Shown piece by piece: positions 1 to 51,580 of a DNA stretch of 51,580 nucleotides. The DNA is from Bacillota bacterium (GTDB lineage Bacteria > Bacillota > Clostridia > Peptostreptococcales > Anaerovoracaceae). Position numbers and translations under genes: made by a program. Numbering within the stretch: the first letter of the stretch is position 1; every line of letters starts with the position of its first letter. The stretch covers positions 1 to 51,580 of the forward strand of contig JAFRQL010000105.1 of the NCBI GenBank assembly GCA_017428655.1, read 5' to 3'. Below the pieces are notes generated by a model. The model searched no databases. It worked only from the letters and a program-made list of their open reading frames with translations, and was not told where the DNA came from.

Positions 1-65
1 CAGGGAAAGTAGGCGCAGTCGGTATTGTTTATGAATCTGAAGCTGTTAGGTCTCTTTTCGCCCAT
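1..65 (-). CDS. 5' end of a gene that runs out of the window (MGEKRPNSFRFINNTDCAYFP...); function not assignable
   Basis: ATG at 65-63 with AGGAGA (revcomp of 75-80) 9 nt upstream. Only 21 codons are visible. The F-x-N-x-x-C-x-Y-F-P start is reminiscent of small Cys-rich domains but is too short to call. Confidence 0.3.
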   Translation of the reverse strand, partial: MGEKRPNSFRFINNTDCAYFP

Positions 66-93
66 GATCGCTGTTCTCCTGTGAATACCATAA

Positions 94-114
94 GCGGGCC
101 CCTGAGGGACCCGC
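94..114 (-). terminator. Stem-loop just downstream of the methylaspartase stop, candidate operon terminator
   Basis: GCGGGCCCC-TGA-GGGACCCGC. On the minus-strand RNA this is a 9-bp stem with one G-U pair, followed by a moderately T-rich tract (TTATGGTATT). Confidence 0.4.
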
Positions 115-134
115 CATGAGCTCTCTTTGCAGTA

Positions 135-1397
135 TTACTTGCAGCCGCAGGCCTTCTTGGCCTTCATGGCAGCCAGGATCCTCTGCATCTCGTTGTAGAC
201 GATCATGTAGCCCTCGTCTACGCCCATGCCCGGCTTGGCCAGGATCTGGACAGGCTGGGTGGCCATTGCACAGTGTACGCAGACCTGAGCGCTGCGGTCG
301 GTCTCGTTGCAGGTACCGCCCTGATATGCGCCCATTCCGTGCTCCTTGCAGTAGAGGACCGCTTCGATGGTGTTGTTGACGCCGCCCAGGTCGGGGGTCT
401 TGATCTGGACCATGTGGCCTGCGTGGTTGTCGGTGAAGTACTTGACGTCTTCAAGGGTGTTGCACCACTCGTCGGCGACCAGCTCCACGTTGATGCCTCT
501 CCTGTCGACCTCTTCGGTCAGGCCCTTGAGAGCGATCATCTGGGTCTCTCTGTCGGTATCGCAGTCCATGGGTCCCTCTATCCTCAGATGGAAGGGCTTT
601 GCGGCCTCTTCGAGCTTGGCGAGGTAATCCGCCATGGCCTTGTAGTTGTTGTTTCCGAAGATGACGCCGATGGTGCCGTATACGTCGATGTGGAAGATGG
701 GGTTGTAGTCCTCGCTGAGCCTGTTGTTCAGGATCCTGTCTCTCAGCCACTTTACGTACTCTTCCAGCTTTTCGCCGTGCTCGCCCAGCTTCTCAGCGAC
801 GTTGTTGATCAGAGCATGGGGCAGGACCTGAGCGCCTTTGATGATCATCTTGTCGGAGTTGTTGTAGCGGTCGTCGCCGGACTGGGTGAAGATATCGATG
901 GGCTTCTCGGAGACGGTGCAGTTATACTCCTCTGCAACGACTTCGCACATCATCTTGTGCTTTGCCCTTGCGACAGCGTCCAGGATAGCCTGGGAAACGC
1001 CGTAGCGGATAGCGGTGTGGAGCCTCTTGCCGCCCACCTGGATGGCTTCCATCTCAGCGGTCAGCTGTCTGAAGCTGTCGGCTTCCCTTCCGACCAGCAT
1101 GGGCTTGATGTATGTATCGATGACGGGGATGAAGTCCTTGGCCAGGAAGAGGGGATCTCTTCCGCCTGCTCCGGAGTACTGGACCGCTGCGCAGTCGCCG
1201 TAAGCGACCTGGCCGTCCTCCAGCACGATCTGCACGGAGATGGATTCGCCGGGCATACGGACAGAGGTGAAGCCCTCGGTCACGGGAGCGCCGGTGTAGA
1301 AGGTGCCGTCGTGGCCCGCTCCGCCCTTGATCGCTCTCTGGTCGTCAAAATAGAAGCCTGTTCTGCCCGGAGAGCAGATCACATCAATGATTTTCAT
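135..1397 (-). CDS. mal: 3-methylaspartate ammonia-lyase (beta-methylaspartase)
   Basis: 420-aa ORF. N-terminus is MKIIDV..PGRTGFYFDDQRAIK and the C-terminal stretch is IKTPDLGG...YQGGTCNETDRSAQV, typical of the enolase-superfamily methylaspartase. It is the last gene after glutamate mutase genes, as in clostridial clusters. Confidence 0.9.
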   Translation of the reverse strand: MKIIDVICSPGRTGFYFDDQRAIKGGAGHDGTFYTGAPVTEGFTSVRMPGESISVQIVLEDGQVAYGDCAAVQYSGAGGRDPLFLAKDFIPVIDTYIKPMLVGREADSFRQLTAEMEAIQVGGKRLHTAIRYGVSQAILDAVARAKHKMMCEVVAEEYNCTVSEKPIDIFTQSGDDRYNNSDKMIIKGAQVLPHALINNVAEKLGEHGEKLEEYVKWLRDRILNNRLSEDYNPIFHIDVYGTIGVIFGNNNYKAMADYLAKLEEAAKPFHLRIEGPMDCDTDRETQMIALKGLTEEVDRRGINVELVADEWCNTLEDVKYFTDNHAGHMVQIKTPDLGGVNNTIEAVLYCKEHGMGAYQGGTCNETDRSAQVCVHCAMATQPVQILAKPGMGVDEGYMIVYNEMQRILAAMKAKKACGCK

Positions 1398-1482
1398 TAT
1401 TTCCTCCTTAGATATATGCGATAGAACGCTTATATAACTTTATATATCCTCCGGAAGGCCTGAGCCCTGCCGGTAAAGACCT

Positions 1483-2964
1483 TTATTTTCCGGAGCCTGC
1501 GGCATGATCGTCCTTGGGCTGGGGACGTCCGACCAGACGGCCCTTGCCGATGGCGTAGATGTCGTCGACTACCATGTTGAAGTGGACCGGTCTGCCTTCG
1601 AAGGCCGCTCTCTCTTCCATCTTCCTTCTGTGGAAGTCCTTGACCTCCTTGGGGAAGGGCAGATTGCCCATCTCCATGATCCTGACGGCGCCGTCGTTGT
1701 CGCGGGCCGGGAGCATGAGTCCGGCGTTGACCGCGCAGGGAGCGAAGGGAACGTCCAGAACGCCTGCCTCGACGCCTCTGCAGCATCCCAGGGCCCAGTC
1801 GTCGTTGCCCAGCTCGTAGCACTTGTCCAGGATGGAGCGGGTCTCCATCTTGATCATCTCCATCTCCTCTTCCAGGTTGGCAGCGGAGTATTCCTGCTCG
1901 TAGAGCATGTTGACGACCTGCTTGGAGCAGCGGCAGCCTGCGGCGTTGGCTTCCATGGTCGGGATACCGAAGGCCTCGTGGGGGCTCTTGGTGATGACCT
2001 TGGTGGCCTTGGAGAAGGCAGCTGCGGCAGCGCCCCAGGAGATGACGCCGAAGGCCTTGGCCTCGTCCTCGGGGAAGCCGCCCATCCACTCGTGAAGGAC
2101 GGTGGTGACGTTGACGTCATGATAACCGTACTTGTTGAGGTACTCGTTGGTCAGCTCGTCCAGGGTCCTGATGGCGGCGACGTCCTGGGTCATGTTGCCG
2201 CACTGGCCGTAGCCGACGGTGATGCTCTTGCAGCCCTGCTCTGCCGCCATTATGGCCTCGATGACTGCCGCGGCGTGGGAGATGCAGGGGGGAACGAGAG
2301 TTCCGGTGAGAGGTCCGTAGGGCTCTCTGTTGATGGTGATGCCGTTCTCTTCATAAAGACCGGTGAGCCTGTCGACGTACTGCCAGTCCCAAATGGTCTG
2401 TTCCATGGGAACGTTCTTGCAGTAAGGCAGGTTGTAGGATACGCCGCCGCCCTCGTAGCTGGTGAAGCCTGCCGCGTAGGAGATCTCAGCCAGAAGCCTT
2501 GCGTCGGGCGTGCCGTGGCGGATCTGGATCGGGGTGTGGACGGATTCGATGACCTGTCTGCACTTGAATACGCCGTGGTTTACTACGGGAAGTCCGTTCA
2601 TGAGAGCTCTGCCCTCGAGGATGGACCTCTTGATGCCCTCCTCAGCCTCTTCATAGCGGTTGAGACGGGTGTAGCTGTCGATGGTTGAGGGCAGCAGGTC
2701 TACTTCGCCGTACTTCTCCAGGTGCTGCATCAGCTTGATGTGCTCTTCGATGACGGGGACGCCCGCTCTGGGCTGGATGAGGGTCCTGCGCTCGGCCTTT
2801 GCCTTGTTCAGCTTGTCGGCGAAGCGGCAGTCTCCGGTGATGGTCCTCTGGTAAGCGAAGGCTTCGTCCAGATCGACTTCCCTTCCGGTATGCCAGGTGG
2901 CGAGGACTTCCTTTCTCAGGGCCTCGAAGGTGGCGTCGGAAAGCTTCTTGTTCTTGATCTCCAT
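1483..2964 (-). CDS. glmE: Glutamate mutase (methylaspartate mutase) epsilon/E catalytic subunit
   Basis: 493 aa. Stretches such as LLPSTIDSYTRLNRYEEAE, GGGVSYNLPYCKNVP and HEWMGGFPEDEAKAF match my memory of MutE/GlmE. Context with the S and L genes and mal supports the call. Confidence 0.9.
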   Translation of the reverse strand: MEIKNKKLSDATFEALRKEVLATWHTGREVDLDEAFAYQRTITGDCRFADKLNKAKAERRTLIQPRAGVPVIEEHIKLMQHLEKYGEVDLLPSTIDSYTRLNRYEEAEEGIKRSILEGRALMNGLPVVNHGVFKCRQVIESVHTPIQIRHGTPDARLLAEISYAAGFTSYEGGGVSYNLPYCKNVPMEQTIWDWQYVDRLTGLYEENGITINREPYGPLTGTLVPPCISHAAAVIEAIMAAEQGCKSITVGYGQCGNMTQDVAAIRTLDELTNEYLNKYGYHDVNVTTVLHEWMGGFPEDEAKAFGVISWGAAAAAFSKATKVITKSPHEAFGIPTMEANAAGCRCSKQVVNMLYEQEYSAANLEEEMEMIKMETRSILDKCYELGNDDWALGCCRGVEAGVLDVPFAPCAVNAGLMLPARDNDGAVRIMEMGNLPFPKEVKDFHRRKMEERAAFEGRPVHFNMVVDDIYAIGKGRLVGRPQPKDDHAAGSGK

Positions 2965-2984
2965 TTTTTATCCTCTCTGCAAAA

Positions 2985-4466
2985 TCAGTCTTCGGGATGA
3001 TGCCCGCTGTGACAGTCGGCAAAATCCATGACGGGGACGAAACCGCTGCCTGGGACCGCAGCCGCGGAGGCGTCCGCGATCTGCTCGCCCATGTTCTCAA
3101 GTTCTTTTTTCATTATGTGAAGGGCTGCCGTAGGATAGTGTTCCGAAAGCAGGCCCATCGAGGCAAGTATGTAGTGCCTGTCGACCAGTATGTTGGCCCT
3201 GCCCGGTCTTAAGGACATGGGCTTTTCGGGATTGTACAGGGCGTGAGCCGCGATCTCGTCGGTCCTCTTGGTGTGGATGAGGCTGCCGCCGGTGACGACC
3301 ACCTGCCTGATGTTGCTCAGGTCCTTGCCGGTCTGCATGTAGGTGGAGCCCATGACCGTGTAGATCTCCTCCAGATGGCCCGCGTGCCTTTCGACGGCGG
3401 TATCTATGGCCATGCTGGCGAGGGCGTAGTCGAGCCTCTCCCACTCTTCATTGGTCGGGACCTCGTCGGTGTGCTCCGCCAGATGGTCGACCATCTGCTG
3501 GGCCTTTTCCTCGTCGATGCCCGAAAGCTGCGAGATCTTTCTGATGCCCGCCGCCTCGACGATGCCGTTGATGCTGTAGCGCATGCCGATATCGCCTTCG
3601 ACGGTCCTCTTGGCGTAGGGCTCGGGAAGGCCCTTGAACACCGCGTTGCCCTTGGTCGGTCTGCCGTCGCAGATGGTGTACACGTCGGTGGTCGCGCCGC
3701 CTACGTCCACAGCCAAAAGCTCGCCGATGCCCGGTTCGTCCTCGGTGCCCTCGGCAAGGAGCCTGATGGCCTTTAGGACGGAAGCCGGAGTGGGGTTAAC
3801 GATGCCCGAGACCAGGCTGGTCGCCTTGGTCAGGCCTTTTGCGGTGATGATCCTCTCAAGGAAGATGTCCCTGATCTTGCTCTGGGTGGGTTCGATGTTG
3901 AGAGTCCCCATCTTGGGCATGACGTTCTCCACCACGTAGCACTTGTGGGAATCGCCTATGATCCTCTCGCACTGCCTTGCGGCGTTGCGGTTCCCCGCGA
4001 TGATGACGGGGAACTCGCCCTTGATGGTGGAGACCACATGGGCGTTGTTGAGGATGCAGGCGCTGTTGCCTCCGTCGGTGCCCCCTACCAGGAGCATGAT
4101 GTCGGGCTTGATCTTCTCGATCTCTTCGGCGTCGTCCTCGGTCATGTTGAAGGAATAGACCTTCATGATCTTGGCGCCGGCGCCAAGGGAAGCCATCTTG
4201 GCGGCCTCGGCGGTGAGCTCGGGGACCAGTCCGCTGGTGACCATCCTCAGGCCTCCTGCGGCGCTTGAGCAGGCGTAGCGCTCTGCGAAATCAAGCTTCC
4301 CGGTCTTCTCTTCAAGGAGCTTTACCGCGTTCTCCAGGCCCTCGTTGATGTCGGTGAATATGGTGGTGAAGGACGCCGCGGTCCCCAGCAGCTTCTCCTC
4401 ATCCACATCGACGGCGGTGACCTTGGTATATGTGCTTCCGAAATCTATCAGTAATACCGGTCTCAT
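2985..4466 (-). CDS. glmL: Glutamate mutase-associated MutL/GlmL protein (ASKHA-fold, putative reactivase/chaperone)
   Basis: 493 aa. It has the N-terminal phosphate-1-like motif LLIDFGSTYTKVTAVD and a second VDVGGATTDV motif. It sits between the S-domain gene and glmE, as in the mutS-mutL-mutE order. Confidence 0.8.
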   Translation of the reverse strand: MRPVLLIDFGSTYTKVTAVDVDEEKLLGTAASFTTIFTDINEGLENAVKLLEEKTGKLDFAERYACSSAAGGLRMVTSGLVPELTAEAAKMASLGAGAKIMKVYSFNMTEDDAEEIEKIKPDIMLLVGGTDGGNSACILNNAHVVSTIKGEFPVIIAGNRNAARQCERIIGDSHKCYVVENVMPKMGTLNIEPTQSKIRDIFLERIITAKGLTKATSLVSGIVNPTPASVLKAIRLLAEGTEDEPGIGELLAVDVGGATTDVYTICDGRPTKGNAVFKGLPEPYAKRTVEGDIGMRYSINGIVEAAGIRKISQLSGIDEEKAQQMVDHLAEHTDEVPTNEEWERLDYALASMAIDTAVERHAGHLEEIYTVMGSTYMQTGKDLSNIRQVVVTGGSLIHTKRTDEIAAHALYNPEKPMSLRPGRANILVDRHYILASMGLLSEHYPTAALHIMKKELENMGEQIADASAAAVPGSGFVPVMDFADCHSGHHPED

Positions 4467-4477
4467 ATGCTTTAAAC

Positions 4478-5461
4478 CTACTCGTCCATGTGCAGGTCTT
4501 TATGCAGGCATTCGATGTCCACGCTGGGATCGGTCCCGGGAGGGAAGGCTCTGTTGTAGCCCATGTCCTTGAAGCGCTTCTCGACCTGTTCGAAGTCCTG
4601 CTTGCCTATAACGATGTTTCCGCCCACGTAGAGGAGGATGTCAGGGATGCCCGCCTCGACGCACTTTTCTCTCATGCCTCTGCAGTCCAGCTCGCCCTGA
4701 CCGTACAGCGAAGAGATCAGGATAGCGTCCGCGTTGGACTCGATGGCGGCGTTGATGAACTCCTCCTGGGAGACGGTGACGCCCAGATTGATGACGTTGA
4801 AGCCGGCGTCGGTGAATGCCCTGTAAAGGATCTTGTTCCCGACTGCGTGGACGTCGGCGCCGATGACGCCTATAACTATGGTCTTCTGTTCCATTTTAGT
4901 CCCCTCCTCAAGGGTCTTGAGATATCCGGCCCTGCCGGACTCGTAAAGGTTGTTTCCTTCGGAATCGATGATGACGGTGACCGGGAAGTTCTCGACCTCC
5001 AGCCTTCTGACGGCCTCGGCCCCCAGATCCTCGTAGCAGACCACCTCGGCCTTCTTGACGCACTTGGCCAGAAGGGCCGCGCAGCCTCCGATGGCTCCGA
5101 AGTAGACGGCGCCGCATTCCTTCATGGCCTCGACGACCTCGGGGCTCCTCTTGCCTTTGCCGATCATACCGGTCAGGCCCTCTCTGATGAGCCTGGGGGA
5201 ATAGGGATCCATGCGGTAAGAGGTGGTGGGCCCGACGGAGCCGATGGGCTGGCCGGGCTTTGCGGGAGCGGGTCCTGCGAAATAGATGATGCCGTCGGTC
5301 AGGTCCACGGGCAGGGGCTTGCCCTCGTCCAGGAGCTGGCAGAGGCGCTTATGGGCGGCGTCCCTGGCGGTATAGATGACGCCGGTGATCTCGACGCTGT
5401 CGCCGCACTTTAAAGTCCTTGCGGTCTCACGGGTCAGCGGAGTATTGATCTTGATCGCCAT
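4478..5461 (-). CDS. In-frame fusion: Fe-S hydro-lyase beta subunit (mesaconase/class I fumarase C-terminal type, aa 1-189) plus glutamate mutase sigma/S B12-binding subunit (aa 190-327)
   Basis: Single 327-aa ORF with no stop at the junction. The N-half is TtdB/FumA-C-like ([31 protein letters not shown]). The C-half [23 protein letters not shown]...[11 protein letters not shown]...[13 protein letters not shown]...[15 protein letters not shown] is nearly colinear with clostridial GlmS/MutS and includes the DxHxxG cobalamin motif (DVHAVG). Confidence 0.8.
4892..4909 (-). promoter_or_regulatory. Internal Shine-Dalgarno (GAGGAGGGG) plus ATG exactly at the mesaconase-beta/GlmS domain junction
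   Basis: The minus strand reads GAGGAGGGGACTAAAATGGAACAG. The ATG at 4894 encodes Met190, the first residue of the GlmS-like domain, with canonical spacing. Confidence 0.5.
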
Positions 5462-6304
5462 TTACAGCACCTCCGTCTTGTGCCTTGCCACGTGGCAGTT
5501 GATGTTGACGGCCACGGGAAGACCTGCGATGTGGGTCGCGAAAGTATTGATGTTGACAGCAAGAGCGTAGGTCTTTCCGCCGAAGCCCTGGGGACCTATG
5601 CCCTTGGCGTTGATCTTTTCCTTGAGTTCCTCTTCGAGAGCCGCGTACTGGGGATCGGGGTTCTTCTCGTCCAGCGGCCTAAGAAGGGCCTTCTTCGCCA
5701 TGAGGGCTGCCTTGTCGAAGGTGCCACCGATGCCTACGCCCACGATGACCGGGGGGCAGGGATTGGGGCCGGCGTCCTCGATGACCTTGAGGATGAAGTC
5801 CTTGACTCCGTCCAGGCCATCGGCGGGCTTGAGCATCTTGATCTGGCTCATGTTCTCGGAACCGAAGCCCTTGGGGGCGACGGTGACGGTGAGCTTGTCT
5901 CCGGGCACGATATCGTAGTAGATCATGGCCGGGGTGTTGTCTCCGCTGTTCTTCCTGTTGAAGACGGGATCGACGACGACGCTCTTGCGAAGATAGCCTT
6001 CGGTATATCCGGCGGCAACGCCGGCATTGACGGCCTCTTCGATGTTTCCGGTGATGTGGACGCCCTGTCCTATCTCAAGGAAGACGCAGGCGACGCCGGT
6101 ATCCTGGCAGATGGGCACGTTGTTGTCCTCTGCGATATGGTAATTCTCGATGATGTGGTCGAGGATCTCCCGGGCGGGAGCCCAGGTCTCTTCCTGCCTG
6201 CCTCTTTCGATGCAGTCTCTCACATCCTGCGGGAGGACGCAGCAGGCCTCTATGCAGAGCCTTTTGACGCAGTCCCTCAGTTCTTCTGCTTTTATCTCTC
6301 TCAT
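5462..6304 (-). CDS. Fe-S hydro-lyase alpha subunit (mesaconase / class I fumarate hydratase N-terminal type)
   Basis: 280 aa with TtdA/FumA-N signatures (ICQDTGVACVF, VAPKGFGSENMS, CPPVIVGVGIGGTFD). Its TAA stop directly abuts the ATG of the beta-subunit ORF (TAAATG at 5464-5459). Confidence 0.85.
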   Translation of the reverse strand: MREIKAEELRDCVKRLCIEACCVLPQDVRDCIERGRQEETWAPAREILDHIIENYHIAEDNNVPICQDTGVACVFLEIGQGVHITGNIEEAVNAGVAAGYTEGYLRKSVVVDPVFNRKNSGDNTPAMIYYDIVPGDKLTVTVAPKGFGSENMSQIKMLKPADGLDGVKDFILKVIEDAGPNPCPPVIVGVGIGGTFDKAALMAKKALLRPLDEKNPDPQYAALEEELKEKINAKGIGPQGFGGKTYALAVNINTFATHIAGLPVAVNINCHVARHKTEVL

Positions 6305-6310
6305 CTCGTC

Positions 6311-7720
6311 CTACCTTTCGGGAACGTTGTAGATGTAATCGACGTGTTCGCCGTAGTGTCCAAGGACCTCTCCGACGATCTTATCGCCCTTGGGAGCCTT
6401 GACGGGGACTCCGCAGATCTCTTCGGCCATGGCCTTGAGCTCTCTGATGTCCTTAACGTTGAGGCCCGCTGCGATGAACTTCTCCTTCAGGTCTTCCCTT
6501 CTGGGATTGACGGCGATGCCCTTCTCGGTGATCAGCACGTCGATGTTCTCGCCCCTGGTGGACACGGTGGTGACGTGGTCCAGGACGATGGGAAGGCGGT
6601 TCCTGAAGAGAGGAGCGATGACCACCGCCATGTTGCAGATCTCGGCGATGTCGGTGTGGCCGCCGCTGCCGCCCATGATGACACCGTTGGAGTCGGTGTG
6701 GACGTTGACGTTGAAGTCCACGTCGATCTCGGTGGCTCCCAGCATTGCTACGTCCAGGTTGTTCATGCAGCTGGACTTGCCCACGGCGCTGGAGTAGCGC
6801 CTTGCGGAGACTTCGATGTGGTTTGGGTTCTCGGCCAGGTCAGCCGCGGCGCCCAGATCGAAGCTCTGGACGTCCTGCAGGGCCTTGAAGCAGCCCGCGT
6901 GCTGAAGCTCGACGGACGCGGAGGAGATGCCTCCTACGATATATGAACCTACGATGCCCTTCTCAAGCATGACGTCCTTGAGATACATGGCGGCCGCCAT
7001 GGTGGCTCCGCCTGCTCCGGTCTGGAAGCTCATGCCGTCCTTGAGAAGGCCGCTGGCCTCGATGCACTTGACGGCGGTCTGGGCCATCCTGAGCCTTACG
7101 GGGTCTCTGGTCTGGGCGGTGGTTCCGGACATGATGCCGTTGGGATCTCCGATGGCGTCCACGGTGACCACGTAGTCCACGTAGTCCTCGGTGATGGAGG
7201 CGCAGGTCAGAGGATACTCTACCAGGTTGTCGGTGATGACGATGACGGTCTTGGCGTTCTCAGCGTCCGCCATGGCGTAGCCGATGCTGCCGAAGCGGGA
7301 CTTTCCGATCTTGCCGGTGCAGTTGCCCATGGTGTCGGAGGTGGGAGCCGCGATGAAGGCCACGTCGATGGGGGTCTTGCCGTTGATGATGTCGCCGGGG
7401 CGGCTTCCGTGGGAGCGGAACTCAACGGGCTCCTTCATGATGCCCTTGCAGATCTCGGTGCCGATGCCCTTGGACATATAGTTGCAGCGAAGCTTGGTGA
7501 CGACGCCGTTCTTGATATGGTCTACCAGAGGAGCGTGAATGTCGAATACGGCGGAGGCGTTGACGGTCAGGTCCTTGATGCCCATGTTGGCGATCTCTTC
7601 CATGACCATGTTGAGAACGTAGTCTCCGTTGCGAAGGTGGTGATGGAAGGAGATGCTCATGCCGTCGTGGAGCTTTGCCAGCTCGATGGCTTCTCTGATG
7701 CTTGATACTACTTTAGTCAT
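6311..7720 (-). CDS. citF: Citrate-lyase alpha-type CoA-transferase subunit; by context, citramalate lyase alpha
   Basis: 469 aa. CitF-like N-terminus (SISFHHHLRNGD) and body (FQTGAGGATMAAA, GGSGGHTD). Follows citD-citE. Confidence 0.85.
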   Translation of the reverse strand: MTKVVSSIREAIELAKLHDGMSISFHHHLRNGDYVLNMVMEEIANMGIKDLTVNASAVFDIHAPLVDHIKNGVVTKLRCNYMSKGIGTEICKGIMKEPVEFRSHGSRPGDIINGKTPIDVAFIAAPTSDTMGNCTGKIGKSRFGSIGYAMADAENAKTVIVITDNLVEYPLTCASITEDYVDYVVTVDAIGDPNGIMSGTTAQTRDPVRLRMAQTAVKCIEASGLLKDGMSFQTGAGGATMAAAMYLKDVMLEKGIVGSYIVGGISSASVELQHAGCFKALQDVQSFDLGAAADLAENPNHIEVSARRYSSAVGKSSCMNNLDVAMLGATEIDVDFNVNVHTDSNGVIMGGSGGHTDIAEICNMAVVIAPLFRNRLPIVLDHVTTVSTRGENIDVLITEKGIAVNPRREDLKEKFIAAGLNVKDIRELKAMAEEICGVPVKAPKGDKIVGEVLGHYGEHVDYIYNVPER

Positions 7721-7732
7721 TGCGCCTTCCTC

Positions 7733-8605
7733 CTATTTTCTGCCCAGACCCAGCTGCTCTGCGGCGGCGATGGTCCTCTGGGCCCTGAGAACTACGGGAG
7801 CATCGATCATCTTGCCCTTGAGCGCGACGACGCCCTGTCCCTTGGCCTTGCCTTCCTCGATGGCGGCTATGACCTCGTAGGCATAGTCGATGTCGGCCTG
7901 GCTGGGGCTGAAGGAAATGTTGATGGCATCCACGTGGCGGGGGCTGATGGCGGACTTGCCGGTGAAGCCCAGGCTCTTGGCATATGCCGCGTCGGGCCAG
8001 ATGCCTTCATCGTCGTGGGCGTCGGTGAAGGGAGTATCGTAAACGTCGATGCCGCAGGCTCTCGCCGCGTTGACGATGCGCTTTCTGGCGTAGTCGATCT
8101 CGTTGCCCTCCTTGGTCCTCTTGCACTGCATGTCGGCGCTGTAGTCTTCGCCGCCCAGGAAGAGGGCTACCACTCTCTCGGAGGCCTTGCCGATCAGGAA
8201 GGCGTTCTCGATGCCCAGAGCGGTCTCGATGAGGGGCATGATCTTGACGCTGCCCTTCTCGATGCCGTGCTCCTCCTCGAGCTTTCCGATGTAGTCGGCG
8301 AAGGTCTTGATGTCTTCGGGAGTCTCGGACTTGGGAGTCATGATGATGGCAGGCTTCAGGGGAACGATCTCCTTAAGATCCTCCTGCCAGAAGGGCGAAT
8401 TGAGGGAATTGACCCTGACGATGATCTCGATGGCGCTGAAATCGAGGGTCTTGAGTATGTTCCTGACCAGGATCCTGGCGGAATCCTTCTCAGCAGGGGA
8501 TACGGAATCCTCCAGATCGAAGATTATGGAGTCGGCGCCCATGGTGGCGGCGAACATGATCTGCTTGGGGTTGGCTCCCGGTATGAAAAGCATAGAACGG
8601 CGCAT
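7733..8605 (-). CDS. citE: Citryl-CoA/citramalyl-CoA lyase beta subunit (CitE family)
   Basis: 290 aa with RRSMLFIPGANP, DSIIFDLEDSV and ETALG motifs of the CitE/HpcH fold. Confidence 0.85.
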   Translation of the reverse strand: MRRSMLFIPGANPKQIMFAATMGADSIIFDLEDSVSPAEKDSARILVRNILKTLDFSAIEIIVRVNSLNSPFWQEDLKEIVPLKPAIIMTPKSETPEDIKTFADYIGKLEEEHGIEKGSVKIMPLIETALGIENAFLIGKASERVVALFLGGEDYSADMQCKRTKEGNEIDYARKRIVNAARACGIDVYDTPFTDAHDDEGIWPDAAYAKSLGFTGKSAISPRHVDAINISFSPSQADIDYAYEVIAAIEEGKAKGQGVVALKGKMIDAPVVLRAQRTIAAAEQLGLGRK

Positions 8606-8606
8606 G

Positions 8607-8879
8607 TTAAGCCTCCATTCCTCTCTTGATCACGGCCTCGAGCCTTGCTCTTAAGACGCAGTCGATGGCGCCCCTGTCGGTGATCGTGAGTTTTGCGTTG
8701 GTAACGTTGTATTTCTTCAGCTCATCCTCTGCCGAGGCGATGATGGCGTCGCCGTACTGGGTCTTCACGAGGGACTCCAGGAAGATCTGGTTCCCACCTT
8801 CGGACGGTTCGATGACGATGACGCAGTCGGCATTCTGGTCGACGTTGCCGACCTGAGCCTTCTTCTTGATATCGCTCAT
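8607..8879 (-). CDS. citD: Citrate-lyase gamma / acyl-carrier-type subunit (CitD-like)
   Basis: 90 aa. QYGDAIIASAEDELKKYNV and DRGAIDCVLRARLEAV match the CitD C-terminal signature (DKGALDC.LRARLE). SD is GAAGGAGA upstream of the ATG at 8879. Confidence 0.75.
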   Translation of the reverse strand: MSDIKKKAQVGNVDQNADCVIVIEPSEGGNQIFLESLVKTQYGDAIIASAEDELKKYNVTNAKLTITDRGAIDCVLRARLEAVIKRGMEA

Positions 8880-9281
8880 TGAAAGTCTCCTTCTGAACTT
8901 CTACAGGATTACAGACGTAATTCATTATATCGGTTTTCCTCGTTAAAAGTTCATCAATTTGGGCCTTTTGCCATGGTAAATATTAAAGCTAAGTATAATC
9001 AAAATCGATAGGTCAAAAGTTAGCGGCCGCTTTTCCTCCGGAGGATGGCGAAGGAGCCCGAAACTCCGCCCGAAAGCCCGCGAAATTCAAAAAATAAACA
9101 TCGCCAGAGTTTTCTGGTAAAAGCCTCCATGACCGCGAAACAGGCGCATTTTCTCATTTCCATCTCATTGACATATTATTTTTTGATAGCTCCGCTCCGG
9201 TAGGAAAGCCGCCCCGCCCTCCCGGAAAAAGCCCGCCCCGGGGCCCTGCGGGAATATATCCCGCAGGCACAGAAAAATACA

Positions 9282-9308
9282 TTGATTTTTGCATATTTGG
9301 TATATAAT
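9282..9308 (+). promoter_or_regulatory. Candidate sigma-A promoter for the YitT-family gene
   Basis: TTGATT (9282-9287), then TGgTATATAAT (extended -10 with TATAAT at 9303-9308). The spacer is short (15 nt), so only moderate support. Confidence 0.35.
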
Positions 9309-9345
9309 CATAGCGGCTGCAAACCGCCGCGAAAGGATCCCTCAA

Positions 9346-10224
9346 ATGACACTCGACAAAAGCAAACTCACCCGCATCGGGATGATAGTCTTAGGCAACC
9401 TGATCTACGCCCTCAGCGTCAACCTGATCATAACCCCCGTCCACCTGTACAGCGGAGGCTTCACCGGCATCGCCCAGCTGATCAGGCTCTTCCTTTTGGA
9501 GTTCCTCCATATCCCCCAGATCCCCGGCCTGGACTACATGGGCGCCATCTACTTCCTCATCAACGTGCCCCTGTTCATCATGGCCTACAGGATCATGGGA
9601 AGAGGCTTCTGCCTGAGCACCGTGGCGACCATCGCCATGTGCTCCGCCTTCCTCGCGGTGATACCGGTCCCGCCGACTCCCATCATCGAGGACACCCTGC
9701 TCTCCGCCGTCATCGGAGGCATCGGCTGGGGATACGCTGCGGGCATCGTCCTCAAGGCCGGAAGCTCCCAGGGGGGCCAGGACGTCATCGGCGTCTGCCT
9801 GGCCAAGACCCATCCGGACTTCAAGGTCGGCTCCATCGGGATAGTCATCAGCATATGCATATACGGTATATGCCTCTTCGTGTATGATATAGAGACCGTC
9901 CTCTACTCGATGATCTTCGCCGTCGCCGCGGGTATGACCATCGACCGGGTCCACACCCAGAACATCAAGATCCAGTGCATGATCTTCACCAAGAAGGAGG
10001 GCCTTGCCGAGGCTATAATGACCGAGCTCAGGCGCGGGGTCACCACCTGGGAGGGCTCGGGAGCATACACAAAGGACGGGGAGCACATACTGGTCACCGT
10101 CATCTCCAAGTACGAGGAGCACCACCTGCGCGAGATCCTTTCCAGGATCGATCCCGCGGCCTTCATGATAATCACTGACAAGGCCAGGGTGGCGGGAAAT
10201 TTCGAAAAGCGCTTCACTGAATAA
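9346..10224 (+). CDS. YitT-family integral membrane protein (DUF161 repeats plus C-terminal DUF2179)
   Basis: Multi-TM N-part with GGFTGIAQLI and GGQDVIG motifs, and a soluble C-terminal domain (GVTTWEGSGAYT...VISKYE...DPAAFMII). Start moved to the ATG at 9346 (AAAGGA SD); the ORF-track start at 9289 lies inside the promoter. Confidence 0.8.
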   Translation: MTLDKSKLTRIGMIVLGNLIYALSVNLIITPVHLYSGGFTGIAQLIRLFLLEFLHIPQIPGLDYMGAIYFLINVPLFIMAYRIMGRGFCLSTVATIAMCSAFLAVIPVPPTPIIEDTLLSAVIGGIGWGYAAGIVLKAGSSQGGQDVIGVCLAKTHPDFKVGSIGIVISICIYGICLFVYDIETVLYSMIFAVAAGMTIDRVHTQNIKIQCMIFTKKEGLAEAIMTELRRGVTTWEGSGAYTKDGEHILVTVISKYEEHHLREILSRIDPAAFMIITDKARVAGNFEKRFTE

Positions 10225-10244
10225 AGCGCAGGATAATATGCATG

Positions 10245-10277
10245 AAAAGAGCGGGCCCCGCAGAGGGACCCGCTTTT
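10245..10277. terminator. Bidirectional rho-independent terminator between the convergent YitT gene and the aldolase operon
   Basis: AAAAGA-GCGGGCCCC-GCAGA-GGGACCCGC-TTTT. A-run and T-run flank a GC-rich 9-bp stem. Confidence 0.7.
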
Positions 10278-10300
10278 ATCATACCGTTATAATCAGGATA

Positions 10301-11089
10301 TCACTTCAGCCTGCTTCTGATGTCCGCGTTGAGAGCCCTGTAAGCCTCGGTGAAGATGATGTAATCCTGGCTGCAGGCTACACCGTCGTAGCCTTCCTTA
10401 AGGTATGCCGCGGTCTTCTCGGCCGACGTGGAGAAGGTGTAGCAGATCTTCCCCGCCGCCCTGCAGGCTTCAAATACCCTCTTTTCCGCCGCTTTGAACT
10501 CGGGAAGGTCGAACCGGCCCGCTATGCCCATGGCGGTGGAAAGGTCGAAGGGCCCGATGAAGATGCCGTCGATCCCCGGGATAGCCGCGATCTCTTCGAT
10601 GTTTTCCAGAGCCTCCCTGGTCTCGCACTGGGGCATTACGATGAGCCTGTCGTTGGAGTTCTCGAAATACTCCTCAAGGCTTTTAGTGTCCGCCCAGTCC
10701 GCGCAGCCGAAGCCGGCTCCCCTGCCCTTTATGAAGCCTCTGTTCCCCAGGGGAGTGAACTTGGCAAGGTCGACCAGCCTTCTGAAATCCGGGACGTCCC
10801 TAAGGCAGGGAACGATGATCCCCTGGGCTCCGCAGTCGGCCGCCCTCTGGATCTCCTTGTGGTCAACGTTGGCGATCCTCACCATCGGGACCAGACCGCG
10901 GAGCTCCGCAGCCCTGATGAGGTCCATCATGGTCTCGGTATCGAAGGGCCCGTGCTCGCAGTCGATGATGACGAAATCAAGGCCGCTGAAGCCCAGGCAC
11001 TCCATGAAGCTCATGTTGCCTCCGCTGAAGAAGGTGCCCACGGCCCCTTCCTTTTTTTCGAACATATTTCTCAGTCTGTTGAGTGACAT
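10301..11089 (-). CDS. HpcH/HpaI-family class II (pyruvate-forming) 2-oxoacid aldolase
   Basis: 262 aa. GLDFVIIDCEHGP, VRIANVD and QCETREALENIEEIAAIPGIDGIFIGPFDLS are typical of HpaI/GarL/YfaU aldolases. Confidence 0.8.
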   Translation of the reverse strand: MSLNRLRNMFEKKEGAVGTFFSGGNMSFMECLGFSGLDFVIIDCEHGPFDTETMMDLIRAAELRGLVPMVRIANVDHKEIQRAADCGAQGIIVPCLRDVPDFRRLVDLAKFTPLGNRGFIKGRGAGFGCADWADTKSLEEYFENSNDRLIVMPQCETREALENIEEIAAIPGIDGIFIGPFDLSTAMGIAGRFDLPEFKAAEKRVFEACRAAGKICYTFSTSAEKTAAYLKEGYDGVACSQDYIIFTEAYRALNADIRSRLK

Positions 11090-11104
11090 GGGACCTCTCC
11101 TTTC

Positions 11105-12310
11105 CTAAGCCAGCTTCTCCTTAAGGAAGCCTCCCAGCTTCTTAAGGTTCTCTTCGATCACGTCCTCGGTAAGGCCGCTGAAATTGAGCCTCATGGTGCT
11201 CCTGCCGGAGCCCTCGGGGTTGCCCTCGGTATAGAAGGTGCTCCCGATCCCATAGCAGATGTCCAGTTCGTCGGCGATCTCCTTTGCCATGCCGGTCATG
11301 TCAAGGCCGGGCACCTCAGCCCAGACGTAGTAGCCTCCGTCGGGGACGGTGTGTTTGGTGCAGGCGGGGAAATACGCGTCCAGGGCCTTCAGCATGGCGT
11401 CCCTTCTGCTCCTGTAAAGGCCGCAGAGGTATTCGAGGTGGTCTTCGTAATATCCGCGCTTGAAGAACGAGGCGGCGATGGCCTGGGCCATGGTGTTGGT
11501 GCAGGTGTCCGTGCAGAGCTTGATGTCAGAGAAGGCCGCGATCTGCTCGTCTGAAGCCAGGATGAAGCCCAGCCTGCTGCCCGGAGAGAAGATCTTGGAG
11601 AAGCTTCCCGAGAGGATCACGTTGCCGCTCCTGTCGAAGCTCTTTACGAAGGGCAGATGCTCTCCGCTGTAGCGGATCTCCCTGTAGGGATCATCCTCAA
11701 GAACGATGACGTCGTACTCTTCTGCCAGCTGCGCCAGCCTCTTTCTCCTCTCAAGGCTCAGGGTCACTCCTGTGGGATTGTGGAAGGTCGGCACGGTGTA
11801 GATCATCTTGGGATGATATTCCCGGATCTTCCGCTCCAGATCCTCCATGTCCATGCCCTGATCGTCCAGGTCCACGGGGACGAGCCTCGCCTCGAACATC
11901 TTGAAGATAGTGGTCCCATGGATGAAGGACGGGGATTCCACAAGGATCACGTCGCCGGGCTCGATGTAGAGCTGGCAGAGGAAGTTCATGGGCTGGATGC
12001 CTCCCGCCGTGATCATGATATTTTTGATGTCGGCCTCAAGGCCTCTGGGAGCCAGCAGGCAGTCCCTTACGGCCTCCCTTAAGGAGTCCAGACCCATGGT
12101 CCCGCCGTATTTCACCGCGTCCAGGCCCTTTTCCGGGCCCGAGAAGACCTCGCCGCAGATGTCCCTGATCTTATCGAAGGGATAGGCCTCCACCGCGGGA
12201 GCCCCCGCTCCGAAGGATACCAGAGATCCTCCGGCAAGGGACGACGTGAGGGCGTGGAGCTGGCCTGCGGACTCCGCCATGGTCTCTATGCGTCTTGCGA
12301 ACTTCGCCAT
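11105..12310 (-). CDS. PLP-dependent aminotransferase, class I/II (2-aminoadipate/aromatic aminotransferase-like)
   Basis: 401 aa. Has TVPTFHNPTG, VLEDDPYREI and SGSFSKIFSPGSRLG (PLP lysine motif SxSK). Confidence 0.8.
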   Translation of the reverse strand: MAKFARRIETMAESAGQLHALTSSLAGGSLVSFGAGAPAVEAYPFDKIRDICGEVFSGPEKGLDAVKYGGTMGLDSLREAVRDCLLAPRGLEADIKNIMITAGGIQPMNFLCQLYIEPGDVILVESPSFIHGTTIFKMFEARLVPVDLDDQGMDMEDLERKIREYHPKMIYTVPTFHNPTGVTLSLERRKRLAQLAEEYDVIVLEDDPYREIRYSGEHLPFVKSFDRSGNVILSGSFSKIFSPGSRLGFILASDEQIAAFSDIKLCTDTCTNTMAQAIAASFFKRGYYEDHLEYLCGLYRSRRDAMLKALDAYFPACTKHTVPDGGYYVWAEVPGLDMTGMAKEIADELDICYGIGSTFYTEGNPEGSGRSTMRLNFSGLTEDVIEENLKKLGGFLKEKLA

Positions 12311-12346
12311 TTGATCCTTCCTTTCCCGGCCAGGCCGGAAGTATCG

Positions 12347-13558
12347 CTAAATGTCCCTGTCCTCTTTGAGGCAGCCCAGGACCGTCGCAAAGAGGGAGAT
12401 CTTCTTTTCGATGGAGGAGATCCTCATCCTCTCGTCGTGGGTGTGGATCTGGATCTGATAGGTGCCCAGAGCGTCGACGGTGGGGATGCCGTGATAACTG
12501 TACCAGCTGGCGGTGCCGCTGCCGCCGGTCCTCTGGACCACCAGTTCGTCGCCGTGGAGCCTGCCGCAGTCCCTGACGTACTCGTAGAGCCTCTTGTTCT
12601 TCTCGTCCTCTTCCATGGGGACGCTGACCCTGTCCAGAGTGACTTTGACCTTGGTGCCGTCGGCGTAGTATTTGGGCCCCTTGTTCATGAGATCCACGAT
12701 CTCCTTTACCCTGTCCAGATCCGCGGAATTGGCGATCCTCACCGAGATCGCGGCGGTGGCGTGGCCGGAGACCACGTTGGCGGGATCGTCGTTGACTACC
12801 CTGCCCACGTTGAACTGGATGCCTCTCTCGTCGTCGTTGTACTTGAGGAGCTCCATCAGCTGGAAGGCCAGCTCGAACATTGCGCTCCTTCCCGCCTTGT
12901 AATTGATGCCCGAGTGGGACCTGATGCCCTCCACGTCGATGGTGATGCCGCAGGAGCCCTTCCTGGCGATGAGGACGCCGTCCTCGTCCCTGGAGGATTC
13001 GAATACGAAGCAGAGGGTCTTTGAAGGATCCTCGGGGATGACCCTGCTGTGGAGCAGCTCGTTGCCGCCGCCTCCGCCGCCCTCTTCGTCGCACTCGAAG
13101 GCGAAGCAGATCTCCTTGTCGGGAAGAAGACCGTTCTCCATGGCGACCTTGACGGCCTTGACCGCAACCACCAGTCCGCCCTTGCAGTCGGTGATGCCGA
13201 GGCCCCAGGCGATGTCCGGATCCTTCTCGTCGATGTGGACGGGGAACTTCGCGCAGTCGCCCTGCTTGAAGACCGTGTCGGAGTGTCCCGAGATGATGAT
13301 CCTGCCGTTGGGGCTGCCTTCATTCAGGGTGGCCAGGATGTGGGTGCCGAAGCCTTCCTTGACGATCTTTTCGAACTTGAGGCCCTTGAGGTCCTTCATC
13401 ATGATCTCTTCGAGGGCGTTCACCATGTTGGCGCTCCCCACGGGATCTCCGTGGCCGGAGTCGATGGAAGCCAGCTTAACCAGCTCCTCAAAGGCTTCAT
13501 CCTTGTACTTCGCGGCTCCCTCGTCCGCTATCCTTGCTATGGTCTTCTTGTCGGGCAT
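12347..13558 (-). CDS. M20-family metallopeptidase (carboxypeptidase G2 / glutamate carboxypeptidase-like)
   Basis: Has HSDTV, GITDCKGG and CDEEGGG metal-ligand motifs plus a dimerisation insert. Start set at the ATG at 13558 (MPDKK) behind AAAGGAG; the ORF-track start at 13609 has no SD. Confidence 0.8.
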   Translation of the reverse strand: MPDKKTIARIADEGAAKYKDEAFEELVKLASIDSGHGDPVGSANMVNALEEIMMKDLKGLKFEKIVKEGFGTHILATLNEGSPNGRIIISGHSDTVFKQGDCAKFPVHIDEKDPDIAWGLGITDCKGGLVVAVKAVKVAMENGLLPDKEICFAFECDEEGGGGGGNELLHSRVIPEDPSKTLCFVFESSRDEDGVLIARKGSCGITIDVEGIRSHSGINYKAGRSAMFELAFQLMELLKYNDDERGIQFNVGRVVNDDPANVVSGHATAAISVRIANSADLDRVKEIVDLMNKGPKYYADGTKVKVTLDRVSVPMEEDEKNKRLYEYVRDCGRLHGDELVVQRTGGSGTASWYSYHGIPTVDALGTYQIQIHTHDERMRISSIEKKISLFATVLGCLKEDRDI

Positions 13559-13624
13559 TTTTATCTCCTTTCGAGAGCCGGGCGTCCTGAGAGCCGAAAC
13601 CCGGCGCATATATCTCCTGACAAA

Positions 13625-13653
13625 AACTTACTGTCTGCGCCCCGAAATGTCAA
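13625..13653 (-). promoter_or_regulatory. Candidate sigma-A promoter of the M20-aminotransferase-aldolase operon
   Basis: Minus strand: TTGACA (13653-13648), 17-nt spacer, TAAGTT (13630-13625). About 65 nt upstream of the ATG. Confidence 0.45.
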
Positions 13654-13673
13654 GGGGCAAGAGTCCCCGGGCG

Positions 13674-13706
13674 AAAAAGTCCCCGCATCCTTTCGGACGC
13701 GGGGAC
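13674..13706 (-). terminator. Rho-independent terminator closing the T4SS-like locus
   Basis: Minus-strand hairpin GTCCCCGCGTCC-GAAA-GGATGCGGGGAC followed by TTTTT (A-run 13674-13678 on plus). About 60 nt after the stop of the 460-aa gene. Confidence 0.7.
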
Positions 13707-13764
13707 GGTCTTGAAAAAACTGTTCGCTTTATAGCGGTCCGGCCGGGCGGACCTGCCGATGGCC

Positions 13765-15147
13765 CTATACCGCCGGCTGGGGCTGAGCCTCGTTCTGCTG
13801 GGCTTCCGCCTGCTTTGCGGGAGCCTTCATCTTGTGGTACTCAAGGGCGAGCATCCCGCCGGTCTTGTCCAGCTGAAGGTCCTTGTTCATCCGGTTCCTG
13901 AAGACCTCGTCGGTCATGTACTTGTCCACCAGCTGGCCGAAGGCGGGATCCTTTCTGATCTGCTCCGCTCCGGCGGCAAAGCCCTGGTTGCTGGTCCTCA
14001 GGCCCGGATCCATCTTGGTGGATATCTCGTGGGCCAGCAGTATCTCGGAAAGGTACTGGGACGCGAAGTGCTTGTTGACCGGGCCTTCGGTGAGGGCGTT
14101 GGCGGCCCTGTTGAGCCTGAACTGGGAGGCTCCGACGGCATGGTTCCTGGTGCTCTTTCTCAGGGCATCCGTCAGGTCGCTGATCTGGCCCTTTTCGGCC
14201 ATCTTCTTGTATTCCTCCCTCTCGGCGCTGCTGGACATGGCGCGCCTGAAGGCGGATCCGCCCTGCATCAGCCTCGCCTTTTCCTTTTCCAGAGCCTCCG
14301 GCGTGATCATGGCGCCGTTCTTTCCCTTGGAAAGGTTCCTGACCGCCATGAGCTGGGCGCAGGAGTCCTCGGTGAACCGGACGCGGAGCCTGTTCTTCGC
14401 CTGGTTCTTCAGCTCCTCCGCCGTGAAGACCTTTCCGTTCATCCTGTCGCGGTTGAAGGACTCGGCCTCCAGAGACCTCTTGGGATGGGCCTGCTTGATC
14501 TCATCCAGATAGGAATCGAAGACGCTCTTGGGCATGAACTCCTTGAGGACGCACATTGCCTGCTTGAAGTGGGGCTGCTTCTTCTTGCCTCCTGGGACGT
14601 TGGCGGGACCGTTGATGTATTTCTTGATGGCGGTGGTCATGGACTTGTTCTCGGCAGGGGTCAGGGGCAGGCCCCTTTCCATCTTCTGCTGGGCGGCCTC
14701 CACCTGCTTCATCATCTCGATGTAGCTGGGATCCTTCTTCTCCAGCTCCGCGGGCCTTCCGACGACGCCGCCTTCCTTCAGGCTCTTTACCGCCTCATCC
14801 ATGAAGGCCTTGTCCTTGTGGACGCTCTCAGACCTGTCCCAGGCAAGTTTTTCTTCCCGCATATCGTTCTCGATGACGTATAAAAGCCCCGCGAGGCTCT
14901 CGACGTCTCCGGTCTTGGCGATCTCCATGGTCCTGGGATCCTTCATGAACTTCTTGAAGGCCGGCTGCTTCATCAGGGTCGCCGCGTTCTTCATCAGCTC
15001 CTGCTGGTCAGCCTCTTCGTTGGGCTTGTTCCAGACCAGAGCCATGGACCCCGCTATCAGCGAGGCGATGTTGACAGAACCCGGATTCCTTTTGACGTCC
15101 TCGCGCATATCGCTCATGAATCTGCCGTAGGTCAGCTTTATGGGCAT
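13765..15147 (-). CDS. Hypothetical hydrophilic, K/E/Q-rich helical protein, 460 aa, no signal peptide or TM
   Basis: Long ORF with SD GGGAGA 7 nt upstream of the ATG at 15147. No family recognised. It is the last gene before the terminator. Confidence 0.65.
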   Translation of the reverse strand: MPIKLTYGRFMSDMREDVKRNPGSVNIASLIAGSMALVWNKPNEEADQQELMKNAATLMKQPAFKKFMKDPRTMEIAKTGDVESLAGLLYVIENDMREEKLAWDRSESVHKDKAFMDEAVKSLKEGGVVGRPAELEKKDPSYIEMMKQVEAAQQKMERGLPLTPAENKSMTTAIKKYINGPANVPGGKKKQPHFKQAMCVLKEFMPKSVFDSYLDEIKQAHPKRSLEAESFNRDRMNGKVFTAEELKNQAKNRLRVRFTEDSCAQLMAVRNLSKGKNGAMITPEALEKEKARLMQGGSAFRRAMSSSAEREEYKKMAEKGQISDLTDALRKSTRNHAVGASQFRLNRAANALTEGPVNKHFASQYLSEILLAHEISTKMDPGLRTSNQGFAAGAEQIRKDPAFGQLVDKYMTDEVFRNRMNKDLQLDKTGGMLALEYHKMKAPAKQAEAQQNEAQPQPAV

Positions 15148-15175
15148 GGTCTCATCTCCCTTCGGATGATATCAT

Positions 15176-15940
15176 CTAATCGTTATAGGGATCCTTCTTC
15201 AGCACGAGGACCGATCCTTCGGCTTCCTTATCCTTCTCGGCTCCGTCATCCTCGTGTCCGGACTTTTGGGTCTCTTCGCCGTCCTCGCCTACGATGACCC
15301 AGCCCTGCTCCTCCAGATCCTTGCGCATCTCTTCCTTCTTGAGCTTCTTATACTCGCTGTCACCTTCCATGAGGGCCCAGCCGTCGGCGTCGGATTCCTT
15401 GATGTGGGAGAGCATCTCCTCTTCCCTCTTCTTCTTGGCCTCATTGAGGGTCTCGTGCATGTACATCATGACGGGCTTGAAGATGGGGTTGTTGGCCATG
15501 TTGGTGGACTGCTCGATCTCCTGAAGGGCCTGCTCCACCTTTATCTGGGACTTGACGCTCTTCATGAAGTTCTTCTTGCCCTTGGTGAAGCTCTTGACAT
15601 TCTCGAGGACCTTGTTGCTCAGGGCGACGTCGGTTATCTCACCGTTGAGGAACTGGTTGAGCATGTTCTCGAACTCGTCCCACTCGGGGCTGTCGTTGTC
15701 GTTTCCCCTCTCGGTCTCCATTATGGAGAGGATCATCTTGACCGTCGCTCTGGCTTCGGCCATCTGGGCCTCCTTGAGGGATCTTTCCTTCTGCTGACGC
15801 CTTGCATGGGCTTCGGCGGCGATGCTGGCGGGATCAGGCTCCTTCTTTTTTGGGGGCTCCTGAGGATCCTGCGACTTCTTTTTCGGCTCCTCGGAGGAGG
15901 CTACCGCCTTGTTCTTGATCTTCCTTCCAAATAGTGCCAT
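15176..15940 (-). CDS. Hypothetical highly charged protein (about 254 aa), no signal peptide or TM
   Basis: ORF-track start at 15949 is a GTG. The ATG at 15940 (MALFGRK) is preferred, with a weak SD. Basic/proline N-tail, acidic C-tail. No family recognised. Confidence 0.6.
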   Translation of the reverse strand: MALFGRKIKNKAVASSEEPKKKSQDPQEPPKKKEPDPASIAAEAHARRQQKERSLKEAQMAEARATVKMILSIMETERGNDNDSPEWDEFENMLNQFLNGEITDVALSNKVLENVKSFTKGKKNFMKSVKSQIKVEQALQEIEQSTNMANNPIFKPVMMYMHETLNEAKKKREEEMLSHIKESDADGWALMEGDSEYKKLKKEEMRKDLEEQGWVIVGEDGEETQKSGHEDDGAEKDKEAEGSVLVLKKDPYND

Positions 15941-16048
15941 ACGATCCACCCTTGTCTTTCCAATGAGATGCGCGGCTGTAGGTCCGCTTTTTCAGGCTTT
16001 TATACTGTTCTTTCCGCCGTTTTGGGGGCTCGGGACCCGCGGCCGGCC

Positions 16049-16092
16049 ATCATATGCCTTGATGATAAACGGGCCTGTCCAACAAATGTCCA
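16049..16092 (-). promoter_or_regulatory. Activator-type promoter: TGGACA-TTTGT-TGGACA direct repeat plus a -10-like TATGAT 21 nt downstream (copy B)
   Basis: The 18-nt string CTGTCCAACAAATGTCCA (plus, 16075-16092) is identical to 38408-38425. TATGAT is at 16054-16049 (minus). It lies in the 187-bp gap upstream of the 257-aa gene. Confidence 0.55.
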
Positions 16093-16136
16093 GCGAGCGG
16101 AAATTATTTTATTTGCGCGGCGCTGTCTGCGTTCTT

Positions 16137-17903
16137 TTATTTGCTCCCCCTTCTGTCCGGGCCCAGATATCTGAAGGCCAGCATGGTGATGTCGTCGAAC
16201 TGGTCCGCTCCGTCCACGAAGCTGTCGATCTTCTTTCTGACATAGGGGAGTATGACCTCGGGCTTTGAGCTGGACGCGCCGGTCAGGGCCTTCATCATCC
16301 TCGCCTCGCCGAACTGCTGCCTTTCGTCGGTCATTGCTTCGGTGACGCCGTCGGTGTACTGGAAGATGGCGTCTCCGGGGCTGAGGATCATCTCCTGGTC
16401 GGCAAAGGCGGGGTCGTCGTCCTGATCGAGGATCTCGGGCTCGAAGGCTCCCACCGCGACTCCGTTGTGCTTTTCAAGGAGGCTCCAGCGTCCGTCGTGA
16501 TAGTAGGCGGGCTTCTCGTGGCCCGCGTCCGCCCAGATCAGTTTTCCGGTGGAGATCTCCAGGATGCCCAGCCAGACGGTGACGAACATGTAGTACCTAT
16601 TGCCCTCGCAGATCTGCTCGTTGACCCGGTAGAGGATCCCCGCGGGATCGAGGCCCGCGAGAGCGGCGTCCTTGAGCATGGTCCTGGTGGTCATCATGAA
16701 GAGGGCCGCCGGGATCCCCTTGCCCGATACGTCTGCGATCACCATGGCCAGATGGTCGTCGTCGATCATGAAGAAATCGTAGAAGTCTCCTCCCACCTCC
16801 TTGGCGGGATCCATGGTCGCGTAGATGTCGAATTCGGTCCTGTCGGGGAAGGCCGGGAAGGTGCTGGGCAGCATGGCCGCCTGGATCCTGGTCGCAAGAT
16901 CCAGCTCGGTGCTGATCCTCTCCTTTTCCGCCGTTACCCTGGTGAGATCCGCCACCGATTCCTGGGCCTTCTTCTCCATGTCGGCCAGGACGAAGCTCAG
17001 GTTCTCGATCTCGTCTCCAGTGTGGATATCCAGGTCGGCGAAGTAACCGGCCGGGGAAGACTCTCCTGCCTCGTCGTCGATGTAGCGCTGGGCGGCGTCC
17101 GAGATGGTGTTGATGGGACCGATCACGGTCCTGCGCATGTGCCTTACCACCAGGGCGGCAACGATGAAGGCGGCGCATAAGGCTCCTATCAGCAGCTGGA
17201 GTGCGAAGATCCTCATATTCCGGGCTATGTTGGCAAGGGATACGTCGGCCATGACGAAGGCCGCGGTCCTGCCGCTGTCGTCCTTTACCGGGACCCCCGC
17301 GGTGCAGAGCCAACCGCTCCCCTTGATCTTTCTCACGTCGTAGAGGGTCCCCTGGCCGTCCCAGTCAAGGAAGGTGTCCATCTCATCGGACGAGACCCGG
17401 TCCCACTGGCCGGGGAGGCGCATGGTCTCGGGATCCTCATCGGGATCGACGATATAGACGATGGCGCCCGCCGCCCTGTCGTACATGGCCAGGTAGACGT
17501 CGGACACCCCTCTGGTGTCGCAGAACTCCCTGAGGACGTGGCGGATCGCCCCGTATTCGGTAAGCTCCGTGAACTGATCCAGGCTGCTGCGGTATCCTTC
17601 GGTCTCGGTCTTTTCCGACCCGGCCGCCGTGTGCTCCCTGTACTGCTCCAGGACCTGATCGGCCAGGGCAGCAGGATCCGCGTCCTCGTTCAGATCGATG
17701 GACATGGCCGCGTGATGGGCGGTGCTGAAGGCCAGCTCCACGTGCTGGTCGTACATGGCATATGTGTAAAAGCCCAGACCGATGATCTGGGCGACAAGAG
17801 CGAGCACCATGCAGCATATCATTATGGTGTGGAAGATGTGAGCGGAAAGAGCGTAGAACCTCCGCTCGGTATCGTTCATCTCCCGTATGGACTTCTTGGG
17901 CAT
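16137..17903 (-). CDS. Membrane-bound sensor PP2C phosphatase (SpoIIE/RsbU family) with two TM segments, an extracytoplasmic domain and a HAMP-like linker
   Basis: 588 aa with TM helices near aa 20-50 and 225-250. The C-terminal PP2C core has ATRIQAAMLP, GGDFYDF, VIADVSGKGIPAALFM, GHEKP and DDITMLAF. Confidence 0.85.
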   Translation of the reverse strand: MPKKSIREMNDTERRFYALSAHIFHTIMICCMVLALVAQIIGLGFYTYAMYDQHVELAFSTAHHAAMSIDLNEDADPAALADQVLEQYREHTAAGSEKTETEGYRSSLDQFTELTEYGAIRHVLREFCDTRGVSDVYLAMYDRAAGAIVYIVDPDEDPETMRLPGQWDRVSSDEMDTFLDWDGQGTLYDVRKIKGSGWLCTAGVPVKDDSGRTAAFVMADVSLANIARNMRIFALQLLIGALCAAFIVAALVVRHMRRTVIGPINTISDAAQRYIDDEAGESSPAGYFADLDIHTGDEIENLSFVLADMEKKAQESVADLTRVTAEKERISTELDLATRIQAAMLPSTFPAFPDRTEFDIYATMDPAKEVGGDFYDFFMIDDDHLAMVIADVSGKGIPAALFMMTTRTMLKDAALAGLDPAGILYRVNEQICEGNRYYMFVTVWLGILEISTGKLIWADAGHEKPAYYHDGRWSLLEKHNGVAVGAFEPEILDQDDDPAFADQEMILSPGDAIFQYTDGVTEAMTDERQQFGEARMMKALTGASSSKPEVILPYVRKKIDSFVDGADQFDDITMLAFRYLGPDRRGSK

Positions 17904-17915
17904 ACTGCCTCCGTT

Positions 17916-18323
17916 TTACAGGTTCTTGATTATGGTGAGGATGTTCTTTCCGCCCTCGTAGGAGTAGCGGACGTCGTCCATGGTCTCCTTCACCAGAAGG
18001 ATGCCCAGGCCTCCGTCCCTGGCGAGGAGGGCTTCCTCAGAAGTGTCCGCATCGGCCTTTGCCAGGGGATCGAAGGGCTTGCCGTGGTCCATGAACTGGA
18101 TGACCACCCTGAGGGGATCCTCCAGGACCTCGCAGTGGACCTCGGCGGGTCCCACCTCGGGATCGTAGGCGTAGCTTGAGATGTTGACGAAGATCTCTTC
18201 GACGGCAAGGCGCACCTGAAGCTGGATCCGCTGGGGGCAGCCCCGTTCTTCAAGCTTGCCGAGAACGAACCCGTTGACGACGTCGAGATTGGGGATCTCG
18301 GCCGTTACAGTGATATTCTCCAT
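17916..18323 (-). CDS. Anti-sigma-factor-type serine kinase (RsbW/SpoIIAB-like, HATPase_c_2)
   Basis: 135 aa. Has LAVEEIFVNISSYAY (N-box-like), DHGKPFDP and GGLGILLVKETMDDV (G-boxes). Sits between the STAS and PP2C genes. Confidence 0.8.
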   Translation of the reverse strand: MENITVTAEIPNLDVVNGFVLGKLEERGCPQRIQLQVRLAVEEIFVNISSYAYDPEVGPAEVHCEVLEDPLRVVIQFMDHGKPFDPLAKADADTSEEALLARDGGLGILLVKETMDDVRYSYEGGKNILTIIKNL

Positions 18324-18334
18324 GTCGTCCTCCT

Positions 18335-18643
18335 TTAATCCACGAATTTGAAGAGCCTGGTGAACCCAGTGACTTCAAGTACCTCCATGATCGATTTGTC
18401 TACGTTCTTGACGGAGAGGACGCCGCCCTTGCGGCGAAGATCCATGTAGATCCGCTTGAAGGTGCGAAGGCCCGCGCTGGAGATGTACTCCAGCTGCTCC
18501 ATGTCCAGAAGCAGATCGTCGTACTTGGAGGCGACATCCACCAGGATGTCCTCGACCTCGTATGCGTTGGTCGCGTCGATGAAGCCCTTGAGCTTGACCT
18601 CAGCGTCTTTTCCATGCTTGATAAGGCTTATATCCATGCTCAT
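18335..18643 (-). CDS. STAS-domain anti-anti-sigma-type protein (RsbV/SpoIIAA-like)
   Basis: 102 aa. The YISSAGLRTF motif contains the phosphorylatable Ser. SD is CAGGAGGT 9 nt upstream. The ATG overlaps the stop of the upstream gene (ATGA, 18640-18643). Confidence 0.85.
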   Translation of the reverse strand: MSMDISLIKHGKDAEVKLKGFIDATNAYEVEDILVDVASKYDDLLLDMEQLEYISSAGLRTFKRIYMDLRRKGGVLSVKNVDKSIMEVLEVTGFTRLFKFVD

Positions 18644-19299
18644 ATACCGGTTACCTCCTGTACTGATACATTTTCATTCTTTGGTTCTTCTTCTGGGATT
18701 GGAGTTTCCTGAGGAGCGGGGCCTTCCGGCTCCGGTCCTGCCGCTGCGGCATCCTGGGGCGGAACCTGCATGCTTTCCTCAGGCTGCTTTTTCTTCTTTT
18801 CCCTCTTTTTCTTCGCGGGCTTGGGGGGCTCCTCTTCGGAGAGCCTGATGCTGCCCGGGAGTTCCCCGGCCAGAGCCTTCAAAGCCCTGTTTATGGAGAT
18901 CAGCCCGCTGATCCCCCTGCCTGCCCAGGCGGTCACGTAGGGGACCTCGCCCTCGTATTCCAGGGTGATCACCACGGGCCTGGTCATAACATATCTGATG
19001 AAGCAGGCTCTCACGTCCGGAAGCTCCTGCAGTATCAGGGCCCGCCCTATGTTCTGCATTGCCTTGGGGACCGCGGCCATCACCGAGAGCCTGGGCTCTT
19101 TGGTATCCAGCCGCCTGGCCTTCCTCGCCAGACCGAAGAACCTTACCGCTCCGGCTCCGTCGCTGATGCCTATGGGGAGCCTGAAATCGTTCTTCGGGAT
19201 GGAACTGAGCCTGCCGTCCTCGGTGGGGAGCATCCTGCCCATCAAAACGTTTTTTACTTCTTTTTCTGTCGTCATCTCTATCCGGCTTCTCTGCTGCAT
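18640..19299 (-). CDS. Hypothetical protein, 219 aa, globular N-part plus lysine/proline/glutamate-rich C-tail
   Basis: ORF is translationally coupled to the STAS gene and begins 7 nt after the coupling-protein stop. No family recognised and no clear SD. Confidence 0.55.
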   Translation of the reverse strand: MQQRSRIEMTTEKEVKNVLMGRMLPTEDGRLSSIPKNDFRLPIGISDGAGAVRFFGLARKARRLDTKEPRLSVMAAVPKAMQNIGRALILQELPDVRACFIRYVMTRPVVITLEYEGEVPYVTAWAGRGISGLISINRALKALAGELPGSIRLSEEEPPKPAKKKREKKKKQPEESMQVPPQDAAAAGPEPEGPAPQETPIPEEEPKNENVSVQEVTGI

Positions 19300-19305
19300 C
19301 CGGGA

Positions 19306-21360
19306 CTAATTATCCCCGGAGCCCGCGGCCTGGTCCATGCCCAGGACCTTCTCGTTCCTCTCGCTGAGGTCGTAGTAGATCTCGTCCGCCCTGAACATCT
19401 GGCTGCGGATCTCGGTGAGATCCATTGGCCCGAATTTATAGTACGGACACTTGTAGGACGGGGTGTACTTGGTCTTCATGGGGAAGGAGTTGAAGGAAAC
19501 TATGATGGAGTTTCCGGTGCTCTCCTGGTTGTTGAGCCTCTGAAGCTCGCTGGGGTAGATCAGCGGGCGCACCTGGGTGTTGCTGGAGACGTTGATGTCT
19601 CCCGACTTGCTCCCCAGTGAGCTGGACGTGCTGGTCGTCCTTACGGTCATGTTGCCGCACATCTCGGAGAACATCTTGCAGGTGTCGGTGTCGTTGGATC
19701 CGATGAACATATTGACGCCGCAGGTGCCTATGACGATGTCCGCGACCTCCTTGCCATAGACGTTGGTCAGCTGGACGAAGGACTGGACGACCATGGAGAA
19801 CCAGATCTTTCTGGAACGTCCGACGGTGATCATCTGGCCGAACTTGTCGATCTTGGGCATGTTTCCGAACTCGTCCATGATGAAGTAGACGTTTCTCGGA
19901 AGGGTCTGGCCCGGCAGGTTGGTCGCCACCTTGATGAGAGCCTTGTATGTGCTCAGGATGAACAGGGACGCCAGGAAGTGGCGGGTGTCCTTTTCATCGG
20001 GTATCTTGAGGAACAGCGCCGTGGGCTCGAAGGCGAACCGGTCGGCGTGGATGTCGGTGGTGCTGGTGAGGCCGCAGAGACCGCGGTCGTTGAAGATGCT
20101 CATCTTGTCGAAGGTGATGGACATGTAGGAGCCCAGGGTCGCCTCCGGGGCGGTCATGACCTGACGGGACAGCTGGTAAGCCTGGGAGAGCTTGCTCCTG
20201 CCCTCGAAGTAGTCCTTGAGCACCTTGTAATTGTTGTCCGAGTTGCCCAGGGCCTTGTTGACGTTGAACAGGTTGAACTTGTCCTTGGTCATGCCCAGCT
20301 TGGGATCGGTGCTGTCCTCAAGCATGGCCAGGACCGTCGCCATGACGATGCTCCTGGCGCCGCGCTCCCACAGGGGATCCTTCTCGTTCTGGATGGGGAT
20401 GAGTCCGCCTATAAGATCCGAAAGATCCTCGTACATCTCGTCGTAGATCTTCTGCTGGGCCACCGATACGTCGTCCCTGCAGTGGCCGAGATCCAGGTAG
20501 GCCTTGCCGTCCCATTCGACCCAGGGCTCGCCCTCCTCCGCTTCGCCGTTCATCCTGCGAAGATCCGGATAGTCGGACATGGGGTCGGTGTGGGCGGTTA
20601 TGCCCTCTCCGGCCTTGACGTATTCCTGATAGGCGTCCCAGATGGGCTCCAGCGGGTTCCAGCGGCTGGAAGAGTAGGTGTCTCTCAGGTCCAGGACCTG
20701 CACGTTGTAGCCTCTCTCCTTGAGGAAGGCGCTGTGAAGATCGAAGAGCTCGCCCTTGGGGTCCGTCATGATCATGGAGGACCCGCAGCTGGTAGCGCCC
20801 AGGAGCTGGATCATGGGGCTGATGAAGGTGGTGGTCTTACCGGAACCGGTGGCGCCTATGACCAGAGCGTGGACTCCGGGCTTGAAATTGCCCACCAGGT
20901 TGCCCTTCTTGTCCAGGACCGCCCTGACGGGGACTCCGTCCTTCTTGACCTCGCTGATCTTGTCGTAGCTGAAGGTCGGGAAGTACTTGTCCCTCTCTTC
21001 TTCGGTGAGGAAGCGGCTGTTCTCGAGGGAGCCCATGACCACGTCCTTGTCGGCGCCTTTTCCGCCCAGAAGCCCTCTTCCCTTTTTGCCGGTATTGATG
21101 AAGCCTCCGTTTATGGTGTAGATGGCGCCCATCAGAAGGTTCAGGATGAGACCCGTGAACCAGGTGGCGGGCTCTATGAGCATCCTCAGGCGGAAGCGCC
21201 AGGGCTCGCCCACGACCACCGATGAGATGTTCTCAAAGAGAAAGCGCAGCACGCAGCCCAGAAAGAGGGACGAGACGATGAATATGCCTATATATATGGC
21301 GATCGTCTGCTTGTCCAGCTCTTTGAATCTTTCCGCTATGCTGCCGAATAGTTTCTTCAT
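19306..21360 (-). CDS. Type IV secretion coupling protein (VirD4/TraG/TraD family ATPase) with N-terminal TM anchor
   Basis: 684 aa with two N-terminal TM helices. Walker A is HALVIGATGSGKTTTF; also MIMTDPKGELF and SSRWNPL. Walker B region is YFIMDEFGNMPKI. VVQSFVQL matches the family's Q-rich motif. Confidence 0.8.
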   Translation of the reverse strand: MKKLFGSIAERFKELDKQTIAIYIGIFIVSSLFLGCVLRFLFENISSVVVGEPWRFRLRMLIEPATWFTGLILNLLMGAIYTINGGFINTGKKGRGLLGGKGADKDVVMGSLENSRFLTEEERDKYFPTFSYDKISEVKKDGVPVRAVLDKKGNLVGNFKPGVHALVIGATGSGKTTTFISPMIQLLGATSCGSSMIMTDPKGELFDLHSAFLKERGYNVQVLDLRDTYSSSRWNPLEPIWDAYQEYVKAGEGITAHTDPMSDYPDLRRMNGEAEEGEPWVEWDGKAYLDLGHCRDDVSVAQQKIYDEMYEDLSDLIGGLIPIQNEKDPLWERGARSIVMATVLAMLEDSTDPKLGMTKDKFNLFNVNKALGNSDNNYKVLKDYFEGRSKLSQAYQLSRQVMTAPEATLGSYMSITFDKMSIFNDRGLCGLTSTTDIHADRFAFEPTALFLKIPDEKDTRHFLASLFILSTYKALIKVATNLPGQTLPRNVYFIMDEFGNMPKIDKFGQMITVGRSRKIWFSMVVQSFVQLTNVYGKEVADIVIGTCGVNMFIGSNDTDTCKMFSEMCGNMTVRTTSTSSSLGSKSGDINVSSNTQVRPLIYPSELQRLNNQESTGNSIIVSFNSFPMKTKYTPSYKCPYYKFGPMDLTEIRSQMFRADEIYYDLSERNEKVLGMDQAAGSGDN

Positions 21361-21389
21361 GGTCAGGATGCCTCCTTTCCGCTTCGCTT

Positions 21390-22472
21390 TTACTGTATGA
21401 TCTCGTGAGACCGGATCATGAGCCTTCCGCCTTCGGTCAGTTCGACTCCGAGGACGACCTGGACCGCGGCGGTCTCGCTGCTGATCCTTATCTCGGCTGC
21501 TCCCGGCTCATTCCCGGGCAGGATGAAGGCCTCGCAGAAGCCTCTGTCGCTGAATACGCCGCCGTCTCTTGCTGTTCCCTCGCTGCTGGTCTCGATGATC
21601 CAGTCGGACGGGAAGTCATAGATCACGGGATCCGGCCCCTCGGGGCGTTCCTCGGGCTCTGTGTAGTCCCCTTCGCTCTTGACCTTGGCGCTCTCATCGA
21701 CGGCGCCGGTGCTGACGATATCGAAGAGGGGCACCTTTTCATCGGTCCCTTCGAGATAGATGTAGATCTCTCCTTCCTCGACGGATATCCTTCCCTTGGG
21801 CCAGCTTGGATCGATGGGATATTCCTTGCCGTCGTAGACGAAGGTCGCCGGCTCGATCTGCTCCGCCGAGGCCTCCTCCTGAGAGGCTGCCCCGCCGAGG
21901 CTCATCACGATGACGGAAAGACCGCCGCCGTCCTCAGGATGGCAGACGTAGGTGTATCTTCCTTCCTGCGGGCCGTTCACCTGATCCTGGATCTGATATC
22001 CGGACCAGCTGAGCAGGCTCAGGTCGTAGCCCCCGCCGTTGGCAAGGGAATCGACGAGCAGATCCATCCTGTAGACGGCATTGCCCGACTGGTCGAAAAG
22101 ATCCAGGTCGAGATCGGAGCGGCCGACGCCGCTGGCCGAAACGGTGAAGGCCGTGCCGTCCTTGGGCTGCTTCTTATCCTTTTCTATGGTGAGTATCGAG
22201 GAGGGCTCCCGGTATTCCCAGACCCCTCCCGGCGTCGCCGAAGTATCGATCCTGAGCTTCAGCTGCCCGTCCTTGTCGACGCCCCAGCTGACGGGATAGG
22301 GAGTGCTCCCCTCCGCGGTCTTCATGACCGTCCTGCTGCCCCTGACTATAAGGGCGAGGATGACCACCGCAGCGACAACGGCGAGAAGGCACGCGATCAG
22401 GGTCACGGTGGACCTGATCCTCGCCTTCTCCGCTTCGCGGTCGCTCTCAAATATCAGTTCGTCTTTTGCCAT
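21390..22472 (-). CDS. Bitopic membrane protein, 360 aa (short cytoplasmic N-end, one TM, about 310-aa ectodomain); function unknown
   Basis: TM is VTLIACLLAVVAAVVILALIV at aa 23-43. Tightly packed between the giant protein gene and the coupling protein gene. Confidence 0.6.
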   Translation of the reverse strand: MAKDELIFESDREAEKARIRSTVTLIACLLAVVAAVVILALIVRGSRTVMKTAEGSTPYPVSWGVDKDGQLKLRIDTSATPGGVWEYREPSSILTIEKDKKQPKDGTAFTVSASGVGRSDLDLDLFDQSGNAVYRMDLLVDSLANGGGYDLSLLSWSGYQIQDQVNGPQEGRYTYVCHPEDGGGLSVIVMSLGGAASQEEASAEQIEPATFVYDGKEYPIDPSWPKGRISVEEGEIYIYLEGTDEKVPLFDIVSTGAVDESAKVKSEGDYTEPEERPEGPDPVIYDFPSDWIIETSSEGTARDGGVFSDRGFCEAFILPGNEPGAAEIRISSETAAVQVVLGVELTEGGRLMIRSHEIIQ

Positions 22473-22486
22473 AGCATCATACCGCC

Positions 22487-25400
22487 TTATTCGGTAACGG
22501 GGTCGGGAGCAGGCGCGTCTTCGGAACCGCCCGCGGAGCTGCTGTCAGAGGTGTCGCCGGCGGAAGATCCCGCATCGGAGGAGCTGCCGCTGTCAGAAGG
22601 AGCGTCTCCACCTTCAGACGGGGAAGCAGACTGGGAACCGCTCTCGCTCTGGCTGCCGCCCTCTTCCGTCGAGGCGCCCTGAGAGGGCGCTTCGGAGGAC
22701 CCTGAGCTGCCGGAGCTTTCAGATGAGCCGGAGGAGCCGGAACTGCCGGAGGATCCGGAGCTTCCGCTGCCGGACATCTCCGCGGCCCTTGCCGCTGCTG
22801 CGGCTGCGGCTGCCGCAGCGGCCGCCTCGTTGGCGCTCTGTTCGTTCTTCCAGAGGGTCACCGCGTTGGTCAGCTGGTCGGCCTCGGGATAGACCTTCAC
22901 GTCCACCGTGAACAGTATATCCTCGAGCTCCTGGCTCCTTACGGTGATCCTGTAGCTCAGATCGCGTCCGGTGAAGTTCCTGGGAGCGGTGAAGTTGACG
23001 TTCCCGTCGTTCCTGAAGCTTCCTGCGGACTTGGTCAGTTCGTTGATTATCGCCTCTACCTGAGCCGCGGCTTCTCTTTCCGCCGCGCTGTCTCCGCTGA
23101 TCCTGCTGAGCTTGGCGCTGCTCAGCAGCTGGGACAGGTAGCTGTCGGTATATCCGTGGGTCGCGCCCAGGCTGGCGGCGCTGGAGGCGCCGGTCTGCGG
23201 ATCGTAGTTCTCGATCTGGGCAGTGATACCCGAGGTGGAGCCGTGGACGGTGGGATCGATCCTCAGCACGTCGCCGGAATCCAGCAGGGTCGAGAGGTTC
23301 TCTCCCGAAGCCACGGTCTTGGCCTGGCTGGGCACTCCTATGGATGCGCTGCCGCTGTAGACCAGACCGGAGAGCAGGATGTCAGCAAGGCCGATATGGG
23401 CAGGCTTGCCCTGGACTATCAGCTGGTCGTAGACCCTGGTGATGGACCTTCCGCCGTTGCCAATGACAGCGGTGAGCCTGCTCAGCTTCCAGGAGGACGC
23501 GATGTAGCCTTCGCTGTTCCTGGGCTCCAGCTCGATGTATCTGAGCTCCGCCATCTCCGGGACCAGGACGCCGATCTCATCGACGCTTCCCGCGGCGAAG
23601 CCGCCTCCCTCGGACACGTAGCTTCTGATGTTGTCTATAGTGTATGTTCTCATCACGCCGTAGGAGTCGTAGTATCCGACGGTCATGGCGATGGGATCTG
23701 TGGTGCCGCTGTGGATGGAGCTGTCGTCTCCCGCGGTCTCAAGGGTGAGCCTGAGCAGACCGACGTTTCCGGAGAAGGGGTACCTGGCGGGCCTCTCCGA
23801 AGGCGAGACGGTGCCGCTGATGCTCCTGGTGAACAGGGTCTCTCCCTCAAAGCTCTGGGCTTCGACGTACATGTTCTGGATCTTCGCGTCCAGGCCTCCC
23901 TGGGCCGTTATGAAGGCTCCGGTGATGTCGCTGACGTTGCCCAGATCGAAATCGATCTCGATGAGCTGGCAGGGCGCGATCTGGGTGATGCCCAGGTCGG
24001 ACAGGTAGATGAACCTGCTCCTGAGCTCCTGGCCCGAGGGATCGTCTCCCTTGAAGAACAGCGCGATGGCAAGATCCTTGTTCATCGGATCCAGCTGCTG
24101 GGTCTTTATGTCCGGACTCATCTGCAGTATGAGCTTCTGAGTGCCGACCTCCTGGACCCTGTCCATGCTGAGGGTCCCGCCAAGGCCCGCGTTGGCCGTG
24201 CCGCCGAGATAGTAGCTCTCGATGAGCACTCCTCCCCTGACTCTCTGGAGCATGCCGTAGTTGATGGGCACGTGGAGATCTTCGGTGAGGGACATGGCCT
24301 TGACGTCGACTCCGTTGATGGCCTCCATGTTGCTGGTGTCGACGCCCAGGGCGTAGAACACGGGCACGTCGTTCTCGTCGACGGTGAACCTCATGGGTCC
24401 GGTGGAGTTCTGCATGGGCAGCTTGGTCATCACGTTGGTGTAGCGGATGGCGCCGGTCATGGTGTAGTTCTCGGGATCGCTGGTCTGATCGGTGATCTGC
24501 GGGTAGAGGAACAGGTTGACGGTGTCGTCCTTTGAGTTGGGCTCTCTCGGGACCACGGTGGTCCACTTGCCCTGCTCGCTGATGCTGATGGGGCTCTCCT
24601 TGAGGGCTATGTTGATCTCCGCGATGGAGTTGTTCTGGTCGGTCCTGTAGACCTGGACGTCCTTGGTCAGTGTCTCGGTCCTGGTCCAGGTGGTGATGAA
24701 GGTAGGCTCCATCCCGACGGGATAACCGTAGTCATACTCGCCGTTGGCGTTGATGAATCTGCGTCCGGTGCCGTTGACCAGGGAGATGTTTATATCCTGG
24801 ATGGGCCAGTTGGTGACCACGTTGCTCCTAAGCTGCAGCTGCATGTCCGCGAACTGGTAGATGTCCTTCACCGTGATCAGGAAGTTGTCGGTAGTGCTTG
24901 CCCTGAACTGGTAGTTGGGGTCGCTGACGTAGTAGTCCAGATCGTTCTCGGTGACCACGGCGTTGTCGTATTCGACGGTGCGGCTCTTGCTTCCGGTGCG
25001 TCCGGTGTACTTGTTCATCAGCTCGATGACGTCTATGCCCTTCTTGAACTGGAACAGTCCGTCGGTGTCGAAGTAGTGATAGGACATGGACATTCCGCCG
25101 GAGTAGACCTCGTCGTTGATCAGTATGCTCTTGCCGTTCTTGTCGGTGACCCTGTGGGTACCGTAATTTCCGGTGGTGATGCTGATGAGGAACTTGGCGT
25201 TGTAGCTGGATTCGGTGATCTGGTATACGGTGGCGATCTCGGAGGCGCTGTGGCCCGCGGCTCCCTTATAGCTGGCGTATTCGCCGGGATCCCTGTAATC
25301 GATGCCTACCCAGCCCAGACCGTTCTCGTCGTTGCTGGACGCGGTCCAGGTGGGGCTGAGAGCGTCGTTGGTCTCCTTTTCCACCGTGATGTATTCGATC

Positions 25401-27898
25401 TTCAGCTTGTCGTAGATGTCGCTGTTGCCGTCCTGGTTGTCCGGGATGACCATGATGGAGACCAGGTCTCCGTAGTCCTGGCTGGCAGGGATGCGGAACT
25501 GGCATTCGTCGCCGGTCCTGAAGGCGTCGCCCTGGATCTGCTGGTTGGCAAGGGTGCAGCCGCTCTTTCCGTGCTCAAAGATGAGCTGGAAGTAGAACAG
25601 GTTCTTGCTGCCTGCGTCGTCGTCCTCGTGGGAAGGATTGACCAGATCGCCCTTGACCTTGACGGTGACCAGGTAGCTCCCGCGCTCCTTGGTGAAGCCG
25701 AAGTCCTGCTTGGTCTGCTCATAGGTCATGCTGCGGCGCACGCTGTCCCAGTCGATCTCGTCCTTCTTGCTGACCTCGCTGCCTTGACCGTTGAACTCGA
25801 CGGTGGTGCCGTCGTCCTGGATCAGGGTGCCGGGCACCCAGTCTTCGCCGGGCACGGGCACGGTCTCGGTGGGAGCGTAGGTGGTTCCGATGGAGAAGCA
25901 GACGTCCTTGGTGGTCACCGCTCTTGAGTAGCGGACGTGGGAGAGATACTTGGGCTGGCTGGTATTGGGGACCAGCTCGGTGCTGCTGATCTCCTCCCAC
26001 TGGGCGACCCTGCTGTCTACATAGCTTGCCCTCTCCTCCGAGGGCTTGACCATGGCGATGGAGACTCCGGAGAACTGCCATTCGTCGCCGCCCTCCAGCT
26101 TGAAGCCCACTCCGGTGAACTGCTTCACGCCCTGCAGAGGCACGATGAACTGGACGGTACCGCCCTGGCGCAGACCGTATTTATACGCGAAATCGTCCAC
26201 GTTCCCCGGCCATTCGCCGTAGAACATCCTGACGTATTCCCTCACATCGTACGCGGGGCTCACGATCTCCTTGTCCTTGATGCTGATGTAGCTGAACTGG
26301 ATCTTGAGATCCGATTCGGTGCCCGCGTTGCCCACGTTGTCGGTGGAGATGGTCACCAGGTAGCGCTCGAGCCTGTCCACGGGCTTGAGGACCAGGTATT
26401 CGCTGTAGGGCTGCAGGGAGAAGTATTTATACGAGTTGCTCCCGGGAGCCGCGTCGATGCTGATGCCCTCGATGCTGGTCGCGGTGCTGTATTTGACGGG
26501 GTTGTTGTCTCCGGCGACATAGCTGGTGCGGACGGTGGCTCCGTCAAGGCCGGCGCTGGCGGTCGCCGCGTCGTAGACCGCGATGCAGGTGTAGCTGATG
26601 GAGTCGGACTCGCTCAGGACCTTTCTGGCTTCCCTTTCGGTCTCGGCAGCGGAAGACCTGGAGACCGGGACCTCGGCAAGGCCCGCTTCCGCGGCCGCCG
26701 AGGATTCGCCCAGGATGATCCCGATGCTGGTGATCTCCCTGTAATCGGGGAGCATGGCCGGAACTGCAAGGCTGTCGCCCTGCTGGGCAAAGCCGGCTAT
26801 GGCGATATCGCCCATCTCTTCCATGATGGGTCCCAGGGAATTGATGGCAAGAGGAAGGACGACGTCCCTGCTGGCGCCGAAGATGTCGACGTATCTTATC
26901 TGAAGGGCCGCCGTCTCGCAGAAGCCCAGATCGGAGACCTTGGACATGCTGCCCGCGGCGTATGATCCGGCTAATGACTCAAAGCCCGCCCCGCCGGTAT
27001 CCGCAAGGTCCAGCCTTATGACCACCTTTTTGGTGGTCTGGGTGCTGTGGGCCTGATCGATGTGGGTCGTCTGTCCGGTGGCAGCTTCGTAGGCCTGCCT
27101 GCTCGTCCTGTCGACGACGACCGCTCCGGCGAAGCCCCCCGCCCCGTAGGCCTTGAGGTTGTACATCCCTCCGCTGGTCTCCCAGTTGAAGATGCCCGCA
27201 CCTGCGCCCAGCTGAAGCTCCGCGAAGACGCTGCCTTCGAAATCGATATAGGGGAGATTGGAGAACCATCCGTACATATCAAGGCCGTAGACCGCGCTGA
27301 CTTCGTATATGCGCATGGCCTGACAGATCCACTGGCTGGAGGTCTTGGACCTCTTTCCGAAGATCTGGATGCCGGTGATGGAAGTTATCTCTTCGGGGGT
27401 TGTGAACAGGAACTGGTCGGTCTGGACCGATCCCAGGGCCTTGTAGCCTTCGGCGTCGCCGGCAGGGGCGTATCCGAAGCCGGAAGCGGCGATGGACTTT
27501 CTGCTGCTCCTGCTGCCGTACTGCTCAGCCTTGTCGATGCCGTCGGAGATGCCGTCGACGTTGGGCATGATTATGGCGGACCTGCTCACGGCGGTGGAGC
27601 CGGAGCCTGTGGTATAGCTTACGACGAAATAGAGCACGTTGTCCGCGATGGTACCCTTTGCCCTGGAGCCGCTGCTGACCTCAAGGATGTAGGTGTTGGT
27701 GGTCGGGGTCGGCGCCGCGGCCGCGGCGTCCTGAGTCTTGTTTACAGGAAACCAGTCTATGGCGAAGGCCTCAGCGGGGACCGCCGAAAGGAGCACGGCA
27801 AATACCAGCAGAAGGGAGGCAGTGCGCCTGATCCTGCCGGCTGCTGCGAGCCTTTTGAGGCATTCCTTTATTCCTTTTTTCTTACGACCATCCATCAT
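22487..27898 (-). CDS. Giant secreted protein, 1803 aa: Sec signal peptide, about 7-8 beta-sandwich modules with PLAT/LH2-like sequence logic, and an Ala12 plus Ser/Gly/Asp/Glu low-complexity tail
   Basis: SD AGGAG is 7 nt before the ATG at 27898. The signal peptide is RRTASLLLVFAVLLSAVPAEAFA. Recurrent modules look like VTISTDNVGNAGTESDLKIQFSY...GGTVQFIVPL...FTGVGFKLEGGDEWQFSGVSIAMV. No LPXTG and no TM anchor. Confidence 0.75.
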   Translation of the reverse strand: MMDGRKKKGIKECLKRLAAAGRIRRTASLLLVFAVLLSAVPAEAFAIDWFPVNKTQDAAAAAPTPTTNTYILEVSSGSRAKGTIADNVLYFVVSYTTGSGSTAVSRSAIIMPNVDGISDGIDKAEQYGSRSSRKSIAASGFGYAPAGDAEGYKALGSVQTDQFLFTTPEEITSITGIQIFGKRSKTSSQWICQAMRIYEVSAVYGLDMYGWFSNLPYIDFEGSVFAELQLGAGAGIFNWETSGGMYNLKAYGAGGFAGAVVVDRTSRQAYEAATGQTTHIDQAHSTQTTKKVVIRLDLADTGGAGFESLAGSYAAGSMSKVSDLGFCETAALQIRYVDIFGASRDVVLPLAINSLGPIMEEMGDIAIAGFAQQGDSLAVPAMLPDYREITSIGIILGESSAAAEAGLAEVPVSRSSAAETEREARKVLSESDSISYTCIAVYDAATASAGLDGATVRTSYVAGDNNPVKYSTATSIEGISIDAAPGSNSYKYFSLQPYSEYLVLKPVDRLERYLVTISTDNVGNAGTESDLKIQFSYISIKDKEIVSPAYDVREYVRMFYGEWPGNVDDFAYKYGLRQGGTVQFIVPLQGVKQFTGVGFKLEGGDEWQFSGVSIAMVKPSEERASYVDSRVAQWEEISSTELVPNTSQPKYLSHVRYSRAVTTKDVCFSIGTTYAPTETVPVPGEDWVPGTLIQDDGTTVEFNGQGSEVSKKDEIDWDSVRRSMTYEQTKQDFGFTKERGSYLVTVKVKGDLVNPSHEDDDAGSKNLFYFQLIFEHGKSGCTLANQQIQGDAFRTGDECQFRIPASQDYGDLVSIMVIPDNQDGNSDIYDKLKIEYITVEKETNDALSPTWTASSNDENGLGWVGIDYRDPGEYASYKGAAGHSASEIATVYQITESSYNAKFLISITTGNYGTHRVTDKNGKSILINDEVYSGGMSMSYHYFDTDGLFQFKKGIDVIELMNKYTGRTGSKSRTVEYDNAVVTENDLDYYVSDPNYQFRASTTDNFLITVKDIYQFADMQLQLRSNVVTNWPIQDINISLVNGTGRRFINANGEYDYGYPVGMEPTFITTWTRTETLTKDVQVYRTDQNNSIAEINIALKESPISISEQGKWTTVVPREPNSKDDTVNLFLYPQITDQTSDPENYTMTGAIRYTNVMTKLPMQNSTGPMRFTVDENDVPVFYALGVDTSNMEAINGVDVKAMSLTEDLHVPINYGMLQRVRGGVLIESYYLGGTANAGLGGTLSMDRVQEVGTQKLILQMSPDIKTQQLDPMNKDLAIALFFKGDDPSGQELRSRFIYLSDLGITQIAPCQLIEIDFDLGNVSDITGAFITAQGGLDAKIQNMYVEAQSFEGETLFTRSISGTVSPSERPARYPFSGNVGLLRLTLETAGDDSSIHSGTTDPIAMTVGYYDSYGVMRTYTIDNIRSYVSEGGGFAAGSVDEIGVLVPEMAELRYIELEPRNSEGYIASSWKLSRLTAVIGNGGRSITRVYDQLIVQGKPAHIGLADILLSGLVYSGSASIGVPSQAKTVASGENLSTLLDSGDVLRIDPTVHGSTSGITAQIENYDPQTGASSAASLGATHGYTDSYLSQLLSSAKLSRISGDSAAEREAAAQVEAIINELTKSAGSFRNDGNVNFTAPRNFTGRDLSYRITVRSQELEDILFTVDVKVYPEADQLTNAVTLWKNEQSANEAAAAAAAAAAAARAAEMSGSGSSGSSGSSGSSGSSESSGSSGSSEAPSQGASTEEGGSQSESGSQSASPSEGGDAPSDSGSSSDAGSSAGDTSDSSSAGGSEDAPAPDPVTE
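22490..22835 (-). repeat. Low-complexity coding tract: Ala12 run, (GSS)n-type tandem codon repeats and an S/G/D/E-rich tail
   Basis: The DNA shows reiterated GGAGGAGCC/GGAACTGCC/GGAGGATCC-type units and a GCN x12 run. The protein reads EAAAAAAAAAAAARAAEMSGSGSSGSSGSSGSSGSSESSGSSGSS... Confidence 0.8.
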
Positions 27899-27935
27899 TT
27901 CGATGCTCCTGTAAAAGCTTTGAGACCGGTCATTC

Positions 27936-30900
27936 TTACGCAGTCTCTCTCATCTTTCTGCGCCTGTCCTGCTGAGCCTTGGCCTCATCGGCAAGATCCT
28001 GCAGGCTTATGGTCATAGTCTCCTGACCGTTGCAGCGCATCCTCTCGAAGAGCGACATGTCTCTCAGGTGTGCGGCGAAGCTGCAGAACGAGCTCATGAA
28101 ATCGTCGTCCTCGTCTTCGTCGTCATCATAATCGTCGGTATCGAGGCCTGGTACGGGCTCGTCTTCGATGCTCTCGACGTCCACGGACTCATCCTCGTCA
28201 CCTTCTGCATCCCAGCCGTCGTCCTCGTCCCATTCATCCTCTTCTTCCTCGTCGTCTTCAGCGGAAGCGAACAGGGTCATCAGGTCGCCCTCTTCCTCTT
28301 CTTCGCTGTAGCCTTCGTCGTCGGGAAGAATGTAGCCTTCGGGCTCTTCCGAGGGCTCTTCTCCTGCGGCCTTCGGCTCTTCCTCCGCGGCCGCTTCTGC
28401 CGCGGCTTCAGCGCTTCTGGCCTTTTCCAGCTCCTCCTTCAGGCGGCGGATCTCTTCGTCCTTTTCCTTCTCAAGGCGGATGATCTCCTCATCCTTTTCC
28501 CTGAGCTGCGGGGCGGTCTCCTCTGCTGGAGCCTCTGCGGCCCGGGGCCGGATCTCTTCGGCGGCGCTCTTTTGAGCTGCCCTGGGAGCGGTGCCTTCAG
28601 CTGCGTCCGCCATCCTTCCGAGGGCGTCGGCTATCATGCTGAAGACCGCCATGGTCTGGTCACCGGAGGAAGCAAGACCCGCGAGGCCTGCTCCCGCGGC
28701 GTCTGCCCTGGCCACGGCCTGCTCCGCCTTTGCTCTCTTATCCAGTGCGGAATCGAATTCCTCTATATCGTCCAGGCTCAGGTCGTCGTCATCGTCGATG
28801 TGGAAGGTGACTCCGCCTGCCGCTGCCTTGGACGCCTCTTCGTATTCATCCTCTTCGAACTCGGTGAAGGACACGCCCTTGCCCGAAGCCGCGGGCCTTG
28901 CGCCCTCTTCAGATCCTTCGATGAGCCTGGGCTGCTTCTGCCTTGCGTTCTCTTCATGGAGGGCCCTGCTCACGCCGACGAAGGCCTCCCAGTTCTCGTC
29001 CCCTCCGACGCCGGAGAAGTACCTGCTCTGGTAGTCCCTGCTTTCGAACATGTCCGAGATACCGGGCGCGGTCTCGATCTGGAAGGACGACCTGCTGGTG
29101 GGGCTCATGACGACGAAGGCCTGGCCTCTGGGCGCCTGGACTATCTCTTCCTGCTCGGTCTCGTTGATGCCTCCGGCCTTTTCGTACAGAGTGACCAGGT
29201 CGGACATATCGTTGGGCGCCAGCGAGAAGATGAAGCTGTACTGGCAGGCGTTGATGATCGCGGTGGACTTTCTCGCCAGTTCCTCCGAGCCCACGAAGTC
29301 CTTGATGTTCTGGGTTATGACGATCTGCATTCCGTTGTACTTACGGATGCGCTTGGCCAGCTGGAACATGAAGTCCAGGGCTATGGGGAACTTGGCGTCG
29401 ATGAAGACGTGAGCTTCGTCGATGACCACGACGATCTTGCGGTTGGCGTGGTATTTGGTGTTGTAGTCCCTGTTCTTGATGATCTCGTTGTCTATGTACT
29501 TGAGCACCAGCAGCATCTGCGCGTTGGCGATGGTGTTGTTGCGGTTGGCCAGCATGGACTGGAAGTTGAACACGGTGAAGTTCTCGTCGGTGGTGACGGT
29601 GGAGGGACCGTTCCAGATGTTGGCGTTGCGGCCGCCGGTGGAGAACTTGGCGATGTAGTTCATCAGGGTGCGGAGCAGGTCCCTGGTGAAGGGGTTGTCG
29701 CTGCTCTGGAACTCCTGGAGGACCTCGTCGTAGAGGTCGTCGAAGATCGGATAATCTGCCGGGCCCAGCTTTGAAAGGTCGGTGTCCGCGGTGATGTCCT
29801 TGCTCATGTACATGTGGTCCACGAGGGTGTTGAGATACTCCATCGCGTCCTTCTCGCAGTCGGGCATGATCTGCTTGAAGAACTCCTCGAGGAACTGCAG
29901 GTGGGTGGCGTAGCTGCCGCTGGGGCCCTCTTCTCCCGCTTCATCGTCGTCGAGGGCAGTGATGATGTGGAAGGGGTTTAGCCTGCCGTACTGGGCGTTG
30001 CCCACGTTGATGATCTGGCCGTGGAGGTTGGCCGCCAGCTCGGAATACTCGTTCTCAGGGTCGAGGATGAAGATCTTGGCGTCCTCGGCGGCAAGGTTGG
30101 TCAGCAGGGACTTGGTCGCGTAGGATTTACCGGAACCGGACTTGCCCACGATGACCATGTTGCTGTTGACCCTCTCGCTGTCCCTTCTGAAGAAGTCGAT
30201 GAACACGGGGATGCCGTCGCTCTCGCCCAGCTTTATGCCTCCCTCATCGGAGACGTGGGCGAAGATCCAGGGGAAGCAGGCAGCTACGGTATTGCTGGAG
30301 ATGCCTCTGCCGTCCTTGGCCAGAGGATCCAGGGCGCTGATCTGGGAGCCGATGAAGGCCTGGACCTGGTCGAACTCCATGTTGTTGAGCCTGAATCCGC
30401 TCTCCTGCCACGCCCTTCTGATGTTCTTCTTCATCTCGTTGAAGTTGGGCAGCTGGCTCTCGGGGGGCTGGGGGATCTTGTAATTGTTCCTGGTGGAAAC
30501 TATGTCGTAGGCGGTGATGTAGATGTTGGTCTCGAGCAGGGACTCGCTGTCGTTCTGAAGGGTGGTCAGAAGGTCCTGCAGGGTCGAGATGTGGGTCTCG
30601 ATCTCCATGCGCCTGGAATCCACGCCGGTGGCGGACCACTGTCCCCTCAGCTCGGTGAGGGAGTGGTCGATGTTCCTGATGGCCTTGCCCCTGTCCATGG
30701 GCGTGCACTTTACGACCACCTTGGTGCCGGGCATGCTCATGACCGAGGCCAGCCAGGCGTCTCCCACCGTGGTCGGGTAGTTCACCACGCGGAAGTTGTG
30801 GGTGATTATATGATTGACCTCGACTCTTCTGGGCTTGATGTCCACGATGTTGGGCTGGGCCCAGATATGGTAGTCCTCGGGACGGATCTTCTCGATGTCC

Positions 30901-32117
30901 CTCTCGTCGAAATCGATCTGATTGGAGTACTTGAGGAAGATGGCCAGCTCCTTGTCGTCCAGCCTCTTCACGGTCATCTCGCCGTTCTTCAGCAGCTGCT
31001 CGGCCTCTCTGATCTGGTTCTCCAGCTGGCGTTTGTCGCTCTCAAAGAGCACCAGGTAATAGAAGCTGTCGGTGATCTTCCTGTTGGTGCAGTATCCGTT
31101 GACCTCGTTGATGCGGTCGTACTCCACCTCGACTCTGGCCTTGAGCTCGTCCTCTTCCAGGACGCCATTCTCGTAGCTCTGGCTGAGCATCTCCAGCTTC
31201 TCGTATTCCTTGTCCAGGTAGCGGTCGTACATGATGGGCCGCTCCAGCTTCACGATGTTGGCGCTGTAGCCGGGATGGATGGACCTGAGCACCCTGCCCA
31301 GGCAGTTCTCGATGGAGTTGTTCCTTCTGTGCTGGCTGAAGAAGCGGAATTCCACGGGATCGATCTGAAGGACCGCCCCGTAGTAAGATCTGTTCAGATA
31401 TTCGATATAGCCGTCCTTGATCCCGGTGAAGGGGATGATCTCCTCCATGTCGGCCCTGCTCTTCTCGGCGTCCTTCGCCTCGGCGAGTTTTTGCATGGAG
31501 ACGCGGCTCTCTTCTTTTCTTCTCTCGCGGATGGCTTCCTTTTCTTCTTCGGAAGCTTCTTTGCTCTTGAGGATCCGGTCCTCTTCCTTTCTGGCCTTTT
31601 CCCTGGCCTTGGCCTCCTGCCTGGCTTCCTTCTTTCCGGTCTTTTTGACCGCGCTGGCTACCGCCCTGTCGTCGTCGCTTCCGGCCTGCAGCCTCGCCTT
31701 TTCCTCGGCCCTGGCTTCGGCCTTCTGCTCTCTGCTGATCCTTCTTTTCTCCGCTCTGGTGAGCTCTCTCTTGCTGCCTTCTCCGAAGGCCTGGTCGAAG
31801 GCGGCCTCCTTTTCGCCCTTTTCCCTGACCTCTTCGAGCATCTGATCGTTTTTGACCCTCTCGAAGCGGCGCTTGTAACCGATGAACGTAAGGATGTGGA
31901 GTATGTATACGAAGTTGGGCTGCTCGTCCATCCTGAAGAGCAGGAGGGCCGTCAGCGCCGCTATCCCGATGAGGATCCCGCCCTTCCAGGGAAGATTCGA
32001 GACCAGCACGAAGATGACCATCGCCATGGCGATCCCCGCGACTATCACGTCGCCCAGGGTCACGCCCTTGAACAGCTCTATGCTTACTTTTGTTTTACCG
32101 GGTATAAGTCTCGGCAT
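27936..32117 (-). CDS. PrgI/VirB3-like membrane domain fused to a VirB4-family T4SS ATPase, with a charged coiled-coil insert and an acidic C-terminal extension of about 350 aa (1393 aa total)
   Basis: The N-terminal 2-TM segment (KVSIELFKGVTLGDVIVAGIAMAMVIF...ILIGIAALTALLLF) resembles PrgI/VirB3. The VirB4 core has IIPFTGIKDGYIEY...LQIDPVEF, Walker A MVIVGKSGSGKSYATK and Walker B KIVVVIDEAHVF. The tail is D/E-rich (DDEEEEDEWDEDDGWDAEGDEDE). Confidence 0.85.
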   Translation of the reverse strand: MPRLIPGKTKVSIELFKGVTLGDVIVAGIAMAMVIFVLVSNLPWKGGILIGIAALTALLLFRMDEQPNFVYILHILTFIGYKRRFERVKNDQMLEEVREKGEKEAAFDQAFGEGSKRELTRAEKRRISREQKAEARAEEKARLQAGSDDDRAVASAVKKTGKKEARQEAKAREKARKEEDRILKSKEASEEEKEAIRERRKEESRVSMQKLAEAKDAEKSRADMEEIIPFTGIKDGYIEYLNRSYYGAVLQIDPVEFRFFSQHRRNNSIENCLGRVLRSIHPGYSANIVKLERPIMYDRYLDKEYEKLEMLSQSYENGVLEEDELKARVEVEYDRINEVNGYCTNRKITDSFYYLVLFESDKRQLENQIREAEQLLKNGEMTVKRLDDKELAIFLKYSNQIDFDERDIEKIRPEDYHIWAQPNIVDIKPRRVEVNHIITHNFRVVNYPTTVGDAWLASVMSMPGTKVVVKCTPMDRGKAIRNIDHSLTELRGQWSATGVDSRRMEIETHISTLQDLLTTLQNDSESLLETNIYITAYDIVSTRNNYKIPQPPESQLPNFNEMKKNIRRAWQESGFRLNNMEFDQVQAFIGSQISALDPLAKDGRGISSNTVAACFPWIFAHVSDEGGIKLGESDGIPVFIDFFRRDSERVNSNMVIVGKSGSGKSYATKSLLTNLAAEDAKIFILDPENEYSELAANLHGQIINVGNAQYGRLNPFHIITALDDDEAGEEGPSGSYATHLQFLEEFFKQIMPDCEKDAMEYLNTLVDHMYMSKDITADTDLSKLGPADYPIFDDLYDEVLQEFQSSDNPFTRDLLRTLMNYIAKFSTGGRNANIWNGPSTVTTDENFTVFNFQSMLANRNNTIANAQMLLVLKYIDNEIIKNRDYNTKYHANRKIVVVIDEAHVFIDAKFPIALDFMFQLAKRIRKYNGMQIVITQNIKDFVGSEELARKSTAIINACQYSFIFSLAPNDMSDLVTLYEKAGGINETEQEEIVQAPRGQAFVVMSPTSRSSFQIETAPGISDMFESRDYQSRYFSGVGGDENWEAFVGVSRALHEENARQKQPRLIEGSEEGARPAASGKGVSFTEFEEDEYEEASKAAAGGVTFHIDDDDDLSLDDIEEFDSALDKRAKAEQAVARADAAGAGLAGLASSGDQTMAVFSMIADALGRMADAAEGTAPRAAQKSAAEEIRPRAAEAPAEETAPQLREKDEEIIRLEKEKDEEIRRLKEELEKARSAEAAAEAAAEEEPKAAGEEPSEEPEGYILPDDEGYSEEEEEGDLMTLFASAEDDEEEEDEWDEDDGWDAEGDEDESVDVESIEDEPVPGLDTDDYDDDEDEDDDFMSSFCSFAAHLRDMSLFERMRCNGQETMTISLQDLADEAKAQQDRRRKMRETA

Positions 32118-32196
32118 TTCTATTTCCTCTCATTCCCTGTAAAGCTGGTCTGATGATCGGGATCCGGCCTTGATCATGGGGCCGGGGACGGGCAGA

Positions 32197-34302
32197 TCAC
32201 AGAGTAGGTCTGCGCCTGGGGATGCCCGCGTCGTCCGAGGACCTTCCGCTCAGCGAATTGCCCTTGCCCTGAGGACCGGGAGCGTCCGGGCCTCCGAAGC
32301 CGGCGTTCTGCCTCAGCCTGTTGGTCGAAGAGCTGCCGGACGGGGCTGCGGGAGCCTCCGCGCTCCGGTATCTCTGAGGCAGCGGAGGCGGGTTCTGGGC
32401 CGCGCCGTTGTTGGCCGGCTGGGCTCCGGGACCCTGACCGTTGTTCTGCTGGTTCTGTTGATTCTGCTGGTTCTGTGGGACGGGGGGATTGGCAGGTCCC
32501 GGCTGATTGGCGGGTCCGGGCGGATTGGCGTTGTTGGGCGGAGCGGGCTGGTTCTGGCTGTTGTTCTGCTGATTCTGCTGGTTCTGCATCATCTGCTGGA
32601 TGTTCTGCAGAGACTGAGCCTGCTGCTGCTGATAGTTAGGCCCTCCGAAGTTCCAGGGGGAAAGGTTCTTCCACTTCTGTCCCAAAGCCTGGAAGGGCTG
32701 CTTGATGGTGTTGGTGACAGGCGAGAGGGCAAAGCCCGCGGTGGCTCCCGCGATGCCCGCGGCCTTTCCGACCGCCTTGCCCACGGCGCCCTTGGCTGCT
32801 CCCACGAGGCCTCCTGCGGAGGAGCTCATGTCGCCCGCCATGATGGACTGCCAGCCGGCGTTGTCCGCCAGGATACCGGTGAACAGCGAGGTCGCCTTCT
32901 TGGCCGCCTCGAAGCCACCGTAGACCAGCATGAACTTGGCCAGCATGTTGATCAGAGCGCTTCCTGGGATCAGCACCAGCTTGGGGCTCATCACCATGGG
33001 AAGATAGATGAGCAGTATCCGCATGGATATCACCGTGCCGAAAACGCTCAGCGACTGGATTATGAAGGCCGTGCCCCACTGCTTGAACTTGCCGCCGCCG
33101 TCGAAGGGCATGGCCGCGATGACGGGAGGCGCGATCACATACAGGAAGAGCATGTTGAAGAGCCTGGCGATGCAGTTGAGGATGATGACCACCAGATCGT
33201 AGATGATGGCCATGGAAGTGAGCCAGACCAGGATGTAGTCGGTGGCAAAGCCTATGTCAAAATCCGAGGATACGTTGTCGAAATTGTAGATGTTGCGCCC
33301 CTCGTCGTAGTAATAGGGGCCTCTCAGAGCGTCGTCCAGGGACGGATCCGAGTTGAACGAGGAGTTCTTCGCCGCGCCAAGGGTCCCCATCAGGAAGACC
33401 ATGCGGTCCAGATGGATGTCTTCGTCGGCGTTGTACTTTCTGCTGGCGCTTGGGACCGCCAACACCGTGCCGTTGTTCTTCAGGTAGTCCATGGCGTTGG
33501 TGATGCTCTCCGCTATGCCCTGATTGTAGACGTCCACCTTGGCGTCGGTGCGAAGATCCGCCGCCTTGGCTATCCCCGCCAGGACCGACTGCCAGGATTC
33601 TGTCACATTGCCATTGGAGTCGGTATCGTAATACGAATAATCGAAGACGCCCTCATCCTGAAGGTAGAGCATGTCCCCCCTTATGTCGTTGAAGCAAAGG
33701 TTTATGTTGTACCGGTTGTTGCTGTTGGGGACCATGGCGTAATTGCCTATCTTCGCCAGGATCCTGCCCATGGCCGCGTACTCGTATTCGTTGAAGACCT
33801 TGGTCTTGGGCTGGTCCAGATGATAGGCGTCGTTGAAGATGTAGTTGACCTGCTGCATCAGGATGTTGGTTGCGCTCAGGACCACGTTGACCACGAGGGT
33901 CATGCTGAAGATCAGGACTATGCTCCTGATGGCGGAGCTGATGATCTGGCCCATGGACTGCTGATGCTTTCCGGCGAGGTCGAACATCTTCTGGATCACC
34001 GCCCACATGGTGAACACGAACACCAGGACCAGGCCGATGACGGCCATGCCCCAGTAGATGTTGCTCACCACCTTGTTGGAGAAGAAGATGTTGATCAGGT
34101 AGTCGCGGTTGCCGTCGTAGCTGGCCTTGTCGATGCCGGAAAACACCTGGAACAGCTGGGTCAGGATGTTTATGATGCGGCAAAGAGCTCTCTCTATGAA
34201 ATAGCAGAGCTTAAAGATCGTGGCATTCAGTATGGATTCCAGGATCGAGCTGAAGGTCGAGCCCAGAAAATCTTTTATTCCGCCCCAAAGGGAATCGAGC
34301 AT
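32197..34302 (-). CDS. Polytopic membrane protein, candidate VirB6/TrbL-type channel subunit, with a Q/N/P-rich C-terminal tail (701 aa)
   Basis: SD TAGGAGG is 8 nt before the ATG at 34302. Multiple TM helices are split by a roughly 230-aa extracytoplasmic loop. Its position directly upstream of the VirB4 gene is typical for VirB6 analogues. The assignment rests on architecture and context only. Confidence 0.5.
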   Translation of the reverse strand: MLDSLWGGIKDFLGSTFSSILESILNATIFKLCYFIERALCRIINILTQLFQVFSGIDKASYDGNRDYLINIFFSNKVVSNIYWGMAVIGLVLVFVFTMWAVIQKMFDLAGKHQQSMGQIISSAIRSIVLIFSMTLVVNVVLSATNILMQQVNYIFNDAYHLDQPKTKVFNEYEYAAMGRILAKIGNYAMVPNSNNRYNINLCFNDIRGDMLYLQDEGVFDYSYYDTDSNGNVTESWQSVLAGIAKAADLRTDAKVDVYNQGIAESITNAMDYLKNNGTVLAVPSASRKYNADEDIHLDRMVFLMGTLGAAKNSSFNSDPSLDDALRGPYYYDEGRNIYNFDNVSSDFDIGFATDYILVWLTSMAIIYDLVVIILNCIARLFNMLFLYVIAPPVIAAMPFDGGGKFKQWGTAFIIQSLSVFGTVISMRILLIYLPMVMSPKLVLIPGSALINMLAKFMLVYGGFEAAKKATSLFTGILADNAGWQSIMAGDMSSSAGGLVGAAKGAVGKAVGKAAGIAGATAGFALSPVTNTIKQPFQALGQKWKNLSPWNFGGPNYQQQQAQSLQNIQQMMQNQQNQQNNSQNQPAPPNNANPPGPANQPGPANPPVPQNQQNQQNQQNNGQGPGAQPANNGAAQNPPPLPQRYRSAEAPAAPSGSSSTNRLRQNAGFGGPDAPGPQGKGNSLSGRSSDDAGIPRRRPTL
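32370..32640 (-). repeat. Q/N/P low-complexity coding region with reiterated CAGAACCAGCAG-type units
   Basis: The protein reads PNYQQQQAQSLQNIQQMMQNQQNQQNNSQNQPAPPNNANPPGPANQPGPANPPVPQNQQNQQNQQNNGQ. On the plus strand TTCTGCTGGTTCTG recurs. Confidence 0.75.
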
Positions 34303-34314
34303 CGCCCCGGCCTC

Positions 34315-35298
34315 CTATCCTATCCTGAGCCTCTTGCGTTTGATCATCACATAAGCGATGACAGCGGCTATGCTTGCTATCACCAGCGCTATGAATATCC
34401 AGCTGCCGGTGTCAAAATACATAAGTATCGAAAAATCGTATTCCTTCACATTCCCAGCGGCGTCGTATGCCCTGAGGACGTATATCCCGGTGTCCCTGAT
34501 GACTCCGGTGCCGTCGGCCTCGACGTAAACGTCGGTAAGCTCCCCGTTGCGAAGAAGGCTCAGGGTGCCGCCCTTCTCAACGCCGGAGAACTTTAAGGCG
34601 CTCCTCACCTGGTTATCGTCTCCGATCTTCCCCTGGAAGGCCAGAGCCGGAGGGGTCCTGTCGATCTCAACGCTGAGGGTGTACGCCAGATCGGTGCTCA
34701 TGCACTCGTATTCGACCTCGTAGACGCCCTCCTTGGTCATGTCGACCACATATCTGTCGGAGTATGCGTCCTGGCCGTCGAGGGTCGCCGATGTGACGAA
34801 GAACCCGTCGGGGACGGTGAACCTCTGGATGGCGTTGGAATAGGGGCCGACCAGGGTGAAGGACATGATCCTCCTAGAGCCGCCGCCGACTCTTGCCTGG
34901 ACCACGTAGTCTCCCGCCTCGTTGATGGTGGACAGGTCTCCGGTGTATTCGGCGCCGTTGTGGTAGACTCCCACGGTCTCGTCGCCGCCGGTGTCCACGC
35001 TCACCGGAACGTTGAGGTACATGCCGTCAGCCGCGGTCACATGGACCTCGGTCAGGCTGCCGTCTATGGGATAGACGTAGTCGTGGGTCGACCAGTCGTA
35101 ATACATGGTGTTCGATATCTGGACCCTGTCCGTGCCCGATACTGTCTCTACGGCACTGCCGGCGGGCTGGTTGGTCATGGGATCCAGCACTCCGGAGTAT
35201 TCGACGTCGGCGAAGACCGGCGCCGCCAGGAGCAGGAGCAGGACCAGGGCGGCTGCCGCAGCAAGAGCCCTCAGGGTCTTTTTTACAGTCATATCCAT
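34315..35298 (-). CDS. Surface protein, 327 aa: signal peptide, beta-rich ectodomain, C-terminal TM anchor with basic tail
   Basis: Signal peptide is ALAAAAALVLLLLLAAPVFADV. C-terminal anchor is WIFIALVIASIAAVIAYVMIKRKRLRIG, with no LPXTG before it. SD AAAGGAGG is upstream. Confidence 0.65.
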   Translation of the reverse strand: MDMTVKKTLRALAAAAALVLLLLLAAPVFADVEYSGVLDPMTNQPAGSAVETVSGTDRVQISNTMYYDWSTHDYVYPIDGSLTEVHVTAADGMYLNVPVSVDTGGDETVGVYHNGAEYTGDLSTINEAGDYVVQARVGGGSRRIMSFTLVGPYSNAIQRFTVPDGFFVTSATLDGQDAYSDRYVVDMTKEGVYEVEYECMSTDLAYTLSVEIDRTPPALAFQGKIGDDNQVRSALKFSGVEKGGTLSLLRNGELTDVYVEADGTGVIRDTGIYVLRAYDAAGNVKEYDFSILMYFDTGSWIFIALVIASIAAVIAYVMIKRKRLRIG

Positions 35299-35352
35299 GC
35301 CCTTTGGGGCCTCCTTTCTTTAAAGCTGCGGTGCGCGGGGCACTGCGTCATA

Positions 35353-37878
35353 CTAGTACTGATGGTTCTTCAGCTGCTCCTTCTGATTGTCTGGGACGAC
35401 GAAGTACGGGATCTCCTTTTCCGGAACGTCGGTGAGGAGCCTCGGATCGGTCATCTTTGAGCTCAGATATACCGGTCCGATGTATCTGAGCTCGTAGTAC
35501 ATCTTCATCTTCTCGCTGTAGTAGTAGATGTAGATCTCGGAGCGGTCGCCCGAATGTTCAAAGCTCCTCAGGTCCACGAAATAGTAGACCTTCAGTTCGG
35601 GATCGTAGTAGACCGTATTGTTCTCGTAATCGGTGGCGGCGTCCCTTCCGGAGTTCGGACCGATCACGCCGCTCCTGGTCCTGTATCCGTCGGGAAGGCT
35701 CTTCGCGTTGTATTCGGTGTCGGACGAGCTGGGTACCGGGGCGTTGCCCTTGAAATAGGAAACGTCGCCGCTGTCGTTTACGAATACATATCTCTGAAGG
35801 TCCTTGTCGAAATAGTAGATCCTGCCGTCTATGGAGGATTCGAACCAGTAGACCTCTATGATCTTGTCGTAATAGACCACCGAGCTCCTTGCATCGTCCT
35901 CGTAATGGATCTGCTCTCCCCTGTGGCCGGTGCGGTTGGCCATATCGGTGTCGATACTGTGAGAGGATGAGATCATGAAGATGTTATCGTTTCCGTAGAT
36001 GCCGTCCTTGGCGATCCTGGCCGCGGCAGTGTCCTCTCTTATGGACATGCCGGGATAGTCCTGTCCGGTTATCCTGCTGCTTACGAGCTGAAGACCGCCT
36101 CCCTCGAGGCCGACGCCTACGAAGACCCTTCCGTCCTTCCTGTTCTCGATGGTATGGTCCTGATAGACCTCGAAATTCTCGGAAATGATGGCACCGTAGT
36201 TTACGCAGTGGGCGCCTTCGCTGAAGATGATCCCGGTCTTGCCGCCGCCGACCACCTTGCAGTCGGGCATCACTATCATGGTGCCGTCGCAGACTATCCT
36301 GCCGCCTTCGGCGCCGGGCTCCTGCATGGGAGCGAGGACGCCGTAGCCCTCGGAAAGGCTGTCGTTGTCCGTCTCAAGCTCCTGCACCAGAAGGGTCCCG
36401 CCGGGCTCGACGACTATGGTGCCGTTGTTTATGACCCAGCCGGAGACCGAGAGCACTCCGCCGTCCTTGACGTAGATGGTGGCGTTGCTCCCGATGACGA
36501 TGGGGCCGTCCAGACTGGATACCTGGCCGTCCTGCACTGTAAAACTGGTCTGTATAAAGCTCATGGGCACGGGCTCAGCATAGTATATGTCGAAGCCGAT
36601 ATCATAGCTGTTGTTTAAGGTATTATCCAGGTAATGATCGGCAGAAAAACCGTTTCCCGCGGCAGTCGCAAGGTTGCTGCGGCTGTGCATGAGAGAGATC
36701 ATGTCCGCATAGAGGTCCATGTAGCGTACGTGATTCTGGATATTCGCCCTGTCCTGGTCAGGATAGTAGCTCTCCACATAGAATCCGTAGTTGCTGTTGG
36801 TCTGCAGGTGATACTTTCCGTCCGTGGTCTGAAAGGCCAGCCAGCTGCGGCGTCTGAGGGTAATGTTTTTATCAGGGAGGACATCCTTCGATCCGCTGGC
36901 AAAGGGCTTCATCCTCCAATTAGGATCCGTCCAGTTGGCCACCGTACCGCCCAGGGAACGGTCAGAACCGCTTGCCACGTTGCTTGTGGCCACGGGGCTT
37001 TCTATGCCGAGATACCAGTCGAAGCTGGCGGTCTGGACCGCCTTGGTGCCGAAGAACTGATCAAATTCGTCATAATCCACGTGGAAGGAATAATCCCCGG
37101 TGAGCCAGGCATATCCGCTTTCGTAGTCCGCATAGGGCACCTGTATGGCGTAGTAGCCCACCTGGCCCTGGACCTCGCCATACTGCTTCTCGGTGCGGCC
37201 TATTCCCAGATAACTCTGAGTCCAATCCGTAAAACGGTCATCGGCCTCCTTGCGAAGCTCCAGCCGGGAGGCGAGTCCCCCTCCCCATACATAGCCCTTA
37301 GGGATATCCGTGGGCTCGTAGACCGCTATAAAGCGGGGGAGCGGAGGCAGGGAAAGGCTCACCGCAGTGCCGCCGTTTTTTACGGACTCAAAGTCGAAGT
37401 CCAGCTGGTCGACCCTGGCGGTCTCTTTCATAGGATATCTTCTTACCCTGTGGAACATGCCTGCGGGCGAAGATTCCGTGCCTTTGTCCCGGGGAATATC
37501 CAGCTTATTACTCCAATCGGATTCCCTTGTCTGATATGGAAGATCCTCCCACCTTCTTGCAATACGATGGGTCTGCTCGCCGTTTTTGAGCATATCCTGA
37601 AAGTTGCTGTCCGCAAGAAGGTAATATTTATCGTCCCATACCAGAAGCACCGGATAGGCTGTATGCTTTGCATCCGGCCTGATGGGAGGCACACCCTTGT
37701 GCCAGTAGTAGACCATGCTCTTGGTGATGGTGGGGTCCTTAAAGCCGGACGAATCGATATTGAATTCGTCCGCCAGGGCGACGGTGAGGCTGGTCAGGAG
37801 CATCACCACGCAGATGAGCCCGGAGAACAGGCCGGGCATGGATCTTTTTATCTTGTTTATGATGGAACTGTTCGCCAT
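35353..37878 (-). CDS. Large secreted protein, 841 aa: signal peptide, central beta-helix-like segment, C-terminal aromatic (YY/YF) repeats
   Basis: Signal peptide is LFSGLICVVMLLTSLTVALADE. Middle segment reads GSNATIYVKDGGVLSVSGWVINNGTIVVEPGGTLLV...IVCDGTMIVMPDCKVVGGGKTGIIFSEGAHCVNYGAII. C-terminal repeats read VVYYDKIIEVYWFE..RIYYFDKDLQRYVF..TVYYDPELKVYYFVD..IYIYYYSEKMKMYYEL. Confidence 0.65.
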   Translation of the reverse strand: MANSSIINKIKRSMPGLFSGLICVVMLLTSLTVALADEFNIDSSGFKDPTITKSMVYYWHKGVPPIRPDAKHTAYPVLLVWDDKYYLLADSNFQDMLKNGEQTHRIARRWEDLPYQTRESDWSNKLDIPRDKGTESSPAGMFHRVRRYPMKETARVDQLDFDFESVKNGGTAVSLSLPPLPRFIAVYEPTDIPKGYVWGGGLASRLELRKEADDRFTDWTQSYLGIGRTEKQYGEVQGQVGYYAIQVPYADYESGYAWLTGDYSFHVDYDEFDQFFGTKAVQTASFDWYLGIESPVATSNVASGSDRSLGGTVANWTDPNWRMKPFASGSKDVLPDKNITLRRRSWLAFQTTDGKYHLQTNSNYGFYVESYYPDQDRANIQNHVRYMDLYADMISLMHSRSNLATAAGNGFSADHYLDNTLNNSYDIGFDIYYAEPVPMSFIQTSFTVQDGQVSSLDGPIVIGSNATIYVKDGGVLSVSGWVINNGTIVVEPGGTLLVQELETDNDSLSEGYGVLAPMQEPGAEGGRIVCDGTMIVMPDCKVVGGGKTGIIFSEGAHCVNYGAIISENFEVYQDHTIENRKDGRVFVGVGLEGGGLQLVSSRITGQDYPGMSIREDTAAARIAKDGIYGNDNIFMISSSHSIDTDMANRTGHRGEQIHYEDDARSSVVYYDKIIEVYWFESSIDGRIYYFDKDLQRYVFVNDSGDVSYFKGNAPVPSSSDTEYNAKSLPDGYRTRSGVIGPNSGRDAATDYENNTVYYDPELKVYYFVDLRSFEHSGDRSEIYIYYYSEKMKMYYELRYIGPVYLSSKMTDPRLLTDVPEKEIPYFVVPDNQKEQLKNHQY

Positions 37879-37953
37879 TTTTTCTCCAGCAGTCTAAGAC
37901 TTTTCGGATAAAAGCTTCCGGTCCCAGGCCGCAGTCCAAACTGCGCCCTCGGA

Positions 37954-37977
37954 TCGAAAGCCTTTTCAGGCTTTCGA
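37954..37977 (-). other. Perfect 9-bp intercistronic stem-loop between the pilin-like gene and the 841-aa gene (no T-run)
   Basis: TCGAAAGCC-TTTTCA-GGCTTTCGA lies in the 176-bp gap after the small 2-TM gene. Confidence 0.4.
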
Positions 37978-38054
37978 AAAGCATTCTCAAGGCCGCCTTG
38001 ATCTTATCGGAGCTTTATGCGCGCGCTGCCCCGTATATCCAAAGATCTGCCGCT

Positions 38055-38333
38055 CTACTTGATAGTGCCCTTTCTGATGGAATTGACCCACTTGATCATC
38101 TGAGGCATCATGATCTTCAGTGCGAGGATCAGGACGAAGATGAGCAGGAATCCGATAAGGGCGTTCTTCAGCGCTCCCTTGGCCTTTTCCCTGTCCTGAG
38201 GCTCTTCCGCCTTGGCATACTTGACGCCAAGAATGACGCAGTAGACCGAGCCGGCAGCGCCCACCAGACCCAGAAGCGGGGTCAGCATGGATTCGATCAG
38301 CTCGATAATGGGATTGGCAACAGCATCAAACAT
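38055..38333 (-). CDS. Small 2-TM protein, VirB2/TrbC pilin-like (92 aa)
   Basis: Start set at the ATG at 38333 behind GGAAGGAGA; the ORF-track start at 38429 runs through the promoter motif. Hydrophobic helix LTPLLGLVGAAGSVYCVILGV, charged loop KYAKAEEPQDREKAKGALKN, then helix ALIGFLLIFVLILALKIMM, the classic VirB2/TrbC layout. It is the first gene of the locus. Confidence 0.5.
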   Translation of the reverse strand: MFDAVANPIIELIESMLTPLLGLVGAAGSVYCVILGVKYAKAEEPQDREKAKGALKNALIGFLLIFVLILALKIMMPQMIKWVNSIRKGTIK

Positions 38334-38381
38334 GTGATTTTCTCCTTCCTTAAATTTATGATCCACCGGACAGTCCGGCGC

Positions 38382-38425
38382 ATTCTCAATTTGAACTCTA
38401 ACAAGGGCTGTCCAACAAATGTCCA
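38382..38425 (-). promoter_or_regulatory. Activator-type promoter: TGGACA-TTTGT-TGGACA direct repeat plus a -10-like GAGAAT 21 nt downstream (copy A)
   Basis: CTGTCCAACAAATGTCCA (plus, 38408-38425) is identical to 16075-16092. GAGAAT is at 38387-38382 (minus). A 13-bp palindrome CCGGAC-A-GTCCGG (38366-38378) follows. It lies in the gap between the kinase stop and the pilin-like gene. Confidence 0.55.
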
Positions 38426-38452
38426 ACAAGGCCCCGCAATAAAATCAAGCGG

Positions 38453-39706
38453 TCAGATCAGGTCCCTGGCGTCGGGTATCCTGATGGTTATGGTGGCCCC
38501 TTCGCCCTCGGTGCTGTCCACGGTGAGGGTCCCGCCGCACATCTTCTCGATCCTCTCCTTGACGTTCCGAAGACCGATATGGGTATCGTCGGCGTTCATG
38601 GCCTGCTCCACGTCGAACCCCTTGCCGTTGTCCATTATGACTATGATATGGCCGCCCTCGCCCTTTCTGGTGACCACCGAGATCATCCCGTCGCGCCTGA
38701 TGCGAACCCCGTGGCGTATGGCGTTCTCCACCAGGGGCTGGACGGTGAGGGCCGGCAAGGTGAAGCCGGTGTCCTGGATGTCGTAGCTGATGGCGATGTG
38801 GGAGAAGCGCAGCTGCTCTATGTCGGTGTAGATCTTCGTGTGCTCGATCTCGGTCTCGATGGGTATCAGCCTGGGCTGGCTCAGGGAATCGATGTTCTGG
38901 CGAAGGTAGGTCCCGAACCTTTCGACGGTATCCGCCGCCTTTTCAGGGTCGATGAGGCAGAGGGCCTGGATGGTCGACAGGGTATTGTAGAGGAAATGAG
39001 GCTGGATCTGGCTCATCATGATGTGGATCCGCTGCTCGGCCATGAGGGAGTTCTCGTGGGCCCGGACGAACTGCAGGTGGAGCCAGATGTAATAAAAGAC
39101 GGCGCAGCTCACCGAGGTGATGGTCAGATAGCTTATGATGGCATCTACGGCGAAGATGGTGTCGGCCATGGCGGCGGTGATGATCAGGACGCAGCAGACT
39201 ATCGGGATGACCGACTCGGTCTTTTTCGAATGGTAGAAGGTCTTAAGGGACCTTTGGACCAGAACGATCAGGAATATGAAGCTCAGGACGTGGCACATGA
39301 AGCCCATGGGGCCTCTGTGGAACTTGTTGTCCTCGGTTATGGTGAAGGCGAGGGGCGCGAAGAAGGCTGTAAAATATACGGCGGCATTGACTCCGACCAT
39401 GACCTTGGGCAGGGTCAGGTCGCTCCCGCTGTCGATGAGCCTTAAGAAGAGCACCAGTATGAATGGCCTTACGGCGTAACCGTAGGCGCTGACGAATATC
39501 CTGAAAGGGACGTTGACCGCCAGGGTCAGATGGTAGCTGAGAAGGTCCTGGACCACCAGGCTGGCCTCCAGCCACAGGGTGATGAAGAACAGTCTTCTCT
39601 GCCTCTCCTGCATGTAGGGATCCATCAGGACCGCATAATATACGCCTACCAGCTGCAGGATCAGCGGCACCAGCACCTTTATGACCATCGAGATATCCTG
39701 GTCCAC
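38453..39706 (-). CDS. Sensor histidine kinase, LytS/YehU-type (PF06580-like His_kinase plus HATPase), multi-TM sensor domain
   Basis: QIQPHFLYNTLSTIQ signature, then LTVQPLVENAIRHG, DNGKGF and GIGLRNV-like boxes. Start is probably the GTG at 39706, 6 nt after AAAGGAGG; the ORF-track TTG at 39730 has no SD. Confidence 0.8.
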   Translation of the reverse strand: MDQDISMVIKVLVPLILQLVGVYYAVLMDPYMQERQRRLFFITLWLEASLVVQDLLSYHLTLAVNVPFRIFVSAYGYAVRPFILVLFLRLIDSGSDLTLPKVMVGVNAAVYFTAFFAPLAFTITEDNKFHRGPMGFMCHVLSFIFLIVLVQRSLKTFYHSKKTESVIPIVCCVLIITAAMADTIFAVDAIISYLTITSVSCAVFYYIWLHLQFVRAHENSLMAEQRIHIMMSQIQPHFLYNTLSTIQALCLIDPEKAADTVERFGTYLRQNIDSLSQPRLIPIETEIEHTKIYTDIEQLRFSHIAISYDIQDTGFTLPALTVQPLVENAIRHGVRIRRDGMISVVTRKGEGGHIIVIMDNGKGFDVEQAMNADDTHIGLRNVKERIEKMCGGTLTVDSTEGEGATITIRIPDARDLI

Positions 39707-39758
39707 GAGGGGCCTCCTTTTCGTGAACAAAAAACGGGCAGAGCCCGCGGAAAAGTTC

Positions 39759-51580: not shown

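Follow-up and report, generated by a model that had tools for sequence, protein, structure and literature searches.

The window analysed here, a stretch of clostridial DNA of 51,580 nucleotides (51.6 kb), contains a cluster of type IV secretion system (T4SS)-like genes in which three genes for a predicted serine phospho-switch are embedded. The features, in order of transcription, are:

38453..40664, minus strand: two-component system, a LytS-type histidine kinase and an OmpR-type response regulator (assigned by Pfam), immediately upstream of the pilin gene
38055..38429, minus strand: VirB2-like T4SS pilin, 124 aa (PF18895, 41.2 bits, cutoff 26.6; NF045849, 55.3 bits, cutoff 40)
35353..37878, minus strand: N-terminally anchored protein, 841 aa, conserved in related clusters only in its central part (about residues 420-610)
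34315..35298, minus strand: membrane protein, 327 aa, found by tblastn and phmmer in nearly all VirD4-anchored loci
32197..34302, minus strand: VirB6-like polytopic membrane protein, 701 aa, MMCAP2_0566 / Mbov_0396 family (NF045848, 141 bits, cutoff 90)
27936..32117, minus strand: VirB4-type ATPase, 1393 aa, with N- and C-terminal extensions (PF19044, DUF87)
22487..27898, minus strand: giant secreted protein, 1803 aa, with a signal-peptide-like N terminus, a PLAT domain (PF01477) at residues 756-843 and a Ser/Gly-rich tail
21390..22472, minus strand: single-pass membrane protein, 360 aa (transmembrane segment 25-43), with homologues in at least 20 related loci
19306..21360, minus strand: VirD4-type coupling protein, 684 aa (PF02534, E=2.7e-48; conju_CD1115, 304 bits, cutoff 250)
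18640..19299, minus strand: p219, a cytoplasmic protein of 219 aa (probably 211 aa) with a disordered Lys/Glu/Pro-rich tail, candidate partner of the STAS protein or VirD4
18335..18643, minus strand: STAS-domain protein, 102 aa (PF01740 and TIGR00377), the proposed output of the switch
17916..18323, minus strand: RsbW/SpoIIAB-type GHKL serine kinase, 135 aa (PF13581; N, G1 and G2 boxes)
16137..17903, minus strand: membrane sensor PP2C phosphatase, 588 aa (PF07228; AlphaFold2 model)
15176..15949, minus strand: p257, a highly charged protein of 257 aa, lineage-specific (L092 and L093 only)
13765..15147, minus strand: p460, a protein of 460 aa without transmembrane segment or signal peptide, the final gene before the terminator and a candidate substrate or accessory protein

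The cluster encodes components by which MPF-FATA-type systems are recognized: a VirB4-family ATPase (VirB4_plasma of NCBIfam, E=3e-160, its 534.8 bits lying slightly under the cutoff of 590), a VirD4-type coupling protein, a VirB6-like protein with multiple hydrophobic segments, and a VirB2-like pilin. The 327-aa, 841-aa and 360-aa proteins have no family match above threshold by which a VirB8-like or VirB1-like part could be recognized, and the 841-aa and 327-aa proteins also found nothing in a PDB sequence search. The 360-aa protein is conserved within the close clade. A homologue of the giant protein comes after VirB4 or the STAS gene in most related loci. No relaxase, integrase or replication gene was found in the window, and the cluster is flanked by pcrA-ligA and the two-component system on one side and by amino-acid metabolism genes on the other; in one relative (L046) the cluster begins right behind the pyr operon, and another (L030) carries a serine recombinase. 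The conjugative megaplasmids named 'Hodor' (bioRxiv 10.64898/2026.02.21.707213) were considered and set aside, since the preprint never mentions STAS and the window has housekeeping flanks and no Rep/Par genes. An 83-aa open reading frame at 37739-37990 was rejected as a gene, since 140 bp of it lie within the 841-aa gene and no homologues were found. The two-component system probably regulates transcription of the cluster: in two isolates (L073, L083) the cluster is likewise preceded by a homologous pair, at 52-55% identity, and other loci have similar pairs.

The earlier note had placed an RsbV-like STAS protein, an RsbW-like kinase and a 588-aa transmembrane PP2C at 16137-18643, and both the positions on the minus strand and the family assignments are confirmed by profile searches. 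The STAS protein (PF01740, E=4.8e-15; TIGR00377, 70 bits, cutoff 53.45) consists of a single domain with a conserved phosphorylatable serine, the predicted phospho-acceptor Ser55 within the motif YISSAGL, and its nearest solved structures are SpoIIAA, RsbV and TM1442. The kinase (PF13581 HATPase_c_2, 72.3 bits, cutoff 27.4) retains its N (EEIFVN at 42), G1 (DHGKPF at 79) and G2 (GGLGI at 104) boxes, and its sole PDB match, the nearest solved structure, is RsbW (6m36_A). The phosphatase matches positions 1-191 of the 192 of the SpoIIE profile (PF07228, E=2.3e-44) and has the metal-binding aspartate motifs (GGDFYD at 371, DVSGKG at 391, TDG at 517, FDD at 568); its PDB sequence matches are the PP2C domains of RssB and SiaA. 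Every catalytic motif of the three proteins is thus intact, and phmmer finds a single copy of each in the window.

The phosphatase is predicted to be built of a first transmembrane segment, a single-Cache-like ectodomain, a second transmembrane segment, a HAMP-like linker, a coiled coil and the SpoIIE-type PP2C domain, the hydrophobic segments lying at residues 27-45 and 235-253. An AlphaFold2 model of residues 1-335 (pLDDT 82) comprises a transmembrane segment, a long helix, an alpha/beta sensor domain, a transmembrane segment and a HAMP-like helix, and its top Foldseek matches are a model of WalK (E=2.9e-7) and single-Cache/PDC sensor domains. The modelled ectodomain thus has a single-Cache/PDC-like fold. 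Domains of this fold typically bind small molecules; the proposal of the earlier note that the ectodomain senses an "envelope signal" is therefore too loose.

The module is embedded in the T4SS-like operon, as had been proposed, rather than appended to it: the sole strong minus-strand terminator (13706-13679) lies past the p460 gene, and the intergenic distances are 6 bp between VirD4 and p219, -4 between p219 and STAS, 11 between STAS and kinase and 12 between kinase and PP2C. The predicted ATGA overlap of the p219 stop with the STAS start is present, with AGGAGG 10 nt upstream. The start of p219 itself is probably Met9 (giving 211 aa), because this is where its homologues start, as does a database protein of 99% identity; this correction leaves the overlap unaffected. 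p219 has no match in Pfam, NCBIfam or PDB sequences, and AlphaFold2 gives a confident alpha/beta domain (residues 1-150) for which Foldseek finds no significant counterpart among PDB folds (best E=8e-3, TM below 0.31). Homologues of p219 also occur in L069, L030 and L059, each with a gene order of its own, beside STAS, VirD4 or both. p460 likewise found nothing in a PDB sequence search; homologues occur in 16 close-clade loci, some of them inside proteins of 1310-1382 aa. In close relatives p460 directly follows either the STAS gene (in kinase-less loci) or the PP2C gene (L009, L020, L036), whereas in the window p257 lies between.

Partner switches of these three families canonically control a sigma factor, and the kinase could be an anti-sigma factor holding an unlinked SigB/SigF-like sigma that is released by a STAS protein made together with the T4SS, so that the switch would act not on the machine but on gene expression, either of the T4SS or of a broader regulon. 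The family matches (anti-sigma antagonist, RsbW, RsbU/SpoIIE) and the database names of the homologues ('anti-sigma B factor antagonist', 'RsbU') are what this would predict, and the window shows 51.6 kb of the genome. However, no sigma-factor family scores above threshold in any major open reading frame of the window, as the earlier note had stated, nor around five related loci, in contexts of 20 kb annotated with Pfam; the only trace, a Sigma70_r4 match at 46135-46755, is below threshold (21 bits, cutoff 24.1), lies inside an XRE-type HTH protein and was rejected. The RsbW equivalog models of NCBIfam score far under cutoff against the kinase (42.6 vs 145), and the SpoIIAA and SpoIIE models also fall under their cutoffs against the window's proteins. 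Moreover, most related clusters have STAS without a kinase, and relatives fuse the kinase to a membrane PP2C (P0045, 713 aa, in the same family), which makes a diffusible anti-sigma role of the kinase unlikely. We consider control of an unlinked sigma factor unlikely.

Comparison with related loci indicates which of the three proteins is tied to the machine. Among 80 VirD4-anchored loci, 45 have a STAS gene, ten lack one though the slot is covered, and 25 end too early; STAS therefore occupies a fixed slot in 45 of the 55 informative loci, while the ten exceptions mean that it is not essential for this type of machine. The gene lies directly after VirB4 in 25 loci, mostly ahead of the giant protein; in the close clade, wherever the contig reaches the slot, it always follows p219 and is followed by p460 where that is present. 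Pairwise identities of STAS and VirD4 are correlated (r=0.67, 44 loci), which is what co-inheritance predicts. The phospho-serine is present in all 51 distinct STAS sequences, and the motif Y[IV]SS[AS]GLR is intact in nearly all of them, with one substitution in two. Unusual conservation of the type-A STAS proteins was considered and rejected, their mean pairwise identity being 0.54 vs 0.69 for VirD4.

The kinase and phosphatase are far less constant. No kinase or PP2C lies within 10 kb in 31 of the 45 STAS-bearing loci, and Pfam annotation of the 10-kb contexts of type-A STAS genes finds no kinase, PP2C or sigma factor. Within the close clade the slot holds STAS alone (L016, L018, L021, L024, L027), STAS and kinase (L025, L026) or the full module. 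By gene content, STAS is the conserved element and the kinase and PP2C are optional. Because the kinase is dispensable in this way and is fused to PP2C in relatives, STAS is the likely output; the view of the kinase as effector, from which the earlier note had proposed testing it against VirD4 and VirB4, is not supported.

The frequent solitude of STAS, together with its invariable position beside VirB4, VirD4, p219 or the candidate substrate, would also fit a structural or chaperone subunit, either a constitutive accessory of a T4SS ATPase or an adaptor for p460 or the giant protein, which the kinase and PP2C fine-tune in some lineages. A STAS protein serves as accessory of an ATPase in the MlaB-MlaF pair. 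The serine and its motif are, however, invariant even where no kinase is nearby, suggesting that phospho-control matters, and a purely structural role seems rather improbable. That reading overlaps largely with the one we prefer, and the two differ mainly in emphasis. The invariant serine in kinase-less clusters implies either that kinases act in trans or that phospho-control does not operate there; the model is incomplete either way.

Kinase and PP2C genes have joined the clusters several times over, in no fewer than five arrangements and with differing sensor domains: a beta-propeller PP2C ahead of VirD4 with two STAS genes and one kinase (L030); a histidine kinase, a kinase and a PP2C upstream of the cluster (L045); the order VirB4-STAS-PP2C (L082); a PP2C upstream (L079); and pilin-STAS-PP2C-p460 followed further on by STAS-kinase (L095). 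In simple neighbour-joining trees of these short proteins, the T4SS-linked PP2Cs form one clade, except that of L012 and an outlier from L105, and the subclade of the window's PP2C is almost entirely T4SS-embedded.

Most members of the PP2C/kinase/STAS family nevertheless have no link to T4SS genes (this holds for about 75 of the 80 metagenome loci anchored on PP2C, as well as for L001-L006 and L008), which raises the alternative that the module is a mobile, self-contained cassette regulating something unrelated, such as metabolism or a stress response, and shares only transcription with the operon. Related PP2C-kinase pairs do occur in many unrelated contexts, and one locus (L008) carries the same cassette, at 53-67% identity, free-standing between prmA and a rhodanese gene. 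Taken literally, such loci are the genes independent of the T4SS that the earlier note had named as evidence against a link; the criterion is weak, because the nearest case (L008) falls inside the T4SS-linked PP2C clade, and the other cases come from clades further away. Against a passenger stand the position of the cassette, exactly in the slot of the lone STAS of sister loci, its retention across lineages whose PP2Cs have diverged to 47-55% identity, and the independent recruitment of other PP2C types to the same kind of cluster. A passenger cassette thus seems rather improbable; the conserved slot and the repeated recruitment argue for a real functional link of the module to the T4SS-like machine.

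We therefore regard it as somewhat better than an even chance that the three genes encode a functional serine phospho-switch, in the manner of SypA or SiaC, within a chromosomal T4SS-like system of MPF-FATA type in a rumen or gut bacterium of the Clostridia, with the STAS protein facing the machine. In the lineage of the window, the STAS subtype in the slot comes with a kinase and a phosphatase of its own. The kinase would phosphorylate Ser55 and so turn STAS off; a small-molecule cue detected by the extracellular Cache-like domain would lead the PP2C to dephosphorylate it; and unphosphorylated STAS would then bind a cytoplasmic component of the machine, licensing assembly or substrate transfer. 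The best candidate targets are one of the two ATPases (VirD4 or VirB4) and p219, whose translation is predicted to be coupled to that of STAS. Post-translational gating of the machine, as the earlier note had proposed, would thus add a faster layer to transcriptional control by the two-component system. More tentatively, and with less confidence than in the switch itself, gut and rumen Clostridia may possess a large family of chromosomal T4SS-like systems, so far undescribed, in which STAS is a conserved subunit with a regulatory role. Its phospho-state, set by kinases and by sensor phosphatases of modular build (with Cache, beta-propeller or other sensors), would gate a T4SS ATPase or substrate recruitment as a relay in the place of VirB10.

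Precedents exist for STAS proteins (SypA, RbaV, BtrV; PMC8256260) and for another partner protein (SiaC; PMC8457831) as outputs. The window shares with BtrU/BtrW/BtrV of Bordetella the encoding of a PP2C, a serine kinase and a STAS protein with a secretion system, on which they act beyond simple sigma release (PMC8256260). The Btr proteins belong to a Gram-negative type III system, whereas the window, in which no sigma factor was detected, holds a T4SS-like cluster of a monoderm, a membrane Cache-type sensor as phosphatase, and STAS alone as the conserved element. Among the further products of the btr locus are a sigma factor, BtrS, and an anti-sigma factor that is secreted. In SypE/SypA of Vibrio fischeri, a kinase and a PP2C act against each other on one serine of a STAS output that, unphosphorylated, acts on a non-sigma target (PMC8256260), and the PP2C-kinase fusions of the window's family mirror the bifunctional SypE. 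SypE, however, is a cytoplasmic response-regulator fusion controlling polysaccharide and biofilm, whereas in the window kinase and phosphatase have a gene each, the sensor of the phosphatase is extracellular and the context is T4SS-like. In SiaABCD of Pseudomonas aeruginosa the membrane HAMP-PP2C SiaA and the kinase SiaB set the phospho-state of SiaC, which activates a non-sigma target (PMC8457831); SiaA is also the top NCBIfam match of the window's PP2C, but at 60 bits against an equivalog cutoff of 700, and the Sia target is a diguanylate cyclase, whereas no GGDEF protein lies at the window. RsbV/RsbW/RsbU and SpoIIAA/SpoIIAB/SpoIIE share the three families and the phospho-serine motif and provide nearest solved structures, yet the window differs from canonical partner switching in having no adjoining sigma gene, in equivalog scores under cutoff and in its secretion-machine context.

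To our knowledge, characterised Gram-positive T4SSs are almost all conjugation systems under transcriptional control. Like the window, the T4SSs of Patescibacteria and the 89K T4SS of Streptococcus suis have an MPF-FATA-type set that includes a VirB2-like pilin, with no relaxase detectable in the vicinity, and a relaxase-less monoderm T4SS is taken as co-opted for a non-conjugative role (PMC12102498; PMC12857230). No STAS protein, kinase or PP2C is reported for them (PMC12102498; PMC12857230), and the clusters of Clostridia also include a giant protein (1500-1900 aa) with a PLAT domain. A literature search for STAS, partner switching or anti-sigma antagonists with T4SS, VirB4 or VirD4 found no paper linking them, and the terms 'STAS' and 'anti-sigma' are absent from the T4SS papers text-searched, including PMC12102498 and PMC12857230. 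The module thus points to an undescribed mode of control for Gram-positive T4SS-like machines; if it operates as proposed, the non-sigma outputs of partner switches (type III secretion, biofilm, c-di-GMP) would extend to type IV secretion. According to a review, whether dedicated non-conjugative Gram-positive T4SSs exist and which component relays the activation signal without VirB10 are open questions (PMC12857230); if STAS gates the machine, it would be a candidate for this relay, which is presumed necessary in monoderm T4SSs as a replacement for VirB10. The window and at least 45 related loci offer a testable candidate, a protein of about 100 aa that has a single predicted phospho-site and is linked to a sensor phosphatase. 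The ectodomain of that phosphatase should bind a defined ligand, and alleles of Ser55 would provide a genetic handle on a widespread, unstudied machine of rumen and gut Clostridia. One metagenome locus (L092, on a contig of 327 kb) is 98-100% identical to the window.

The STAS, kinase and PP2C genes (16137-18643) lie within a run of about 14 co-directional genes that extends from 38429 down to 13765 on the minus strand. The earlier note's placement of them after the coupling-protein gene is borne out: VirD4 is followed by the 219-aa protein p219 (window proteins are named here by their length) and then by the three module genes. The STAS start codon overlaps the stop of the 219-aa ORF (ATGA), as had also been read from the sequence, with AGGAGG upstream, and the remaining intergenic gaps from VirD4 through PP2C are 6, 11 and 12 bp. 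Because the sole strong minus-strand terminator (13706-13679) is found only 3' of the 460-aa gene, the module is internal to the operon.

Genes of the window operon in gene order, all on the minus strand
First gene of the run: VirB2-like pilin (PF18895)
After the pilin: 841-aa and 327-aa proteins (p841, p327)
After p841 and p327: 701-aa VirB6-like membrane protein (p701; MMCAP2_0566 / Mbov_0396 family)
27936-32117: VirB4, 1393 aa, with the VirB4 core at residues 216-1016 only
22487-27898: secreted PLAT-domain protein, 1803 aa, with an N terminus resembling a signal peptide, a single PLAT domain (756-843) and an acidic tail rich in Ser and Gly
Between the PLAT-protein and VirD4 genes: 360-aa membrane protein (p360)
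After p360 and before p219: VirD4, CD1115 family
18335-18643: STAS protein, 102 aa (PF01740, E=4.8e-15; TIGR00377 'anti-sigma factor antagonist', 70 bits versus cutoff 53.45)
17916-18323: HATPase_c_2 kinase, 135 aa (72.3 bits versus 27.4)
16137-17903: SpoIIE-type PP2C, 588 aa (E=2.3e-44, whole profile covered)
After PP2C and before p460: 257-aa protein (p257)
13765-15147: 460-aa protein (p460), last gene of the run

This T4SS-like gene set belongs to the monoderm MPF-FATA type. Domain searches of the window ORFs detected no relaxase, integrase or sigma factor, the last as previously noted, and a window scan found GC content to be uniform except for one low-GC islet (45200-47800). On its upstream side the run is flanked by a two-component pair (LytS-type histidine kinase, OmpR-type response regulator) and, beyond it, by ligA and pcrA; a peptidase, an aminotransferase and methylaspartate pathway genes lie on the downstream side. 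As far as the window goes, the cluster looks chromosomal and non-conjugative.

Outside its core, VirB4 has a membrane region at the N terminus and about 380 further residues at the C terminus, and its whole length is conserved in related clusters. In most of these, giant proteins of 1500-1950 aa homologous to the 1803-aa protein come after VirB4 or STAS; these giants may serve as adhesins or form a portion of the machine outside the cell. The 460-aa protein has neither a signal peptide nor a transmembrane segment, and its homologue forms part of 1310-1382-aa proteins in some relatives (L007 12402-16334; L013 15805-19953). These traits would be compatible with a secreted substrate.

All three module proteins appear intact at their motifs: the STAS protein has a predicted phospho-acceptor, Ser55, in the motif YISSAGL; N, G1 and G2 boxes are all present in the kinase; and in the PP2C the aspartate motifs GGDFYD, DVSGKG, TDG and FDD are retained. 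The nearest solved structures are SpoIIAA, RsbV and TM1442 for the STAS protein, RsbW for the kinase, and the PP2C domains of RssB and SiaA for the phosphatase.

Related clusters were sought by a VirD4-alignment scan with one genome per species, from which the best-scoring 80 loci of a larger match set were taken; gene content was assigned by tblastn and phmmer with the window proteins (STAS at phmmer E<1e-3). VirD4 in these 80 loci is 58-83% identical to that of the window, and the hosts are nearly all Lachnospiraceae, Oscillospiraceae and other rumen or gut Clostridia, three isolates among them; isolates that carry the cluster include Lachnospiraceae bacterium C6A11 and C10 and Ruminococcaceae bacterium FB2012. 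Two gene orders were found. A close clade (VirD4 78-83%) shares the window order, VirB4-PLAT-p360-VirD4-p219-STAS-[kinase-PP2C]-p460, where PLAT denotes the 1803-aa giant or a homologue; a larger, more distant group has pilin-(p841)-VirD4-p327-p701-VirB4-STAS-PLAT. Many loci are MAG contigs ending within the cluster, and 25 of the 80 are cut off by contig ends; among the 55 informative loci, STAS is present in 45 and absent from 10 in which its slot is covered. In 31 of the 45, STAS is unaccompanied; 10 also have kinase and PP2C, two only the kinase and two only the PP2C. Across the 51 distinct STAS sequences the serine never varies and the motif Y[IV]SS[AS]GLR hardly does, and pairwise identities of STAS and VirD4 correlate (r=0.67). 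The comparison of related clusters favours a functional connection of STAS with the T4SS-like machine.

Some MAGs contain two T4SS-like clusters of this family (L021 and L028 in RGIG6050; L029 and L031 together in one MAG). In RGIG6050, one is p219-STAS-p460 and the other is VirD4-p841-p327-p701-VirB4, with no STAS in the recovered part. Because a large serine recombinase (Resolvase, Recombinase and Zn_ribbon_recom domains) is encoded just downstream of the cluster in L030 (18471-20273), some family members may sit on integrative elements, unlike the window copy.

A neighbour-joining tree of the STAS proteins, each only about 100 aa, resolves two subtypes: type A (GRLD...TGFAGLL), the widespread cluster STAS, and type B (GYIDASNA...TGFTRLFKF), to which the window protein belongs. 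In the close clade, the slot between p219 and p460 has four alternative contents.

Contents of the p219-p460 slot in the close clade
Type A alone: L018, L021, L024, L027
Type A and kinase: L026
Type B alone: L015, L016
Type B, kinase and PP2C: window, L007, L009, L012-L014, L017, L020, L022, L036

Since one slot holds either subtype, with or without the enzymes, STAS is the constant part, and kinase and PP2C are gained and lost. The earlier note had proposed testing the kinase for binding to VirD4, VirB4 and other proteins; with STAS constant in the slot and the kinase variable, STAS is the likelier output of the switch. That STAS is a constitutive subunit of the machine appears improbable; the 31 loci with STAS alone, and two type-A STAS genes with no kinase, PP2C or sigma factor within 10 kb in their Pfam-annotated contexts, speak for it, and the invariant serine speaks against it. 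Elsewhere, PP2C and kinase genes have been recruited independently; their position varies, as do the sensor domains.

PP2C and kinase genes in other clusters
L030: 1074-aa beta-propeller (Reg_prop) PP2C before VirD4; two STAS genes, p219, pilin and kinase
L045: histidine kinase, kinase and 526-aa PP2C upstream of the cluster; STAS after VirB4
L082: VirB4-STAS-PP2C (PP2C 535 aa)
L079: PP2C upstream
L095: pilin-STAS-PP2C-p460 ... STAS-kinase

In L007 (17174-17470), L013 (20878-21210) and L023 (20605-20901), another STAS gene, divergent in sequence, is found within a few genes on the downstream side of the module, and groups with the free-standing L001 and L003 STAS proteins in the neighbour-joining tree; in L007, a glycosyltransferase gene is located two genes beyond it.

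The full-length PP2C family is very large (at least 8000 candidates at E <= 1e-10), and the best 120 relatives listed share 45-98% identity with the query, at least 94% of which is aligned. About 75 of 80 PP2C-anchored metagenome loci have no T4SS genes, nor do the surroundings of the more distant members P0044 (STAS-PP2C-kinase) and P0035 (PP2C-kinase). The earlier note had named the occurrence of the three genes apart from T4SS-like genes as an argument against its reading, and, taken literally, such a case exists: in locus L008 (PP2C P0005) a STAS-kinase-PP2C cassette stands by itself, flanked by prmA and a rhodanese gene, with 53-54% (PP2C), 67% (kinase) and 51% (STAS) identity to the window. 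In a neighbour-joining tree, the window PP2C forms one clade with those of L092, L093, L007, L009, L013, L014, L017, L020, L022, L036 and L095, all T4SS-embedded; L008/L094 is nested within it as its only free-standing lineage, and unlinked examples fall in sister clades. Thus placed, the module is improbable as a mere passenger cassette. Because some family members carry the kinase as a C-terminal fusion to the membrane PP2C (P0045, 713 aa), a diffusible anti-sigma role of the kinase appears hard to reconcile with this architecture. That this module, with its RsbV- and RsbW-like proteins, targets an unlinked sigma factor seems unlikely; as far as the window shows, it differs from the canonical Rsb/SpoIIA class in lacking a sigma-factor gene.

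The window PP2C has hydrophobic segments at residues 27-45 and 235-253, and its predicted ectodomain spans roughly residues 50-230. An AlphaFold2 model of residues 1-335 (pLDDT 82; alignment of 73 sequences) comprises a long helix, an alpha/beta sensor, a second TM helix and a HAMP-like helix. Its Foldseek matches include a WalK model (E=2.9e-7) and sensors of the single-Cache/PDC kind, for example KinD, CitA and a formate chemoreceptor, with the Chlamydia RsbU periplasmic domain ranked lower. We propose that unphosphorylated STAS would bind VirD4, VirB4 or p219 and license assembly or transfer, that the kinase would switch STAS off by phosphorylating Ser55, and that the Cache-type PP2C, on detecting an extracellular small molecule, would switch it back on; we infer the target, polarity and ligand. 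The 219-aa protein is a plausible partner because its homologues adjoin STAS and/or VirD4 in four different gene orders; a fold search with its structure model gave no functional clue.

BtrUWV and SypE/SypA (PMC8256260) and SiaABC (PMC8457831) have similar logic, and that of SypE is matched by the PP2C-kinase fusions. The earlier note knew of no coupling of partner switching to type IV systems; likewise, our literature search found no paper tying STAS or partner switching to type IV secretion, and the T4SS reviews and surveys examined mention neither. The window module therefore seems to be a new version of known regulation, attached to an apparently undescribed machine family. According to a 2025 nomenclature review, Gram-positive T4SSs have no VirB10, an unidentified component probably relays activating signals, and dedicated non-conjugative Gram-positive T4SSs are a long-standing open question (PMC12857230).

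The two-component pair directly upstream of the pilin gene (38453-40664, minus strand) combines a LytS-type histidine kinase (PF06580) with an OmpR-type rather than a LytTR-type regulator. Homologous pairs (52-55% identity) precede the cluster in two loci from Lachnospiraceae: L073 (2155-7326; isolate C6A11), which has two of them, and L083 (Eubacterium MAG). An 83-aa TTG-start ORF (37739-37990, minus strand) is probably no gene: 140 bp of it lie within the 841-aa gene, and a search of 90 related loci gave no homologue. The low-GC islet (0.447 versus about 0.59) contains an XRE-type HTH protein gene (46135-46755), an 87-aa ORF and a ParE toxin gene (47400-47711), likely a toxin-antitoxin pair on a small insertion. 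In the operon at 135-8605, a single ORF (4478-5461, minus strand) combines Fumerase_C and B12-binding domains; its neighbours are the methylaspartate (glutamate fermentation) set of methylaspartate ammonia-lyase, mutase E chain, MutL, fumarate hydratase, and citrate-lyase-like alpha and beta subunits.

Follow-up and report, generated by a model that had tools for sequence, protein, structure and literature searches.

A giant exported multi-PLAT protein encoded in a T4SS-like operon of rumen and gut Clostridia: a putative outward-facing contact arm

The window analysed in this study, a stretch of DNA of 51.6 kb, carries on its minus strand an intact open reading frame (22487-27898; 1803 aa plus stop) that encodes an exported multi-PLAT protein, hereafter the giant protein. 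Its gene lies within a T4SS-like cluster, all of it on the same strand. Immediately upstream is a VirB4-like ATPase of 1393 aa with an N-terminal TM pair (27936-32117), which matches Pfam P-loop_TraG/DUF87 and scores 535 bits against the NCBIfam Mbov_0397 equivalog model, just under its cutoff of 590. Beyond it lie a VirB6-like polytopic membrane protein of 701 aa with several TM segments (32197-34302; NCBIfam MMCAP2_0566, 141 bits against a cutoff of 90), the conserved partner orf327 with a signal peptide and a C-terminal TM segment (34315-35298), orf841, a large cluster protein predicted to be exported and without a family match in Pfam and NCBIfam scans (35353-37878; TM/signal prediction), and a small membrane protein of the T4SS pilin or VirB2-3 kind (38055-38429; Pfam PF18895, 41 bits; NCBIfam Mbov_0395 family, 55 bits against a cutoff of 40). 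Immediately downstream of the giant-protein gene is orf360, a bitopic membrane protein by TM prediction (21390-22472), and then a VirD4-type coupling protein of 684 aa (19306-21360; Pfam T4SS-DNA_transf, E 2.7e-48, and TraG-D_C). The cluster continues into a partner-switching set (16137-19299) made up of orf219, a STAS protein (18335-18643), an RsbW-like kinase (17916-18323) and a TM-sensor PP2C/SpoIIE phosphatase (16137-17903), which is syntenic in related loci. Intergenic gaps in the cluster measure 14-37 nt, and a promoter and terminator scan gave no excess over shuffled sequence.

The association of the giant protein with a T4SS-like machine, proposed in the initial annotation, is well supported by gene neighbourhoods. 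Across 77 loci from 73 species, its gene is accompanied by VirB4 in 68, VirD4 in 60, VirB6-like in 56, orf327 in 56 and STAS in 62, and the matching neighbourhood recurs in related metagenome contigs. Short contigs from ruminant metatranscriptomes also cover the whole cluster, including the giant-protein gene, at low depth and with DNA carry-over possible. A search of 1.84 billion representatives returned only about 294 relatives (~300 cluster representatives, none of them named), essentially all of the same collinear architecture. That the giant protein is a generic large adhesin which sits in the operon by chance is hardly credible given this synteny over dozens of loci and so small and uniform a family. 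Its gene is thus a constant part of an operon that encodes a minimal Gram-positive T4SS, probably akin to that of Mycoplasma ICEs, and this operon travels with the STAS/RsbW/PP2C partner-switching set. An integrative conjugative element was considered and rejected within the window: no relaxase or integrase/transposase was recognised by Pfam or NCBIfam in any ORF of at least 150 aa in the 51.6 kb, no tRNA was found there, GC content is uniform between cluster and flanks, and the cluster abuts housekeeping genes (ligA/pcrA and a peptidase). Six cluster ORFs have no family match, and one of them may still encode a novel relaxase.

From its sequence, the giant protein is predicted to have a mass of about 190 kDa and to be Sec-exported and unanchored. 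The reading frame, whose disruption the initial annotation had named as counting against its interpretation, is intact, and an AGGAG Shine-Dalgarno box stands 7 nt upstream of the ATG. The Sec-type signal peptide (aa 1-46; 27761-27898) consists of a basic region, a hydrophobic core at aa 26-48 and an AEA/FA cleavage-type site, a pattern common to nearly all full-length homologs. Scans for anchors in the giant protein found neither a lipobox Cys nor an LPXTG sorting signal, and no TM segment besides the signal peptide, so that the earlier call of a Sec signal peptide without an anchor is borne out. A sortase-anchored, PrgB-like adhesin was rejected because the C-terminus does not combine LPXTG with a hydrophobic segment and a basic tail. 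A genuine sorting signal is absent across the whole family; two LPPTG strings occur among homologs, both without the hydrophobic segment and basic tail. The export signal also bears on whether the giant protein could be a T4SS-translocated effector, a substrate that VirD4 recruits and the channel delivers to a target cell. Its gene adjoins that of the VirD4 coupling protein, and its disordered, acidic C-terminus might conceivably act as a secretion signal, but a conserved cleavable Sec signal would place the protein outside the cytoplasm before it could meet VirD4, the C-terminal tail is not conserved, and a protein of 190 kDa, rich in stable beta-sandwiches, is poorly suited to translocation in an unfolded state. 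We therefore regard this explanation as very improbable.

Within the conserved core of the protein (aa 60-1680) are six beta-sandwiches of the PLAT/LH2 superfamily, of which several contain helical inserts. Pfam recognises PLAT (PF01477) in the full-length protein once, at aa 756-843 (38.3 bits against a gathering cutoff of 23, E 2.5e-9), within M4, a canonical PLAT/LH2 module (aa 737-845; 25364-25690) that still scores 30.2 bits when excised and was the only one of ten excised segments to match PLAT in a single-sequence scan. Family profiles and iterative HMM searches delimit five further modules homologous to one another and to M4: M1, PLAT-like with a helical insert (aa 60-212; 27263-27721; motifs GTIADNVLYFVVSY and SQWICQAMRIYEV; hhalign 96.5% to M3 and 95% to M5); M2, a divergent PLAT-like module (aa 289-400; 26699-27034; hhalign 94% to M9 and 88% to M3, 41 bits with the merged profile, and 77/150 orthologs recruited in round 5 of the iterative HMM); M3, PLAT-like (aa 509-620; 26039-26374; GNAGTESDLKIQFSY and GDEWQFSGVSIAMV; hhalign 98% to M5); M5, PLAT-like with an insert (aa 893-1043; 24770-25222; NWPIQDINISLV); and M9, PLAT-like (aa 1376-1498; 23405-23773; HSGTTDPIAMTVGYY and SSWKLSRLTAVIG; hhalign 96.7% to M3 and M5). 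The initial annotation had described an early G-T-(D/E)-x motif followed by a strand with a conserved Trp or aromatic residue. All seven motifs that it quoted are present and, like the Pfam match, fall within the six modules, and in profile alignments the strand pair 'T-x-x-...-(A/S)GT-x-(D/E)' and the terminal strand 'W-x-x-x-x-[IV]-x-[IV]' are in register between modules.

The repeats are visible at profile level only, and self-BLAST of the protein gave no internal match. When hhalign was run in sliding windows on close homologs alone, the best probability was 85%; stronger links needed distant homologs collected from genome loci. With these, hhalign probabilities among M1, M2, M3, M5 and M9 are 88-98% and pair scores 36-79, against a highest score of 24 for the reversed profiles used as a control, whereas direct alignment of M4 to M3, M5 or M9 is borderline, at a score of about 24 that equals the control maximum. 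Iterative HMM searching recruits exactly six regions of the protein and gives 0 matches on reversed sequences; seeded with M9, it recruits M3, M5, M1, M2 and, by round 5, M4. In addition, Pfam PLAT is matched by 12 of 42 M3 orthologs (best E 2.5e-4) and its clan member ATS3 by three, compared with no PLAT match among the orthologs of M9, of M8 (0/45) and of M7 (0/43), which served as negative controls. The M3 ortholog matches, the hhalign links and the M9-seeded iteration that reaches M4 together tie M1, M2, M3, M5 and M9 to a genuine PLAT domain.

Predicted structures point the same way. AlphaFold models of the two halves have pLDDT values of 86-89, and Foldseek searches of the PDB, in which matches are made per half-model and not per module, returned as top matches the solved PLAT domains of lipoxygenases, pancreatic/lipoprotein lipases and alpha-toxin for both halves (aa 46-900 and aa 845-1700), with a probability of 1.00 and 118-169 aligned columns. 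The second model overlaps M4, the module that Pfam recognises, by its last residue only. Profile searches of M3, M9, M5 and M4 against PDB sequences yielded nothing significant, the best being a 5-LOX PLAT domain for M4 at E 0.45, and a BFVD fold search with the C-terminal half produced just low-probability Ig-like strings with RMSD >20 Å, which are meaningless. The PLAT fold proposed from the letters alone was found by both HMM searches and structure prediction, and the internal repetition by profile comparison; the initial annotation was largely right on structure and context.

Two of its details need revision. It counted at least seven segments of this kind; six are solid, while M8 (aa 1249-1368; 23795-24154), a possible seventh PLAT-like module, is only weakly linked (hhalign 76% to M3, not recruited by HMM iteration), and an eighth beta-sandwich-sized module, M7 (aa 1121-1236; 24191-24538), has no hhalign or HMM link to the others. 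The modules also do not form a plain tandem array. A head-to-tail arrangement was rejected as self-BLAST is empty, other conserved domains stand between the PLAT modules and module number is fixed down to 24% identity. The intervening domains are L1, a conserved non-PLAT beta linker domain never recruited by PLAT-like profiles (aa 213-288; 27035-27262), L2 (aa 401-508; 26375-26698) and L3 (aa 621-736; 25691-26038), both conserved and classed as non-PLAT from the AlphaFold model and HMM iteration, and M6, a small beta domain in the AlphaFold model (aa 1044-1120; 24539-24769). The core ends with M10, a small Ig-like beta domain with a weak Big_9 match (aa 1503-1570; 23189-23392) that is duplicated in the tails of many homologs, and T1, modelled by AlphaFold as a helical hairpin with a small beta unit (aa 1571-1680; 22859-23188). 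For the N-terminal half, the prediction shows several domains packed into one body (pTM 0.78). Pfam, NCBIfam and PDB sequence searches detected neither a catalytic nor a pore-forming domain, although the conserved regions not linked to PLAT (L1-L3, M6 and M7) could hide an activity.

The protein ends in a disordered, acidic Ser/Gly tail that is lineage-specific. An Ala12 run (aa 1692-1703; 22790-22825) lies within a long helix predicted near the C-terminus (aa 1676-1699+) and is followed by a (GSS)n stretch and an acidic Ser/Gly-rich low-complexity region (aa 1709-1803; 22487-22774), as had been described; a whole-protein PDB sequence search matched artificial GSS linkers here and nothing else. 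The further suggestion that this part is encoded by reiterated DNA units that could slip is weak. Four different Ala codons encode the Ala12 run, Gly and Ser codons are mixed in the GSS stretch, perfect tandem repeats reach 12 nt at most, and TRF found matches of 69-85% only; owing to the mixed codons, the DNA is a poor slippage substrate. A net 99-nt in-frame deletion (22585-22690) does occur in one related metagenome contig (run X5), downstream in the acidic tail, and the tail as such is not conserved.

The family is collinear across 73 rumen and gut Clostridia species and includes 75 full-length homologs at 39-51% identity, one homolog coming from a named non-MAG record, Lachnospiraceae bacterium C10 (locus L063). 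Literature on PLAT with T4SS, on partner-switching with VirB4/VirD4 and on bacterial tandem PLAT held no description of it, and the 'Hodor' megaplasmid preprint proved unrelated. Two patterns of evolution coexist in these proteins. On the one hand, the core is strictly collinear over 1,600 residues, with module number fixed, in relatives at 24-31% identity, and M4 is the most conserved module (mean 56% identity across the family, with invariant residues). On the other hand, median identity across related loci is 27% for the giant protein and about 71-73% for the ATPases, and homolog C-termini range from 0 to 984 aa, with RicinB lectin, collagen, Flg_new or extra Ig-like domains in some relatives; this divergence, together with the variable lectin/Ig-like C-termini, points to surface-type evolution. 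PLAT modules can be purely structural or protein-binding, and the first pattern suits a structural stalk or scaffold, a conduit or sheath across the wall that replaces VirB8/VirB9/VirB10-type parts and in which the PLAT modules are only rigid bricks without target binding. Recognisable equivalents of VirB1, VirB8 and VirB10 are absent from the cluster in Pfam and NCBIfam scans, the N-terminal half is predicted to be packed, and the invariant residues of M4 are as expected for a protein-protein interface. However, the giant protein diverges far more than the channel ATPases, and its variable C-terminal add-ons point outward, to a ligand, so that we consider a purely structural role unlikely.

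Our preferred reading, on which we would put about equal weight for and against, is that the giant protein is a putative outward-facing contact arm of the T4SS-like machine, held at the cell surface and binding a target cell. It draws on the PLAT architecture, the conserved export signal, the synteny with T4SS genes, the surface-type evolution, the precedent of adhesins in other systems and the transcript contigs. After Sec export and cleavage of the signal peptide, the protein would stay on the cell surface through non-covalent contacts with orf327, orf841 and orf360; this retention is an assumption, as neither the protein nor its family has an LPXTG, lipobox or TM anchor. The PLAT modules, together with the lectin or Ig-like C-terminal add-ons in relatives, might then bind a lipid, glycan or protein of the target cell and keep that cell near enough for the channel, powered by VirB4/VirD4, to function, whether its cargo is DNA or protein.

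In lipoxygenases, lipases and alpha-toxin, the PLAT domain serves to attach the protein to lipid surfaces. With alpha-toxin among the Foldseek matches, and with a signal peptide and no anchor, the giant protein might instead be a Sec-secreted, membrane-active factor that is released and docks through its PLAT modules on membranes of protozoa, fungi, host or bacteria like the alpha-toxin C-domain, co-regulated with the T4SS and not part of it. A membrane-targeting role of this sort had been suggested in the initial annotation. We think a released factor quite doubtful, because a catalytic or pore-forming domain is missing in the Pfam, NCBIfam and PDB sequence searches, and because in dozens of species the gene keeps its place, either flanked by virB4 and virD4 or lying between STAS and the remaining regulators, which speaks for a part in the machine. 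In Gram-positive recipients the membrane is shielded by the wall, and lipid docking on a bacterial target is for this reason not obvious, a point against the contact arm. A bolder version, tentative and in our view improbable as a whole, would have the cluster as a chromosomal, non-conjugative, signal-regulated T4SS of rumen and gut Clostridia, controlled by the membrane PP2C sensor and the STAS/RsbW switch, with the giant protein as its target-recognition arm whose array of lipid-binding PLAT modules docks on the membrane of a second cell, be it bacterial, protozoan, fungal or of the host, for cargo delivery.

Whether any Gram-positive T4SS is dedicated to a task other than plasmid or ICE transfer has been called a long-standing open question (PMC12857230). 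The T4SS-like operon described here is compact and conserved in no fewer than 73 species; neither a relaxase nor an integrase is in view, it has a post-translational switch of its own, and it encodes a huge exported protein whose make-up is without precedent. The PLAT/LH2 superfamily, known chiefly from lipid enzymes of eukaryotes and a single toxin of clostridia, is extended to a bacterial multi-copy architecture in which five of six modules are invisible to Pfam. If the PLAT array does dock on membranes, it would offer a new model for target finding by a monoderm secretion machine; if the target-recognition reading is true, Firmicutes would possess a T4SS dedicated to contact-dependent action and equipped with a novel type of adhesin. 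The homolog in Lachnospiraceae bacterium C10 may make functional work feasible, provided that the strain is available and genetically tractable.

It is useful to set the giant protein against known systems. With the PLAT/LH2 domains (PF01477) of lipoxygenases, lipases and alpha-toxin it shares, in register, the 'AGT-D' loop after strand 1 and the 'W-x-x-x-x-V-x-V' strand; by contrast, five of its six modules have diverged beyond the reach of Pfam or PDB sequence profiles, several carry helical inserts and no enzyme domain is attached. Multi-PLAT proteins are known from eukaryotes, in LOXHD1 (15 PLAT repeats) and polycystin-1, and these likewise combine several PLAT modules in a single polypeptide, extracellular or close to the membrane, that has no catalytic partner. 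The giant protein differs from both in being bacterial, in its secretion-system operon and in having modules interleaved rather than head-to-tail, and no sequence relation to them was detected beyond the domain superfamily, the search of 1.84 billion representatives having returned no such proteins.

Surface adhesins are required by Gram-positive T4SSs (PMC12857230, PMC12102498). Like the PrgB/aggregation-substance mating adhesins (PMC12857230), the giant protein is large, Sec-exported and encoded in a Gram-positive T4SS cluster, with a proposed role in cell-cell contact, but it has no LPXTG anchor, no detected polymer-adhesin/GbpC domain and another fold repertoire. The closest parallel for the machine is the Mycoplasma ICE T4SS (CDS5/15/16/17; PMC6030558, PMC12857230), as the neighbouring VirB4, VirB6-like and pilin-like proteins match the NCBIfam models of these ICE proteins best; the counterparts would be CDS17 for VirB4, which scores just under its equivalog cutoff, CDS16 for the VirB6-like protein, CDS15 for the pilin/VirB3-like protein and CDS5 for VirD4. 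Differences lie in the DDE transposase or other mobility gene, which this window does not have, and in the partner-switching regulatory set attached to the present cluster. The Mycoplasma system is likewise without VirB1, VirB8 and a recognised relaxase, and there too contact depends on an exported surface protein encoded in the cluster (PMC6030558, PMC12857230). That protein is CDS14, a surface lipoprotein that donor and recipient cells cannot do without in making contact (PMC6030558); it is small, whereas the giant protein is multi-PLAT and not a lipoprotein. The giant protein would then be a functional analogue of both the PrgB-type mating adhesins and CDS14, and we infer that it is the fast-evolving extracellular contact component of a Mycoplasma-ICE-like T4SS.

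The giant, the exported multi-PLAT protein of 1803 residues encoded by an uninterrupted ORF (22487..27898, minus strand), contains six beta modules whose mutual homology is solid. Self-BLAST of the protein found no internal matches, thus any repetition must be ancient. Homologs (75 full-length at 39–51% identity and ~70 more distant ones at 24–33% from 73 species genomes) were aligned to a family HMM, and the alignment was split at AlphaFold secondary-structure borders into beta modules M1–M10 and regions L1–L4 between M1 and M5. Profile comparison with hhalign linked M3 to M5 over the full length (probability 98.2%, E 6e-14), M5 to M9 and M3 to M9 (both 96.7%), M1 to M3 (96.5%), M1 to M5 (95.2%), M2 to M9 (94.0%), M2 to M3 (88.4%) and M3 to M8 (75.8%). 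Scores of 32–79 for these eight pairs, and 36–79 for the seven at or above 88%, lie above the reversed-profile control (mean 10.9, maximum 24.4). In iterative HMM searches within the family, an M3 seed gained M5 in round 1 and M1 after, while an M9 seed gained M3 and M5 in round 1 and M1, M2 and M4 by round 5, never recruiting L1–L3, M6, M7, M8 or M10. The merged profile matched exactly six regions of the giant (aa 67-202, 318-417, 506-633, 717-845, 932-1051 and 1377-1497) and no reversed sequence (best E 0.29). Taken together, these results make the six modules solid. In the profile alignments, strand 1, an '(A/S)GT-x-(D/E)' motif and strand 2 are in register at the module start, as is 'W-x-x-x-x-[IV]-x-[IV]' at the end, and all seven motifs quoted in the initial annotation (7/7) fall in register within these modules. 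Its count of at least seven segments stands for six; M8 (aa 1249-1368) is a weak seventh, and M7 (aa 1121-1236), of similar size and beta-rich, has no link to the others.

The earlier reading of these segments as PLAT/LH2-like is borne out, by evidence that differs between modules. M4 qualifies as PLAT by the family's own criterion, since Pfam PLAT/LH2 scores 38.3 bits on aa 756-843, where the gathering score is 23; the single-sequence Pfam scan gave no match in the other modules. M3 is assigned to PLAT via its orthologs, 12/42 of which match Pfam PLAT (best E 2.5e-4) and 3/42 ATS3, a PLAT-clan family, and M1, M2, M5 and M9 belong to the PLAT superfamily via homology to M3 and M4. No Pfam PLAT match was found among orthologs of M9 (0/36), M8 (0/45) or M7 (0/43), and module profiles searched against PDB sequences gave nothing significant. 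AlphaFold2 models built with family alignments covered aa 46-900 (pLDDT 88.7, pTM 0.78) and aa 845-1700 (pLDDT 85.9, pTM 0.60). The best Foldseek PDB matches of both were the PLAT domains of 5-, 8R- and 15-lipoxygenases and pancreatic lipase-related proteins, with those of lipoprotein lipase and alpha-toxin also among them (probability 1.00 over 118–169 columns, the output not giving the module aligned). Since the aa 845-1700 model shares one residue with the Pfam-detected module, at least one further module has the PLAT fold. The predicted structures thus lend independent support to the assignment as a whole, not module by module. Unlike textbook PLAT domains, M1, M3 and M5 have helical inserts, and the giant's modules are strongly divergent.

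The tandem-array picture is at most partly borne out: the giant does not consist of identical units strung together but has other conserved domains interposed. From the N-terminus its parts are the signal peptide, M1, L1, M2, L2, M3, L3, M4, L4, M5, then M6–M9, a small Ig-like M10, a helical hairpin with a small beta unit, a long helix and a disordered tail; L1–L3, M6 and M7 are conserved without a match to any family. Conservation peaks in M4 (mean 56% identity vs 30–49% for the other parts), where many residues are invariant. Module order is collinear across relatives down to 24% identity, so module number is fixed, not variable, and layout is near-uniform among the 294 relatives (211 at E <1e-30) found by an exhaustive HMMER search over 1.84 billion representatives. 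Several homologs (P0088, P0089, P0097, P0111, P0172, P0179 and the locus L024, 422-8410) carry an extra 800–1100 residues N-terminal to the core.

The C-terminal tail is present as first described, with Ala12 at aa 1692-1703 followed by (GSS)n and, after that, an acidic stretch rich in Ser/Gly. The Ala run lies inside a predicted helix (aa 1676-1699+) whose counterpart in relatives is charged. Past ~aa 1685 there is no conservation; among 147 relatives tail length ranges over 0–984 residues, poly-Ala of at least five residues occurs in just 5, and (GSS)x2 is confined to the window protein. Instead, relatives' tails carry RicinB-type lectins, collagen repeats, Flg_new repeats, CxxC motifs or extra M10 copies, and the C-terminus of the family is a swappable module. 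Tail replacements were seen in P0023, P0048, P0051–P0054, P0018, L005, L013 and L048, among others, and some tails have Cys motifs ('PPTATEQGYT..C..CGYSY') in place of low-complexity sequence. The tail DNA had been described as slip-prone. The Ala/GSS tract exists, but its codons are mixed (GCG, GCC, GCT and GCA for Ala; GGC/GGA/GGG with AGC/AGT/TCC/TCA/TCT for GSS), no perfect tandem repeat is longer than 12 nt, the length of the largest one, and TRF matches are 69–85%, so that it is a poor slippage substrate. Tail length was unchanged in contigs of three metagenomes from one study (runs X1–X3). In a contig from a different study (run X5), 106 nt are missing at 22585-22690 and 7 nt are inserted, a net in-frame deletion of 99 nt (33 codons) in the acidic Ser-rich part, outside the Ala/GSS part.

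The proposed Sec signal peptide without an anchor was confirmed: a long basic region is followed by a hydrophobic core spanning aa 26-48 and then by a site of the A-x-A type (AEA/FA), a layout common to nearly all full-length homologs. The giant has no second hydrophobic segment, lipobox cysteine or LPXTG sorting signal, and the few LPxTG-like strings among its relatives lack both the hydrophobic segment and the basic tail. This signal, like the lack of conservation at the C-terminus, speaks against the giant being an effector translocated by the type IV secretion system (T4SS), which we consider very improbable. PLAT domains attach proteins to lipid surfaces or partner proteins, and an unanchored protein of this type could also be a released membrane-active factor that is merely co-regulated with the T4SS, a reading we hold to be quite doubtful.

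The giant's neighborhood recurs on independent metagenome contigs, upholding the suggested T4SS-like association. By tblastn at 77 loci, VirB4 was found at 68, STAS at 62, VirD4 at 60, VirB6-like and orf327 at 56 each and orf219 at 45, and the window's housekeeping flanks at none. A distant branch has the order VirD4, orf327, VirB6, VirB4, STAS, giant, orf219, RsbW, PP2C, with the gene set unchanged. This synteny makes it barely credible that the giant is a coincidental neighbor of T4SS genes. Median identity at these loci is ~71–73% for the ATPases vs 27% for the giant. Carriers are rumen/gut Clostridia with the labels Oscillospiraceae, Acutalibacteraceae, Lachnospiraceae, Ruminococcus and Dysosmobacter, among them a named genome record that is not a MAG (Lachnospiraceae bacterium C10). 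Two different giant copies occur in some MAGs; in one, L024 and L030 each have their own VirB4/VirB6-like neighbors. An identical pair in another MAG (L015/L020) may be an assembly duplicate. The window sequence is present in bovine, goat and other gut metagenomes, and short contigs from ruminant metatranscriptomes match along the cluster, including the giant gene, at ≥95% identity, which is weak evidence of transcription.

The window is chromosomal, and a methylaspartate-pathway glutamate fermentation operon (135-8605, minus strand) marks it as core chromosome; its genes encode methylaspartate ammonia-lyase, mutase E, MutL, a fused fumarase-C/B12-binding protein, fumarase alpha and citrate-lyase-like CitF/CitE. 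A single minus-strand cluster sits between a peptidase-side flank (aminotransferase and M20 peptidase, 11–13.6 kb) and ligA and pcrA (40.7–45.1 kb). It begins with a pilin-like gene (PF18895; NCBIfam Mbov_0395 family), the exported orf841 (35353-37878), orf327 (signal peptide and C-terminal TM) and a VirB6-like gene (MMCAP2_0566 family). The VirB4-like protein follows (27936-32117), unusually long at 1393 aa, with ~380 extra C-terminal residues and an N-terminal TM pair that is possibly a fused VirB3; it scores highest against the Mycoplasma ICE VirB4 family (Mbov_0397; 535 bits, cutoff 590), far above the 147 bits for the Firmicutes CD1110 family. Next come the giant, orf360 (a bitopic membrane protein), the coupling protein VirD4, and orf219, without a family match. 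At the operon's end lies a complete partner-switching set (16137-18643): STAS (18335-18643), an RsbW-like kinase (HATPase_c_2, 17916-18323) and a PP2C/SpoIIE phosphatase with two TM segments and an outside loop (16137-17903). At most related loci the set stays in synteny with the operon (STAS at 62/77). A sigma factor gene is missing from the vicinity, so what the switch regulates may be the T4SS itself. An AGGAG ribosome-binding box lies 7 nt upstream of the giant's ATG. The preceding stop is 37 nt upstream and the next gene 14 nt downstream, and a promoter/terminator scan gave no excess over shuffles, which together place it in a densely packed operon. The orf219 stop overlaps the STAS start by 4 nt (18640-18643) and T4SS gene gaps are ~6–80 nt where checked (~180 nt as called ahead of the pilin-like ORF), which suggests translational coupling across the cluster. 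GC content is even; one stretch (46001-48000, 0.447 vs ~0.59 elsewhere) holds an HTH_3 (Cro/CI-type) regulator gene (46135-46755) and no tRNA.

The giant is thus exported, unanchored, multi-PLAT, fixed in a T4SS-like operon and fast-evolving, with a variable outward-type C-terminus. We give an even chance to its being an extracellular contact arm of the machine: other exported or membrane-anchored cluster proteins would hold it at the surface, and its PLAT modules, with lectin/Ig add-ons in relatives, would attach to a target surface. That it is instead a wall-spanning scaffold with a purely structural role seems unlikely. The missing anchor of the complex could be orf841, the cluster's second large exported protein, which has no family match; the Tyr-rich stretches ('YYFD / VYYD / YYYSE') of its C-terminal third are reminiscent of cell-wall-binding repeats. 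The functional labels of the initial annotation (multi-PLAT fibre or membrane-targeting effector) hold at best in part. The PLAT domain type and the general idea of an exported adhesin linked to a T4SS are already known. The novelty lies in three elements: a protein from bacteria in which PLAT-superfamily modules number at least six, five of which escape Pfam; its fixed position within a Clostridia T4SS that is minimal and Mycoplasma-ICE-like; and the coupling of this T4SS with partner-switching genes. The homolog search gave few source names, which read 'hypothetical protein', and our literature search found no published description of the family.

Gram-positive T4SSs lack pili and rely on exported adhesins such as PrgB (PMC12857230, PMC12102498). 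The closest likeness is to the Mycoplasma ICEs, since the window cluster finds its best NCBIfam matches in their VirB4, VirB6-like and pilin-like proteins. There, VirB1 and VirB8 equivalents are not recognised, transposon-sensitive non-coding regions merely raise the question of an oriT, and CDS14, a surface lipoprotein encoded within the cluster, is essential and promotes donor–recipient contact (PMC6030558, PMC12857230). No relaxase, integrase, transposase or tRNA was found in the 51.6 kb window. The missing relaxase is suggestive as to whether the cargo is DNA or protein but is not decisive, since six cluster ORFs have no family match and a relaxase is likewise unrecognised in the Mycoplasma ICEs.

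What the first reader, a model, noticed from the sequence alone, without database searches (positions are those of the whole stretch)
38382..38425. Identical 18-bp TGGACA-N5-TGGACA direct-repeat motif at two promoters of the locus (second copy at 16049-16092)
Seen in sequence:
- CTGTCCAACAAATGTCCA occurs at 38408-38425 and again at 16075-16092. I did not notice it elsewhere in the window.
- On the coding (minus) strand it reads TGGACA-TTTGT-TGGACA, two hexamers with 11-bp periodicity.
- In both copies a -10-like hexamer (GAGAAT / TATGAT) lies exactly 21 nt downstream, and there is no -35 consensus at the expected place (CAGCCC / CAGGCC).
- Copy A precedes the first structural gene (pilin-like). 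Copy B sits in the only large internal gap and precedes the two orphan hydrophilic genes.
- Copy A is followed by the palindrome CCGGAC-A-GTCCGG (38366-38378), which reuses the GGACAG core.

Established knowledge: OmpR/PhoB/SARP winged-helix regulators bind direct repeats spaced one helical turn apart and replace the -35 contact.

Inference: the adjacent REC-wHTH regulator (39759-40577) activates both promoters, tying the secretion genes and the two orphans into one regulon.
Basis: partly seen in the sequence, partly recalled or inferred. Interest (0 to 1): 0.7.

Follow-up and report, generated by a model that had tools for sequence, protein, structure and literature searches.

The report
Response-regulator binding box at two promoters
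Two identical TGGACA-N5-TGGACA repeats mark activator-dependent promoters that probably let the neighbouring two-component regulator switch on a Gram-positive type IV secretion locus and two linked genes of unknown function, and the same promoter design recurs in many rumen and gut Clostridia.

Summary
The 18-mer occurs exactly twice in the window, against 0.01 expected. Both copies are intergenic and lie on the coding strand, one before the T4SS pilin operon and one before the two orphan genes.

Every one of 14 boxes in contigs retrieved by protein homology, not by motif, has the form TGGACA-N5-TGGACA-N8-TANNNT. A metagenome scan for the repeat alone gave 123 unique instances. A -10 hexamer sits exactly 8 bp after the second repeat in 86 of them (70%), and an HK/RR homologue lies within 6 kb of 39.

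One detail is wrong. The functional -10 is TAGAGT / TATCAT at +8, not GAGAAT / TATGAT at +21. Only 6 of 122 instances have a -10-like hexamer at +21.

An 11-bp repeat period with the 3' repeat 8 bp from the -10 is the rule for SARP activators. The regulator's effector domain folds most like the SARPs AfsR and EmbR.

This is therefore a REC-fused, SARP-like regulator in Clostridia with a new operator sequence. Its predicted regulon covers the T4SS, partner-switching genes and large Pfam-less proteins. Binding and activation remain untested.

The parts
38409..38429 (-). Box A. Two 11-bp direct-repeat units, TTGTTGGACA-T-TTGTTGGACA, with hexamers at 38420-38425 and 38409-38414. Predicted operator for the adjacent response regulator.
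   Evidence: The same box lies between RR and pilin in L085, L087 and L089.
38395..38403 (-). Extended -10 of promoter A. TGT-TAGAGT, with the hexamer at 38395-38400, 8 bp after the proximal repeat. The predicted transcription start is near 38388.
   Evidence: The +8 position is conserved in 85 of 122 instances. TG at -15/-14 is enriched.
38055..38333 (-). T4SS pilin gene (PF18895; NCBIfam Mbov_0395 family), the first gene of the secretion operon driven by promoter A.
16137..37878 (-). The rest of the T4SS-like operon, in order: 841-aa protein, 327-aa protein, 701-aa VirB6-like protein, 1393-aa VirB4-like ATPase, 1803-aa PLAT protein, 360-aa protein, VirD4 coupling protein, 219-aa protein, STAS protein, RsbW-like kinase, SpoIIE PP2C phosphatase.
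   Evidence: The gene order is the same in L085/L087/L089 and in L336/L338.
16076..16092 (-). Box B. TGGACA-TTTGT-TGGACA, with hexamers at 16087-16092 and 16076-16081. The upstream unit lacks the TTGT prefix and reads TCGC.
   Evidence: L336 has a perfect box at the equivalent place, right after SpoIIE.
16062..16067 (-). -10 hexamer of promoter B, TATCAT, 8 bp after the proximal repeat. The predicted transcription start is near 16055.
15176..15940 (-). Orphan 1. 254 aa, highly charged, no Pfam match. First gene of the promoter B unit.
   Evidence: A 31-35% homologue is directly preceded by the box in L090.
13765..15147 (-). Orphan 2. 460 aa, hydrophilic, no Pfam match.
   Evidence: Homologues lie in box-driven operons in L090 and L092, and right after SpoIIE in L336 and L338.
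13679..13706 (-). Intrinsic-terminator-like hairpin (12-bp stem, then a T run) that closes the promoter B transcription unit.
39759..40577 (-). Response regulator. REC domain with the conserved acidic pocket, then a winged helix, then about three BTAD-like helices (the 'SAPR family').
38453..39706 (-). Cognate sensor histidine kinase. About six transmembrane segments, then PF06580 His_kinase and HATPase_c.
40669..40697 (-). Ordinary sigma-70-like promoter (TTGTAA-17-TATAAT) upstream of the RR-HK pair. No TGGACA box is present, so the pair is apparently not autoregulated in this species.

Best explanation
The two 18-mers are operators for the adjacent two-component response regulator, a REC domain fused to a SARP-like winged-helix effector.

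Proposed mechanism (inferred):
- The polytopic PF06580-type kinase phosphorylates the regulator.
- Two regulator protomers then bind head-to-tail, one on each 11-bp unit (consensus TYTGTTGGACA).
- The units occupy roughly -41 to -20. They overlap the place where a -35 would be and end 8 bp before an often extended (TGn) sigma-A-type -10.
- From there the regulator recruits RNA polymerase in place of a -35 contact, as the SARP AfsR does.

Predicted transcription units:
- Promoter A drives the about 22-kb T4SS-like operon, from the pilin gene to SpoIIE.
- Promoter B drives the two hydrophilic orphans and ends at the terminator at 13679-13706.

What is shown: the motif, its fixed geometry, its conservation and its genomic linkage to this regulator family. 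What is inferred: direct binding, dependence on phosphorylation, and activation as opposed to repression.
For: (1) The motif is non-random: 2 hits against 0.01 expected.

(2) In contigs retrieved by protein homology only (RR, orphan-460 or SpoIIE), all 14 boxes from about 10 species-level contigs have TANNNT exactly 8 bp after the second hexamer. These are window A and B, L085, L087, L089 (two), L090 (two), L092, L214 (two), L215, the L005 variant and L336.

(3) Controls:
- 74 unrelated loci (1.18 Mb) contain no perfect box.
- None of 135 look-alike matches in viral contigs has TANNNT at +8.

- 86 have TANNNT at +8, and TATAAT is the commonest form.
- The offset profile shows 85 at +8 against about 3 per offset elsewhere and 6 at +21. 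TG is enriched at -15/-14.

(5) Linkage to the regulator: 39 of 123 instances have an HK/RR homologue (48-62% identity) within 6 kb. Boxes lie upstream of HK/RR genes, pilin operons and STAS/RsbW/SpoIIE genes.

(6) The regulator:
- Its REC domain has the invariant D7, D8, D53, T81 and K101.
- The effector-domain model (pLDDT 81) matches the SARPs AfsR and EmbR best (TMq 0.61-0.64), ahead of PhoB-type DNA-binding domains (0.41-0.49).

(7) The published SARP rule is direct repeats 11 or 22 bp apart with the 3' repeat 8 bp from the -10 (PMC10936776). The geometry here is identical.

(8) The sigma-70 scanner calls no promoter at either box, as expected for an activator-dependent promoter.

(9) The L005 regulator has a changed stretch before its predicted DNA-reading helix (YDRSMQKQ to YGHSQQKY), and its box is TGGATA-N5-TGGATA-N8-TATAAT.
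Against: - There is no experimental binding, footprint or transcription-start data.
- The BTAD part is short (about three helices), poorly modelled (pLDDT 44-59), and not detected by Pfam.
- The Trans_reg_C match is barely above threshold (28 against 26.2 bits).
- Two close RR homologues (L006, and L213 from Blautia) have no box within the DNA held for them, about 14 and 21 kb.
- About 60% of metagenome boxes have no HK/RR gene within 6 kb. This fits regulation in trans but leaves room for another binder.
- A box overlapping the -35 region could in principle mediate repression.
- The L005 covariation is a single case.
Confidence: 0.8

Rival explanations
1. The regulator binds at about -50 to -34, upstream of a -10 located 21 nt after the proximal repeat (GAGAAT / TATGAT). 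This would be an OmpR/PhoB-style class II site.
For: Both window copies do have a -10-like hexamer at +21. L087 has TAGAGT at +21 as well.
Against: Across 122 related boxes, TANNNT occurs at +21 in only 6, against 85 at +8. L085 and L089 have no -10-like hexamer at +21. The TG of an extended -10 lines up with the +8 hexamer.
Confidence: 0.05
2. The same regulator binds the box but represses. By sitting over the -35 and spacer region it blocks a weak sigma-A promoter, in which the upstream TGGACA acts as a 5-of-6 match to the -35 hexamer.
For: TGGACA matches TTGACA at 5 of 6 positions. The box overlaps the core promoter (sequence).
Against: - The spacing from the upstream hexamer to the -10 is a fixed 19 bp, outside the usual 16-18 bp. 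The sigma-70 scanner finds no promoter there.
- The duplicated 11-bp unit and the 8-bp rule are hallmarks of SARP activators.
- Boxes also precede the regulator's own genes in L089 and L214 and in metagenome contigs, a pattern typical of positive autoregulation.
Confidence: 0.1
3. A different factor reads the box. One candidate is an alternative sigma factor released by the STAS / RsbW-like / SpoIIE partner-switching module encoded in the locus. Another is an unlinked repressor.
For: A partner-switching module sits in the operon and often neighbours the box elsewhere. About 60% of metagenome boxes have no HK/RR gene within 6 kb.
Against: - No sigma-factor gene lies in the locus.
- The -10 is sigma-A-like (TATAAT, with TGn), and the element is a tandem repeat, unlike a -35 element.
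- The strongest genomic association is with the HK/RR pair. Boxes also occur at HK/RR loci where no partner-switching gene was detected in the DNA held (L214).
Confidence: 0.04
4. The two copies are chance, or remnants of a repeat or mobile element, with no regulatory role.
For: Similar 11-bp TGGACAT-type tandem arrays occur in viral contigs as iteron-like arrays of three to five copies.
Against: - The in-window expectation is 0.01.
- Position, strand and distance to a -10 are conserved across many species, while the flanking sequence is not.
- None of the 135 viral look-alikes has the +8 -10.
Confidence: 0.01

Closest known systems
SARP activators and their operators (Streptomyces AfsR / afs box, ActII-ORF4, DnrI; M. 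tuberculosis EmbR)
   Same: - Tandem direct repeats with an 11-bp period.
- The 3' repeat lies 8 bp from the -10.
- The box overlaps the -35 and spacer region of a promoter that lacks a usable -35 (PMC10936776).
- The effector domain's best structural matches are AfsR and EmbR.
   Different: - The repeat sequence is TTGGACA, not TCGAG-type.
- The regulator carries an N-terminal receiver domain and is paired with a membrane histidine kinase.
- The BTAD is cut down to about three helices.
- The host is Clostridia, not actinomycetes.
- The targets are a T4SS-like locus, partner-switching genes and Pfam-less proteins, not antibiotic clusters.
OmpR/PhoB-family response regulators (E. coli PhoB pho box; B. 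subtilis PhoP TT(A/T/C)ACA-N5 repeats; the latter from my own knowledge)
   Same: - REC plus winged helix.
- Head-to-tail binding to direct repeats one helical turn apart, replacing the -35.
- The hexamer-N5-hexamer layout resembles the B. subtilis PhoP site.
   Different: - The receiver is closest to LytR/BtsR-type receivers.
- The kinase is PF06580 (LytS/YesM type), not HisKA.
- The DNA-binding domain carries C-terminal BTAD-like helices and scores only marginally on Trans_reg_C.
COG3947 'SAPR family' response regulators (REC-wHTH-BTAD)
   Same: This regulator belongs to that annotated group. Database names on homologues P0092, P0109 and P0113 say so.
   Different: My literature searches found no characterised member, operator or regulon for this group. 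The operator and regulon proposed here would be the first.
Bordetella BtrU/BtrV/BtrW partner-switching module in the type III secretion locus (from my own knowledge, not checked here)
   Same: A STAS protein, an RsbW-like kinase and a PP2C phosphatase are encoded inside a secretion-system locus.
   Different: It is a different secretion system and phylum. Here the module is also a transcriptional target of the TGGACA-box regulator in many contigs.

Membership tests
SARP-type activator-dependent promoter | Two or more direct repeats spaced 11 (or 22) bp apart | tested here: met
   The hexamers are 11 bp apart in both window copies and in all related boxes.
SARP-type activator-dependent promoter | The 3' repeat lies 8 bp upstream of the -10 hexamer | tested here: met
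   14 of 14 homology-anchored boxes and 85 of 122 metagenome boxes have TANNNT at +8. Other offsets average about 3. The rule is quoted from PMC10936776.
SARP-type activator-dependent promoter | Weak or absent -35 element at canonical spacing | tested here: met
   The sigma-70 scan finds no promoter at either box. The upstream hexamer is 19 bp from the -10.
SARP family regulator | OmpR-type winged-helix DNA-binding domain followed by a bacterial transcriptional activation domain (BTAD) | tested here: inconclusive
   The winged helix is present (Pfam 28 bits against a 26.2 cut-off). The best fold matches are AfsR and EmbR at TMq 0.61-0.64. However, only about 45 residues (three helices) follow it, they are modelled at low confidence, and Pfam detects no BTAD.
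SARP family regulator | Direct binding to the repeats and activation of transcription | not testable with these tools
   This needs EMSA or footprinting, in-vitro transcription, or genetics.
OmpR/PhoB-family two-component regulator | Phospho-accepting receiver domain with the conserved Asp pocket, Thr and Lys | tested here: met
   D7, D8, D53, T81 and K101 are invariant in 28 homologues. Pfam Response_reg scores 74 bits.
OmpR/PhoB-family two-component regulator | Trans_reg_C effector as the C-terminal end of the protein, with a cognate HisKA-type kinase (a working criterion from my own knowledge of the family, not a published definition) | tested here: not met
   The effector has extra C-terminal helices. 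The kinase is PF06580. The receiver is closest to LytR/BtsR/MrkE-type receivers.
Alternative-sigma promoter (sigma-54, sigma-B/F or ECF type) | A single -24/-12 or -35/-10 pair with the spacing and sequence of that sigma (consensus sequences recalled from my own knowledge, not scanned here) | tested here: not met
   The upstream element is a tandem duplicate. The -10 is TATAAT-like with TGn. No sigma gene lies in the locus.
Iteron or tandem-repeat array of a plasmid or phage | Three or more tandem units near a replication gene, with no fixed promoter geometry | tested here: not met
   There are only two units per site, each followed by a -10 at +8. Viral arrays with the same unit have three to five copies and no -10 at +8.

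The most novel reading that the evidence does not exclude
The TGGACA box may define the regulon of an uncharacterised Clostridial REC-SARP two-component system. In this reading its core output is a chromosomal monoderm T4SS with no relaxase gene found nearby, together with its secreted cargo. The two orphans, and the very large Pfam-less hydrophilic proteins that follow the box in other contigs, would be T4SS substrates. The embedded STAS / RsbW / PP2C module would gate secretion post-translationally. If so, the promoter motif would be a practical way to find Gram-positive T4SS effectors in rumen and gut commensals.
Probability: 0.3. Interest if true: 0.75.

Novelty: new variant of a known kind. 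Interest (0 to 1): 0.6.

Why it matters
- SARP-type activation is treated as an actinomycete speciality tied to antibiotic clusters. Here the same promoter design (11-bp repeats, 8 bp to the -10) appears in rumen and gut Clostridia. It is driven by a phosphorylatable receiver domain and is wired to a secretion machine.
- The result gives a widespread regulator family a concrete, testable operator and a draft regulon. The family has more than 1,600 homologues at E <= 1e-10, and my literature searches found no characterised member.
- It functionally links two Pfam-less genes of unknown function to a T4SS-like locus.
- It gives a simple sequence handle (TGGACA-N5-TGGACA-N8-TANNNT) for finding co-regulated, possibly secreted, proteins in uncultured Firmicutes.

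Tried and rejected
- **Genome scan wasted.** The genome-contig scan with the RR alignment was dominated by generic receiver-domain hits. Only L005 and L006 were close relatives. The 74 unrelated loci were reused as a negative control. No genome-wide regulon scan of the source MAG was then possible.
- **Sequence searches against solved structures.** The full-length RR search and the effector-profile search could not separate SARP from OmpR. The best E-values were about 0.01 for ArlR and 0.28 for EmbR. A fold search of the full-length model was dominated by the receiver domain. Only the effector-only model discriminated.
- **Palindrome.** CCGGAC-N-GTCCGG was rejected as part of the element. It is not conserved and its hairpin is not significant.
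Rejected.
- **Close RR homologues without a box.** L213 (62%) and L006 (53%) have none within the DNA held for them, about 21 and 14 kb. Adjacency is therefore not universal.
- **L092.** It has no box directly before the orphan-257 homologue. The nearest box is one gene upstream.
- **Literature searches.** Searches for PF18895, COG3947, REC-SARP in Clostridia, TGGACA direct repeats and non-conjugative monoderm T4SS found no description of this system.
- **Pfam and NCBIfam.** Neither gives anything for the two orphans.

Full report
**1. Observation**

The 18-mer CTGTCCAACAAATGTCCA lies at 16075-16092 and 38408-38425 on the + strand. These are the only two matches in the 51.6-kb window even when three mismatches are allowed. 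The expectation is 0.01, and none of 100 shuffles gave two hits.

On the minus strand, which carries every gene of the locus, it reads TGGACA-TTTGT-TGGACA-G. An alignment of the two intergenic regions shows that identity is confined to this block. The bare hexamer is common in the window (41 against 21 expected), mostly inside genes. Only the paired form is informative: at up to 2 mismatches there are 4 hits against 3.4 expected, and the two perfect ones are the sites in question.

**2. Gene context**

Reading along the minus strand, the locus contains:
- PcrA, then LigA.
- A response regulator (39759-40577): REC, winged helix, and a short C-terminal helical extension.
- A histidine kinase (38453-39706): about six transmembrane segments, then PF06580 and HATPase_c.
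- Box A.
- A T4SS pilin (PF18895; NCBIfam Mbov_0395 family).
- Proteins of 841, 327 and 701 aa. The 701-aa protein is MMCAP2_0566 / VirB6-like.
- A 1393-aa VirB4-like ATPase.
- An 1803-aa protein with a PLAT domain, then a 360-aa protein.
- A VirD4-type coupling protein, then a 219-aa protein.
- A STAS protein, an RsbW-like kinase and a SpoIIE-type PP2C phosphatase.
- Box B.
- Two hydrophilic proteins with no Pfam match (254 and 460 aa).
- A strong terminator-like hairpin at 13679-13706.
- Housekeeping genes.

No relaxase or integrase turned up in the window; the genes at 45-51 kb are known only from the Pfam tags of the same-species locus L001, and short ORFs were not scanned. The source is a rumen-type Clostridia MAG.

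**3. Conservation in loci found by protein homology, not by motif**

- *Regulator homologues of 65-70% identity* lie in HK-RR-pilin-T4SS loci (L085, L087/L088, L089). Each has TTGTTGGACATYTGTTGGACA between the regulator and the pilin gene. L089 has a second box upstream of its HK-RR genes.
- *A 56% homologue in a Eubacterium isolate* (L214) has two perfect boxes, one of them ahead of a small gene followed by HK and RR. L215 has a box with one mismatch.
- *L005* (58%) has a variant, TGGATA-N5-TGGATA.
- *Homologues of orphan 2* are rare (13 found). Two were looked up, giving three contigs (L090/L091, L092). They lie in operons of large Pfam-less proteins that are themselves preceded by perfect boxes. 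In L090 the box directly precedes a homologue of orphan 1.
- *Orthologous T4SS loci reached through the SpoIIE protein*:
  - L336 has a perfect box immediately after the SpoIIE stop, the position of box B. It is followed by a 167-aa gene and a 1310-aa protein that contains an orphan-2-like region.
  - L338 has an orphan-2 homologue directly after SpoIIE with no box, presumably co-transcribed.

Both promoters, and the membership of the orphans in the regulon, are therefore conserved across species.

**4. Promoter geometry**

In all 14 homology-anchored boxes a TANNNT hexamer starts exactly 8 bp after the second TGGACA. Examples are TAGAGT, TATCAT, TAAAAT, TACAAT, TAAGCT, TATAGT, TAGTAT, TATGAT, TATTCT, TATAAT and TATTGT.

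As a test that does not presuppose the -10, I scanned metagenome contigs for TTGTTGGACATNTGNTGGACA alone. The scan hit its 120-contig limit and gave 123 unique instances.
- 86 of these have TANNNT at +8, and TATAAT is the commonest form.
- Positions -15/-14 relative to that hexamer are enriched for TG, the mark of an extended -10, which is typical of Firmicutes promoters that lack a -35 (the last point from general knowledge).

Two negative controls support specificity. The 74 unrelated bacterial loci (1.18 Mb) contain no perfect box. None of 135 matches to the core pattern in viral contigs has TANNNT at +8. Many of those matches are three- to five-copy tandem arrays or lie in coding sequence.

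In the window, the simple sigma-70 scanner finds no promoter at either box. It does find a conventional one (TTGTAA-17-TATAAT) upstream of the regulator gene.

**5. Link to the regulator**

Of the 123 metagenome instances, 39 have a homologue of this HK or RR (48-62% identity) within 6 kb. Among contigs with at least 6 kb of flank the fraction is about 40%. By a rough estimate of mine (about 12 kb out of a roughly 3-Mb genome, not a computed control), fewer than about 1% of random positions would lie that close to a gene present once or a few times per genome.

Genes downstream of the boxes include:
- the HK/RR genes themselves;
- STAS, RsbW-like and SpoIIE genes;
- T4SS pilin operons (L283, L303, L304, L319, L328);
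- exported proteins and lipoproteins;
- peptides with a Gly-Gly leader;
- very large hydrophilic proteins without domains.

**6. What the regulator is**

The receiver has the invariant acidic pocket, Thr and Lys. By sequence it is closest to LytR/BtsR/MrkE-type receivers, which fits the PF06580 kinase.

The effector is a marginal Trans_reg_C match. Databases label homologues 'SAPR family, REC, wHTH and BTAD'.

An AlphaFold model of the effector alone (pLDDT 81) matches the SARPs best: AfsR (8hvr, 8k60) and EmbR (2ff4, 2fez), at TMq 0.61-0.64 over 110-165 columns. PhoB, SaeR and ArlR DNA-binding domains score 0.41-0.49 over about 85 columns. The BTAD-like part is short and poorly modelled, so full SARP membership remains inconclusive.

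**7. Mechanism**

The published rule for SARP promoters is direct repeats 11 or 22 bp apart, with the 3' repeat 8 bp from the -10. In that system the box overlaps the -35 and spacer region and a side-by-side dimer contacts sigma region 4 (PMC10936776). The geometry found here is the same.

I therefore propose that the phosphorylated regulator binds as a tandem pair to the two 11-bp units at about -41 to -20. From there it would activate sigma-A-dependent transcription of the T4SS operon (promoter A) and of the orphan pair (promoter B).

- Shown: the motif, its geometry, its conservation and its linkage.
- Inferred: direct binding, dependence on phosphorylation, and the sign of regulation.

One suggestive covariation exists. 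The L005 regulator differs in the stretch before its predicted DNA-reading helix (YDRSMQKQ to YGHSQQKY), and its box is TGGATA instead of TGGACA. This is a single case.

**8.

- The -10 is at +8, not +21.
- The palindrome at 38366-38378 is not conserved, and its hairpin is not significant.
- The regulator is SARP-like and not a standard OmpR/PhoB pair.

The main conclusion, one regulator tying the secretion genes and the orphans into a single regulon, stands and is considerably strengthened.

**9. Novelty**

Searches of the paper library found no description of this operator, of a characterised REC-SARP regulator in Firmicutes, or of this T4SS-like locus. I rate it a new variant of a known kind: SARP/OmpR-style direct-repeat activation, in a new host lineage, with a new domain fusion, recognition sequence and target set.

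Noticed in passing
window 16137-18643 (-); also L336 9268-11749 and L338 9253-11764: A complete partner-switching module (STAS protein, RsbW-like kinase, SpoIIE PP2C phosphatase) forms the 3' end of the T4SS operon and is conserved in orthologous loci. Homologues of this RR family often sit next to STAS/RsbW genes (L213, L215, L005, L006). Several metagenome boxes lie directly upstream of STAS genes (L226, L285; L325 and L335 have a TAGATA / TAAATA near-miss at +8). No sigma-factor gene is nearby, so what the module controls is unknown.
   Followed up: partly
window 16137-38333 (-): I found no relaxase, integrase or replication gene near the T4SS-like locus within the 51-kb window (the 45-51 kb end was checked only through the Pfam tags of L001). 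It is flanked by housekeeping genes (ligA, pcrA, an aminotransferase, an M20 peptidase). Its flanks differ between species (L085, L087, L089). It may be a chromosomal, non-conjugative monoderm T4SS.
   Followed up: partly
window 27936-32117 (-): The 1393-aa VirB4-like ATPase is 80-85% identical over about 870 residues between species whose regulators are only 65-70% identical. It is also unusually long for a VirB4.
   Followed up: no
window 22487-27898 (-): An 1803-aa protein carries a PLAT/LH2 domain, a lipid- or membrane-binding fold that is mostly eukaryotic. It lies inside the secretion operon and is conserved in L336 and L338 (40-44% identity).
   Followed up: no
L115, L177, L118, L100, L173, L197 (viral contigs); L234, L270, L272 (metagenome): The same 11-bp unit (TGGACATYTGY) occurs as tandem arrays of three to five copies in viral contigs, without the +8 -10, like iterons or multi-site operators. 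In L234 a four-copy array ends in a proper +8 TAAAAT ahead of an HK gene. L272 has five boxes in 2 kb with no evident gene.
   Followed up: no
L005 10887-10917, with the RR at 10001-10771: A variant box, TGGATA-TTGGA-TGGATA-N8-TATAAT, lies next to a 58%-identical regulator whose stretch before the predicted DNA-reading helix differs (YGHSQQKY against YDRSMQKQ). This may be a specificity switch.
   Followed up: partly
L241, L248, L306 (metagenome contigs): Small ORFs downstream of boxes encode peptides with a double-glycine leader (for example MANEVKLNDNELGNVTGG). Bacteriocin-like peptides may therefore belong to the regulon in some lineages, which hints at a quorum-sensing-like input. L241 has a proper TANNNT at +8; L248 and L306 have the near-miss TATAAA.
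   Followed up: no
window 39734-39748 (-): A terminator-like hairpin (GCGGGC-TCT-GCCCGT, then a T run) lies between the RR stop and the HK start. It may attenuate kinase expression relative to the regulator. In the orthologous loci the gene order is HK-RR, not RR-HK.
   Followed up: no
window 135-8605 (-): This gene set looks like the methylaspartate pathway of glutamate fermentation: methylaspartate ammonia-lyase, mutase E chain, MutL, fumarase-like subunits with a B12-binding domain, and CitF- and CitE-like lyase subunits.
   Followed up: no
window 45200-48000: A low-GC patch (0.45 against about 0.59) holds several short ORFs. The same-species locus L001 shows ParE/Phd toxin-antitoxin pairs and an HTH gene upstream of pcrA there.
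   Followed up: no
window 38366-38378 (-): The palindrome CCGGAC-T-GTCCGG lies in the pilin 5' UTR. It is not conserved in orthologues, and the predicted hairpin is no more stable than shuffled sequence.
   Followed up: yes
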